This document shows, one piece after another, positions 1-64,000 of a stretch of DNA of 64,000 nt. Made by a program: the position numbers and the translations under genes. The stretch is from Cirrosporium novae-zelandiae. Its lineage: Eukaryota. Position 1 is the stretch's first letter, and each line of letters begins with the position of its first letter. The stretch is taken from contig JAPETS010000010.1 in assembly GCA_026023565.1 (NCBI GenBank), positions 558,001 through 622,000 of the forward strand, given 5' to 3'. The notes beneath the pieces were generated by a model. That model worked only from the letters and a program-made list of their open reading frames with translations. It did not search any database and had not been told where the DNA came from.

Positions 1-1424
1 GTGAAGGACAAACGAAACGTGCCCCCGTGGAAAGAATCGCGGACATTTTAACTAGCTACTTTGTCCCGGTCATCACTTTAATAGCCGTGTCTACCTTTAT
101 CATCTGGGTTGCACTTGGCGAGTCTGGCAGCCTTCCTCAATCTTGGCTGGATGTGGATCAAGGAGGATGGGTCTTTTGGAGTCTGAAGTTTGCCATTGCG
201 ACATTCGTTGTCGCTTGTCCGTGTGGCATTGGGCTTGCAGCCCCCACTGCGCTATTCGTTGGCAGTGGCTTAGCGGCGAAGTATGGCATCCTCGTGCGTG
301 GAGGGGGTGAGGCGTTCCAGGAAGCCAGCAATATCAATGTGGTTGTTTTCGATAAAACCGGCACGCTAACTGAAGGGAAAAGCCTAAAAGTCACGGACTA
401 TCAGCTAATCCTTTCGGAGGATAAAGCAAACATGGCGTGGGCCCTTGCTAAAGCCTTGGAAGAAGAAAGTAGTCATCCGATCGCCAAAGCCATCATCAGC
501 TTCTGCTCCAGTAAGCCCTTATGTCAAGTGCATGGCGCAGATGTCAAAGAGAAGGCGGGCAGTGGTCTTCAGGGAGTGTTTGAGGTTAATATTTCTGCGT
601 CGAAAGCCTCTTTTGAAGCTGCTATCGGCAATGAAAGTCTGATGTCGTCATTGAATATCAATATCGATGATTATTTCAATGCCAATACCCTCACAACCTG
701 GAAAACGGAAGGCAAATCAGTAGCACTTCTAGCCATTCGCAACCTCGACTCCTCGATCTCCAAGTGGATATTAGCAGCTATCTTTGCGACCGCCGATCCA
801 ATTCGCAAAGAATCTCGTTATACTGTACAAAGTCTTCAAGAAGCTGGCATTGAAGTATACATGCTCAGCGGCGACAACCAAACGACAGCGACAGCGGTCG
901 GTCAGAGTTTAGGGATTCCATCTTCCAACATTATTGCTGGGGTTTTGCCAACTCAAAAAGCCGAAAAAGTCGAGTGGCTCCAGAACAATGCCCTACAGTC
1001 CTCTAATAACCGATCACATCGTACCAGAGCAATCGTTGCTTTTGTTGGTGATGGTATTAATGATGCTCCTGCTCTTACGACGGCTGATGTTTCTTGCGCC
1101 ATCGGTTCTGGTTCGGACGTCGCTCTCTTCTCTGCTTCTTTCATCCTCTTAACATCCAACCTTACAACTCTCTTGACGCTAATTTCTCTAAGCAAAACCG
1201 TTTTTCGAAGGATTAAATTTAATTTTCTATGGGCACTTGTCTACAACGTATGCCTTGTACCAATTGCTGCTGGGGTTATTTATCCGGCCCAAGGCCATCC
1301 CAGGCTGGATCCCGTGTGGGCTAGTGCGGCAATGGCAGCAAGCAGTGTTAGTGTGGTTTGCAGTAGCCTAGTCTTGAGATTGAAAATCCCTGGTTTGGGC
1401 TTTAGGGCTGCCAAATCAAATTGA
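1..1424 (+). CDS. P1B-type copper-transporting ATPase, 5' truncated by window edge
   Basis: CPC in TM6, DKTGT phosphorylation motif, SSHP, GDGINDAP hinge, YN in TM7 and MAASS in TM8, which are Cu(I) P1B-1 signatures. CrpA versus Ccc2 subtype not resolved. Confidence 0.93.
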   Translation, partial: EGQTKRAPVERIADILTSYFVPVITLIAVSTFIIWVALGESGSLPQSWLDVDQGGWVFWSLKFAIATFVVACPCGIGLAAPTALFVGSGLAAKYGILVRGGGEAFQEASNINVVVFDKTGTLTEGKSLKVTDYQLILSEDKANMAWALAKALEEESSHPIAKAIISFCSSKPLCQVHGADVKEKAGSGLQGVFEVNISASKASFEAAIGNESLMSSLNINIDDYFNANTLTTWKTEGKSVALLAIRNLDSSISKWILAAIFATADPIRKESRYTVQSLQEAGIEVYMLSGDNQTTATAVGQSLGIPSSNIIAGVLPTQKAEKVEWLQNNALQSSNNRSHRTRAIVAFVGDGINDAPALTTADVSCAIGSGSDVALFSASFILLTSNLTTLLTLISLSKTVFRRIKFNFLWALVYNVCLVPIAAGVIYPAQGHPRLDPVWASAAMAASSVSVVCSSLVLRLKIPGLGFRAAKSN

Positions 1425-1822
1425 GATGCTTCTCGTACCTATGGCTGAATGTCTTTGGAGGAGAAGGGGATGAGTTATGAGTTATGGGATATGGAATATG
1501 GGATATGGGATACTTATGAGATGATGCACCTCCATTGAATGTATTTTAGATGATAGACGCCCCTTTGATCTTTAGAAAAGTTGGCCAATGACATAAGAAC
1601 GATGGCTAAAATTTAAATCAACACGATCTTCGTAGTTTTGTGTATTTCCGAACATGATCCAACGCTGCTTCCGAGTCTGACTAAGCCAAGAACTGCGACC
1701 TCAATTATCATGACTAGTTAATAGTTTACAGGCTAAGCAGAAAAGACTCCTAGAAAAGAAATCCTATCTTTTACTTGATGTTTAAAAGCATCAATTCAAT
1801 TATTTCCAATCTCTTTTCCAGA

Positions 1823-3594
1823 ATGCCAGTGGAGCAGGAGCGGTCAACGTCAATGACTGCTTCTCCTTCCTCCGAATCAACTCCAGCCCCGCAGCTGCTA
1901 CAGCCCGAGAGCTCATCAAGGATAAACGAAGTTTCCAAAATCAATTCTTTCTCATCTAGCTATTCCCCAATCCTTCAAGGTTTACCTCCAGGATATCAAC
2001 GTCCCCCAGTTCCTAATGTCCCATACAAGTCGCCTTACGGTAATTTCGAGTTTGACTCGGATCTTAACAGAAATTCCACGCAGACTTCCCAGGAATTTGT
2101 TCTTAATCCTTCTATCGATCCCAATGGCCCTGCATATGTAGCTGCACGAGAGGAAATTTTGAAAAAGTTGAAGACGAGCCAGACGATGCCCCCTCCGACT
2201 CTGACTGCCAAACCAGGTTCAAAAAAAAACCATACAAACAATTATACACCTTCAACCCTTGAAACTATCATCGTCTCCAAACCAGATTCCTCTAGCACAT
2301 TTACCACACCTACTTCTGCAAGTAGCATTAGAGGTAGTAGTACTAGCCGAGGACGTGGCCGTGGCCGTCCTAGAGGCCGGGGGCGTGGCCGAATCTTGAC
2401 GAACGTATCCCATAGCACGAAACGAAAACATGATTCCAATAATGAGGATAATGGCAACTCCTCTTCTTCATCAGAGGCCTACACACTTGCTACAACCCAA
2501 ACTCGTTCAGGTCGTACTGTCACTCGCCCTACTACTTTTGTACCTTCCCCCACTCCGACATCTAATGGATCTCAGACCAAGCGGCAACGACGAAGGGTTA
2601 GCCCCGGAGAAAGTATGAGTGCACTGTGCAAACGCTGCCTGAGAGGACACAGCCCCCTTGGAAATGCGATTGTGTATTGTGATGGATGCAACGCAGCGTG
2701 GCATCAGAGGTGTCATGAGCCTTGGATTGAAGATCAGGTTGTAGTTGTAAAAGAGAGGGAGTGGTTTTGCGGAGATTGCAGGAAGAAAGAAGAGCAGGCG
2801 AAAGGATTAAGTAGGAAAGACATGAAAGAGCTGGAGAGGATGCCAGAGGGATGGGGTGATGATGAGGTATGTGGGATTTTTTATTTGCAGTTGTGTCTAA
2901 TATGATACTGTCGGATGCTTCACTGATCATCCCACCGATGGGTTGAATCAATACCATATAAAATATCTTACTTGTCATTCTGACATTACCGTGAGTTTCC
3001 TATTTATATAGATACAGAATTATCCGCTTTAACTCTTCTTTTAGATCTTCATATCATTTCCTTCTTCCATTTTGGCCTACTTCCTAGTCAACTAATACCC
3101 TCCTTTCGCAGCGCCGGGGCTACCTCAATTCCCTACCGCATGCCACCCTTGTGTCTCTCCTTCTCCACGCAGCAACTATCCACCCAGGCCTTCCACTCTT
3201 CCCCTCTAGCACCTCATCCACCACCACCTCCAAGTCCACATCTACTTTAGGATCCATGACCAGCGACCTAGTCCCCATGCCATCACCTACGGCATCAGCA
3301 ATCACTCAGCCACCACCACCACAATGCCCAAGCTCAAACGCCTTAAACCTTGGTACAAATAGAAGCCTCGGATTCTCCGGCAATGACAACGATAACAACG
3401 ATGCCAATGATGATGACGAAGAGCTAGACCTCCTTCCTTATCCCCGTGCTGGCACGGGAATCGCGTTCAATTTACTACCATCCGAGGCCGAGGATCTGGA
3501 TTGGCTGGTTGATGAAGACAAAGCTGGTGTGTTTAGTCACAAAGTCAAGAACTCCGCTGCTGCTGTCACGTTGCCGCAGGAACGCTTGGTATAG
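1823..3594 (+). CDS. PHD-finger chromatin protein with AT-hook-like motif (Phf1/Phf2-like), 2 exons
   Basis: C4HC3 PHD (CKRC...CDGC...H..C...WFCGDC) and RGRPRGR. Intron 2867-3111 (GTATGT...CTAAT...CAG) joins in frame to RRGYLNSLPHATLVSLL... Confidence 0.8.
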
Positions 3595-4820
3595 GATATT
3601 TTGAAATTCCCTTAATGTACAGGTACAAGAGCGTTGCAAATTATGTGTTCCAGTTCTTTGGTTGATTGGGGGGGTTACGTTACAGTGGCCACCATCTCAT
3701 CCCATCCCATCCCATTTTCGTCTTGAGGGTTTGAGGAATTCAAAACTGGACCGGGTCCTAAGGAAAGTCACTTCGACTTTCGTCTAATTCCTATCCCATT
3801 ATAATCCTCCTGTCTGTCCCCTTTTTATCAATTTAATCTAATTCCGGTCCAGAACTTACCACCAAAAGGAAAAACAAGATGCTTAATTTCCCATATACAT
3901 AAAAATACTGTTTTGCCCCCCCCCCCCCCCAGCGAGACCAAGCAAATGAAAAAAATCATTATATAACTATGTGTTAATTATATGTAAATAAGTAAATTGC
4001 ATGGTATGGTATGGATGGTATGGAGGACTTCTTTTATTAAATCTAAGGATTGAAGCATTGAACTAGTTTTTTATCGACTGTCGAATCGAACGAGGAGATG
4101 GGCCACCTCCCCCTCCTCTCCCCCCGACTTTGCTAGTTCAATGTTCAATGTTCATTGCAACTCGATGCAACTCGATGCGGTGCAATAGCGATCGATATAT
4201 AGTATGGATAGTATGTATGTATGTATGTATGAGTTGGTTTCATCCATCCCTATGCCAGTGAAAAATAAAAATGAAGAAAAATAAAAAATGGGAAATAATT
4301 AAACACCACTAGCACTATCACTTCCTTTCTTCATTCCTTCCCTTCTGGAAGCGCCATATGCTCATGTGCTTATCCTCATTATATCTATATCCATTTATAT
4401 CCATGACCATTCTATTCTATTCCTATTTCATTCCGTCTATGAGTATATTTATAACATGACAAGTTAGGTAAGTAGGTAGGGTATTCGCAAGATTAGAAAA
4501 GAGAAAATAAACTCCCATGAGAAACACGTACTCTGCACGTATGTATACTCATTTCTTCTGCTTCTTTTTTTTTTTTGCAATGCTGATTTGGGTCTATCGT
4601 AATAAATGAATGAATAAATGAATGGATGAATGCAAAAAAAGAAAAGAATGCATGTATGATTGATGAAGAGGAAAGGAAAAGGAAAAAGGAATGCAATGCA
4701 ATGTAGCCATGTCCATCCATCCGTCTAGTTATTCCCACCGCCCACATCGCTCTTATAGTAACACACAACCACAATATTGTAGAGACCAAATAAAAACAAA
4801 ACAGAACAGAACCAGCATTC

Positions 4821-6701
4821 TCAATAATCAGACATGAATTCCGTTTCCAAGAAGCTTTGACTAGCCACGAAGCTGAATCCTCCAAACGGATTTCCCTCTT
4901 CGCTGTAGGAGCCCCTCTCCACCACAGGACTCAAGCTCAAGTCTGTAAACTCGGTTGCGAAGTTCTCTGCTAGCTCTGGATCTGTGATTAAAGGCCTGAT
5001 TGGAGGGTCCAGTTGGCGTTTAGCCAGTTTTGCCCAGTTAATCTTGCGGAAGAAACGGTGCTTTTTGATGGTTGTCATATCCTTTGGCATATTGCCACCG
5101 AGGCGCTTGGAAGGGTCTTTGCGTAGTAACCGGGTAAGAAGGTCTTTGGCATCTGGAGAGAGGAAGTATGGCAGTGAAAGCTTTTGCTTGAGAATTTTCT
5201 CTTGGGTTCTGGTGTAGTTGTTGGCCGTGAATGGAGGGTTCCCTGTAAGGAGGTCGAAACCTAGAGCGCCAAGACTCCACCAATCACATGCTTTACCATA
5301 AAAAATCCCCTGGATCACTTCCGGAGCCATGTATTCAATCGTCCCCAGTGAAGAGTTGCAGCGCTCGTCGTCAACGGCGACTTTGCTGAGACCAAAATCT
5401 GCGAGTAGCAAGTGACCTTCGGAATCTAGGAGGCAGTTTTCAGGCTTTAGGTCACGATAAATGACACCTACTGTGTGATGCAAATGTTCGAGAGCAAGTA
5501 CCATTTCTGCCATATAGAATGCGGCATCATCTTCCAAAAACATTTTTTCAAGGGCGAGATGGGTGAAGAGCTCGCCCCCCTGAGCATACTCAAGGATAAG
5601 GTAGAGTTTCTCGCAATCTTGGAAAGCATAGTAGAGCTTCACAACGAAGGGGTGTCGATTTACGGATTCGAGTATCGAGCGTTCGGTTTTGGTTTGTTCA
5701 ACGAGTTTCTTGTGGACGGTAAGAGAAGCTTTACGGAATTGCTTTTGCGCGAAGAGGCGACCAGTGGTGGCTTGTTTGACAAGGAGAACAGTCCCATAGG
5801 TACCTTTGCCGAGGCATTTGAGAGGAGAAAAGTCAGACGCAGTCATTTTGCGGTTTAGGAAACTAGGGGTAGCCCCGCCTTCCACCGCTCCGTGCAAAGG
5901 CTTCCCAATAATGTCTGGGCTAACAAAGTCATTCTTTAAGGGCACTTCATAACATGTTGTTTCATTCGAAGGAGTTTCGCTAACGGCTTCGGAAGTTACA
6001 CTGAAATTGCTTGGTGTTTGGGAACCAATAGTGTTAGCTTGTGAACGTAGCGCAGAAGGCTTCGCATGGGTGTCAAGATTCAGTGTTTCTAGTTGAAGTC
6101 GTAAAGCACTAATCCCACCAGAAGATGATGAAGGTCTCAAGGAAGGACTTCCTCCATAACCAGTCAAGGCTGAAATCCTAGGCGATTGAATGCGAGAACT
6201 TGCAGCTGTAGAATATTCCGAGTCCCCATTGACAGAGGAAGCTGGTGTGAAACCCCGAACAACATTGAGAGCAGGTGCAGCTGGAGGAACTGCCGCTTTC
6301 TTCTGGGCCTTCTTCCTCTTCCTCTGAGCACGCGCACTCAGTTCGTTAGCCTTAGGCAAGTTTCCCATCATATCAACTGGAAGCCGCTTAGAGACCCAAC
6401 AATTATTTCCAAGGTTCCTTTTTGGAGTCTGTGCACCTGCGATGTCAATAGGAGGGGTGCCAGTCCGAACTATTGACGGAGATATCTTTACTGCGGCAGC
6501 AACAGCAGCATCATTTATGGAATCTGCATCATTCCATGCAAGAACCTTCTCAGTGTTGAGTCTTTGCACATGCGCATGAGTGCCTGAGCCATCTGTGCGT
6601 TTATGTTCCTCCGTAGATCTGAGCGGCTTCGAGGTCTGCTCAACTAGATCTTGGCCATCGGAATGGGTTGAAATAGGGGCGAAAAAGTCGGTCCCAAACA
6701 T
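4821..6701 (-). CDS. psk1: AGC-family Ser/Thr kinase, Psk1/S6K-like
   Basis: GKGTYG, YRDLKPEN, DFG, APE and C-terminal AGC hydrophobic motif FGGFSF. First in-frame ATG is 6701; an extra upstream exon cannot be excluded. Confidence 0.8.
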   Translation of the reverse strand: MFGTDFFAPISTHSDGQDLVEQTSKPLRSTEEHKRTDGSGTHAHVQRLNTEKVLAWNDADSINDAAVAAAVKISPSIVRTGTPPIDIAGAQTPKRNLGNNCWVSKRLPVDMMGNLPKANELSARAQRKRKKAQKKAAVPPAAPALNVVRGFTPASSVNGDSEYSTAASSRIQSPRISALTGYGGSPSLRPSSSSGGISALRLQLETLNLDTHAKPSALRSQANTIGSQTPSNFSVTSEAVSETPSNETTCYEVPLKNDFVSPDIIGKPLHGAVEGGATPSFLNRKMTASDFSPLKCLGKGTYGTVLLVKQATTGRLFAQKQFRKASLTVHKKLVEQTKTERSILESVNRHPFVVKLYYAFQDCEKLYLILEYAQGGELFTHLALEKMFLEDDAAFYMAEMVLALEHLHHTVGVIYRDLKPENCLLDSEGHLLLADFGLSKVAVDDERCNSSLGTIEYMAPEVIQGIFYGKACDWWSLGALGFDLLTGNPPFTANNYTRTQEKILKQKLSLPYFLSPDAKDLLTRLLRKDPSKRLGGNMPKDMTTIKKHRFFRKINWAKLAKRQLDPPIRPLITDPELAENFATEFTDLSLSPVVERGSYSEEGNPFGGFSFVASQSFLETEFMSDY

Positions 6702-7923
6702 CGTGACAATTTCTGACCTGCTGGTCTGCAAAAAGCTGTAGTTTTATTTTTTTGAATACGACCTAATCAGTCTTATGATCTTTGATGCTTGGTCAGGCGC
6801 AGCCTGGAGAAGCGACGCTGATTCCGCAACTCAAAATGAATTAAATTTTTTTCTTTAAATGTCGAACAATATATATGCAATATTCGATATTACCGTCCGC
6901 CCTTATTCAGGACGGACTCGGCACCAGCAGCCAGGCAAACCGTACAATAATCGAGTCGTGAGGGATCTGAGCTGCTGGTGTTGCTGCGCACAAATGTGTA
7001 AGATGGCGTTGGTAGCTGAAAGGAGCTGTCGTCGAGGAAGCTGAACAGAAGGGAAGCGAAACTGGAGATGCGGAGACTTTGGATGGTCCCATAGATGAAT
7101 AACTGGAAGAGTATGCGATGAGTTACTATTAACTAACACTAAGAAGGGTTGGCCAACTCGCAACGCTGATAGGTGATGTGTTGTAGAAGGGAAGGTAAGA
7201 AGGTGAGAAGGTGAGAAAATGAATTTCGCGGATTTCATTCATTTGTCGCTTACTGTAATCATTCAGGCTGTTTCTGGTTCGATAATTTTACAATGACACC
7301 CTAGTCCTTTTATTTCAACGCTTTCTAAATATCCCTACCCCCTTTACCCCTCGAAACATTGATAAAACAAAACCATTCACTTTTATATCGCAAGTTAAGC
7401 TTCACTCAACCCTATTCAAGCCCGATTCAAAGCTACCTAAACTGGAATGGGTTTCTAGCTAATATTATTACTAATCTATGATAATAATCTATACCTAGCG
7501 CCAATCAGCAAGAACAAAATAGAGTGAATTAGGGCTTTACACACTGAAAGTGCTCTATCCTGAACTACCCCAACGCGTAAAATACATTGACGACCATAGC
7601 ATTACCAGTGCAATGATTCCCTAAAGTATTTGCGAAGAAAACGATGCACCTAAGGTCCCTATCCGTCACATTTCCGCGGCTAATGAAAAACAATGAAATG
7701 TGTCCTCCTTCTGTCTATCTTGATACCTGGTCATTAGTGTCTTGGTTATCATCACAGGATCATAGCGAAAGTGGCGTATGGCATCTCGAGGTCATTCCTA
7801 ACTAGAGCCAGAGGTATAAACTGCAGCAATCTGATATACTTCTTAGAGGGCCATCCCGGTATAACTTGGGATGCTCGGGGTGATTTGATATCTGAACTCT
7901 CAATCAACACCCTGACGATTGTG

Positions 7924-8942
7924 TCATAAGGGCCAAGTAAATGCAAACAACAACACTCCTAATATCAGTACCATTTTGTAATCCACTGATTGTGGATTTG
8001 CCACCGACTCAACACTATGGGTAACATTAACCGCGGGAGTAATCCAGCCTTTATCGCTAGCCTTGACGAGACCAGCATACCAGACATCCGCTATTATTTG
8101 ATAGCCTTTATCATTGGGATGCAGTCCGTCAGATAAATATCTGGGTTTGACCACGCTCATGTCAACAGACATCACATGCCTATTATCCGCAGCTCGTTCC
8201 TCCACAACCTCAAGAACATGCTTGTTATATTGTTCAATACGTCTCTGGTTTTCTTCATGCGCATTCTGAATGAGTTGTGCAACCAGCACAACCGCATCTG
8301 GACAGGCTTCTGTGACTTCATCGATCAAATTCCCCAAGCGATGAGGGGCATGGTGGGGATGGACATTCTTAACCATATCATTGGTACCAGCCATCAAAAG
8401 AACCACGTTGGGTCTTTCCCCTAACGAGCGCTTTGCGAATTGGGCAATTTGATTAATGATTGCACCATTATGCCCTTCATGGTGGTTGTCAACCATATGT
8501 CCCGACGTCACTGAACCAATATATTCAACGGTATTATTCAATAGAAGAACTTGGAGATTTCGACGGTATCCATTGCCAGTGGTGCTTTTAAAACCGAACG
8601 TGATCGAGTCGCCCAGCGGGAGGATTCTTAGCGTGGTGCGGTTAGCGATTGGGAGGCCCGCCGTTAGATGGTACTGAATGAAGGTATATTTTGAAACAAT
8701 AGCTTCAGACCGGGCTAATATTTGTTGAGAAACTTGAGGGAAAACTATACACTCTGAATATTAGCCTTCATTGATCGAATTCATATAGCTCTACTCTCGA
8801 CCTGTCGGCATTGAGCTTTCAGTTTGCTCTTGAGCTATAAACGGTTGGACAGGATCTACTCACAAATACTCGTAGTTAGAATTCCTATAGTCAATAGGAT
8901 AGCAACCATGCTCCGGACACCAATTCGGTTGAACAACACCAT
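7924..8942 (-). CDS. Secreted SGNH/GDSL hydrolase (CE3-like) with probable GPI-anchor tail, 2 exons
   Basis: LRILPLGDSIT lies upstream of the ORF-track start in the same frame, plus GTND and DGLHP. Signal-peptide exon MVLFNRIGVRSMVAILLTIGILTTSI is followed by GTGAGT. Hydrophobic C-terminus MVLILGVLLFAFTWPL. Confidence 0.82.
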
Positions 8943-9122
8943 GGCTAAAGGTACTCTACCAATAACCAAACCCACAGGCAAGTGACAAGCGAGTGGATGA
9001 CGCAAAAAGAAATGCTTCCTCCAAGGGACCTTCAACGATTATAATACATGCTAGCTCGGACGATGATTATTTAGGTTACTCGTTTTTTGAGACGGAGGAT
9101 CCTGTGGCTGTCAATCACAAGA

Positions 9123-9305
9123 GAGTAATGTGGTTTATGATAACGGTTATTAAAGTTGACATCTCATGGAAGGTAAGGGCCCAAGGAAATCTATAGGAAA
9201 GCGAAGCTGCGACAAATGAGTAATGTGGTTTATGATAATTATTGTTAAAGTTGACATCTCACCAAAGGTGAGGGCGGCCCATGGGAATCTGCGGGAAAAC
9301 GAAAG
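9123..9305. repeat. Diverged tandem duplication, two copies, period 95 bp
   Basis: GAGTAATGTGGTTTATGATAA...TTAAAGTTGACATCTCA...AAGGT starts at both 9123 and 9218. Confidence 0.9.
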
Positions 9306-9958
9306 TTCGGCAAGATCAAAGAAGTCATTTATTACGAGGTCGTCTGTGCTCCTACCTTGTTACTAGGTAGTTATTAATATGAGAGGTGAAATATGCAAGA
9401 GTTTGATGATGAGTTTGATGTTGTCTTATCGAAAATTCCTTTGCAATCTGGTTTAGGAAAGTGCGTCTACGTCAACGTCAGCTATCAAGAATGCTTAGAG
9501 GGGACATAGCCGAATTAGCGGTTGCGACGGAGGAGGGTCTTTCAGGTCTTTCAGGTCTTGTCTTGAGTTTCATAACCTTATTGGCTAACCATATCAGGTC
9601 ACTCAAAGGTCCCGGAAAAGCCCCAAGTACTAAAAACGGGCTTTTATGTATTGGTTGAGCAGTGTCGAAAATGAAGATAGGTTAGGTCATCAGGAGCTAC
9701 TACAAACTAAATTGCTTGGAGGTTAGAAATAAACGATATCGGCCTTCAGTAAAACCACCCCAAAAAAGCTTAGCAAAGCTTAGCCACGCGTCCATCAACC
9801 CCCTATAGGGGATCCCTTTATATCAGGGGCGGAAAAGTACGAACAAAAACCTCAACTTCATCATATAACCCTTTTATTCGTCATCGAAACAATTTGGCTA
9901 AGCATGCCCATGCCAAACCTACCAACAAGACAGTCCAATATCAGGAAATTCCTCCTTC

Positions 9959-10710
9959 TCAATAATCTGCTTCACGCTTGGTCCTTTCTCCTTCGAACAA
10001 TTGTCGCTCGTTTTCTGTTACTCTATCGACCTCTCTCGAAATTACATCTTCGCTCACCCTTGCATTTCCAAATAACATCTGTTCGCGAGCCTTGCTGGCG
10101 CTCATACGACGCCAATGTGTTACTTGATGTGGACGTTCTGGATAATTGTAGACGACTTGACTTGTGAAGGACCCCGAGAATGATGTAGAGGTAGGTACCG
10201 TGGCTTGGTGGGCAGGGTGAGGATACAATGGCAAGGTGTTATCAGAGAAGCGTCGGCGGTTTCTCGCATCCATAGGTGGCATGGACGAATCGGCTTCAGA
10301 CGGACGATGTCGAAGTGGGGCGTGAGGGACATCAGCTGGAGGATCTAAAAAATCAATTAACAATTATGGAACAAAGCTGATAGAAACCTGGAGGAGTGCA
10401 GGCTGGAGTAGATACATGTGCAAAGAGAACGAGCTCATTTATAAACGACGATGCCGTAGAAAGCCAGGGGAGAAGATGATCTAAACATACTGGCTCCTAG
10501 ATCCTCAAAAATACCGACAGTGCAGGGTCTTGTCTCTATTCGCGCACTTGCCCAGCAAGGACCATCCCATCCCTCCCAATTAACGCCCTTGAAACGGTCT
10601 TTCCCTGGACTTCCTATTGGCGATTCAGCAGTGCTGGTAGGAGAAAGCTCGGGCATATTGAAAGCAGGTGGTGTAGCAAAATGGTTCTCGTATGGATCGT
10701 ATAGAACCAT
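9959..10710 (-). CDS. Hypothetical Pro/Ser-rich protein, at least 2 exons
   Basis: ORF 10710- has a GTATGT donor after GCC A that joins in frame via TTTTTAG to ORF 9959-10363. No recognised domain. Confidence 0.55.
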
Positions 10711-12355
10711 TTGTGGGCAGGGTCGTCTCTAACGTTCTCTACTGTGCTCAGTGAGTAGTATTGATATTGTCCAACCGATGGCGGGTTGGTGGGTAGCAGA
10801 AAATAATAAAATCAAGGACAGAGACGTCTTTAGAGATTAGATATCTCGTAAGTGAACGGGCTCTAGTCAAATGAGATCAGCAGATAAGCCAGCATATTAA
10901 TATCACGATCCGATGTCCGTGCAGGAATCCAGCTCCGCAAGTTTCCTGTGTTGTCGTGTCAAGGAGAAAAGAGATCACAACAGTGACCAACTGTTCCTTA
11001 GGTATTTCGAGAACTTTCGAAATGCGCCAATAAGATGTATGGGCGTCGCGTCATAGTCAGGCGAGAGAAGAGAATACTGTCGAGTCCAAGAGATGGATGA
11101 AACAACTGAGAAGAAGCAACACGATCGGAGATGAAGAACGAATTACAAAGCGCAGATTCTGAGGTAGAGGCAAAAAATGTCGGACACCCACGATATGATA
11201 TCGAGACATTGATGTACGAACAAAATAGACGAAGGTTCGAAAATGTGGTTTGCAGGGTACAAGAGATAGGTGATGGATCCAGACTGGAGGACGGATGGGA
11301 TACCAAGGGGGATAACCAAACCATGTACCCATCCATAGTTTGGTGGAATCCCCGCATTATCCTTAGGTTGGTGGATGTAAAATAAAGTATATGAGGTGGA
11401 AGGAGGCTAAGATCTTATTTGATGCTCAGAGGAGTTGTGTAATTAATGCAATGTCCTGCCATTTTCAGCGACATTTCTTCTAGAAAGTACGATGGTTAAT
11501 TTGCACAATACTCGTAGCCCAACACCACGAGTAGATGATTTCTATAATCTTGGGAGAAAGGATGATGCTGAGACAGGATAGTGACATGACGAATATACGG
11601 AGAAAAAAAAGCACGGATCATATACTTAAGCAGCCGATCATATGCCGCACTAATGGCCGATCCTCCAAGACAGCGCCGCTCTCCGGCCCTAGCGCTCTCA
11701 CTCAACGGGCCTCTCCTGATCTTCTTCCATGAACGCAAGTCGTGACAATTAGTACACCGTAAATTACTTCTTAGATACCTCAGGTACTCAGTAAGTGCCT
11801 AAGTACTTAGGTACTTAGGTAGTCAATCATCGCATCGTAACACCTTGAAATTCATCCAACCTTTTCTTCCGTTCCATCTTTCATAGCTGCCAGTCACATG
11901 CAACTTTGTCGTCTGGGGTCCCCGTCTTCTCCAGCTTTTAGCTGCTTAACTGCCTAGCTGCTGAATTGCTGCCACCTTTCCTCATAGACTGAGCAAGTTC
12001 GTACTCTTAACTAGCTCCTTTCTCATGGCGTGATGGTCACTGTTGAAAGCTGCAAGAATTTACATGACATGCCATGGCCCATGGCATTAAGGTCTTCTTT
12101 AAGATTCCCGCCTCGATAACATGCTCGGTCACGAGGGTAGAGGACGTGCATTCGTACCAAAGAAGACTCCAAAGTAGACCCCTTGAAATTCATTAGCACC
12201 ACCGTAATACCAGTACCAATATCATCTCGATCTGTTAGAAATCCAATGCACAAGTTGTATCTTTCCTCAATACTCACACCCGCTTTCCACCTTAGTTCCC
12301 TCCCCTCTCCTTCCGTACTCCTAAACCCTCACAAAGAGACGAAGCCTCAAGTACA

Positions 12356-13087
12356 ATGTCAACATACTCCTGGCAGCCTAACACCCGCCGTTCCTCCCAC
12401 GAAACCCTCTTCCCCCCTCTATCTCCAACCTTAGAACCCTACTCCGCCGCTCATCGCTCAATCTTCCAGTATTTTGACGATCTCCATCGCCCTCGTCCAA
12501 ATCACCCATCTCGACCTCGCAGCTTCTCTACCTCTTCTACTCAACGGCCTCCTCGGCGTCTCAGGCTCGCCCCTGACATTGACGTTCGAGAAACCGCCGA
12601 GGCATATTATTTCGATATTGAACTTCCGGGGGTGCGAGATCAGACGTTGGTGAAGATTGAATGGACCTCTAGCAGAACCTTCATTGTCGAAGGAGAGATT
12701 GAGCGGCCGGAGCTGGGATCAGATGGGTGGGAAAGACCAGAGGGAGAGGAGAAGAGTGAGCCTCTCGGGACAGATGCTGATGGGTCTAGCAGTTCAGAAA
12801 CAACAAAATCGGAGAAGCAGAACCAACCAAAGGAGCAAGGCAATCCAGAAGACCATGATCCTCGAAAGGAGACGAAAAAAGACATGCCAAATGTAAAAAA
12901 GCCCCAGTTATCGTCAAGGTTACTGCTTGGCGAGAGGAAAATAGGGGTCTATCATCGAACATTGAGTTTTCCCATCGACGTGGATTCCACAAGGTTGAAA
13001 GCGGAGCTGGAAGCGGGTCTGCTGAGAATCGTGGTCCCAAAAAGGAAGCAAGAAGACGATGTGGGCGGTGGAGAAGCTGTGGAATAA
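12356..13087 (+). CDS. Small heat-shock protein (HSP20/alpha-crystallin)
   Basis: PDIDVRETAEAYYFDIELPGV, ERKIGVYHRTLSFP and KAELEAGLLRIVVPK, with the long charged insertion typical of fungal Hsp30-type sHSPs. Intronless. Confidence 0.92.
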   Translation: MSTYSWQPNTRRSSHETLFPPLSPTLEPYSAAHRSIFQYFDDLHRPRPNHPSRPRSFSTSSTQRPPRRLRLAPDIDVRETAEAYYFDIELPGVRDQTLVKIEWTSSRTFIVEGEIERPELGSDGWERPEGEEKSEPLGTDADGSSSSETTKSEKQNQPKEQGNPEDHDPRKETKKDMPNVKKPQLSSRLLLGERKIGVYHRTLSFPIDVDSTRLKAELEAGLLRIVVPKRKQEDDVGGGEAVE

Positions 13088-13772
13088 TTTTGAGTCAGAC
13101 ATTTATTTAGGAGAAAACATAATCAGGCTCGAGCCTATGACACCACTGTGATTGCGCAGGAATTTGAGTAAAATCGTACCTAGAATTAATTATTCTCATG
13201 TTTTTTTAAAAAAAAAAAGTAGAGGAAGACATTGCCACACAAGAAACGAGATAACACCCCGAGGCCACGAATGGGCTACAAGATCAATGTACTTAAATTT
13301 CAAAGGCTCTAGGCAAACGCCTGGCCGTTTTTTATTTCGAAAATTCTATAACAGATAAGACCATCTATATGTTATGACGCCAGGAGCTCTCTCACTAGTT
13401 ATAATATTAGTTGAAAAAAGTCCAACATGTGTTATCTTTTTGATTCATTCGTAATGCGGAGTATCCTCAGAGTAGCAACTGCTTCAGAATAAGCGTCACA
13501 ACAAGGAAAAAAATGCATCATGAACTTTGAAAATGCCCATATATTTGTCCTGTTCCATCCTTCCATAATGTCATTAGTCATCCTGGTTCATCCCACCAGT
13601 CTCCACGCTATGCCCATTAACACCGAAAATATGCAAGCATCGGACGGCGCGATGCCTTCATTGATACAAAACCGTCATTCTATCATTACCTCTCCAGATC
13701 TGTCATCTAGGGACACTGTTCCAGCGATGGTCCAGTGCTCATCACCTTCATTCTAAAAACTCGGATAACAAT

Positions 13773-14297
13773 TCATGCCATGATCCCGACCTGCAAGCCG
13801 GAGGCTTGAGCAGCCATCCGTTCAAATAGTGCGCCTGTCTCAATAGGGTAGGCGAGTACGATTTTCTTAGCCCAATCTAGCCTGCGTTGAACCTCAGCAG
13901 CTTGGACTCTAGAGCGTTGACTTTGGCTAGCAAGCTGGCCTATCCGTGCATCGGTGACATCTCGACGTTTGAGTTCATCGGTGACAATTTTGTGGAAGAT
14001 TGGGTTCTCTAATACGTCTTAACAAGGTGAAAACTGTAGGGGCTATAGGGTGCACAAACCTGTGATCAGCCTCCAAGTAGGATCGTTATTAGCATCCTTA
14101 GATGGTCGTAAGGATGAAACATGATCCTGAGGAGGATTGACCTCCTCGTCCTCCAAGATGGTTTGAAGACGTTGAGGAAGAAGGCAAGATCGCCTTCTTG
14201 GGCTTCGATTTGCACTTCGACGAGGTCGTCGAGGTGGATCATCAAAAGTGGCCGGTAGGTTGGCAGGGTTAAATGCGGTAACGTGGTTGTCATACAT
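13773..14297 (-). CDS. Hypothetical protein, 2-exon model
   Basis: 51-nt intron 14009-14059 (GTTTGT...TTAG) joins ...WRLIT to an open exon ENPIFHKIVTDELKRR...GIMA*. No recognised domain. Confidence 0.5.
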
Positions 14298-17136
14298 GGT
14301 GATGGCTGAAGCGTACAGTGACAGATTACGAGATGGGGACAGGTTATATATAATGTAACAAGGCTGTGCTGATGAGATTGCAATGGTGTTGCCTTGGCAC
14401 AGTCACGCTAAGCAAAGCAGAAGAGATAGAGGCGAGACGGAATAGGAGGTAGATGGAGTCAAGCAGTGATCGGTTACTTGAGTGATGAGAGATGAGAGAG
14501 ATGTTGGATGAATTGACAAACAGACAGATAGATAGCTCAGGTAAATAATTGAATGCGGCGGTGATGATGAATGGAAGAAGTTCGGGTCGACAGACAGGAT
14601 TTGCGATAAGTCTTATATCTCCTCCATGTTTCTCCGCAGGCTAAGGTGGGTGAGTTGTGGAGCATATAAAAGTGACTCCACAATAAAGCTCATACTAACC
14701 ACACAGACACCGGAATGACCTGAGTTTCATGGGCAGGGACCGTCTGGGGTCAAAAAGAGTAAGTATCTTACCTTACTGTAAATGCTTCATTATTGCGCAA
14801 AAAAAATCAGCAGACAAGGACCAGACAAGACCAGACGAGACCAGCCAGAGCCAGACAGAGGCTGGCAGAACTATGCAGGTGTGGACATTCACGGGCATTC
14901 CAGAAGAATGGCAGCCAATGATCAGAAATCTCAGGACTCGTAGGTTGCTGTAAGTCTTGTAAGGTCTTGTAAAGCCACAAGGGATTTGTCGATAAATGGT
15001 TGATCAATATAGGAATTGAATTACCAAGGCTCGCTCAGGACCTTGTTTGGAAAAGGTGGGAAAGGTGTAGGAAAGGTGTGTGGAAAGGAAAGGATAGGGA
15101 GATTCGGTGGGAAAGGTTTGATAGGTCTCAAGGACTCTGCCGATGTCAGACTAGAATCAATGGGGGGATTTTTGCTCTTGTCTAACGGACGTTACCGACA
15201 TTGGCCATAGCCCATCCTGCCCATATCCCTCATACTTGCCCGTCCCCCTTGTCCACCACCATTTCTGCCCATTTCTGCCCACTTGGCTCACACAAGTCGT
15301 TAACCGGTTAACCGCTTTCTCATCCTCATCTTCCCTCTCTCTAACCTATCAGGCATGTCATCCCGAAAGCCTTGTCCTTTCATTGCCACCAAGTTACAAT
15401 GATATTCATATACTCCTCCAACAACATGTCACCCTTTTGAGACCAGTGAGATTGGGAGCAGTTTGTGTACAGTAAAAGTAACCCAAGTTCTTCAAGTAAC
15501 CAAGTAACCCAAGTAACCCAATCCTCCCTGTTTAAGCATTTTGTGGAACATTATTCCCTCTTTAGGTTTAATATCATTGCTCCCTAGGCATCATAGTAGA
15601 TTTATCCCTTTTTTTTGTTTGATTTTGATTTCATGATTTCATTTTAATTTTGCCTCTGTTGATACAGTCGTCTTTACCTTGAGGCCTGTCATGAAGGAAA
15701 GCAGTTTAGTTGGACAATTTAACTTCAATTGACTCGGTTCCCCCTTCCCGTTACTAAACAAGGTCAAGCTAGTCGGAATTAGTCGCGTCCTCCATTCTCT
15801 TCATGCCCTTCCCACCCTTGACCACTTGATGTCTTGGAGCCAATTAGCAAATCCATATTAGAACCACACCCCAATACATCCTATTCACACCCACTACACC
15901 TTCCATCATCCTCTATATGTACACTCCATAAATCGCTGCCCTCCGCCTCCCGCTTTTACGGCCTACCGCTTTAAAAATTCTCCGCTTTTCCTTTCCATAC
16001 CACCAAATTCACCTACCAACGTAATATCACTGCGAGCAATAACCATCTTGGTGGAACACTTAGTTCCTTGTTCAAAACCAAAAAGGTAAGAAGAAAAAAA
16101 AGAAAGAGAGAAAAAAAGAAAGAAAAAAAACTTTGCAGCTTGAGCAACTGAACGATCCTTACGTGCCGCATCTGCAAGCAAAATCCTTGTCGGTAGATCT
16201 CGATCTTCTCAAACTGTTGAACTAAAAAAGACTTCCGTTGAACTACTTCCATGAACTTGATATAACTTTTTTCTATTAAAACAATACAATTAGACTTTTA
16301 TTCTCAAAGGTAGACTTTCGCAGTCCCGGCATTGTTGCCCCAAGGTCCGAGAGCCATCGGATACTTCGGGTTGATAGAAACGAGGTTTTTTATCGTCGAA
16401 TATATTACTATTATTTCATTATTACTCAATAGTGAACTATAGCTTGTCCCGCTCAGCGAGTACGTTGTTCGTCCACGACTATTTCTTGGCATCCTTGTAC
16501 CTGAGGTCTCGACTAATGGAGACTCTGTCGATCGTTATGACCATCTTCTTTGGTCGTCGCCATGTCATAGGCGGGGCCGTCTGAGAAGGCCCGGAGGGGC
16601 AAAAACGCTTTGTTTGGCATAACCACCACACCTTGGACCATTATCTACTTTAGATCTTGGTACTGGCTAAAGTCATTGCAAATTACCGGCCAATCTGAAT
16701 TATATCCCCAGTGGTCCAAGCAACAACGAACAGACCAAGACCAGGTCCAGGTCAAATCGTCGTGTACTCGACGTCAGGTCGACCGTATATTGCTGTGTCT
16801 ACATCTATCTTGGTATTCATTCATGGAATTTTAACGTGGCAAAATGATCATTTCTTGCGTCATTGATATATATCTTTTTGAAATTTTTGTCACTTTTGTA
16901 AAGTCATGTCTGAGCAACACATCATCCTTCAGCGCTTGCATAGAATGAATGGAGAGCAGCTGTAAGCTCGTGACGGGTATCATATCTCTAGTAGATAACA
17001 CAGGCCCATCCCTATGGGCCCTCCATATACCTTAACTCCTGTATCATCAATTCTCATAGTACCGGTAAGCCCACCGCCCACTTAAGATTCCATCCGTGGA
17101 GTTGTTTGATTTATCCGTGCCTAGTCCCCCATAACC

Positions 17137-20100
17137 TTAAACCACCTCATCTTTTTCACTTGAACTCCAGTAACCCTGATCCTCATTGATATCCTCTGAT
17201 TGCATTCCCATAACCTTTCTGCATATATCGAGGCAATTGTTCACAGAATTGACAATTGCGGTTTTGGAGAGGCCCCTGTCCCTTCCTTCTTCACCCCCAA
17301 TCCAAGTTCTCAAAAACGCCGCCACCTGTTCTACTTCACCCTGGGTTTGCTTAAAGATGACGTCATCGGCGGCACACAAACGGATGCATCGATATGCAGC
17401 AGCAAAGCTAAGCAAGCCAATATGAGATTCGTCGAGAACCTGTTTAAGAGACTTGAGGATTTTGGAAACATCTAATGTTGTCGAAGCACATCTAGTCTGT
17501 GATTGTTCAATCAAGGAAATCGTCATGGCACAACGCATGGCAATGCGAACATCAGGCGTGAAGAGACCATCACTGCCAGCCGAAACCGAGACCATGGACT
17601 TGGAATCAGTGAGTGATGACGCATCATCTACTTCTCGGAGCGCATTTGCAATAACCTTGACAGATGCATTAATATTTTCTTGCCGATCTTTGGTTAGGAA
17701 AACAGCTTTAGCAGCTAGTGCTCGTAGTTGGGCTCGAGATTCGCGAGGCGCGGTTTCTACAGCCATGTTGATATCATTAGATAGAAGCTCATCGCTGCAA
17801 ATAGACTGTCTCGACTGTTCAATTGAGGTCACAAGAGCGTTGCGAAGAGTGAGGCTCGACCACCAGGCTGCAAGCACGTCAAGGGGAGAACGTATCGCTA
17901 GGTCTTCCACAACACTATCCAGACCGGCATCACCAAAATGAGTGTTTTCAGTAGTAGGACGGCCGGAAGCAAGATTGGATGCGCGTTGAATGATCGAATC
18001 GACAAGCACCTCATTACATTCCTGTTGCAAAAGCGAACACAGGAAGTCTGGTAGAAGGCTGACTGATGCTGCATCCATTGTGGACACTTCATTAGAGGTG
18101 TGGACAAATTCTCTAGCTTGGTTCCAGTATTGGGTAGCACGCCTTGAAGCAATAGACTGGATCGGAAGCATCTTGATTAGGGGGGATTTCTGGGCCGCAC
18201 GCGCAAGCACATGAATATGCAAGGCCTTGAGCATCAGCCTCGTTGGAGAGTCAGGAAGTGTGGCGGAAGCAAGGAAAGTCAATAGTAGTCGACTAAAGCA
18301 GATGTCGGCATCACCGCCTGCGAGCTGAGCATCGATAGCGATATCCCAAGCCTTGATTCGAGCAGCTTCATCCTCCTCAGTGAAGCCAGTCAGGAGCGAG
18401 TAACCACGCCAGCCGATTACGTTGCGTAAGCACAGTTTACACATTTTAACGGCGATAGCTGCAATTTCGAATATAAAGCTGTGGTTTGGAACCCAGACAG
18501 TTTGCTTAGAGGTAAGCCATGCCTCCCGACGGACATCCAAAGGAGATGCAAGAAACGAGTCAGCATCAGAAGAATCCATGTTCGCGATTTTGCCCTTCTT
18601 AGTTCCCGGCTTGGCATCAAAGAAAGAAGGCATAATCACATATACCAGAGCGCCAAGGACCAATACCATTTTGAACAAGAAAACAAGATCAAGCCAGTGA
18701 GAAAAAACAGGCATTCCCATAACCATGGAAACCTGGTTCATTTTTAGCGAACTTGAGAAATATCCGAAGAGGTGGATGGGAAAAGCAAAAAGCCCCCGAG
18801 CTCCGGGGTTATTGCCTGTCTGCTGTTGTTCATTGAAGCCTTCCATCATGGTGAGACCAGCCAAGGATGCCACCATCAATTTGCTCATGTAACCTCCGCC
18901 GCCATTGGCGTTTCCAGGGGCACCAGGTTGTTGTTGTCCAAATTGCTGCTCGTGTGTTTGAGGCTGAAGGGGTTGGCCTGGCATGGGTCCAACAGGTTTG
19001 CGACCCTTGGGCTTTTGAGATCTGTCGACCGGACGTGCTGCTTGGAGAGAATTGTAATCAAATGGAGCATTGGTTGTAGGGATCTGTCGAGCGCGATGGC
19101 AATTAGAGCATCGTGCATTTGCACCTGCTAGTTCAGCAGAAGCAAACCTTTGAAAGGCGATCAATTGTCGCTTGAGGGAGGCATTTTCCTCGTTAAGTTG
19201 TTCGCTCTTTGTCTCAAGTGACCTAATGTATTCTGTAGCCTTGGATAGAACTGTTGCTTTGTTTAATTTGCGAGCTGTGGTCAAATCGCCATCTTGTAAA
19301 TCGAAATCATCTTCCGCATTGCCCCCATTAGCAGAACTCATGGCACGTAGGCAAGGTACGCTATCACGTAGCTCTGTGATTTTAGCATTCAAATTTGTAC
19401 GATACCGTTTTTCGATCTCATTGTGCGTAGTCTTTCTGCTCATCTTCCGACGCTGATTTGGATTCGAAGAGTCCTCGATTTGATCTTCAGGAGTGGATTT
19501 TCTCTTCCGATCTGGGCCCAGCAGAGTAGGAGACGTGGGTGAATCCGCGTCTGTCTTCGTAACTGGAATCTCTTTACTCTCCGCCATTGATCCGTTTGAA
19601 CCAGCACTCGACTTGGGAGAGCCCGCTGGAGGGGATGGTGACTGCTGGCTGCTCGATGGTTGATCCCGATATCCAGAGACGGATTGAGACGTTGGGGCTG
19701 TAGAAGATGTGGCAGGTGCGTCATAGGGAGTATTGTTATTTTCACTATTACCCGAAACTGGGAAAGGATAATCTGCAGGGGTCGTAGTTTCGTTGTTGAT
19801 CCATAGCGGTGAAATGCTAGCTGGAGGATTTTGATACAAATATGGATTCATGCCTTGTTTACCAGTGAGCCTCTGGACGACCGCGGCAAGAAGGGGCAGA
19901 GACAAGGACGGGGGAAAATACCTTGAACGGCTGCTGGGGAATTAGTCCAGGCTCCAGGAAAATCCAGACCATAAGCAGAACCGTCTGCGGGTAGGAAATC
20001 TGGCGGACTTTGCTCTGTCTTTACGGCTGGAGATGAATCATTAGCATCCCAGGACAGGTAATCTGCCCAACCAGTCTCGGCGGGAGAATCTGTCAAGGCA

Positions 20101-20412
20101 GAGCGCGCGAAAGAGTCGCGCTGTGGTGCACTCGAGAATAGCGGGTGGTCACTATAAGTGTGGTTTGCAAAGTAAGGCGAGTCGCCTGAGTTCAGAGAGA
20201 CAGCGAAAGATTGGTTGGAGCCAGTTGTGAGGTCAGAAACAGGCGACAGGTCAAAGAGTGGGGATTTATCTGGCAGGGGATATGTTTCCTGTGTGGCGGT
20301 CAGCTAATGCCATTGTGTGCCTTCATCGATCAACACATACGCCGTGTGGTTTGACGATGGTAGAAGATGGTGCGGAGAAACGTTTTCGCTGCTTGGGGTT
20401 CTTCCACTCCAT
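17137..20412 (-). CDS. srbA: Sterol regulatory element-binding protein (SrbA/Sre1-like), 3 exons
   Basis: bHLH with the SREBP-diagnostic tyrosine (HNEIEKRYRTNLN...LNKATVLSKATEYI), TM1 MSKLMVASLAGL, lumenal RGL, TM2 and a long C-terminal domain (AWDIAIDAQLAGGD). Introns 20289-20340 (GTATGT..GCTGAC..CAG) and 19855-19921 (GTATTT..AAG) give an open frame from ATG 20412. Confidence 0.95.
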
Positions 20413-20420
20413 AATATTAA

Positions 20421-20451
20421 GTGAGGTGATGTGAGGGTGAGGTGATGTGAG
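20421..20451 (-). promoter_or_regulatory. Two tandem SRE-like decamers ATCACCTCAC
   Basis: GTGAGGTGAT at 20421 and 20437 on +, one mismatch from the canonical SRE ATCACCCCAC. Function is inferred. Confidence 0.35.
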
Positions 20452-20994
20452 CCGAAGCTCTTTTGTCAGTTGATGTGGAGAGAAGGAGATTAAAAGGCCT
20501 CTGATTGATTTTAGGTATTCTTGCAGTATGGGATGTCGTAGCTGACAACAGATGAGGGGACGTCTGATATACCGGACGAGGTCGTGTTGTAATAGGCAAA
20601 CGAGTGGATGACGAAGGTTGCCGTTGAGGTTACAGTATCAAATAGATAGTTTCAACAAAGTCGCAGTGTGGATTAAGGGCCTTGTGCGAAGAAGAGATTT
20701 TCCAAGTTTCTCTTTTTTTGTTTTCTTTTTTTCTCACTCTTTTTCTTTTTTTTCCTTGGGTAGGGAATCAATCTAATTGACAAGTTAATCTCTTTGTAAG
20801 TGAGCTTGAAAAACGAAAAGGGAAGTGCAGCGGAGGCAGCGGGCCTTTGTATGGAAAAGGGCTAAGGCCGAGTGGGTGAGGGACAATGCTAGAGCTAGGT
20901 TGTGGAAAATGGACTACTGAGGAGGGGAGGGGGGGGGGGGAGGGACTTACCAGAAAGTCAGGAAGGACAGGTGGGCAATGGACAATGGCAATGG

Positions 20995-21058
20995 TAGTGG
21001 CAGTGGCACTTGGTACTGGTACTGGTACTGGTACTGGGGCACTGGGCACTGGGCACTG
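20995..21058. repeat. Compound microsatellite (GGTACT)n/(GGGCACT)n
   Basis: Directly visible tandem units. Confidence 0.85.
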
Positions 21059-24000
21059 ACACTCACTGATACTGGCAATGGGCAATAATGGGCAATGGAG
21101 AAGGAGCCAAAGGAGCCAAGGGAAAACCAAATAAACCAAAGGGACACCAAGGGAAGTTAGTAGCCTTAGAAGAATGGAAGAATGCGAAGTGTAAACGGCA
21201 TACACCTAAAAATTTAAGCGAGTCGAAACGGGCGGCGACCAAGGGGAGAGAGAAGTAAGTTGACTTGGGAAAGTTCAAGGATCGATTATTTCGCCAATGC
21301 GCCCCATTATCGACCATTATCGACCATTAACTATCCACATCTACAAAATGATTATCCACTTACCCAAATTTGCCCTTGTCACTGCCTCGATTGGGTAATA
21401 TTCTTCTCAACTTTAACATCAAGAGTGTGTCCACAATTACACAGGACTTGGAATACACACAGTAATGCCTTCTTGGTCGCTTTTTTATTGCCACCAAATC
21501 TATACTCAGCTTTTTTTTTATCGGATGGCGGTGATGCATGACGGTCTTACAGCCTACAGCTTCCGACCCGGGAATAATTGATCCTGTGCTCAATATATAT
21601 TCTTCTTTGAATCTCTCCGAACCCCCTCCAAGGGTCTATTTTCCAGGTGCTTCCAAGTGCCTCCAAGTGCCTCCAAATGCCTCCAGATACCCTCTAAAGC
21701 TAAGTGTGTTGCCTCAAGTGTTGCATTCAAAGGCCGCCGCCCATTGCCGATGCTCCCTTCCTAGGACGTAGACAAAACGCGAACAGGCGCGAAGATCGGT
21801 CCAGGGCTTGCACGAGTTCCACATGGCTGGAGGGGGGGGGGGGATGTGAAGTTCTGCATATATCGGGGCCGCCTGGCTTGTTCGGATCCTAAGATGAAAA
21901 GAAGAAGAAAAAAGTCAAGGTCTTCCCGAGGGGTTTCGGCGGTCGCCTGGTGGAGAGTAAATCTGAATTACATATGCACCTCCCACAGCCAATCTTAGTG
22001 CCTGGCTTTCCCTTAAGCTTGTCTCGGCGTTCCTTTTAACCAATAATACTTTATCTTGGCCTGCATAACCCCCCCCGGTACCCCCCTCCCCCCCTCTCTC
22101 CCTTCCCTGTTGGCATTGATTGGCGTTGGTTCTTTTGTTTGGTTTTCGTTGGTCCTTGCACGGCTGAATAAGCGGGATAAACAAGACTAAAGATCGCCAA
22201 GGATCTGATCCAAAAGTCCCCAATGATAACTCTTTAACTTTCCTAATTAACATGGATAGCTAGTCGTTAGTCAAAGTATTCAAACGCCCAAACTCCAGCG
22301 AAATAATTGCCAAACACTGCTAATCTATGCCTCAGCCGCTGTAGATCGAACTTCAGTTCCAGCCTCCAGGGGCGTACCTCCTTGTCGGCTCTGACAACTT
22401 GTCTTCAGAATATGCGGCGGTACATAGCTTCCACCTTTTCATCTATTAAAGCCTCTTTGATGTTTACGCAATATATGCCGATTAGAAGTTAGGATGACTA
22501 AGTACTCCAGATTGATGAGAAATCCTTTTTGAACCCTGGAGGATGCATCGATGCAATCATTTATCTACCAATCCATCCAAAAAACCCCGCTTCATTGATC
22601 CAGGGTTCGTCAATCATCGTCGATCATCCTGCAGGCTTGCTTGCTGCTGTACGCCCAACCTCACTAGGACCCTGATCCGATGTCTTCCTTGACTCCTTCC
22701 TATCATCAAACTTATCATGTACGAAAAGGCACATACCTTTTCGATTTCCTACAAATAGTGGCCATGATGGCGGATCGATGCGATGATTGAAATTTTTTCT
22801 TTAGAAAGGGCAGCGATAATTAGTTAGTCAGTACTCTAAGACTGACATCGCTGGCATGGCCATTATTTTTCCTCGTTCCGAGGGCCAACGCCGGGTTCCC
22901 TTCGTCCTGGCAAATGCATCTAATAAAGTATAAATGCTTAGAATGTCGCTGACTCGCACACTCTTCTGCGGGTGCCTTTTGTTAAAAATCCGCCAGCCAG
23001 CTGTCAAATTTGGGGGTCCTGGGTCCTGGCTTGTTACGTTGTGAACCTTAACCCACTACTACGGTGAGTCTGGGTAAAAAAACAATTTTTCCATTATTGC
23101 AAAAAGCTAGTTAGTCTAATGAATAAGCGGAGATGATGGCGACCCCTTCTTGGTCCTAACCACTCTCTATAGGGCTACAATGATCATGTACATTTGTACA
23201 GTGTACACAGTAATGTCCAACTTTTCTATCTATAAGGCATTATTATGAATCCATGAATCCATGATCCGTCATGACTAGTCATGACCCAAGCTTCCTTGGA
23301 CCCTCTCATCACCATTTCTAGTGCCTTGTTTTGTTCCCCAGTTCCAGGTTCGTTCCAGGTTCCAGGGTCTTAAAATTCTCCAAAATCTTAACTCTTGTCT
23401 AAATAGGGAAAGCTACCATCGACAATAATACTCAAGTAAATAGGTTGCCTAATTTTCATTATTCTCCTTATTCAAACTTATACTCTACCATAGTTGAAAA
23501 AAAAGAAAAAAAAAAAGGTATCCATCACCATCGATATCAAAACAAACTCATCTGAGAAGATAAAAGAAAAATTTTCATTAAATCACAAGTAATCAACAAG
23601 AAAAAGGTACAAGACCATGACAAGGCCGATTCTTCCGACCTCCGAATCAAGCGACTGCACACCCCGCGGCGGGTTCCGATCTGTAACACTAGGGTTTAGT
23701 GCCTCGCACTGTGCGCCAAGGTGTCCTAGTTCTACTACTGATGCATCAAAATGATTCAGCGGTCACTGAATAACCGAATTACCAACTGAGGCTCACATCC
23801 ACTGTCACCACCACCAAGCAACGCCGCGCGATAATTATAGTTGGTATCAAACCACCACCGTAGCTTTTTCGCAAATCATGTCCGTCAACTGCCCTTCCAA
23901 ATGCCAACTCAAATATCTCAATTTGCATTAAGGCATATGTACGCAATGAAGAGGGTCTTCCTGCCTTACTCCTCAGGCTGTTCCAGAATACTTAGCCTAA

Positions 24001-25160
24001 GGCATGATGTGTCTTCCCTCCACAATTTCATGCATATAGGCTTGCTTGGTGAATAAAGACTCGTGGAATTATTTTTATTGGGCATCATAATCTCCATTAT
24101 TGCCAAGTCATGGACTTTCTAATCCTTCAATCTTAGATAATAGCCGGGTTAATGAGCTTCCCAAGCTAAACGCCCTAATCGTCATTTCTTCGATTGCGAT
24201 AAACGTCAAGCCGACACGCACTGACTAATAAGGTATTTTTCCAGAAGTCGCGTCGAACCTTTGTCGATCGTCTCGTATTGATACGCGTTTCTGGGCTTCC
24301 CGATTGCAACGATCGCAGTCATCTCTTGTCGACGGTTACAGATCAACGCATCCTTCAATGCGAGTGGTCGACATCGGGTTCTATCTTGGATCCTTTCATA
24401 TTGAGGGACCTACCTTATCAGATACGTGAATATTTCATAGGAAGCTATGCTTGCATTTGCATTGCAGTGGTTCCCACGTACCAGATATCAATTTGACACT
24501 TAACATTGATAATCCACCTGAGTGCAGTATCCGTAAGTCCGAGTCTATCTCATCATCGATCTCGGGTAACAAGCGTCTTCATTCGTCGATGCCCTTGCTC
24601 TCTAGTTCTCAGGGTGATGGAAAATAAAAGAATATTCTGCGCCCGTGGTAGGCTGTAGGCTTCGTCCAGGTGGATATCAAAAGCGAGATTTCCACCAAAG
24701 ACGGAAGCATGTGGCACGGGGCTAGCTTAATTGCGGTCGGAAACAAGCGGGCAATAAATGTCAATTGCTTTTCAAGTCGCCGATCTTTTTTCGCATTACA
24801 ATAGTTGGACAAATATGATGAACACTTCGTATCAATGGAGGTGTTGTCGAAGGTTCGAGGTGGGACAGAGCAAGGCATCAAGAAGCGAAGGCCTTTGGAG
24901 GCGCATTTCCCAATTTGGAAGTATAATAATATTGATACTGAACTTGGCCAAGATGATTTGCACATCGTTCAACGATAATGGAATACGACCAACTACACAG
25001 GGTAGATAGCTCAGCCATTCAGCCACCAATGAAAAAAGGAGCGCTTGTGTTGTGGGACAGTTGGAATTGTGGATGAATCATAATTTGTGGGTGGAGGCAA
25101 AGTTGGGTTTATAAGTTTCGGCCGATAACAAAACAAATGCATAAAATGCAAGAATAAAGT

Positions 25161-25209
25161 GGGGGGGGGGGGGGGAGGGGGGGGGGGGGGGGGGGAAGGG
25201 GATGGGGGG
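25161..25209 (+). repeat. Long poly-G tract
   Basis: About 35 nearly uninterrupted G followed by further G runs. Confidence 0.95.
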
Positions 25210-26025
25210 ATGCCGTAGATGCCAGGATGCCAGGGTGCCAAACATTTCAGGGCTGGGTAACCTTAGCTGTTAGTTCTCCCTGCAAATAACTGGGAGTCAT
25301 GTGGAGAGGTCAGCGAGTCAGCTAGTTCAGTCACTTTCCTAACGCCTTTTTTACCGGTTATGGCCGTATTTTTGAGCAAATATCTCTGTTCAAAACGAAA
25401 ACAAGCCGAAGTGTCAGGTCTCGACTTGAGGTTGTCATGGCATAAAAGATCAAAATCCATCGAAATCCACCAAAGTCTAAACAAAGTAGCTAATCTTCAA
25501 GTTAAAACATTTGAAAGTATGAAAAGGGAAGTCTTTTGACAGTTGATCTTGGCTTTTTGGTAGAATGGCCCCAAAAAACCCCTCAGCAAAATGTACTTCA
25601 AGCGAGAAAGCAGATGATGGCAACAAAATGATTGAGCGGAGTTTCCCGTTATTCTCATTTTCCCGTACCGCAATTCATGACCGCAATTGTTCGAGAAATC
25701 TCGGCCTTTGTTGTTGCTCAATTCTTATTTGCAGAGCTGCTCTCATTCTCTCTCCCTCTCTTTCCCTCTCTCCTCTTCTAACCTTACCTTACTTAGTCAT
25801 ACCTAAAATTTTCCAGGCGCCTCTCAACAACCCCCAAACAACCCCCCCCACCCCCCACCCCCCAAAGCAGAGCAAAACTAACGATTGATGGCCAAGATCA
25901 AAGATGGGCACTTAGGCACACCTACAGTGACCTGCCACTTTAGTACCTCTGTACTGACCCCTTTTAGATGCTTTGACTGTTTCGCCCTCTGCGTCTAAAA
26001 CAGAAGGCACTTTGATTGAAGGATC

Positions 26026-26094
26026 ATGATCGTGCTTGGCCTTTGTTCCATCTTGATTATTATCGTCCTTATTCCGTGGTCCCCAATGGAATGA
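26026..26094 (+). other. Candidate uORF encoding a 22-aa hydrophobic peptide upstream of SCAP
   Basis: ATG 26026 to TGA 26094 reads MIVLGLCSILIIIVLIPWSPME. It ends 19 nt before the SCAP ATG. Confidence 0.4.
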
Positions 26095-26113
26095 CATCTG
26101 CGTAGTTGTTGCA

Positions 26114-29100
26114 ATGATCTGGTATCTGACTTATCCATGGACAAGGTAAGCGTTCTAGCCGCTATAACCACAGTTGAGGGATCTGCAAGAGCCGGGAAGG
26201 GGAAGATGTAACCATAACCACCACTGTGATCTCTGACTGATCGTGATCGTGTCGCTTGTAGGTCTGTCAATCCTCCGCATCTCAGAGAAGACCATCCACT
26301 TCGCGTTGGCCTGTCCAGATACGGAGTCCTTGTTGCGCAGCGCCCCATTACCTTCATTCTTCTCTCCCTAGCACTCGGTTTTGCGACCTGGTATCCATTA
26401 CCATTTTTGTATTCTCAAGAGGCCTCGTCTCGTGCACTGAGCTTGCCAAGTCATGTCTGGACATCAACAAGACCTCTATTACCAGGTGAGGCTGCCCTTC
26501 CAGACGTTGAGATCAGACAGGCATGGATCTACGGCAGTTACATGAGAGCATTGGAACCAAAGCTGTTGCAAGATGGCCTTACCATCCAGAATGAGCTGCT
26601 TAATATGGCATCCAAGAACTTACCCGTTGCGTCTGTATCTGAAGAATATTTATTCATGGCAACTGCAGCTGGCGAGGGTCAAGTACAGGGAGGTTTGATG
26701 GCCCTTGAAGGACCAAACCCTTGTTTCCATTCTCCTTTCTTCTATTGGAACAACTCCATGTCACAAGTCATAGTCGATAAGACTCCAGTTGAGACGATCA
26801 ATGAACGTTGCTCACTTATCTCACCATTCAATATGACGTTGCGGCCTTCGTCCGTGTTTGCTGGTAAAAGATTCCAAAATGAAAAACTAGTAGCAGCAGA
26901 TGCTCTCGTTATTAGCCTATTCTCCAAACCCGGGTCAGACGATGGAAAGACTTGGGATGAAAATTCGCGTCGAATCTCAAATAGTGATAGATGGGACATG
27001 TACCATGCCCAGGATGACCATTCGACCAAGCTTTATGAATTTCGGTTTCGGTCTGTGAGTTCTAAATACGACACACTCCTAGTCCTAGCATACCTTACAA
27101 TCTTATTGAGGGTTTTGTATAGCCTGCAGAAACTCCGAGGAGTTAGGAGTAGATTTGGTTTGGTCCTGGCTATCATGATACAGGTCAGCCGTTGCAGATA
27201 TCCCTTGGGAGGATTACTGGTAGTACTTTCTAACGAGTGTTCTAGAACTGCTTCTCGGTACTTTCAACCTTTGCTGTCGCTGCAATCATGAATATGAATA
27301 TGTCTCGAATTCCAATGGAGGCATTTGCTTTTGTAATCGCATTTGTCGGTTTTGAAAACTCGTAAGGATATCCTATTTATATCATGCTCAAGTCTACTTT
27401 CTGACGTATGGAAACGATAATTTCAGTCTTCGTCTTGTTGATGGTGTTCTCGAAACTTATCCGGAAAGTTCAGTGACTTCTAGGATTGGTGATGCCTTGG
27501 GTTCCTTTGGTCTCCTCATATTTTCACCCATCGAAAAGATCCTGATCCTTTGGTTGCTCAATCATATTGTTGCTCCTGTGGTAGCGCCGATATGTCCTTT
27601 CGTAGCTATCGCACTTGTATTTGATGTCTTCTATTTTCTTACTTTTTTCATTGCCATACTCAGTGCCGATATGCAAAGACTAGAATTAAATGATTTCCTC
27701 GAACGGTCCGTCCTACGGCGGTCACCTTGCAGAGAGAGCCCAAAAATACAAAACCCTCGAGAACCAGTCAAAATTAAGCGGAGTCGCTCGTGGAAGTCCT
27801 TCGATCGTGAAACTTTGGGAAATTTCCGTTTTGCCTTGACGCCAATACTCATTCTCTCCATAATCATACTGGATTCTCAAAGTGAGAGCAAAGCTTTGCC
27901 TCGCATCATGTCCAGGCTTCTTAACAATATCAATCCTGTCAATGCAATAAATACCTATGATTTCTGGTCTTTCTTGACCCCGCTTGTTCGCCCTTCGAGG
28001 AATCCAGTGGCCTGGCTATACATGCAAGACCGTGAATCGGCAAGAGAGATAATTCGCATGTCAAAGCCTGGTGCAACAAGTCTCGTAGCGACAATATATG
28101 AGCCAATAGTTTTTGTCACTCGCTTTGCAAATAGGGAGACAATTATCAGTTCGCGGACTAGGCTACCTGTCAGTTCAACTTTTGATGTCTTCTTTTCGCA
28201 TAGCTGGCTCTTCTTCCCATCTTTGGCATTTGTGACCATAGCTATCGGTACGACCCTGCATTTTCTGCTTCGAGATGCGCTTAGGTTTGATATGCAGACT
28301 CCTGAGAATTCCAAGCCAAAGATATCCGTAAAGGCTCTTAGCAATAGGCATGGTTTGGATGTTTTCAATATGGCTGCAGCAACGACGGGTATATTGGTAT
28401 CTGTTGGGTTTGACCGTCAGGTCTGTGTTTGGGATTTGAAGGAGCAGTCCCGTCAGCATTCCGTCGAACGTGGAAAAATAGAAGATACCATTTCAGAGCA
28501 CATTTCATGGCCAGTAACGGGGCTTGCGGTTGATGAGTCTGCGAAATGGTTGGCAGTATGTTCTTCTCGTGATATGTTGAGTGTCTGGAGCCTGCGCGAC
28601 GGACAATTCAAGATGTCTACCACGGTTGGGCAACCGCTAGACCAGTTCACCACTCTCATCTATGTAAAAGATGATCTTCGCCGCAATACTTCTGTGTTGC
28701 TCGTACGATCCAATGGCCTGATGTCAGATGTTGATATCGAGAACTCACATGTAACCCAACACCGCATTTGCCCATCTCCAGTATCGTCATGCCTAGGTGT
28801 TTTCGCCAATGGATCAGAAAAGAATAATTTTCGTATACTGGTTCTTGGAAGGGATGGAAAGCTTCACGTGATTGTTAAACACAGTGATGGCTGGACGTCT
28901 GAACCTACCTTTATTTCCAGATGGCCTACAAAAGCAGCAGTTGCTACTACCATATCAGCTGTTCCTGGCTTTAGTATGATACAGTTGCTATTGAGTCCGC
29001 TGTCAAATACCGCCTGCTTAGTAAATACGCAAGTTCGTAAGTTACCCTTATCTAAAAATCCACATGCGAGCAAGATGAGCTAACCCGTATTTGGATAGAT

Positions 29101-29796
29101 TCTGTGATCCATACCTTCGATTTGAGAGCTTTCCAGCCCCGCAGCGTTCGGGTACTCCATACACGTCGACAGAATTGTCCAATTTGCGGATCTTTGGCCG
29201 TCGCGTCGTTTTCTATAGCATATTGCCACAGAGAGACGGGAGATTTAATAATGCATACATTTAGTCAGGAGCATGAGAACGTGGATAGAACCTTTCTCAT
29301 ATGTCTTCGCGCAATCAAAACACCAGATGAAAGAGACTGCACAAGTCTTCAAACGGCAACGGAAGATGTCAACGTTGTCCGTAATGCACCAGTTTGGGAG
29401 AAAGTGGGTCCTCATAGCGTTGCTGGAATTCGTAAATTGCCGGCTATCCAGCCGGCCTCTGCAAAATCCGGTCCAAGATTGCGAATGAAAAGTGCCAAGG
29501 TTCTCAAGACGGGTAAGGGTCCAGTAGACGACGATTGGGAGGCCTTCACTCTATCTACAAAAGGAGAATTAAGCCATTGCCCAGTGCCAGCCGATGATCA
29601 CGGTAGCGACCTCATAGTATCTAGAGTTGGCCCTGCTCGGAAGGTAGGGAGAAGGTCCATTGCTGTTGCAATGGGGAATTCCATCAAGTTGATATCTTCG
29701 GGAAACGAACAGTTTGATAACGTTAATGAGAACGACGAGGACGAACTAGGTGGCATACCATCGAGACGCAAGCACAGGGATCTCGGGTCTGGGTGA
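26114..29796 (+). CDS. scp1: SREBP cleavage-activating protein (SCAP/Scp1): sterol-sensing domain plus WD40 region, 5 exons
   Basis: Start MIWYLTYPW. Introns 26146-26261, 27184-27245, 27362-27426 and 29037-29098 join three ORF-track pieces. SSD segments GFENSLRLVDGVL and LVFDVFYFLTFFIAILSADMQRLELNDFL align by eye with mammalian GLENVLVL and SIDIRRMELADL. WD repeat LVSVGFDRQVCVWD. Confidence 0.9.
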
Positions 29797-32700
29797 AATC
29801 CGGGACAAGTAGCCAAAATTCGCCTGAGGACCATTGATATGTCGCTTGAAATACGATATTTGCATGTTATAACTTCCTGATACCAAGCTAGCACTGTGCT
29901 CTGTCGGCCCTTCATCTTAAACCATTTCCCAGCCAGTGAGCGACTGTCTTGTCATATCCATATTCTGCGGCCAATAGTCCGGATCCACCAGCGCCTCGAC
30001 TCGGCACATATGGAGGCACAAATGAAACACGGGGTTTGCTCTCTCTCTAACCAACTACCAAAAGAGTAATGCCGCTTCATTCTAGATGCTATGCCATCTC
30101 GATTGAATTCTCCATGTCCAAATGGTCGCCGACTGGGTGCTCATCGGTCGAAAAATTGTTAAAAGAACCTAAAATCTTTTGTCCCCAGCTTCAGGGCCAA
30201 TTCTGTACATATTTATTAGCACACACGACCCAATGTATACTTACCAGACCCAGGACACAGTGACGCTATGGATTGTTCGTTGCTTGAAGCGAAGACACGT
30301 TGACTTCCGAGTTCCTCCGGGTAAGGAAGCCTTCCTTATTGTACACTGTTTGTTTATAGGCACTTGGAACATGTGGGTGGGAAATGACTGTTGTTTCTTC
30401 TAGTTTGTCTGTCCGTCGACCACGATAGCAAGTTTTAGATAGAGAAATGGATGATGTTGATATAATGTCAGATCAATATCTGACTCTCCAGTTCAAAGGA
30501 GATGATGAACAAAGCCGAGCTGTCCCGTAGCGAAAAAAGATGGATCAAACTCCAAAGTAATAAATTTAGGTAGAAGCAGGATGATATGATCAAGCTGGCA
30601 CGCAGAGCGCAGATGCCCGGTCAAAATATCAAGTCTTTGGTCTGGGGATAATGGCGTGGTATGACCCTTCGGTTTGTATCTCGCCCACGACCACGCGGGC
30701 GGGATGATATGGCATGTTCTAATAGACAAAATAAAAAGCCTCACCACCATCCCCAGTCTTCCAGGTCTTCAAGTCTCCAGATGTCTACGACAGGCAACCA
30801 GTGAGAATTTAGGAGTCGTGATTGCCCACCCCGGTATGGTCAAGACTACTGATGGAAAGTTAAGTTGGGACACTGGGAAAAGCCACTACCTTAAAAAGCG
30901 TGGAGTCATACGATAGAACCGTCAGGCTGAAGAGAAGGTGCGACTTGGCGCCTTCGCCCAGGCCTGCCCCCTGGGGAAACCAATTGAGCTTGTCAGCACC
31001 CAATAATCTACTCTTTTTCTACCAAAGGAATTCATGGGAGTCGTGGGATTAAGCCCCGAGCCTGTATCACACAACCGCATAACCTTTTTGTATGTTATGT
31101 ATGTTTGTGCATGTACTATACGATTGATTACTCTCGCTCTTGGTTGAAAGCTCCTAAAGCAAGGTACACCAAAGCTCTCTGCGTGCCTTGCCTGTACTTT
31201 TTCTCCACCCACACACCTCAAACCAAGCTCTAGAAGAAGCAGTTCTTTCAAAGCTCGTAATTAATTAGCTGACTTGAAACTTGGTGACTAAAAGCAGCAA
31301 TGAGAACGACGACAACGACGACGACGAAGACGTTCGTTTCATTATTCCATCTCTCTTCATCTGCCCATCTCTCCATATCTGGAAACTAGGGCGGAAAGTT
31401 ATATGGTAGACTCGCATGGGTCTCACGCCATATCTCACGTTAATGCTAAAAGACATTGACGTTTAATGCTGGGGACCAACCACGAGCCACCAACCACGGT
31501 GTCACGATATCTAACCTTACTAACCTATAAGTAGTTTAGCCTTGGCCCGGGTTTACCTTTCTTCCCTTTCTTTCCCTTCCCCTCCCTTCTCATCCAACCA
31601 ACAAAACAAACGTCCTGGGGCCGAAGCTTCGCACTGACAACTGGTGGGTTATATTTAGTGGAAAACTCAGACATGCAGCTGTCAAGGTTGGGCTGAAGTT
31701 ACACAAAGTCTGATGCTGCCGCCGTGGTGGAATAAGCTGATGGCTTTTTTGTCGTTCTAGCCTTGGAGAAGGTTGGCCTGCACTCACATTATTCCCTTTC
31801 CCGCTACTGTGGTAATTATTCATTCTCTTCTCGTTAACCATCTTATTACTAAACATCTCCCCCAAACTTTTAAAATCTCGTTTACATACTCTGCAAGCCT
31901 TCAAAGTTTAAACCATAGCAGTTGAGAATATAACCAGCACGATGGGATGGTCTCGTCAAGATAGAACAATGAATTTCAGCTTCTAGTCTTCAATCCAGCT
32001 CAAAGTATGTTCATGGATTCGAAACAAAGTTAGTTTAAGAAGCAGAGAGCCCATGGTGGCTCACTACTCGAGTAGTCTGACCAGGCCACATTTTACAACT
32101 ATTTATTACCTCTGTTGTGAATTACCGTTGGTTTGTGTCATGTTCGATGACGACTCTCAGAATTGCGCGTCTAGCTACAATCACCAACCACCCCTCTACG
32201 GTTAGTGTGATAATTCTTTTTCTTTCACGCACAACTCTATACTCTACTTCACCATTATTGGCACATCATCAGTACTGTCCCTCGTACCCAATTGATATTA
32301 AGCATGATCCTTGTCCCGATAGTACCAAGATACGAGCGCCAGGGCACAGAGGGTTGAGCGGAATATCGGGATGATGCCGAGGTGAAAAGCCTCCAGCCTG
32401 CAGCTTTCAAATAAACTCGAGGTGGTATATATGCCATTGTCTTTCTATTCTTTTTTAGGGTTTTTTGGAAGAGTATACACTCCCATGTGTATAAAGTAGA
32501 CAACCATTGGACTTATAAACCAATGGCACAAAGAAAACATTAGAAGATGGAAAACATGTACTCGTGATCAAACACGAAGAAGTCCGGATGTGGTCAGAAG
32601 AAAGTCTCGAATTGAAGTTCGATGTTCCGTCTCCACAAAGATAACTTAAGCTAGAAATTCTGACCCATAGGCTAAAGAATTAAGTTAAACTGGGTAATTG

Positions 32701-32981
32701 GGTATCTTCACAGCCAAACTCCATATGAACTCCACGTCAACCTGTTCATCAATGCCTGTTCGGTCGCTTCAGCCATCGGATTGCCCTTTTCTCAACTACC
32801 GCGCGCCCTAAATTTCCAAGCAACATACTGCCCTCGTGGCTTCGCCTAACCAATCCATGCTGGCCCTACCCCAAGAGCACCTTCGACCATCTCGTCATGC
32901 ATATCCCATTAAATCATACCTTTATCGTACAGTTCGTGCAGAATATATACATAGGAAATACTTCAAGCGCCGTGCTTTGCG

Positions 32982-33759
32982 CTATACGATGTCCGCGCCC
33001 GCATGAGGGTAAAATTGCACACTAGCGGTATCTTCTTTCATAAACTTAACCTTGCAGAGCGGGCAGTCGACTTGCTGCCGGAGGTACCAATCGTCGATGC
33101 AGTGCTTGTGGAAGACGTGATTACAGCGTAAGGCACGGATTTGTTGATTTGGGAGGATCGGATCGAGGCAGATGACGCTAGAGTAGGCACACGAAGGTTA
33201 ACACCCCCCTCTTCTACTAGGAGATGATTGATACGGGAAGAGAGAAATAAAAATAAACATAAGCCGTACCAGACGAGTTGCTGGGTCAAGAATTCAGGAA
33301 TCTGTTCCTGCATTCTCTTCGTGTTGTTGGCTTTCCATTTCTCGAGCGTCTGTGCGGGGATGGCTTCATTAAGAAGTTTCATTCGGTTGACGTTTCGGTG
33401 GGATATGGCTCGGCGGTCACGTTTTCTCAGGAGGCAACCTCTGTAGGAAGCGTTAGGAATTCTTGCTTTGGGAAATGCAGAGCAGACCCGTGTTGTCATT
33501 CCTTGCTGCTCTTTTAATCACATCAACTGGTAAGGAGATTGTTCCGACCGATAAAATGAGGGGTGGGGAGAAATAATTACATTGCTATAGCTAAGACCAG
33601 GAGCATTGCGATTAAGCCAGCGATTGTGGACGAGATCACCAAACTCCCTGAGGCCGTGCTATGTTTTGACGAGTTACTTTCGTGGAATGTTTCCGTTGCT
33701 GATGCCGCTCCCGTCTCGCTGGCCGTGACCGAGGCGGCAAGGGTGGTGGTGGCACTCAT
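32982..33759 (-). CDS. Single-pass membrane RING-H2 E3 ubiquitin ligase, about 181 aa, 3 exons
   Basis: Exons 33759-33581, 33440-33270 and 33177-32982. Ser/Thr-rich N-terminus, TM helix, basic RKRDRR, then CVICLDPILPNQQIRALRCNHVFHKHCIDDWYLRQQVDCPLC (C3H2C3). Both introns have branch points (CTAAC, TTAAC). Confidence 0.88.
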
Positions 33760-34418
33760 GATTACAAGAGTGAATCAAACTTAGACGGCAAGATCGGATA
33801 TTCTGAGTGCTTGGGATGCCTCCAAAAGTGTCGAGAGCAATGCAATTCAACTATTTCAAACATAAGCCGACCATTGGATGAAAATGGCCCTAAGAGGAAG
33901 TAAAATTGGCTTTGAACTCAATTGCTTACATTTTGTCAGATATAATTGTTGCTGGATAGGAAATCAACGTGTACAGTGATTTCTGCCAAAGGTCAAAAAC
34001 AAAAACAGCAGTTTCATTTCCCAAGACAACAGCGGTCACAGTGAAGTTTAAAAAGTAGGATAATGATGGGGAGATTTATTGAAAAGGAAGAATAATGCGT
34101 CGGTTAACAGGGAAAAACGTAGCTATGCTTGTGACAACAAACCATGATCCAGTGAAAGGCAGGCCAAACCTGAAATGGGCAAATGAGGGGAAGTCGAGCC
34201 CACTCATTTTTTTCAGCTATCCCGGACCATGGCAGAAGATGGAGGAGAAGGCCGGCAACATGGTTATAGGATAGGCGGCCCGGTCATGAATTTCACTGCT
34301 GAGTAGATAGCCACAAGAACTGAACCGATGACTTGGTCACGCCATGAAGGATTTGGGAGTGAACAGATTAACCAAGAAGATGAAGAAATTGGGCTTGAGT
34401 TTAGAAGGAGAGAATTTC

Positions 34419-34523
34419 GGGGGAGGCTTCGGGGGAGGCTTCGGGGGAGGCTTTGGGGGCTTTGGGGGCTTTGGGGGCTTTGGGGGGAGGGAGAGGGGGG
34501 GAGGTTTCGTGGGGTGGGGTGGG
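34419..34523 (+). repeat. G-rich compound minisatellite (GGGGGAGGCTTY)x3 plus (GGGGGCTTT)x3
   Basis: Directly visible. It produces spurious Gly/Phe and Pro/Lys ORFs. Confidence 0.9.
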
Positions 34524-35409
34524 ACATTTTCAGGATTCAAAGGAACCAAGGATCCTTCTTTCTTCGGGGGGGGGTAATGTTTGGGGTTTAGACTGGGGCC
34601 CCACGATTAACTTAGGCTATTAAGGCTATCTGGGTTACCCTTTTCGCTTTTCCTTTGGCTTTCACTTTGGTCTCCAAATTCAATGGCGTGACGCGTACGG
34701 TCCACAAGTGTCCACAACTGGAATAGTAAAAGGGCATCTGTCAAATGGTAAAAATCTTATCTATACTTTTACTTCTTCCTCTTCTTCCCTCCCACCGGAA
34801 TATCTCTCTTTTCACCCGCCACAATAGCCTATTTGACGTTCCACACAGCCATGCGGCTAATTGATTGATTTCTTGACAGTTATTCAACCTCGAGAATCTG
34901 TCTGCACATCTGTCTGCACATCTGTACACAGTAACAATGTCACCTGTGTCTCTTGCATTCGAAACAAGGAAAATGTCTTTGCTTTTTATCATGTTGAATT
35001 GAGTGGCATCGCGTGGCTTAATTTCATTGAATTCGCCCCCATTCCCTTTTGCCGTCGGAATATCTCCGCAGCCTCTTCAACCTGACAACCTCGGCTTGAT
35101 TCTGTCTCGATAAAGTAAAACTAATTAAGCGCTGCAGCTGACACAGTAGCGCTCGGGGTGCTATCGCTTCCTGAGCCTCTGTTTGGATTAATGTCATCAG
35201 ACCTTCATTAGGATGACAAAATGAAATGCCTAGCAGTAGCCGACAGACTTATCAAAAGAGCCAATCCATCATTTTTACTAACCCCGGGATTTGCTGCATA
35301 ATAACGCTTCTTGCATATCACACTGAGAAGCAGAGACCCGATGACTTGTGATTGATTGCAATGCATCTACCCATCGCCGTCCATCTATAGGATCATTTCG
35401 AGACAACAT

Positions 35410-36984
35410 CTACCACCAGCGCTCACAAAATACTTTATCAGCGTCCATATTCTCTAGTCCCTGCAATGTCTTGACAACTGAGTCGGTCATTTCCTGAGGT
35501 CCGCATACATAAGCCACAGTGTGTTTCTTCGGTTCTTTCTTTGGTGATGTTTTTGCCTGGGACTCCCTGGTTTGAAGGAAATGCTCAACCGAATCATCCA
35601 CCGCAGTAAGAATATCAGCCTGTGTGATCCGAGCATATCGAGTACAGATGAGTGGGTACCACGGATTTACGCTCGCAGAGCTCAGTATATTCTCATGATG
35701 CCCTATGGATGTAAGGTGCAGAGAGATTTGAACTCGCGAAGTATCTAGGTTAGAGGGTTGCGAACCAGCTGTGCGGGCGATCTCATAGAGACGAGGCAGA
35801 AAAAGAACAGAAGAAAGAGTAAGTTCCGATGGAGATGAGCATGGACTGCGAATGCTGTATAGAACCCAGACTTTTTCTGGGAGAGACGATGTTTGATGGA
35901 GGTGGGACAGAATAGAGATAAGCGGACTAATCACCCATGAATTTAGAACCCTTCCTTTTCAATATAATACTTTTTGTTGCGTTAACACAAACCGGACCGC
36001 CTTGCTAACATTAACCACTTCAGCCGTTTGAATCCTGGAAACGTTCAAGAAAAAATAAAATTCGGCATAAGAGAGTGATCCTCAATTGAAGCCGGAATTT
36101 TTGAATATATTGAAACTGGGGGGGTGGGGGGGCGATTGATTTAAGAAAGTGGCCGGGTCCATATATATATCAACCTAACGAAGCAATCAACAATATCAAA
36201 AAAACGTACTTTATTCCCACCCCGCCTGCCACTAGAACCAGCTTCCCAATACTTCCAGGATCTATACCACTAGAAGGCGGATAAACGAAGCTCCCACCAA
36301 CCCGCACCTCGAGAACAGTATTGATGATCTCCATCTCCGGACGCCACAGCCACGCAGCGTGTGGATTATTAGTATTCTTCTGCACTGCAAGTTCAACATA
36401 CCCACCACCCCCACCACTTTGCTCCTCCTCATCAAAAGGCTCGAGGGAATCAGCAGCAGCAGGGCGGGCTTGATCTGGCGTGGAAGTTATGGTGAAACCA
36501 CCTGCTTTGGTCAGGCCAGGGATGAAGACATCGAGCCATTGGCCTGGGAGAAACTGTAGTTTTGTAAACTCGTTAACCCATAAGTTTTCTTCTTCTTCTC
36601 TAGATGGATAGATAGATAGAATCATCTCCCCCCAAAAGAAGAAAAAAATAAAATTTTTAAATAAATTTGTGATTAATTCCAATTTCTTCAAAGTTAGGAA
36701 ACCGTTTTTTGTAGATGTAAGTAAATAGTGTAGGAGTAGTAGGGAGTAGAAATAGAAAGTAGAAATAAATTGTATATCCATACATCAATCCCCCTCCCCC
36801 CTCCCCCACGACCCACTACCCCCAACCGCAATAACCTCACATCACCCGTAACCCTCTCAATCCGAGATAGCCGCACCCGGTGCGAGACGTTCTGGCGAGG
36901 GGCTGATGCCGTGCGGTCTTCGTGGCTTAATGAATAAGGAGGAAAAGGAAAAGGGGAAAGAGAAGGGGAAGAATGCGGAGGCAT
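35410..36984 (-). CDS. FNR-like oxidoreductase NAD-binding domain protein (OXNAD1-like), 3 exons
   Basis: FLPGQWLDV, GGFTITSTP, VRVGGSF, LVAGGVGI|NPLISIL, YVCGP and terminal CERWW. Donors GTATGG and GTACGT. Confidence 0.85.
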
Positions 36985-38707
36985 TGTGAGGTTGCTTCTG
37001 TAGGGGGGGATATATAGCTTGTTGGAAGGGGGGGAAGAGGATTGGGATTATGGGATTGGCGTGTGTGTGGGAGGGGGGTTTTGTTCGAGAAATGTTAGAT
37101 AATCTCTAATTATCTAATCTATTGCGTAGAATAACTCTCTCTCTCTCTCTCTCCTCACCCATAACTTACTTAGTTAATTTACATCCAAATCCAATCCAGT
37201 TCCATAAAGATAAATAAATAAGAGTTGAATTTTTACCTCTACTTTAAATCTCCGAAGTCACCCTTATTTTTTTATTATTAAATCTCCGCGACAAATATTT
37301 ATGCTCCTATCGTTAAAAAATGTAAATAAAAAAAATAAAAAGAAGATGGTTTTTGTATGGGTTATATATACACGAGGATTAGTTTTATGATGAGGTCTAG
37401 ATCCAGCTATCTACTACTGGGTACCAATACTAATGACACTTGGATATACCATATTAGTTACTGAAAATGCTACTATATGTTGTGACAATCAAGCAAGCAA
37501 GTAAAGCAAGCAAGCAGAGCAAAGAAAAGTCCACTTTTCCAGTTGGACTTTCCTTCCTTCCTTCCAAGCAAAACCCAGCCAACCCTCCAGCCCTCTCCCT
37601 CTCTAAAGAAGCCAACCAACAAACCAACTGACAAGCCCATCTATGTGACAAAATTTATTATATCTATAGTTGAATATAAATATATAAGAATTTGGGCAGC
37701 AGTCGGTCCGATTGGTTGGTTGTGTTGGTTGTGTTGTGTCTTTCTTATATGCATTCACAAACTTGAATCATTTATCCTTGCTTCTGAAGAAGAAGAGGAA
37801 AATGGGATAATGTGTAATTATGAAATTTTGAGTTTGTTGTGGTTGTGGTTGTGTGGGGAGTTTGGTCAAATAAAGGATGATAAGAAATCAATCTTGATAT
37901 TTTTTTGCTACTACTGTGTGATCTCCTCTTCCCGTATCTAATTAATCAACCAATCAATATACTCCTTGTTTCAAACTATATCTCCTCATCTCTCATCTTC
38001 AACTCCTCCCTCTCTCTCTCGAAAAAAGTTTTTTTTTTCTTATTTAATAATTCCTCATACAACAACGGAAAGTCAATCGGGGGGGCTTTTTACCCCTAAC
38101 GCGATTCCGGGGACTCCGATATGTCTGATATCCATATCTATGGGGATGGGGGGATTTTTTTGGTGTCTAAGAAGTAATTCGGACAAGTTTAGTCTGGTGG
38201 GATTAGTGGATGGCTTGGCTGTAAGAAGAAATTTTAGAATCAAGTCACAAAAAGACGCTTGCTTGTTTCTAGGACCGTGTTTAAGATTACATGTCTTTCC
38301 TTCTTTCTAGGTGCAATATGTTGTTATAAGCGTAGAGAGAGAGCTATTAAATGTTGCAGCATAGCATCGGTAAGGTAGATCATCGGCTGATGGTAGTAGT
38401 AGAAGAACTTATAATAGCGAATGAACCGTAAATCTCTAGATGAGATGCTATAGGGCACAAGGAGAAAATAACTGTATGGAGAGCACTCATGTTCGTCCCC
38501 CCCCCCTCTCCAATAGTGACCGGGATGATATTGGTCTTTCTTTCCTTCTAGCTTATGTTAAACTTATTATAATGGTTTGTGAATTGGACTTAGTGGGTAT
38601 ATATGCGGAGTAACAGATTGTGTTTGAAAGGAGTCGAAAGATAATATATGGGTAGGAGTATCAGCAAGAAAAAACAGAGGACAGTAGCATAAGATGCCGG
38701 TAGTCAA

Positions 38708-39529
38708 TTAGTACTTGGGCTTATATTTGAGATGCCTGTCTAGAGCCCTTCCGTGATCAAGTGCCCAACAGCCTGGGGAGGTGTCTATCTTAAACCTTAA
38801 CCATCTCCCCTCAATCTTGACGTTTACTATATTTTCCAGAGTCCAAACTCGCTTCAGAGCTTCAAAGCCTACCTGGATCACTCCCCTGTGATCCACCGTG
38901 GGCCACCCCCCCGAGCCAAGTACATTCAAAGGGGTCGTGATAAGCTTTGTCTGTATAATAACCTTCTTGGATGGAGCTACAACGGTTTTAAATCCAATAA
39001 GAGGAAGTGGAAGGAGCCGTCGCATCTCTATTTTCAAATCAACCTCAGTGCCACTCCTGCGGATTGCCCAGATATGCCGCACTAAATGCATGGGCCCCAT
39101 CCAGCATCTTATTCCGAAAAGTGTAATGAAAACGTATGCGATACCAAGTAGTATTCTTGCGGGACCGGGCAGGCCTGGTACCGGGTCTCCAATCGTGGTG
39201 TAGTAGTTGGCAGCGCCATAAATTAGAAACATTGTGCCAGTTACGTATGATGATACTAGAAGTTCTTCCTGAGGAGCCGCCTTGTAGAGCAGAATTGGTT
39301 CGCCGAATTTAGCTGTCTTTCCATTTTTGGCAAGCGCAGCAGACCGATCAGTACTATTCTTGGAGATTTTAGTTTGAGTAGAGTTGAGGCGACGCCAAAG
39401 CGGCCCACGGCCATTAATTCGAATGCATCTGAATGATCTTGCAAGGAAAGGCTGTTGGAGAGAGGATGAAATACTACCATTGTAGCATTTAGGATTGGTG
39501 AGGCGAGACAGAAGCTGCTTGATAATCAT
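38708..39529 (-). CDS. Probable mitochondrial inner-membrane protein with two TM helices (TMEM223/Mrx15-like)
   Basis: Basic, acid-free N-terminal presequence-like region, ILLYKA, two hydrophobic segments, then LVRHIWAI. Family assignment is by resemblance only. Confidence 0.55.
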   Translation of the reverse strand: MIIKQLLSRLTNPKCYNGSISSSLQQPFLARSFRCIRINGRGPLWRRLNSTQTKISKNSTDRSAALAKNGKTAKFGEPILLYKAAPQEELLVSSYVTGTMFLIYGAANYYTTIGDPVPGLPGPARILLGIAYVFITLFGIRCWMGPMHLVRHIWAIRRSGTEVDLKIEMRRLLPLPLIGFKTVVAPSKKVIIQTKLITTPLNVLGSGGWPTVDHRGVIQVGFEALKRVWTLENIVNVKIEGRWLRFKIDTSPGCWALDHGRALDRHLKYKPKY

Positions 39530-39897
39530 CGCTGCAGAACCTGAATATAATTAGTATAGGATATCGTAACCATATGTTAGAGAAATCAATGGCTTACTGG
39601 ATATAATGAATGCATTGAGTAAAAAAAGGTATTCAATTTAGAAGGGTCCGCAAATTCCCACGATTCTGAACTTCTCAACCTGTCAACCTCAACTTCTCAA
39701 CAGCCTTTTCGTGCCAAGAAAATGACGGCGCCTTCGGTGGACGATTTTCCGGTCCGATAATCCTCAACCACCGATTATTGCCGGCCAACTTTCCTCTCAC
39801 AGCTTACAGCTCTCAGCTCTCAGCATTTTCAACTACAGCATTTCCACAAGAGTCAGTCAATTGCTGTCGTGGTATGAGCTTCTGACAGCTCTACAGA

Positions 39898-41451
39898 ATG
39901 CGATCTGCTCTGAGAGCTTCCCGCCAGACGACCAGGCTCGCTGGTCGCTACCTAACCTACAATGGAGCTTCTCGAGGTACGGATTAATTCAAACGATATA
40001 AGATACCGGAATACACAACATACCACTGTCAGAAGCTAACCTTTGAGAATGCATAGGCTTTCGGTCCTCCGCCAGGTTACTGGCAGCCCATAATTTCGCC
40101 ATGCCCGCCATGTCGCCCACAATGACAGAAGGAAATGTTGCTAGTTGGAAGGTAAAAGAGGGTATGCTCTATAACCTTGGGGACGGGGGAATTACTGTAA
40201 AGAAATGGTCTAATTATTCCTGATCAAGGCGATTCATTTAGTACCGGCGACGTTTTGCTCGAGATCGAGACGGACAAGGCGCAAATGGATGTGGAAGCGC
40301 AGGATGATGGTATAATGGCGAAGATTCTGGTATTTTTTTGCACAATTGTACTTTTTCGGATAGACTGTGCCCTTCTGACCTCATTGTAGGTAGGCGACGG
40401 CACCAAAGGCGTGAAGATAGGCTCTCGTATTGCTATCCTCGCAGAAGAGGGTGACGACCTCTCCACTCTTGAAATTCCTCCGGATGATTCGAAGCCCGCT
40501 TCTCCCCCAAAAGAAGACAAGGCGAAATCCGAGGTCTCTGCATCCCCAATGAAAACCGAAGCTCCTCCTGCAGCTCCATCCAAATCCCCCGCTCCCTCTC
40601 CAAAGAAGTCTGCGCCGTCGAGTGAATCAGGCGCCAAACCCACCCATCAAACCTACCCGCTCTACCCATCAGTCGCACAGCTATTCCATGAAAACAACAT
40701 CCCCCTCTCTGAAGCTGATAATATTCCTGCCAGTGGCCCCAAGGGACGGCTCCTGAAAGGAGACATTCTTGCTTACATTGGCAAAATTCCAAAAGAGTAC
40801 CCCGGCGAGCAGTCTACCCGGATTGCCAACCTTGGCCACCTCGACCTTAGCAACATTCAAAAGGCCGCGCCCACGAAGAAGGAAGAGAAAGCTCCTGAGA
40901 CTGCTGCTGCCCCCCCTGCATCATTGACGCCACCTGTCAGAGAAGTCGAGATTTCCCTCCCAATATCCCTAACCCCACTCCTCCAACTCCAAAATCGTCT
41001 AAAGCAAACCCTTGGCTCCACACCCTCACTTTCGGAATTAATCGAGCGCGCTGTCGCAGTCGCAAACGATGGACTTCCCCGAACCAAGAATGAGCCCGAA
41101 ACTGCTGATGAGCTCTTCAATGAGATCCTCGGAGAGGAAACGGCATCCACCACCTCAAGAGGTCATTTCTTCCCGCAGATCACTGGGCTAGGCGCCACGA
41201 ACCCTATATTGAGCACCAAGTCATCGAAGAAGAAGCTAGACATCATCGATATTCTCACGGGTCCTTCTGGCGCCAAACATCACCGAACCCACGGTCTCGA
41301 AGCTGTTGCGTTTAGCAAGGACCCAACGGCTGAGGGTGCTATCAACGTCTTCAGCGTGAAAGCAATGCCGGAGGAGGAGAGACGCGCGAAGGTGTTCTTG
41401 GAGAGGGTGAAGACGGTATTGCAGGTTGAGCCGGGGCGATTAGTGCTATGA
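39898..41451 (+). CDS. PDX1: Pyruvate dehydrogenase protein X (E3-binding protein), 4 exons
   Basis: Presequence, lipoyl domain [11 protein letters not shown]...[14 protein letters not shown]3-binding [12 protein letters not shown] and no E2 catalytic domain. Introns 39977-40056, 40162-40228 and 40330-40389. Confidence 0.92.
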
Positions 41452-42990
41452 ATGAATGAAGGAGAGTCGGGCTTCTATTTCTACAAACAAGATATTATTT
41501 TGAAATATGTAACGTAAACGTCTGACGAAGAAAGGGGGGGTAGGAAGTGAGAACATGAAAGCGCTAGCTAGAAAGTATGGAGAAAGAAAATCTGTTAAGA
41601 TTTATGTAAATAGCCTCTTTTCTCTTTCCCATCTTCTTCCATGTGCCACAATGGTTTTGTTTGTCATCACCGAGTAAGTATATATGCAAGCCTCTTAGCC
41701 TACACACAAATGCATATATACGTAGACCGTAGCCATAACTACCATTACCACCATTACCATTACCTTACCCCTCTTTTCAACACCCCAACTAACATAGAGA
41801 GGAATTAGTCGTATATACTAAGAAGCAACCAAGACAAGACAAAACAACAAACCATTAAACCAACCCAGTCCCCTTTTCCACCTCAACCCACCCCAAGCGA
41901 CAAAAGGAGGTGGAACATTCAACATTCAAATACCTCCTTCATCTTCCCTTCCTACCTCCTACCTCCCACCCCTCCTCTCATCCTCGAACGGCTCTGACAC
42001 GGACGGTCGTTCAATTCATTCACAGAAATCGCAGTATTCACGGGGAGGGGATTCCAGTTTTTTTTTTTGTTGGTAGGGATTTTAGGAATGAGGCGATGGG
42101 AGTTCTCGTTGGTAATAAATCAAATCAAATCAAATCAATGGGAGGTCAAAAAAAAGCATAGAGATTCAGGTATACAGTAAATGGGCCCCATTGATGTACA
42201 GAGATATCTGTTAGGTACAGCAGGACTGACTTTTAACATAAGGGGGGGGGCATTGATTGCTATATAGAAATTCATTGGGCCCTTTCTAGTACTAATGCCC
42301 TAGATAAATAGAGACCAATAGCTGTAGAGAGAGAGCATAAGAAGAAACGATGAGCCCTTCGAATGAACATGTCAAAATTCCACTCCAACAAACGGCCCCC
42401 TCGTCATCGAGGAGGACTCGAGATACTTCAGGAGCAATGCAATCCCTTGGATTTTTAGAGTGATAACTCTCCACATCTAAGATTCATCATTAGCCAACCA
42501 GTACCGTCACATTCAAATTCAACACAGGCAATCTATATCTATGACCACAAAAGCTCCGCGGAAAATACTAAACTAGAAACAAGGAAATTCGGAACATGAA
42601 TTTTTTCCCCTACCTCCTATTTAGCAACAGCACTATCCTTTGCTATACTCAACAAGGAGGGGCTAGGACCATGTCTTCTTGCTAGCAAATATAAATCAAT
42701 TCTTTTTAGAATTCTATACTTTTACATACTCGTTAGGAGATGTAAACCAAAAATCTTACCTTCTTAAATTAAAAGGACGTGGGGGGGGGGGGGGTCTGAT
42801 AACTTGTAGCGAAGGATACTTGGTGGTCGGAAAGTGGTAGCCCTACGGAAGGCTAAATTGATTCTGATTGGTTCCATGATATGCTTAGTCATTTAAACTT
42901 GGCTCCTCTGTCCCGACAAGCAAGTTCAGGAAAACATCCTCAACTATCCGAACAGCTCTCTCAGCACCATCTCCTCTCAATCTAAACAAT

Positions 42991-43946
42991 ATGAATTCCT
43001 TCAGAGTTGCCCGAACTCTGCTCCGAGCCCGTCCCCTCGCGATGCGCGCTCCTCTTCAGCGAAGAGGGTATGCCGAGGCCGTATCTGATAAAATCAAGCT
43101 CTCTTTGGCTCTTCCCCATCAGGTACGTTATAACTATCAATTGCGACCACCGTCACCAGGGACAGGGGCATTTAGGATTTCAGGAGTTAAAACTTTCGCG
43201 GAGGAAATACTGACAATTGGCATTGATAACAGTCCATCTACAAATCTACGGACGTGTATGTTCAGCTGAACCCACCAACCCACTAGGCCTACTCTGCCTT
43301 CCAATTCTATCATTGTATGGCACATGCAACACCGAGGCTGACAATTCGATTGAATAGTGTCCAAGTTAATATTCCCGCTGAATCCGGAGAGATGGGTGTC
43401 TTGGCAAACCACGTCCCTTCTATCGAGCAATTGAGACCAGTAGGCAATTCGGATCGAAGAAGCCCACGCTTCGTGAAAAACATATATGTTAATAATTAGC
43501 TCAGGGTTTGGTTGAGATCATCGAAGAGAGCGGTGGAAGCAAACAGTTCTTCCGTATGTTTCTTCAAATGAAGAATTACAATTTCTACGGTGCGATATAT
43601 GGATACCAGCTAACTTAAATATCTTAGTTTCTGGAGGCTTCGCTGTCGTTCAACCTAACTCCCAATTAACTATCAATGCTGTTGAGGGATTCCCTATTGA
43701 AGACTTTAGCGCTGATGTGGGTTTCCTCATATCTGCATGTAACAACAAATAACTAAATTTCGTCTCAATCTAGGCCGTGAAATCCCAGATCACCGAGGCG
43801 CAAAAGATCGCAAGTGGTGGGGGTAGCGAACAGGATGTTGCGGAAGCTAAGATTGAGCTCGAGGTATTCAATGAATACAATCTTCGTATTTTTTTTGGCT
43901 AATATATCCTTAGGTATTGGAGAGTATCCAAGCTGCATTGAAATAG
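42991..43946 (+). CDS. ATP16: Mitochondrial F1 ATP synthase delta subunit, 7 exons
   Basis: Spliced reading LSLALPHQ|SIYKSTDV|VQVNIPAESGEMGVLANHVPSIEQLRP|GLVEII...FF|LSGGFAVVQP...|...AEAKIELE|VLESIQAALK*. Confidence 0.96.
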
Positions 43947-44328
43947 GAGACCAACGTAGATAGACATGTATATTTCCAGAATTTGCGTCTGCAACTGAAT
44001 CAATGGACCTTACAGTTCTCTTGATGTAGGATAATGACCTTGAAGATGCCTGTTCCCTTATAATGTTCTTCAGTGGTGGCTAGCAAATACATTTTCTAGG
44101 CCAAGGATCGTCATAGTTCCTTCCCTTAATTCATGAATTACCTATGCCCCCCCCTCTCCCCGACACTACTACCGTCTTCATCTTTGTTTAGTATGCCTCA
44201 AACAAGGTTCTCCCAGCCTTAATTGTATATCATTCAACCTATTATTATCATATGGGACTCTTATATATTTCCTTACCCAATAACGCTTCTATTCAGTTTG
44301 GTGCACCTTGCAGCCTTAGAGCAGAGGC

Positions 44329-47300
44329 ATGTCAGCGAACTCGGAAAATCCGTGGCTCGATTTCCTTGATGCCACAAACGATAGCCCTACTGGTGATCTA
44401 TTTCCGGAGCCGAAAGTAAAACGATCTTCTCTACCACAATCCATGTCTGAGGACGGTGGAATTCCTCTTCCTGTCAAGCTACCTTCTTCGGCTCATGGGC
44501 TTGTTTCTTCTCGAATAAAGGGGTTTGAAGATGACGATGTCCAAACATCCTTTCCTACCGAAAAACGCCGAGAGTCCATTTCCAAAGCCATCGATTCACG
44601 GAATCTTGGCCTTGAAGATATTTGGTCGGGATATGGGCGAAGGGAAGGCAGTTTTGGATCACCGGCTGAGCGATCCAAGAGACCAACATTTGGCGATCCA
44701 AGACAAGCTACCGGTGTCGCCAGTCCAACTTTACATGCTGCTGATGCCGATGCCTTTCTGAGCTATGGAACTGTTGACTATACAATCAGAGGAAGAGAAG
44801 GAGTGGCGCCTATAGGGAAACTAGAACGGACCCAGTTCGATGACCTTGATCCGTATGCAATCATGGGTAAAGCTGGGATAAACCCTCAAAGACGCTCTTC
44901 CAGGACTCAATCAGATGTCATTGGGGCCTTAGATGACGGAGATCACTTTCAAATTGGCAAGATCCGAGAAGGTGTGGTGCCAAAGGGTACGAGGGAACGC
45001 CCACCACATAATCCAAACCTCACATCCTTCTTCTCCGAAAAGACCCTAACGCGAAGATACGAAGCCCAGATGCCCAAACAAAAGCATTCATCTCATAGGG
45101 GACGTATATTTAAAAGACACGGCGACTCTGACCAAAAGAAGAGTCCCATTGATTGTGGCCACCCTCAATTACTCGAGAGACTTGAAAAAGAGGGAGAAAA
45201 AAAGGAAGGAGGTATCTATTGGGATATTTATTTCGCCCATAAATTCTGTGAATCGCGGGAAAGAGAACGACGCAAATCAGACTCTTTCAGACAAAATGTA
45301 AACCACCCTTTATCAAACTCATCGCCCGACACCGACCGTCCTAGACGTGCTATGTTTCGAACTCTCCGACGAGTCTCTCGACAGAACTCTGGCCTGTCTA
45401 AGAATAGCGTTGCCCACTTGAAAGGACCACACCACCCAAAAAGTGGGAAGTTATCCCGAGTGGGAAGTTTCCTTTCTTCATTTTCCCACAGCAGTAGCCA
45501 CAGCAATAGCAGTAGTAATAGCTCTCGAAGCGAAACTAGCAAGACAGAAACGAAGATGGGACACAAGCTCGAGCGCTGTAGCTCTTGTTCGGATTCCATG
45601 AAAGATGCGTGTCTTAGATGGCGTCAGGGTGATGAGGAGCATATGCCATCCAAAACATCCTGGAAGAAAATTTTGCATGAGAAGAAAATAGGAAAACATT
45701 CTTCAGCAGGGCGGAAGCAAAGATCATTGTCACGGCGCGGTCGGAGCCGTCATAGAAGTCTCCCTTCTATCGCACAACCCTATCATTCTCAATCCGACCT
45801 CGATCTTCATCATAACTCTAATGAGCATGTAAGGGGCCAAATTCATCGCCGCGAGAGTGCTCAGATGCACAACAATAATTCCTCATCGGTTGAAGACCAT
45901 TCTCCATGTCGCAGGTATCTCGGAAAAGAACCTTGCATCGACCCTAAGCTCGTTCATCAGACCAAGTCTCGGGATAGCTCTCAACCTCCACTAACTAGGA
46001 GGGAGAGCCTCTATGACGAGTTATCACGCCACGGCTTGGACCACAAGGTGTGGGGGAAGTCTCTTTTTGAACACCATGAAGTCAAAGTTGACCCTAATAA
46101 TGTTAGTGAAAAGGGCATCGGCGAAGATATTTCTGAGAATAGGAGACTGTCTGCAGCACTCCCTCGGCAAGGTTATTCCCTTCATCCTCAACCACGGAGG
46201 CAAGCCTCAAATTTAATTCAGTCCCATCTAGAGAAATATGAGGATTCTCACTCTTTTCGCCGGGGACCTACCCACGCTGAATCATCTCGCCAAGGGCATC
46301 GCAATGATCGCCATGGTGAAAACGGAACACTACCTCATCAAAAAGAATCCCATTTAGAGGTGGGACCTTCCGATGCTGAGTCAACTCGTCGGGAACCTTA
46401 TAGTATGCATTCTAATAACAACCAACCTTATGAGAAGGGACTTAATCAGAAACGCCCCTACCAAGAATCACCTCTTAAAGAGCACGAGGATGATGTAAAT
46501 TCTCGAAATGGACGGGGTCTAGAGAAATCGCCATTCGAAAAGAACCTGCAGGCTCATTTGGATAAAGGTCATGAACATGAAACGCATAATAGACATGAAA
46601 GGACCCGTCGTAAGAGTCCTCGCAGCGGAAAGGCTTATATTAATTCTCATGACAAAGCAGTCCAGGCGTATTCTGATAGCGAGCAGCATTTTCCAAAGCA
46701 ATTGCATCCTGAGAAGAAACTTCGGCGTCATTCCGACAGGGGATATCTGCATGATATTCGTACTGACCATCAAAAGTCACATGAAAGACGAGTTGAGCCC
46801 GAGTCGACTCATGACGCCAGTCCTATTAAGGAACAATCAAATGATGGACATTTTCGTCAATCTCCACGCCGTAGCTTCTCATCTGCTCATAGTGGTCACC
46901 GGCGAGAGCGTTCGGAATATGAGCCGTTCCCACCAACCTACAAGCACCTTTGCCACTCTCGTCAAGTCTCCTTCGAGAACCAACCGGGCTATTCTCCAAC
47001 AGAACCTTTTTCTCATCAGGGATCATTCCATATTGGAGCCCTAGACAAATTTCAATATATTCCAAAACACCAACAGTCCTTCCCTACTTCTGAAAGTGGA
47101 TTCGTTGAATCTCCAGGTACAGCTCAGTCAAAAGAAAAATCAAAAGTCCGTAATCATGTCGCCATACTTCAACAAAGCTTTCAGAACCCGAGTGATAATA
47201 AGCTTAGCGTTTCGCCAGCCATTCCCAAGAGACCATCAGTTCCTTTCACTCATCAAAAGACCCATGAGCCTCATAATGTAACGTTTGAGCATCATATCCA

Positions 47301-48024
47301 ACCGCCATCTACTAAAAGTAACACTTTTCAAAATGAGACTGCGGTTAAAGAGGTTACCAATAATAGCCATGCTTCACTCGATTATCCTCACCTAGATAAA
47401 GGTCCAACGGGATCCAAAAAAGGAGAGAAAATGGGGCTGGAGCGGCTTGACGAAAAAGGAAAGAGAGGGTTCCCAGTCTCGCCGTCGGTTGGTGTTCCGA
47501 GTCGGGTCCAAAGCCTAAATGATATGAACTTCAAGCAGAGATCTAGTGCCCAGCAGGCGACAGCAAAAGACGACCTGGAAAGGATAGCGAGGAGTGATAC
47601 CATCTGGGGAAAGGATAGTTTTGTCAAGGAGAAAATTAGGAAATTCGTGGATATGGGGGAGAGCAGCAGGGAAAGAGAAGGCTTAGGGTTGGGGCGTGGT
47701 GAGTCGAAAAAGGAACATGAAACGAAGCAAGCGAATGGTACTCCAACCATCCAAACTTCGATTACGGCCAATGATAATGAAGAATTGCAAGGCACCAATA
47801 CCACAGAGGACTCAAAAATGAAGGACTGGCTTGAGGATAAAGAAAAGTCTTCATTGGCTAGAGAAATCAATATCAAAGGAAACGACTCGAGGAAAGTAAT
47901 TGAGAAGGTGTTTTATTCAGATGGCACGCCAGGATCAAAGATCACGGTCATAATCACGGTGGAAGGAATTGGCGACTTGATCGTGAAAGCAGATTTTGAG
48001 AAGATTGGAGCTAATAAAAAATAA
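44329..48024 (+). CDS. Large intronless hypothetical protein (1231 aa), mostly low-complexity S/H/R/E-rich
   Basis: 3.7 kb open frame with an ATG start and a short beta-rich-looking C-terminus (KITVIITVEGIGDLIVKADF). No recognised domain. Confidence 0.8.
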   Translation: MSANSENPWLDFLDATNDSPTGDLFPEPKVKRSSLPQSMSEDGGIPLPVKLPSSAHGLVSSRIKGFEDDDVQTSFPTEKRRESISKAIDSRNLGLEDIWSGYGRREGSFGSPAERSKRPTFGDPRQATGVASPTLHAADADAFLSYGTVDYTIRGREGVAPIGKLERTQFDDLDPYAIMGKAGINPQRRSSRTQSDVIGALDDGDHFQIGKIREGVVPKGTRERPPHNPNLTSFFSEKTLTRRYEAQMPKQKHSSHRGRIFKRHGDSDQKKSPIDCGHPQLLERLEKEGEKKEGGIYWDIYFAHKFCESRERERRKSDSFRQNVNHPLSNSSPDTDRPRRAMFRTLRRVSRQNSGLSKNSVAHLKGPHHPKSGKLSRVGSFLSSFSHSSSHSNSSSNSSRSETSKTETKMGHKLERCSSCSDSMKDACLRWRQGDEEHMPSKTSWKKILHEKKIGKHSSAGRKQRSLSRRGRSRHRSLPSIAQPYHSQSDLDLHHNSNEHVRGQIHRRESAQMHNNNSSSVEDHSPCRRYLGKEPCIDPKLVHQTKSRDSSQPPLTRRESLYDELSRHGLDHKVWGKSLFEHHEVKVDPNNVSEKGIGEDISENRRLSAALPRQGYSLHPQPRRQASNLIQSHLEKYEDSHSFRRGPTHAESSRQGHRNDRHGENGTLPHQKESHLEVGPSDAESTRREPYSMHSNNNQPYEKGLNQKRPYQESPLKEHEDDVNSRNGRGLEKSPFEKNLQAHLDKGHEHETHNRHERTRRKSPRSGKAYINSHDKAVQAYSDSEQHFPKQLHPEKKLRRHSDRGYLHDIRTDHQKSHERRVEPESTHDASPIKEQSNDGHFRQSPRRSFSSAHSGHRRERSEYEPFPPTYKHLCHSRQVSFENQPGYSPTEPFSHQGSFHIGALDKFQYIPKHQQSFPTSESGFVESPGTAQSKEKSKVRNHVAILQQSFQNPSDNKLSVSPAIPKRPSVPFTHQKTHEPHNVTFEHHIQPPSTKSNTFQNETAVKEVTNNSHASLDYPHLDKGPTGSKKGEKMGLERLDEKGKRGFPVSPSVGVPSRVQSLNDMNFKQRSSAQQATAKDDLERIARSDTIWGKDSFVKEKIRKFVDMGESSREREGLGLGRGESKKEHETKQANGTPTIQTSITANDNEELQGTNTTEDSKMKDWLEDKEKSSLAREINIKGNDSRKVIEKVFYSDGTPGSKITVIITVEGIGDLIVKADFEKIGANKK

Positions 48025-48561
48025 GTTGGATTGGACGGTGAAAAAGGAGAGGGGCAGATATGATTTCCTAAGTTTTCCCTAGATGCAGGAGCACATTCGA
48101 TGTTTTTTTTTCTTGGGTTGGAAATGTTGTCATTAGCAGTAGTGGATTCGCCTTTGATTCATTCAGAGAAATACCTAAGGATTCGACGGTTATCTTATTT
48201 TTTAGTTATTCTTAGAATCAAATTTATTATTACTCAGAGGAGTCACTCGAGTTCTAATGGAGAGTGAGTATTTGCACAATTATAGATATTATGAAATTTT
48301 ACCTCACCACGACCAAACTCCTCAAACCTTGCATTAAAAATTTTAACCCTCAAGCCTTTTTTCTATTCACCAAGCCACAATTTGAAAAAAAAAAAAAAAT
48401 CAATCTTCTCGAGAACTCCCCAATCCCCATTCAGCCCCCCCCTCCATCTCTCCCTACATAAATACAACTAACATCCCGCTTCCTCAACAACCCAACCCCA
48501 ACGCCAACCATTCAAAATGGTTGGCTCCCTATGTGGTGCCAAAAATAACCCCGCTGAAAAG

Positions 48562-48632
48562 GCTGGTGTGGTGTAGTGGTAGCACGTAACGTTGTGGCCG
48601 TTCCGACCTCGGTTCGATTCCGAGCACTAGCA
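48562..48632 (+). tRNA. tRNA-His(GTG), intronless
   Basis: Acceptor GCTGGTG/CACTAGC+A, D arm GTGT/GCAC, anticodon arm AACG-TTGTGGC-CGTT and T arm CTCGG-TTCGATT-CCGAG. Confidence 0.95.
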
Positions 48633-49157
48633 GAGATGATTTAAATGATATTAAATAATATTTCTCTGGCAAGCTAGACGTCTTGTCTTGGTTCTGGTTG
48701 TTTTCTTTTTTGGTTTTTTTTGGGAGGGGGGGAAGGGGGTACTGATTGGTAAGTGTAGATGAGTAAGAGAAAAAGAGAATAGAGTAGAGTAGATTTGAGG
48801 GAAAGGGGACTTTGGAAAAGAAGAGGGAAGGAAAGAAGGGATTTGAGTGAGTGAGGGTTTTTTTAGGTTCAAGTAATTAGATATAGATATATGTTATCCA
48901 TAAGCCCCTGAGAGTAGAGTATTATCTAGGGTTGTATGGATATGTATGTAGAGTATAGTAACGGGGTATGGAAAGGGGTAGTGAGGGAGAGTGGAGAGTG
49001 GAGAGGATTGTTTGTAATGTAATTAATGGATGAATGAATGTCTTAAGGACCATCAGTTGTGGACCAACGACGACGACGGCGATTACGGCTACCCAAAAGA
49101 AGGAAAGGCCCTACTCGAATACCATACATATACATATACATACAACATCTCACATTC

Positions 49158-49200
49158 CACTTCTCCTTCCACTTCTCCTTCCACTTCTCCTTCTACTTCT
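49158..49200. repeat. Minisatellite (CACTTCTCCTTC)x~3.5
   Basis: Directly visible. Confidence 0.85.
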
Positions 49201-49797
49201 ACTTTTATTCCTCTATATATCTCACTTCATCCATCCCATCCCTCCATCCCTTTATTCCGCCCCCTCCCTCCCTCCAATAAAGAAAGAAGAAAAAAAGGGT
49301 TACTCGGTTTTCTAGTTTTTTAGTTTGGTTTGTTTGATTGGGGTTTTTTTGGATGGTATTTATTTATTTTATTAGGTTAGCTTTAAGGAAGGGAATGGAG
49401 GGAGAAGAGAGAAGAGGGTAAAAAAGCTTGTATGTGTGTATATATATATAATATTTGCATTACACTAAGATAAGCCATAACAGGGGGGAGGGGGGGAAGA
49501 AGAAAAAAACTAGATAAAGTAATTCTTCCTTCATTCCTTCTTCCCAAACAAATAAATCTCATCACTAATTTTCTTTTTGTTTTTTTTTTCTTTCGCTTTC
49601 TATTGTTTTTTTGGGGGGGTGATTTGGTTGATTTGTCAAGAGGATGGGTGGGTGGGTTTATATATTCTGTATTCTGGGGTAAAGTGGATGAGGGATAAAG
49701 TGATAAGCGATAACATGGATAATTAATAGGTGCGTGGATAGGTCGTATTAAACAAATACAGGCTATAGATATATAGATATATCTTAGGTAGGTAGGT

Positions 49798-49976
49798 AGG
49801 TACTTTTTTATATAATAAAAGTGTTTGCTTACTTAGGTAGATTAACTACCTAGGTACTTACTCATTGAGGTAGACTAGGTGGTCTTGAATTTATAGATAT
49901 ATCCTAGGCACTTTTTATAACAATAAAGTGTTTGCTTAGATTAACTGCTCATTGAGGTAGGTGGTCTTGAATTTAT
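49798..49976. repeat. Imperfect tandem duplication with indels
   Basis: ACTTTTTTATA..AAAGTGTTTGCTTA..GATTAACT..CTCATTGAGGTAG..GTGGTCTTGAATTTAT occurs at about 49798-49893 and 49906-49976. Confidence 0.88.
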
Positions 49977-50131
49977 CTCAACCCAGTATCTTTTACCTTC
50001 CAAGCTAAAATTATTCTCTATTAGGATTATATTTACTTCATACCAAATTTTTTCCAAGGCCCAGATTTTGACTTAGTTGGAAAGAAAATATCAGTTTCCT
50101 CCCATTCCATTCCTATATTGGAACAGCAGGT

Positions 50132-52162
50132 CTAATTAGCTGTATAAGTAGGAAACCCCAACCCATGTTGTCCAGCCCCTGCTTTAAGTATTGAAAGCAT
50201 CGGTTCCATCCTTATACCTAACCACCAGCCCTTTGTTATATTCCTTCTCGCCCAATCCGCCAGTTGATAATATGACTGTGCAATAACTCCTCCTGAATCT
50301 GCATGTTTGAGGGGGGGGAATGCATCTCCGGGCCGCATGATCCTGACGCTCTTGAAACCTTCCACAACTTCCAAGAGCTCCCACTTTCCAAGTACCTTTT
50401 CAGGTCTCTCTGCGATGACGTAGTCGAATCGTTCCCAGAATATGGGATCTTGCTTCTTTTTCTCGGACTCGGTTTTGTCGTAAATCCATAAAGTTGCATT
50501 CCTTGCCCCATCTCCTATCATGGTGGCTGGCGGAGGAATTTCAAGGAAGCGTGATATTCCTGTGGTACAAGAAAGAGTGTCCATGTGAACACTTACAATC
50601 CTTTTATCGGGAGAGTAGTGCGGCGCAAGTGTGTGAACCCGTGATAAAGCGACGGCACCAGGATAATTGAGTGATGAGATAACGAGCATGCCGGTTTGCG
50701 CTACGTAAGAGGACGCAACAGATAAAACTAAGAGGAAAGATACCACGCGATAGAATAGAGCTTTGCTCCGACGTTGAAACATCCAAGACCCAGGAAGTGC
50801 AAATATAGTGACCGTAAGTGGTGGTAAGGCGTATATAATGAACCGCCATTCTTTATGGGGCTGGTAAGAGTACATAAGAATGTAGTGGAAAGCTGGAATT
50901 AGGATAGGGAGAGCTTGTTGGCGGAGTGAAGGGACGCCCATTGTGAGCGGTGCAAGAATCTGTAGTCCAAGCGGATTCATGAAGAGGCGTGGTAGCGAGT
51001 TGGTAAAATAAGTGTACCAGGGGGAAATACCCCAGTTTGAGGCATTGTTATCTAGTACATTATACGTAAATGCTGCCAATTCAGGCCAAAGAGGGAAACG
51101 TTGCCAGAAGTAAGAATCTATGGGTATTGTGATAAGAAGACCAAGCAAGCCACCCCCTAGGCCAGCTGGTATTATGATACTCTTTATAGTGTTCTGAGGG
51201 CTATTGGATCGGAAAAGTAGTGTAACAGTGACCGTAAATAACAATATAGCGACCTCGGATCGGAATATTATGCCGGTAAGCGTAAGTAGATATAAAGCTA
51301 GTCGATAACGTTTAGTAGCAACCGATGGATCCGTTGCAACAGATGGAATGGGGAGAAAGTTCCGAAGGGCAACGGTAGCTATGGTCCATTAGCTCAGAAA
51401 ATTCTTCATCACGATGATACGAGAAAGAGAGAACTCACTGAGACCGAATGCAAACATATTGGGTAGAGTCCGCGAAGCATAATACATAATGTGGAACTGA
51501 CTAGCCTGAAAAAGCGTATACCATATCCCAACCGCTCTTCCGAAGGCCTTTCGTACGCCAACTGCATAGTAGATGAGCGCAGCAGCATTGGAAAGACCAA
51601 GAATTGCTCGAACTAATCACATAAAGTCAATTAGTATGACTTCGGGACTGGGCAAAAGCGACAGTATATTATGTCAGGATACTGTCCATAACCACGGGAT
51701 GGTTCTGCATCTAGACCTTCCGTCTTACTGTCTGCCAGGAACCTGAACCCGCGGGGCAATACCCATCAGATCCTGTTCATCTTGGCCTCTTCATCTTATG
51801 GTATATTCCTCACAGACGAGATGCGCCCTTCATTTCCCCTTCCTGCCCCTCCACAGAAGGCGTGACCAACCTAACAATTGTCTATCAAAACCCTGAACGA
51901 TACCCTTAAATGGCCTTGCTAGCCCACTCAAAACCAGCGCTCCCACAAAAGTTCTAGGTACCACCCCCGGGAATTCAAAGTGGTCATAATTGGCCTTAAG
52001 AAATTCAGTTGGATTATGTTCCGGCGGGATACCATAACTGATAATATCATGCGTCGCTTGAATATTGAAGGATTCTTCGACTTTCGTGTATGGCGCAATG
52101 AACAGGTGGAGGAGAATCAGAGACGGGAAGAGAACAAAGGGAAGAAGATCTATTGGTGGCAT
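50132..52162 (-). CDS. ALG12: Dol-P-Man alpha-1,6-mannosyltransferase (GT22), 3 exons
   Basis: PYTKVEESFNIQATHD, YDHFEFPGVVPRTF, SRTLPNMFA, IDSYFW and PHKEWRF. Introns 51613-51870 and 51379-51438. Confidence 0.95.
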
Positions 52163-52496
52163 TAGCTTTAGGCACTAACCCGACCTCGAGTCAATTGAGA
52201 GACAGCACGTACCTGAAAGAATAAAACGTGCCATTATGTATATATCATGGCTGTAAATCAATTAGATATCGGAAAAGAAAAATAGCGCCGCCTGAAGATT
52301 ATTGATAAGGAGCTGCGGAGAATCGGTGGAGGTGTCCAAGGCGGCCACCGTTGCTCGTTTATCGCCCTAACGTATTTATCCGGGGCAACCAACTTCCAGC
52401 TCAGCACATTATTTAATTAGGTACAGTACACTTCCCTACCCTAGAGACATCCACAACGCCTTCTACGACCTCGAAATTCTCGCCCTATAAAGAACA

Positions 52497-52981
52497 ATGT
52501 TTTTCGGATTCTTTGGTTTTGGCAACTTCTTCTATGGTAATCCTCATCTCCTCCGCCCCCCCCCAGACATTTTGACCTGGTATCTGACGTTGAACCTCTC
52601 GTATAGCCATCCTCCTCATATTCAACGCCATAGCTGTTCTCTCCGAAGACCGATTCCTCGCACGAAGTACGCTCTCATACCATCTCCATGGAGAACTAAT
52701 AAATCCTTTGACCGCCCACCGTAGCTAACGAACCTCACAGTTGGTCTCACGGCCGCAGCAAGCAACGAGCAATCATTCGGCGCCCAAGCGCAAGATCCTA
52801 CAAGCGTAAAAGGGAGGGTGGTTGTATTTATAAATAGCGTACGGACGTTAATGAGACGTATGTCTAGCCAAACGCTTTCTCATGACATTAAGGGGATGAA
52901 AGAAGAAAATCTAACTTGAAGATAGTTCCCCTGATCCTAGTCAACACTGTTATCATGATCTACGAGATCCTCAGTCCTTAG
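52497..52981 (+). CDS. YOS1: Yos1/IER3IP1 family ER-Golgi transport protein, 4 exons
   Basis: Spliced ILLIFNAIAVLSEDRFLARIG...SVRTLMRLPLILVN. Exons 52497-52536, 52607-52666, 52741-52857 and 52926-52981. Confidence 0.93.
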
Positions 52982-53878
52982 ACTTTCGAGCACACAATAT
53001 ATGCAAAGTTCTAGACTTGCTACACCATTTGGTATTCAGCATCCTTTACCCACATCATCTTTAGCAATTAAGAGGAATCTCGAGGCGTTGGGATTACGGA
53101 GAAGGTGTAGATAGACAAGAAGAAGACCTGCAGCAAACCCCGAGTTCCTAGATTACTCTGGCGCTAGGGATACTAAGGACCTTGGGAAACCAAGAGCTGA
53201 ACTACATCAGATCAAAGGGCGAACGACCAAGAACGATTAGGAGCTACATGGCAATCTAATAGTATCAGAGCCGCAACAGATTATACGCTCGCAATAGCTA
53301 GAGCTGTGGCTGTCTCATTGAGGAGCCATTCCGGACCATCATGTATATTACAATCGAGCATAGGAACCCAACAATCCTTTTACATGCGATAGGTATACTC
53401 GACAAGTTAAAATTGATGTGATAAAATTGAAGCTTCTTCAGTACCGTAGTACTATGCAATAGTATTGGTATCTCATCAGATACATTTTCCAGATCATCTC
53501 GATCAGAAGGGTCAAACCCACGCCAAGAATGCTGCTTGGGAGTAGTCTAATAGCCAGAATTGCCAACCCGGGTAATGATATAAAATGGATATACAACCCG
53601 CCTGAACTCACTCAAGAGTAGATGAGAATAAACGGGCGTTTATCTGTTTCATCAATACCCAATAGCCCAAAGAAGCTTTTCCTCTTGAAACAAAATCCAA
53701 AATAAAAGAAATCGTTCACAAGCGCCTGATAATCATTATTATACATCCGGGTATTATACATGCCTAAAACTCCTCGTCGGACCATGAATGAGAATACGAC
53801 CCTGTTCATGAAATATACAGTCACTTGATATCGAAAGACGACAGAGGCAAAAAAGGAAATAGAAGAGAGCGCAGGCTC

Positions 53879-56800
53879 TCATGAGCTATTCAGTATACTG
53901 AAGCTCCTTTTCTTCAGGCTAAATCGATTTAAGGAATGTCTTGGGCCTCTTTTCTCTTTTTTCTCCTCCGATTGACGTTGCCGCATGTGAGATGTCGCCG
54001 GCAGTGATGCACTCTGTGGCACCGGCGTATCATTGGAATGTTTATTTTTGTTTGAATCTGAATTAAAATTCAGGGGGAAACTTTCAGAGCGAGCGCGATT
54101 GTGATGATGAAGACGGGGATGATGAAGGTGGAGATGCTGGGATTCATCAGACACCCTTTCTTTCTCCTTATCCTTGCCATCTTTTGATGTCCTAAGGTAC
54201 ATATTCTTCCATGTTCTACCCTTTTCTTGTTTTTCCTTCTCTTGCGATGGAATTGTTTTGTCTGGATTTTGGGGACCGGCTAACGGAAAACTGGTGTCTG
54301 AATTGCCTGTAGGGGTACTAGTGTCTCTGGACGAAGTTTGAGACTCATCTTTGTTTTGTGTACTCCATAGTTTAGAAGTCCATTTGCGCTCAGGTTTTTG
54401 TGGAGAAAGCGGCCGTTCTTGTTGTTGTTGTTGTTGTTGTTGCTGCTGCTGCTGCTCATTTGGTGGGTCAGCATCTTTCTCGGGCACTTTCGGGGTCTGT
54501 TCCGAAGAAACTTTCATGGGCTGAGGTTCGGGCGTTTGCTCTTTTTGAAGGGTTAAGGGTTCACTGCTCGTTTCAGTACTATTTATTTTCATAGCATCGT
54601 TCCGAAGAGTGGGAGGAAGCGATGGGGTTTGTTCTCGATCCCTTGGTGTTCGAAACTTGCGGCTTAAACTCATACTACTATACTTGAAGCGATTTAGGCG
54701 TGCCCCTGGCGACAAAGGAGCACCGTTTTCTTCGGTCACCCGTCGGTCCTCGTCGACCTTGGATGCTTTACTGGCTTCAATCGCAGCTTTTAGTTCTGCC
54801 TCTTGGGTCTTCTTCTCCTCTCTCATATGTGCAGCTCTATCTTTTTGTTGTTGTTTCATTTGCTTTTCTTTCTCTTTTTCAGCAGCCTTTTCAGCGGCTT
54901 TTCTTTCTTTCTCTTCACGGTTCTTCTCACGCCGAATGTGAAGTTGACTAGCCTTTGATGTCAATCCATGTAGAGCCGGGCCCGCCATGCCAGAGGATGT
55001 TGTTGTGCGAGCCGGGAGCGGGGGAGTAGTGGAGAGTAATGGGGCAGAACCAGCATGGCCAGGGTTGATTAATGGCTCAGTATTTTCGGACCCAGGGTTG
55101 GTAACCGTGCGATGTGAAGTCAAATGGTCAGGAACCGTACCGGGCGTTCCAGTAAGACCGAGACCAACGCCTTCTTTGGAGATTTCGGATGGACTCTTGG
55201 AGGACGATGGCGACTCCATATCGGTTTCTCTTTGGACAGCTTCTAGGGTGGTTTCCTGGTAAAAGAGGACATAGGCACAAGCCTGAGTAGTGTTCTTGCC
55301 GAAAAAATTGCGGACGTAATTCTTATCGACGGGCTCAACCAATTCGTCGTCAAAAAGAAGCCATCCACGATCTTCTGTCTTAATAATAGATACATAATGA
55401 CCATGATATGGACCATTACCAATATGAACGACCACGGCATAGAGTTCATATAGACGATCTGGATCCTCAGCATCATCCGTAGTATTGAATAGCCGTAGGT
55501 GGAATGGATACGCAACTCGGTGAAATAGCTTCTGCAATTTTGACATATCTTCGGTATATTTGAATCGCTTGAGATGGAGAGCAAGGATCCTTGGTAGACG
55601 CTTAATTTTCATTCTTTTTTCCGCCTCCTGCAGGCCGCCACAGTTGTCGCAATGAAATTTATTTCGTTCACAAAGCATTTCTTCCTCGGAGAACTTTCGC
55701 AGGCACGATGTGACCGAAGAATATTCGTCGAGGTCAACAGAAAGGTCCAAAAATACCTCATCTCGTTGCGAAGTGTTTTCGCAGGTTAAGCATCGAGTTT
55801 CTGATGTCAACACCCCTTCGAAGAGCTCATGAACCCATCGCGTATTAGTCGGTGATCTTGAGCCGCTGGTAGGCGTCTTCGTCGTTGATGAAGAGGAAGC
55901 GCTAGACCGGAAGCCCTCCTCGTCGTCCGATGGAACCTGAATAATCCCCGATTCAATATTTTTTGAGTTTTCTTCCACGTTGGCCACGACCTCGTTGAGA
56001 AGCAAGTTCAAGAACTCATGTGCATCCTGATGCATCGCTGTTCGAAACATTTCATTTTCTCGTCGCAGAACTTCCAGAAATTTGACCGGACTAATAACCC
56101 CAGTTCTCGATCTATTCGCAATAACAGCTTCAAAAATATCTTTCAAGGAAGTAAATAATGATTCCGTCATCCCATACGAAGCTGCATTATCATAATTCAT
56201 AGGTAATACGGGGCCGTTAATCATTGCCTGCTTCTTTTTATACTCTGGCGAATCCTTATCCTCAATCTTTGGTGGTTGGCCTGGTGTCCCAGGATTTCGG
56301 GCTGAATTTATGCCATTCATCTTAGGTTTTTGAGGAGACGTGCCGGGGGCTTGACCATTTAAAACGATGGGCGTACTTAATTGCGGCAAGCCACCAGGTG
56401 TAAGCTTGAGTGTCTCTAGAGGGGAACGTTTCGGGTAGTTGACGACCTGTTCTCGAAAGGGCACTGAGAAATAAAGGCATTGTAATATTGAATTGCAGTA
56501 ACTACCACAAGTCAGAAGGAGCAACTCCATAGTTGATGGTAGAGATGTACCAAGTATTACCAAACTATAAATCTATGATTAGCTTCAAACAGATCATGCT
56601 CCAGGAATTAGGACAGCCTCACATTTTCCATTCCAAAAAACTTGTCACTTCCATCAGCTCGTATAGGACCGGCATCCATCAACATTTTCTCCAAGGGTGT
56701 TTGCTGTACATGATGATGGTCTTTCTTGTGGGGTAAATGACCGGCCGGAGAAGTTCCATTTGTCTGATAGAGCATATCATCAGTAATTTGTATATTGAAT

Positions 56801-56926
56801 CCATCAAATCGTTGAATTTTGATGTGAATGTATCCTTGCCAACCCAACTATTGCCGTGGCTCTCAACGTCACACAGATGGAGGTACTGACAGAATTGACT
56901 CGAAACTTTCCCAATATTGACGACAT
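53879..56926 (-). CDS. creB: Ubiquitin C-terminal hydrolase CreB (Ubp9/13, USP12/46-like), 4 exons
   Basis: Spliced Cys box FGMEN|FGNTC|YCNSILQ, HQDAHEF and His box [11 protein letters not shown]...FDD. ATG 56926 exon [12 protein letters not shown] is followed by GTCAGT. Confidence 0.93.
54419..54455 (-). repeat. Coding (CAG)/(CAA) polyglutamine tract in creB
   Basis: About 12 consecutive Gln codons. Confidence 0.9.
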
Positions 56927-57820
56927 TTTCGAAAAGGCAGATAAACGGACAGTTCAGTTGAGAGAGAAGGAAGGAGTAAAGATGGATATGGCGGGAGGAG
57001 GTGTCTCTAGAATGCGCTGAAGGATCGAAAGGAGATCATTGAGGGTTGGGCGCAAGACGTGATAGAGAGTAATGCTGAAGGATTAGGATCGAGTATTGTA
57101 GTACAAAGGTTCGTATGCGAGTATAGACGGTCGAGAGGGTAGAGAGACTGCCTAATAGCCTGACGCTCTGGAGCGGCACGGTTGCGGGGAACTCCAGGTG
57201 TCCAAGCTCGAGTGAAGAGGCGCGTGCGGATTTATTGGTATCTGGAGTCGGTTGTAGATGTAGATGATGATAGCAGATTCCTTAAACCGAAAGACTTTTG
57301 GAAGATGAAGTGTGAAATTCAAGATTCGAGAATGTTACAAGAAATATTTTCGCGGGGTCTTGTCCTGTCAGCAGCTCGTTTCCCGTAATAGATGGGGGGG
57401 TGCGTCGACGGAAGGATTCAGGAGTTGTGGCAAAGGTAACGGGAGTAGGATTATAAAATACAGGGTCAATGGTAATGATTTTCACTGAATGATATTTGAG
57501 TGCAGATATTGTAATAACAAACAAGTGGTTAATCGAAAAATGGATGGCGGAGAGACGAGCAACAGAGAGCGGGTTGCTGGGCGCTGGGGTGCTGCATAGA
57601 GTCAAGCATGACTTGACTTTTGTAAATTGTGGGTGTGCCTGATGGGATGGATCGCGTACTGGTAACTACAAGTATACTACGGTACCAGGTATTTTTCTTG
57701 GCTCTCAGCAATTGTCAAATGACGGCGATTTGCCAGATGAATACTTCCCAAAGTTTTACAGACTTTACAGACTTTACAGACTACATCAGACTATTGTGGG
57801 GATTGCCGATGACAGCGGTG

Positions 57821-57888
57821 GGCAGCAACTGGCAGCAACTGGCAGCAACTGGCAGCAACTGGCAGCAACTGGCAGCAACTGGCAGCAA
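57821..57888. repeat. Minisatellite (GGCAGCAACT)x~6.8
   Basis: Directly visible, and preceded by (TTTACAGAC)x3 at about 57755-57781. Confidence 0.95.
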
Positions 57889-59169
57889 AGTGGCAGAAGC
57901 AGCAAGAAGCAGGACAGCAAGTTAGTCAAGTTACTGGGTCCCGGCTAAAATGTTGGGTCGCCTGAACAAAGCTCCTAAAGCCCGAACTGGCAGGTCGAAA
58001 GGCCCCATGGGATTGGTTACAAACAGACCCGAACTGAGATGACAGATCCCAACTCAGATCGGACCCTTCTGGCACCCTTCTGGGATACTTCTGCCAGTCC
58101 TCAACCGTCTACCATTCCACCGAACTTCACACCATTTCCTACTTTTTGTTGCTTTTTGATGGAACATTCTGTTGCTACCCCGTCTTTTACACCCCCGAAT
58201 CCCTGTCTTACCGTCGGTGTGCTTTTTGTACCTCTCCCAGTGAACGGGTCCTAAGTTTATCATTCAGACTCTACGCCTATCTCCTCTTATCGTGGGTACA
58301 GATCGGGATACCCAAAAAAAACCACAGGGTAAATGGGAATAATAACCTACAATCGATGTATAATCTAGTAATTGTCACCTAGACAGAGTAACTGATCAAT
58401 TGAAAAACAAAAAGCCCTCGTCTATCACACCACCTGCAACTACCAACTTCTCAACCAGATGTGTGAAATAATTAAAGAAGACCATAAACCCTTCCAAAAG
58501 CCCTTCGGTCTATATCATCCGAGCGGTCTGTTCACTGGCCTACACGCCATGTACCCCACCCTCTTCTAGGGGCGATAAACCACGGCTAGTCCGAAGGACT
58601 CCGGGTTAAGAAGATAATATAGACGCTGTTAGCACATGACATGGATTTCGTATTCATGTATGTATCTCATAATATGACAAACCTAGATTTTGCCTCTTCC
58701 ATGTCTTCCACGTGGTTTCGTCAGGATGCTGCATACTCGAGTACGCAATGTTCGCGCCGTCGAACCCCAAAGTTTCTACGGTCAGCGGACTCTAAATCGA
58801 GGAACCATTGCTCTAGTATTTTAGACAATCCAGAACATTACCAGCCCTATCATGTAATCATCTTTAATCATATCTCTACTATCCAGCTCAGCCCAGCCAG
58901 CAACTAGACCTATATTCTGCTGCTTGGAAAATTACGCTTGAAATTCTCCACTTCTTGATAGCCGACTACTATCATTCAGGACCCCATATACCATAGTAGT
59001 GTTCGGATCAACCTGAAATCCATTGGGAGTATCATAGCGTATTGACCTGAATCTCATAATCTACGATCCCCGCCTAGTGAGCCCCGAACTAACTCCCCCT
59101 CATTCCTTCATAAGTAATCCTTGCCGTTGCCACATGTGCCCACTGCCCACTGTCCTTATGGCTTCCAAA

Positions 59170-62100
59170 TCATTCTTCGTCGCTGTCATCACAGATGACC
59201 CTCTTAAGTCTTCCCCTAGAATTTTTCGTAGGAGCCTTTCCCTTGTTTGTGCTTTCCCCTCCCTTCTTCGCAATTGAACCAGTAGCCCCTTCTATTAATT
59301 CATCAATATCGGGCAGTTCATCATCATCATCTGAGCCAGCTTGTGATATGGTCTGCTGAGAAAGATAAAAAGGCTTTGAAGCATCGCCCATCCCGGGTAT
59401 TTCTAGAGAAGACGTAATAGACACGGCGGTATCCATCTCCTTAATGTTCTCGTCATCACTTTCATCATCAACAAGAAAATTAGCAAGATCAGAGTCGAAA
59501 TAGTCTTCCTCGTCTGCTACCTCGGGGGTAAGACTATCTCGAGGGGGGGAATATCTGCGCTTTCGACTCTTAGCCGGTGGGGACACCCGTATGCCGCTAT
59601 TTACTGAAAGAATCCCTTCAGAACTGTCATTATCGTCAAGCGAATCTCCCCAGATAGAGTCGTCTGGTGCCGGAACAAGTTTTTGTAAAGTTTCAATAGC
59701 TTCAAGATCTATTGCATGCATTTTGTTTAGAGTAGTCACTAGAGAGCTAGTAGCATGTCCATGTGAAATGAAGCAAGTAGGACGAGGGACTCGCTGCAAG
59801 GCAGGAAATGCATCAAGACGCGCAGATTCGACTGTCTGGGGCTCGTCGCCACCAACATTGAGATAGTTGCGTTCCAGCTCTCGTTCCTCTGCAGAAGTGA
59901 GGAGAACTTCCTCTAGAGCCGGAACATCTTCTGCTTGCGGTGATGATTTACGATGAACTACTTCTTGCTCATCGTCATTTTCATCATTATCTTGGAGACG
60001 TGAGGCCTTGACAAACCCAGTACGGACCCCATCTGGCATATTGAATCTCTTGGGTGGTCGTTTTGGAGCCCTTGCTCGCTTTTTGGGTTCTGGAAGGCTT
60101 GGCTGTGAGTTTTCAATTGGGATATCAATCACTCTTTTGTCTGGCACAGGCTGTATTTCTTTTGGAACTACTCTGGGAGACCGGTCTTCATGAAATTCAA
60201 ATCGTTTTCCTGACGCTATCATCTCCTGCATCTTCTCGTAGTTGTCCTTCGCCTTCACAAACGACTCCTCCTCTTTACCCTTAAGGAGAAGAATAACAAT
60301 ATTTCCTGCTCGCTTCCTGCCCGTGCGACCCATCCTTTGCAACATTCGAATTGGCGAGGCGGAAGAATCGTAACAAACAATCAGATCGACTTCACCAATA
60401 TCAAGACCTTCTTCGCCGATACTAGTTGCAACGAGAGTATTGTAAACTCCCCTTTTGAACTTATCCATGATCTCGAGCTGAGATTTCTGATCCATCCCCT
60501 CTGATCGTGCCGTTCCTTGTTGTCCTACGAAGACATGGGGCCTAATCATTGGCTGATGCTTTTTGAGTATGCGTACGATCTCTTCGGCACTATCACGGTA
60601 ATGTGCAAAAACTATGATCCTAGTTTCCGATGGCGGACGCCCATCTGCGAGGCCCTGACCCTGTCCAGCATCTAGGAAGTGATTAAGAACAACGGTTTGT
60701 AGATATTCAAGTTTGGGATGCCCAAGAAAATCCGGATTGCTAACCCAAGCAGCAATTGTGCTCATCATTTTGCAGAAATTCTCATCGTGAATAATCTGCT
60801 GACGGTATTTCCCTCCTCCGTCGTCGGCATCTCGAAATCCTACCATATTATGATAGAATGGGCCAATACCATGATATTTGAGTAAATCAATTGAAAAGGC
60901 AATGCGAGAGAGAACAGTCATAATGGTATTGACCATTCCTTTAATACCCCAAGAAGCCTTCTTTCCGGCTTCTGATTTTGCCCATTGTTGACGTGCTAGG
61001 GTGAGTCCATATGGTGTTAATTTCATGGGGTCGCGAGCCCAGTATGCGTTTGTGGACACAAGCTTATTTACCAAAGGTTGCAGCGCCTTAGAAAATAAGT
61101 CCATAACCCTTCCCATCTCTTCCGAGATCTCAAAAACCTCTGTTTCCACCTTGCGACTATGTACATAGGGCTGAATATCAATGGACTTCTCCGTTCTGAT
61201 TTCAACTCTTGATATATCCAGGTGATCAACAACGGCTTGCACGGCTTCAACAGATGCGCCAGGGGTAGCTGTAAGTGCCAATACACGAAAACTGCTGTTG
61301 AATCTTCGAAGGAAGCTTACAACCTCCACATACGCATAGTTACCTGTAGCCCGATGAGCCTCATCGACAACTAACAGAACAATTCGTTTTGGATCACATA
61401 TGCCGGTTTTGAGATCATTTATGATTGTCTGTGGGGTCATGAAAAACACCCTTTTGTTCTGCCACTCTTCAGCTCGAATACCGGGAGGAATACCGCCAGT
61501 GAGCATAGTGGTTTGGGAACGAGGAATACCAGCAATATGAAAACAGGCGTCGACTTGTTGCGACACCAGAGGCTTTGTAGGTGCAACAAAAACAATCTGT
61601 GCGTCTGATGTCCAGCGGAACCAGTTTAGCATGACCGTAGCAGCTATAAAGGTTTTGCCTAAACCTGTCGGTAGAGCAACTAGAAGATTATGGAAGAGTC
61701 CACGTTGTACAATGTTGAATTGGTAGTCCCTAATACTTCCAATGTTGACAGGATATACCCATGTTTTCATTGCCTCACGGTTGATCTTGTGGTGGGTGAG
61801 TGGTTCATCCTTCCGTGTTAAAGGCCGGCTTTTTCGAGCAGGCTGAGAAGATTCAAAATTAGAAGCAGTTCCACCAAATAAGGTGGTCTGGCGATAGCTT
61901 TGTGAATCAGGTAGCCGGGAGGATTGTGTCAATTGAGAAGGGGCAGCGCTAGAAATGAGCATTGCATTATCATTGTTAGGCTTAGCAGGTGAAGATGAAA
62001 AGTCATCTTCAAAGGCATCAGAGGGAAGATCATCAAGCAAGGCAGCTGTATCGATTATCGGCTGTTGAGTAGTGGACGATGACGCAAGAAAAGTATTGTC

Positions 62101-62415
62101 TGATGGGGGATTTATCGGTTGAGATTGGAAAAGATTTTCAAGTATTTCAGGATGTTTTGTTATATGAACCATATCCTTTGGTTTAGCCATCTTGAACTTT
62201 TGTCTGTCACCTCCAGTAGATCTAGTCTTGGCTGCCCTAGGTTGGGGGGATATTGATCCATCATTGTGGAGGTTGGTTGTTTTATCCAATCTACGTTTCT
62301 TGGGCGGTCGAGGGGAGGACGAAGCTAGATGAGGAGATTGGTCAGTAGAGAAGTGTGAGAACGTGGAAAGTCATTCGTATCTCTAGTTAACTATGTACTT
62401 ACTATCAGAATCCAT
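59170..62415 (-). CDS. MPH1: FANCM-family DEAH DNA helicase, 2 exons
   Basis: [34 protein letters not shown] and [10 protein letters not shown]. Short first exon ATGGATTCTGATA|GTAAGT splices in frame to [12 protein letters not shown]. Confidence 0.95.
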
Positions 62416-63536
62416 GGGGGTGGAGTCGAGGTGAGGACCAAAAACTTCCAAGTAACTAATGAAGTCACGCGTCGGTGGGAGAAGGAAGACGCGCCGCGAG
62501 AATAGACTACTCGAGTATAGTCAAAAGGCGCCAATGAAAAGTAGAGTTATTTCTAGAGGGGCCAATAATAACAAGGTTAAGAGGGTTCGGAGAAAACAAA
62601 ACCCCAGGTTTAACGATGTAAAGAAAAGAGGGAAAAAGGTTAAACCAATCCTTAGCCTTAGTTATTACAACCCCGGGTTTTTTAATTCGACTTGGCAGTT
62701 TGACTTATAAAAGACGGACTAATTAATTAAACTAAAAACAGGCAAAACTAAACACGACGTAATAAAAGAATAAAATACTGTCATAGTTGTACTATGTAAT
62801 TAATTAACAGGTGGATCCCTTTTTTTCAGCTCTCATTCCACAACTGTTTGTTGTTCCATGCTTCGTTTCACTACTCTAACAGTACAGTCCAGTACAGTAG
62901 AGTACAAGTGCAGTGCAAATATTGTACGTGGCACGATATGAATTGGCTATCTCCTTGTTAAAGGAGAGTAGTAATAACCCATCTCCAACTCATCATTATT
63001 TATTATTATTATTATATGTGTGTCTCATAACTTGGGATGGAGGAGTACCTTAGATTTGTCCCACATGGGACTGATCAGAGAGGAAGTTCGGCGATACTAC
63101 CTAGGTACTTTTGTACACATACCTCTGACCTACTGCTGTATGGTGTAAGTATTTTGTACCTGACAAGAGAGATGGGGACCCGAAGCAGATCTGAATCCCC
63201 ACGAATGGAAACACGCCTAGAAATTTCGCCCCTGCCCGGCAAAGGAACTAAGTCAGAATTCTTGATGATTTGGGTAAATAGAAAACCAAACAGCACAAGC
63301 GAAACGTTAACACATCGTCTGACCCTTCTCTCCACCCATAAAAAGCTCTTCCCCGAGTCTTCCTTAAAAGTCTTTTGCTTTCTTTCCAATTTCGTTGATC
63401 CAAAAACAAATTTGTTTTCATTTACACACTCGTTAGCGCTCAGCGTTACTCAGTAATAATATTTATTGCTCTGCTTCCCTCTGCTTTCCCTCAATCGCTA
63501 AGGAACAGATCTTTTCTCCAAAATATCAAAATCACA

Positions 63537-64000
63537 ATGAAGTTCTCCGTTCTTCTCGTTGCCTCTGGCCTTGTTGCATTCGCTTCTGCCGCTACAACCG
63601 CCGAAGCCAGCGCATCCATTACCTCTGGTGCCACTGGAACCTCCATTTCTCTCTCACCTACTGCATCTTGCGTTGCTGCCTGTGGGTTGTCCTCAATTGC
63701 AAGTTATAGTTACCATACTGATCTTCATTTGTTTAGGTGATGCTGGGGATGTAACCTGTGAAGCCAATTGCTTGGGTGCTGCAGCTCCCAACTCGGCCAT
63801 GGTGAATGCTACTACTGAGTGCGCTGCCGCATGTCCACAAGGCAATGGTACCGAGGCGGAAACCTCGGCGTATGCCGCATGCCAGCAAAGCTGCATCAGT
63901 TCTCTGTACTTCAGCACCAGTACTGCCGCTGCAACTGGCACCGGGAAGTCTGGATCTAGTTCCGCCACCACCACTGGTTCCTCTTCTGGTACGTTCTGTC
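63537..64000 (+). CDS. Secreted Cys-containing, Ser/Thr/Ala-rich cell-wall protein (probably GPI type), 3' truncated
   Basis: Signal peptide MKFSVLLVASGLVAFASA. Intron 63682-63736 gives CVAAC|DAGDVTCEANC...ECAAACPQGNG...ACQQSCI, 8 Cys in all, followed by an S/T/G tract. Confidence 0.82.

What the first reader, a model, noticed from the sequence alone, without database searches (positions are those of the whole stretch)
17137..29796. SREBP and its escort SCAP arranged head-to-head: candidate clustered sterol/hypoxia-sensing locus
Seen: a tyrosine-bHLH SREBP (ATG 20412, minus) and an SSD+WD40 SCAP (ATG 26114, plus) point away from each other across 5.7 kb with no intact gene I can recognise between them. 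Established: these proteins form the ER sterol-sensing complex (Sre1-Scp1 in S. pombe and Cryptococcus), and Aspergillus has SrbA but no SCAP. I know of no description of the two genes as neighbours. Inference: a shared control region and/or co-inheritance of sensor and transcription factor, which may bear on the patchy retention of SCAP in Pezizomycotina.
Basis: partly seen in the sequence, partly recalled or inferred. Interest (0 to 1): 0.85.

Follow-up and report, generated by a model that had tools for sequence, protein, structure and literature searches.

The report
Neighbouring SREBP and SCAP genes
A little-studied fungus has the genes for its sterol-sensing transcription factor (SREBP) and that factor's escort protein (SCAP) back to back, but other fungi examined do not share this layout, so it looks like a one-off rearrangement and not a regulatory unit.

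Summary
An intact SREBP gene (minus strand, ATG 20412, stop 17137; bHLH with the SREBP tyrosine, plus DUF2014) and an intact SCAP gene (plus strand, ATG 26114, stop 29796; sterol-sensing domain plus Scp1-like WD40) point away from each other across 5,701 bp. A source names the SCAP protein as a Cirrosporium novae-zelandiae MAG protein.

I found no gene in the spacer: no Pfam hit in 60 of its 76 open segments, no tRNA, no Rfam match.

The interpretation (shared control region, co-inherited pair) is not supported:
- In 6 of 6 other Pezizomycotina species where both genes could be placed, they lie on different contigs.
- In Clonostachys rosea the gene numbers are far apart, and scap expression does not depend on sre1.
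- 0 of 80 environmental SREBP loci carry a SCAP gene in the flanks held.
- 5.7 kb is long for a shared fungal promoter.
- SRE-like sites occur only beside the SREBP start.

One caveat: the join between the two genes crosses a G15-A-G19 tract that the laid contigs do not bridge. The pair is probably a lineage-specific juxtaposition. Low interest.

The parts
17137..19853 (-). SREBP exon 3 (includes the stop at 17137-17139): bHLH, membrane segments and DUF2014
   Evidence: Pfam HLH 1.5e-13 and DUF2014 6.9e-151. One colinear tblastn segment with 5 homologues. Matches PDB 5grs_E, the Sre1 C-terminal domain, at 1.8e-4, and Hms1 and SREBP-1a bHLH chains.
19922..20288 (-). SREBP exon 2 (variable N-terminal region)
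   Evidence: GT..AG introns keep the frame open. The segment GWADYLSWD resembles the consensus WxEWMxWD of alignment A2. The exon borders are inferred from sequence only.
20341..20412 (-). SREBP exon 1 with ATG at 20412
   Evidence: A 52-nt GTATGT...CTGAC...CAG intron follows. The start codon is inferred, not confirmed by RNA or homologues.
20420..20446 (-). Tandem pair of SRE-like decamers (ATCACCTCAC, twice), 9-34 nt upstream of the SREBP ATG
   Evidence: Each copy differs by one base from the published SrbA motif. The relaxed pattern was chosen after seeing the sequence. With the published motifs there is no enrichment in the window.
20413..26113 (.). 5,701-bp spacer with no recognisable gene
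   Evidence: No similarity to the flanks of 80 other SREBP loci. No relic of the TPR gene that lies upstream of SCAP in two other fungi.
25161..25195 (+). G15-A-G19 tract inside the spacer; the laid contigs break here
   Evidence: Record 1 ends at 25149 and record 3 starts at 25211.
26114..26145 (+). SCAP exon 1 (ATG 26114)
   Evidence: Exon model reproduces P0121 exactly. The N-terminus aligns from residue 1 with homologues.
26262..27183 (+). SCAP exon 2: first membrane segment, luminal loop 1, start of the sterol-sensing domain
   Evidence: tblastn with distant SCAPs.
27246..27361 (+). SCAP exon 3: middle of the sterol-sensing domain
27427..29036 (+). SCAP exon 4: rest of the sterol-sensing domain, later membrane segments, most of the WD40 domain
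   Evidence: Pfam Sterol-sensing. PDB 4yhc_A, the S. pombe Scp1 WD40 domain, at 1.1e-8 over residues 654-1099.
29099..29796 (+). SCAP exon 5: end of the WD40 domain and the stop codon

Best explanation
These are the single-copy-type orthologues of the fungal sterol/hypoxia regulator SREBP (Sre1/SrbA/SAH-2 type) and its escort SCAP (Scp1/SCP-1 type).

By homology (inferred), SREBP sits in the ER membrane. The SCAP WD40 domain holds SREBP's C-terminal DUF2014 domain. The SCAP sterol-sensing domain reports sterol supply. When sterol is low the pair leaves the ER, and the bHLH part is cut free to switch on oxygen-dependent ergosterol genes.

Their head-to-head position in this genome is most likely a lineage-specific product of gene-order scrambling. 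Each gene keeps its own promoter, and the 5.7-kb spacer is ordinary gene-poor DNA, not a shared control region.
For: Shown:
- Domain content and an intact reading frame for both genes.
- All 9 PDB sequence matches of the SCAP protein are SCAP chains, including the S. pombe Scp1 WD40 domain. The SREBP matches the S. pombe Sre1 C-terminal domain.
- 156 proteins match the SCAP at E<=1e-30, many full length and colinear. Sources name several of them SCAP.
- Y288 and D423 of the sterol-sensing domain are invariant in 25 sequences.

Adjacency is not conserved. SREBP and SCAP lie on different contigs in 6 of 6 species:
- Pycnora praestabilis: M1827_004146 / M1827_003284
- Glutinoglossum americanum: FGG08_000762 / FGG08_000905 and FGG08_005491
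- Sarea resinae: M1819_005798 / M1819_000176
- Blumeria graminis f. sp. triticale: BgTH12-07287 / BgTH12-04332
- Macrophomina phaseolina: B0J12DRAFT_257764 / B0J12DRAFT_622214
- Paraphoma chrysanthemicola

Further points:
- C. rosea sre1 is CRV2T00000933 and scap is CRV2T00000306, and scap expression is unchanged in the sre1 deletant (preprint passages).
- 0 of 80 environmental SREBP loci have a SCAP match in the DNA held. 26 of them hold 7 kb or more upstream, and the positive control worked.
- In Macrophomina and Candelina submexicana a TPR gene sits directly upstream of SCAP. That gene is absent from the window, which fits a rearrangement here.
- Other ORF-poor stretches of 4-9 kb occur in the window, for example 13085-17136 and 29797-38710.
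- Published SRE motifs are not enriched, and none lies near SCAP.
Against: - No genome of a close relative could be examined. The best SREBP hit is 43% identical and the best SCAP hit 34-35%, so conservation within Xylobotryomycetes is untested.
- For two given genes among about 10,000, chance adjacency is rare (about 2 in 10,000; my estimate). The coincidence is not trivial for this one genome.
- No expression data exist, so co-regulation is not excluded.
- Some of the 80 environmental loci are near-duplicates, and some may come from fungi without SCAP, so the count overstates independent tests.
- The contig comparison for Paraphoma rests on the species name only; the same assembly was not verified.
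Confidence: 0.72

Rival explanations
1. The pair is a selected two-gene module. In this lineage SREBP and SCAP were brought together and are kept together because they share regulatory DNA or chromatin in the spacer, or because linkage keeps co-adapted alleles together.
For: - The products are known partners in other fungi (S. pombe structures 4yhc and 5grs matched; yeast two-hybrid in C. rosea).
- The orientation is divergent, with no recognisable gene between.
- Chance adjacency of two named genes is rare (my estimate).
- An SRE-like tandem lies at the SREBP end of the spacer.
Against: - Adjacency is absent in 6 of 6 species, in C. rosea and in 0 of 80 loci.
- The 5.7-kb spacing is long for a shared fungal promoter (inference).
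- No SRE-like site lies near SCAP.
- scap is independent of sre1 in C. rosea.
- Nothing in the spacer is conserved with other loci.
Confidence: 0.1
2. The adjacency is an assembly artefact. Two unlinked contigs were joined through the G-rich tract at 25161-25195.
For: This is a metagenome-assembled genome according to the source name. The only run that holds the stretch gives two contigs that stop on either side of the tract, and none bridges it.
Against: - Both contig ends run into G on the same strand, which is what a real G tract gives and not what two read-end poly-G artefacts would give (inference).
- Other G or C runs of 12-15 nt occur elsewhere in the window. One contig runs on across both G12 runs, at 20929 and 21832.
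- The two contigs have nearly equal depth, 347 and 356. That is only weak support, since any two contigs of one genome would show it.
Confidence: 0.08
3. The two genes are not immediate neighbours. An unrecognised small, intron-rich or non-coding gene lies in the spacer. This can hold together with the best explanation.
For: - 5.7 kb is enough room for a gene.
- A codon-usage scan gave one high window at 25933-26112 on the minus strand (16.6, against medians of 4.4-8.8 for real exons). It covers a 61-aa ATG ORF that starts 17 nt from the SCAP ATG.
- Codon bias is weak in this genome, so the scan has little power.
Against: - No Pfam hit in the 60 segments sent, of 76.
- No Rfam or tRNA match.
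- The two longest ORFs lying wholly inside the spacer are not in the protein collection.
- No similarity to 80 related loci.
- Equally high scan windows occur in other ORF-poor stretches.
Confidence: 0.2

Closest known systems
S. pombe Sre1-Scp1 (structures 4YHC, 5GRS/5GPD) and N. crassa SAH-2/SCP-1
   Same: Same two proteins with the same domain orders: bHLH-Tyr, membrane segments and DUF2014 in one; N-terminal membrane segment, loop, sterol-sensing domain and WD40 in the other. The window's proteins match the S. pombe chains directly. N. crassa scp-1 (NCU03675) is needed for growth in hypoxia and for ergosterol gene expression (PMC5395666, passages read).
   Different: In those fungi the genes are not described as neighbours. 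I saw no statement either way in the passages read. The sah-2 locus number is not given in the main text, and the S. pombe positions are only recalled. Sequence identity to any known SCAP is low, at most about 35%.
A. fumigatus SrbA pathway (SCAP-less)
   Same: SrbA-type SREBP with DUF2014. SrbA binds SRE sites in its own promoter (PMC4223079, passages read). The window has an SRE-like tandem just upstream of its SREBP ATG.
   Different: Eurotiomycetes have lost Scap (PMC3894159), whereas this fungus keeps an intact one. The window's sites differ by one base from the SrbA consensus, at position 7.
Clonostachys rosea SRE1/SCAP
   Same: A Pezizomycotina species with an SRE1 of 999 aa and a SCAP of 1,127 aa with the same domains. 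SRE1 binds SCAP in yeast two-hybrid (preprint 10.1101/2024.02.26.582079, passages read).
   Different: The gene numbers are 627 apart, and scap expression is reported independent of sre1.
Divergent gene pairs with a bidirectional promoter
   Same: Head-to-head orientation of functionally linked genes.
   Different: The spacing is 5.7 kb. There is no conservation of the arrangement and no shared motif. Co-expression could not be tested.

Membership tests
Fungal SREBP (Sre1/SrbA type) | bHLH DNA-binding domain | tested here: met
   PF00010 at 1.5e-13. Matches PDB Hms1, SREBP-1a and Tye7 bHLH chains.
Fungal SREBP (Sre1/SrbA type) | Tyrosine in the basic region, where other bHLH proteins have arginine | tested here: met
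   HNEIEKRYR at residue 290 of the model. This Y is invariant in 28 aligned sequences (Y150). The defining role of the tyrosine is stated in PMC3894159 and PMC5395666.
Fungal SREBP (Sre1/SrbA type) | Two membrane segments between the bHLH and the C-terminal domain | tested here: inconclusive
   A simple hydropathy scan finds one strong segment (536-554). The first segment falls below my threshold, but it carries the conserved motif K..M...LAG that is invariant in alignment A2. No dedicated topology predictor was run.
Fungal SREBP (Sre1/SrbA type) | C-terminal DUF2014 (SCAP-binding) domain | tested here: met
   PF09427 at 6.9e-151, covering profile positions 4-453 of 454. Matches 5grs_E, the Sre1 C-terminal domain, at 1.8e-4.
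Fungal SREBP (Sre1/SrbA type) | Regulated cleavage and activation of sterol or hypoxia genes | not testable with these tools
   Needs experiments. No RNA holder was listed.
SCAP (Scp1) | Sterol-sensing domain of the SCAP type | tested here: met
   PF12349 at 1.3e-25, covering profile positions 2-144 of 153. The best PDB matches are human or hamster SCAP, 7e-15 to 2e-12. Y288 and D423 are invariant in 25 sequences.
SCAP (Scp1) | C-terminal WD40 domain of the Scp1 type | tested here: met
   4yhc_A (S. pombe Scp1 WD40) at 1.1e-8, with residues 654-1099 aligned to 18-467 of the chain. The generic Pfam WD40 score is below its cut-off.
SCAP (Scp1) | Full-length colinear orthologues named SCAP | tested here: met
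   750 proteins at E<=0.001 and 156 at E<=1e-30. Many listed hits are full length, for example 1-1111 of the query against 1-1109 of the hit. Sources name several of them SCAP. No gene tree was built.
SCAP (Scp1) | Several membrane segments (eight in mammalian SCAP, recalled) | tested here: inconclusive
   The hydropathy scan finds 7 segments above threshold. It is a crude method.
SCAP (Scp1) | Physical binding to SREBP and sterol-dependent transport | not tested
   No complex prediction was run. Binding is inferred from homology to 5GRS.
Co-regulated divergent pair (bidirectional promoter) | Short shared intergenic region | tested here: not met
   5,701 bp between the ATGs.
Co-regulated divergent pair (bidirectional promoter) | Arrangement conserved in related genomes | tested here: not met
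   The genes are apart in 6 of 6 species and in C. rosea. 0 of 80 loci carry SCAP. No member of the same class could be tested.
Co-regulated divergent pair (bidirectional promoter) | Correlated expression | not testable with these tools
   No RNA run is listed for this organism.

The most novel reading that the evidence does not exclude
In Xylobotryomycetes the sterol sensor (SCAP) and its client transcription factor (SREBP) have been captured into one divergent locus. That locus is kept by selection and co-regulated through the long spacer, for instance by SREBP feedback from the SRE-like tandem or by a shared chromatin domain. It would be the first clustered SREBP-SCAP module in any eukaryote.
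Probability: 0.08. Interest if true: 0.5.

Novelty: new member of a known kind. Interest (0 to 1): 0.2.

Why it matters
If the pairing were selected, it would give a natural handle on how fungi balance the amounts of SCAP and SREBP, and a compact locus for studying hypoxia and azole responses. As it stands, the value is modest. It shows that an isolated class of Pezizomycotina keeps a complete, intact SREBP-SCAP pair. That fits the view that SCAP loss is specific to Eurotiomycetes and not scattered across the group. It also records a gene-order curiosity that I did not find in the literature searched.

Tried and rejected
- Whole-genome search of the window's own assembly: none is held.
- RNA evidence: no RNA holder is listed, so expression of the spacer and co-expression could not be examined.
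- Laid contigs: no contig covers 25150-25210. This is not evidence for or against the join.
- Locus-tag numbering of the window's own neighbours, to count annotated genes between the pair: accessions and names of the window's own proteins are withheld. I did not pursue this.
- The SREBP protein itself did not appear in the protein collection. The best hit was 43% identical, and only lengths of 497-1582 aa were searched, so I cannot say whether the public record annotates it.
- Word-index searches for SCAP found few relatives (2 hits, 22). The full HMMER scan was needed.
- Codon-usage scan of the spacer: weak discrimination in this genome, with real exons at only 0.06-0.15 bits per codon. Not decisive.
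- Search for a relic of the TPR gene that precedes SCAP in Macrophomina and Candelina: nothing below E=0.05 even against the spacer alone.
- Synteny of the rest of the window with 80 SREBP loci: only a generic kinase-domain match.
- Earlier notes of this scan: nothing relevant.
- A gene tree for orthology, a structure prediction and a complex prediction were not run. Domain architecture, PDB matches and full-length colinearity seemed sufficient, and a pass would not change the verdict on adjacency.
- Supplementary files of the papers (Figure S5 of PMC3894159 on Scap evolution; Supplementary tables 1 and 3 of the C. rosea preprint) were not opened. They may list SCAP and SREBP gene identifiers that would extend the adjacency table.
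Full report
**What is there**

The window is fungal DNA with spliceosomal introns. The database protein that matches the plus-strand gene letter for letter is named by its source as a hypothetical protein of a Cirrosporium novae-zelandiae MAG, on a contig of 824,297 nt. That species is placed in Xylobotryomycetes, Pezizomycotina.

On the minus strand, exons 20412-20341, 20288-19922 and 19853-17137 give an open CDS of 1,051 codons with GT..AG introns.
- The large exon carries Pfam HLH (1.5e-13) and DUF2014 (6.9e-151, nearly the full profile).
- The basic region reads HNEIEKRYR, with the tyrosine that marks SREBPs. That tyrosine is invariant in an alignment of 28 sequences.
- Five homologues align to 19620/19509-17146 as one unbroken tblastn segment, so the gene is not broken.
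- PDB sequence matches are the bHLH domains of Hms1, SREBP-1a and Tye7, and the C-terminal domain of S. pombe Sre1 (5grs_E, 1.8e-4).

On the plus strand, exons 26114-26145, 26262-27183, 27246-27361, 27427-29036 and 29099-29796 reproduce the 1,125-aa protein P0121 exactly.
- Pfam finds the SCAP-type sterol-sensing domain (1.3e-25) and weak WD40 signals.
- All 9 PDB matches are SCAP chains. The sterol-sensing domain matches mammalian SCAP (7e-15), and residues 654-1099 match the S. pombe Scp1 WD40 domain (4yhc_A, 1.1e-8).
- A full HMMER scan finds 750 relatives at E<=0.001 and 156 at E<=1e-30. Many are full length and colinear, at about 30-35% identity.
- Sources name several of them SCAP.

**The spacer**

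The ATGs are 5,701 bp apart (20413-26113).
- The longest ATG ORFs overlapping the scanned region 20300-26200 are 107-120 aa, with odd composition.
- I sent 60 of the 76 stop-to-stop segments of 45 aa or more, dropping mostly the shortest. None hits Pfam at E<=0.05.
- There is no Rfam match at E<=0.1 and no tRNA.
- Repeats are limited to G- or C-rich tracts.
- The two longest ORFs lying wholly inside the spacer are not in the protein collection, while four other ORFs of the window are.
- A codon-usage scan has little power here, since real exons score only 0.06-0.15 bits per codon. Its one high window (25933-26112, minus strand) is matched by similar peaks in other ORF-poor stretches.

So I cannot recognise a gene there. 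A small or non-coding one is not excluded.

Long ORF-poor stretches are not special to this spacer. 13085-17136 and 29797-38710 look similar.

**Is the adjacency real?**

The only public run that holds the stretch may be the source of the assembly. Its contigs cover 16500-25149 and 25211-30500, and none bridges the G15-A-G19 tract at 25161-25195.

That gap is no evidence either way. It does mean the link between the two genes rests on the window's own assembly.

Three points make a real G tract the likelier reading:
- Both contig ends run into G on the same strand.
- Other G or C runs of 12-15 nt occur elsewhere in the window.
- One contig runs on across both G12 runs, at 20929 and 21832.

I give the artefact reading about 8%.

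**Is it conserved?**

No close relative is available. The best SREBP hit is 43% identical and the best SCAP hit 34-35%. I compared source names, locus tags and contig sizes of SREBP hits with those of SCAP hits. The two genes lie on different contigs in 6 of 6 species where both could be placed:

| Species | SREBP (contig, nt) | SCAP (contig, nt) |
|---|---|---|
| Pycnora praestabilis | M1827_004146 (314,912) | M1827_003284 (359,923) |
| Glutinoglossum americanum | FGG08_000762 (244,772) | FGG08_000905 (228,184); second SCAP-like FGG08_005491 (77,831) |
| Sarea resinae | M1819_005798 (147,802) | M1819_000176 (950,568) |
| Blumeria graminis f. sp. triticale | BgTH12-07287 (10.9 Mb) | BgTH12-04332 (12.3 Mb) |
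| Macrophomina phaseolina | B0J12DRAFT_257764 (431,719) | B0J12DRAFT_622214 (1,493,028) |
| Paraphoma chrysanthemicola | 1.26 Mb | 2.20 Mb (same assembly not verified) |

In Clonostachys rosea the gene numbers are CRV2T00000933 and CRV2T00000306 (preprint passages).

A scan of metagenome contigs with an SREBP alignment gave 80 loci.
- 26 hold 7 kb or more upstream of the match, and 23 hold 9 kb or more on each side.
- tblastn with 29 SCAP proteins found SCAP in 0 of the 80.
- The same queries find the window's SCAP at 5e-121 to 6e-48.
- Some loci are near-duplicates, and some may come from SCAP-less fungi, so these are fewer than 80 independent tests.

Nothing in the spacer or the flanks resembles the flanks of those loci.

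In Macrophomina and Candelina submexicana a TPR gene sits directly upstream of SCAP, and some gene models fuse the two. That gene is absent from the window, and no relic is detectable in the spacer. This fits a rearrangement upstream of SCAP in this lineage.

**Shared control?**

The published motifs are the SrbA site RTCABSCCACY and the human SRE TCACNCCAC (PMC4223079, passages read). They are not enriched in the window: 15 matches against 15.9 expected at one mismatch or fewer, and 2 against 1.66.

The only spacer hits are two one-mismatch copies, ATCACCTCAC, in a short tandem at 20420-20446, 9-34 nt upstream of the SREBP ATG.
- They might serve SREBP autoregulation, as described for SrbA.
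- They lie very close to the ATG.
- My relaxed pattern was chosen after seeing them.
- None lies near SCAP.

In C. rosea, scap mRNA is reported unchanged when sre1 is deleted.

**Mechanism**

The protein-level mechanism is inferred from homology:
- an ER-bound SREBP held through its DUF2014 domain by the SCAP WD40 domain;
- sterol sensing by the sterol-sensing domain;
- exit from the ER and cleavage when sterol or oxygen is low;
- activation of ergosterol genes.

This is what is described for S. pombe, N. crassa (scp-1 is needed in hypoxia) and C. rosea (SRE1-SCAP two-hybrid).

The gene arrangement is best read as a lineage-specific juxtaposition with independent promoters (confidence 0.72). 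The rivals are a selected module (0.10), an assembly chimera (0.08), and an unseen gene in between (0.2, compatible with the main reading).

**Known or new?**

Five full-text searches found no paper describing SREBP and SCAP as neighbours. Subscription journals and supplements are not covered.

Maguire 2014 (PMC3894159, passages read) states that Scap is missing from Eurotiomycetes within Pezizomycotina. My searches found full-length SCAP relatives in species of many other Pezizomycotina genera. An intact SCAP here is therefore expected, not a patchy survival.

Both genes are new members of known families. The arrangement is an undescribed but probably incidental feature. Interest 0.2.

Noticed in passing
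window 20420-20446 (-): A tandem of two SRE-like decamers (ATCACCTCAC) lies 9-34 nt upstream of the SREBP start codon. Each is one base off the published SrbA motif. It could be an autoregulatory site, or it could lie within the 5' UTR.
   Followed up: partly
window 25161-25195; also 20929-20940, 21832-21843, 3916-3930, 42781-42794: Long G or C homopolymer tracts (12-19 nt) are scattered through non-coding DNA. The longest (G15-A-G19) is where the laid contigs of the holding run break.
   Followed up: partly
proteins P0302, P0303, P0274 (Macrophomina phaseolina, Candelina submexicana): A TPR-protein gene sits directly upstream of SCAP on the same strand in these two fungi, and some gene models fuse it to SCAP (1,579 and 1,485 aa). 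This looks like an old synteny. It is absent from the window.
   Followed up: partly
proteins P0127 and P0143 (Glutinoglossum americanum): This species has two SCAP-like proteins on different contigs (FGG08_000905, 1,010 aa; FGG08_005491, 1,173 aa). This is a possible duplication.
   Followed up: no
window 17137-20412 (-): The SREBP protein of this window did not appear in the protein collection, although the neighbouring SCAP and four other window proteins did. The best hit was 43% identical, and only lengths of 497-1582 aa were searched. The public record may lack this gene or model it differently.
   Followed up: no
window 29797-38710: A stretch of nearly 9 kb downstream of SCAP has only short ORFs without family matches (112-204 aa). 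Two ATG ORFs tested from it are not in the protein collection. Gene density in this part of the contig is low.
   Followed up: no
window 25912-26097 (-): A 61-aa ATG ORF starting 17 nt from the SCAP start codon on the opposite strand gives the highest codon-usage score in the spacer. It has no family match and is probably chance.
   Followed up: partly
window 48562-48632 (+): A tRNA-His (GTG) gene, the only tRNA in the window.
   Followed up: no
window 44329-48021 (+): A 1,231-aa single-exon ORF that is annotated in the public record has no Pfam match at E<=0.001.
   Followed up: no
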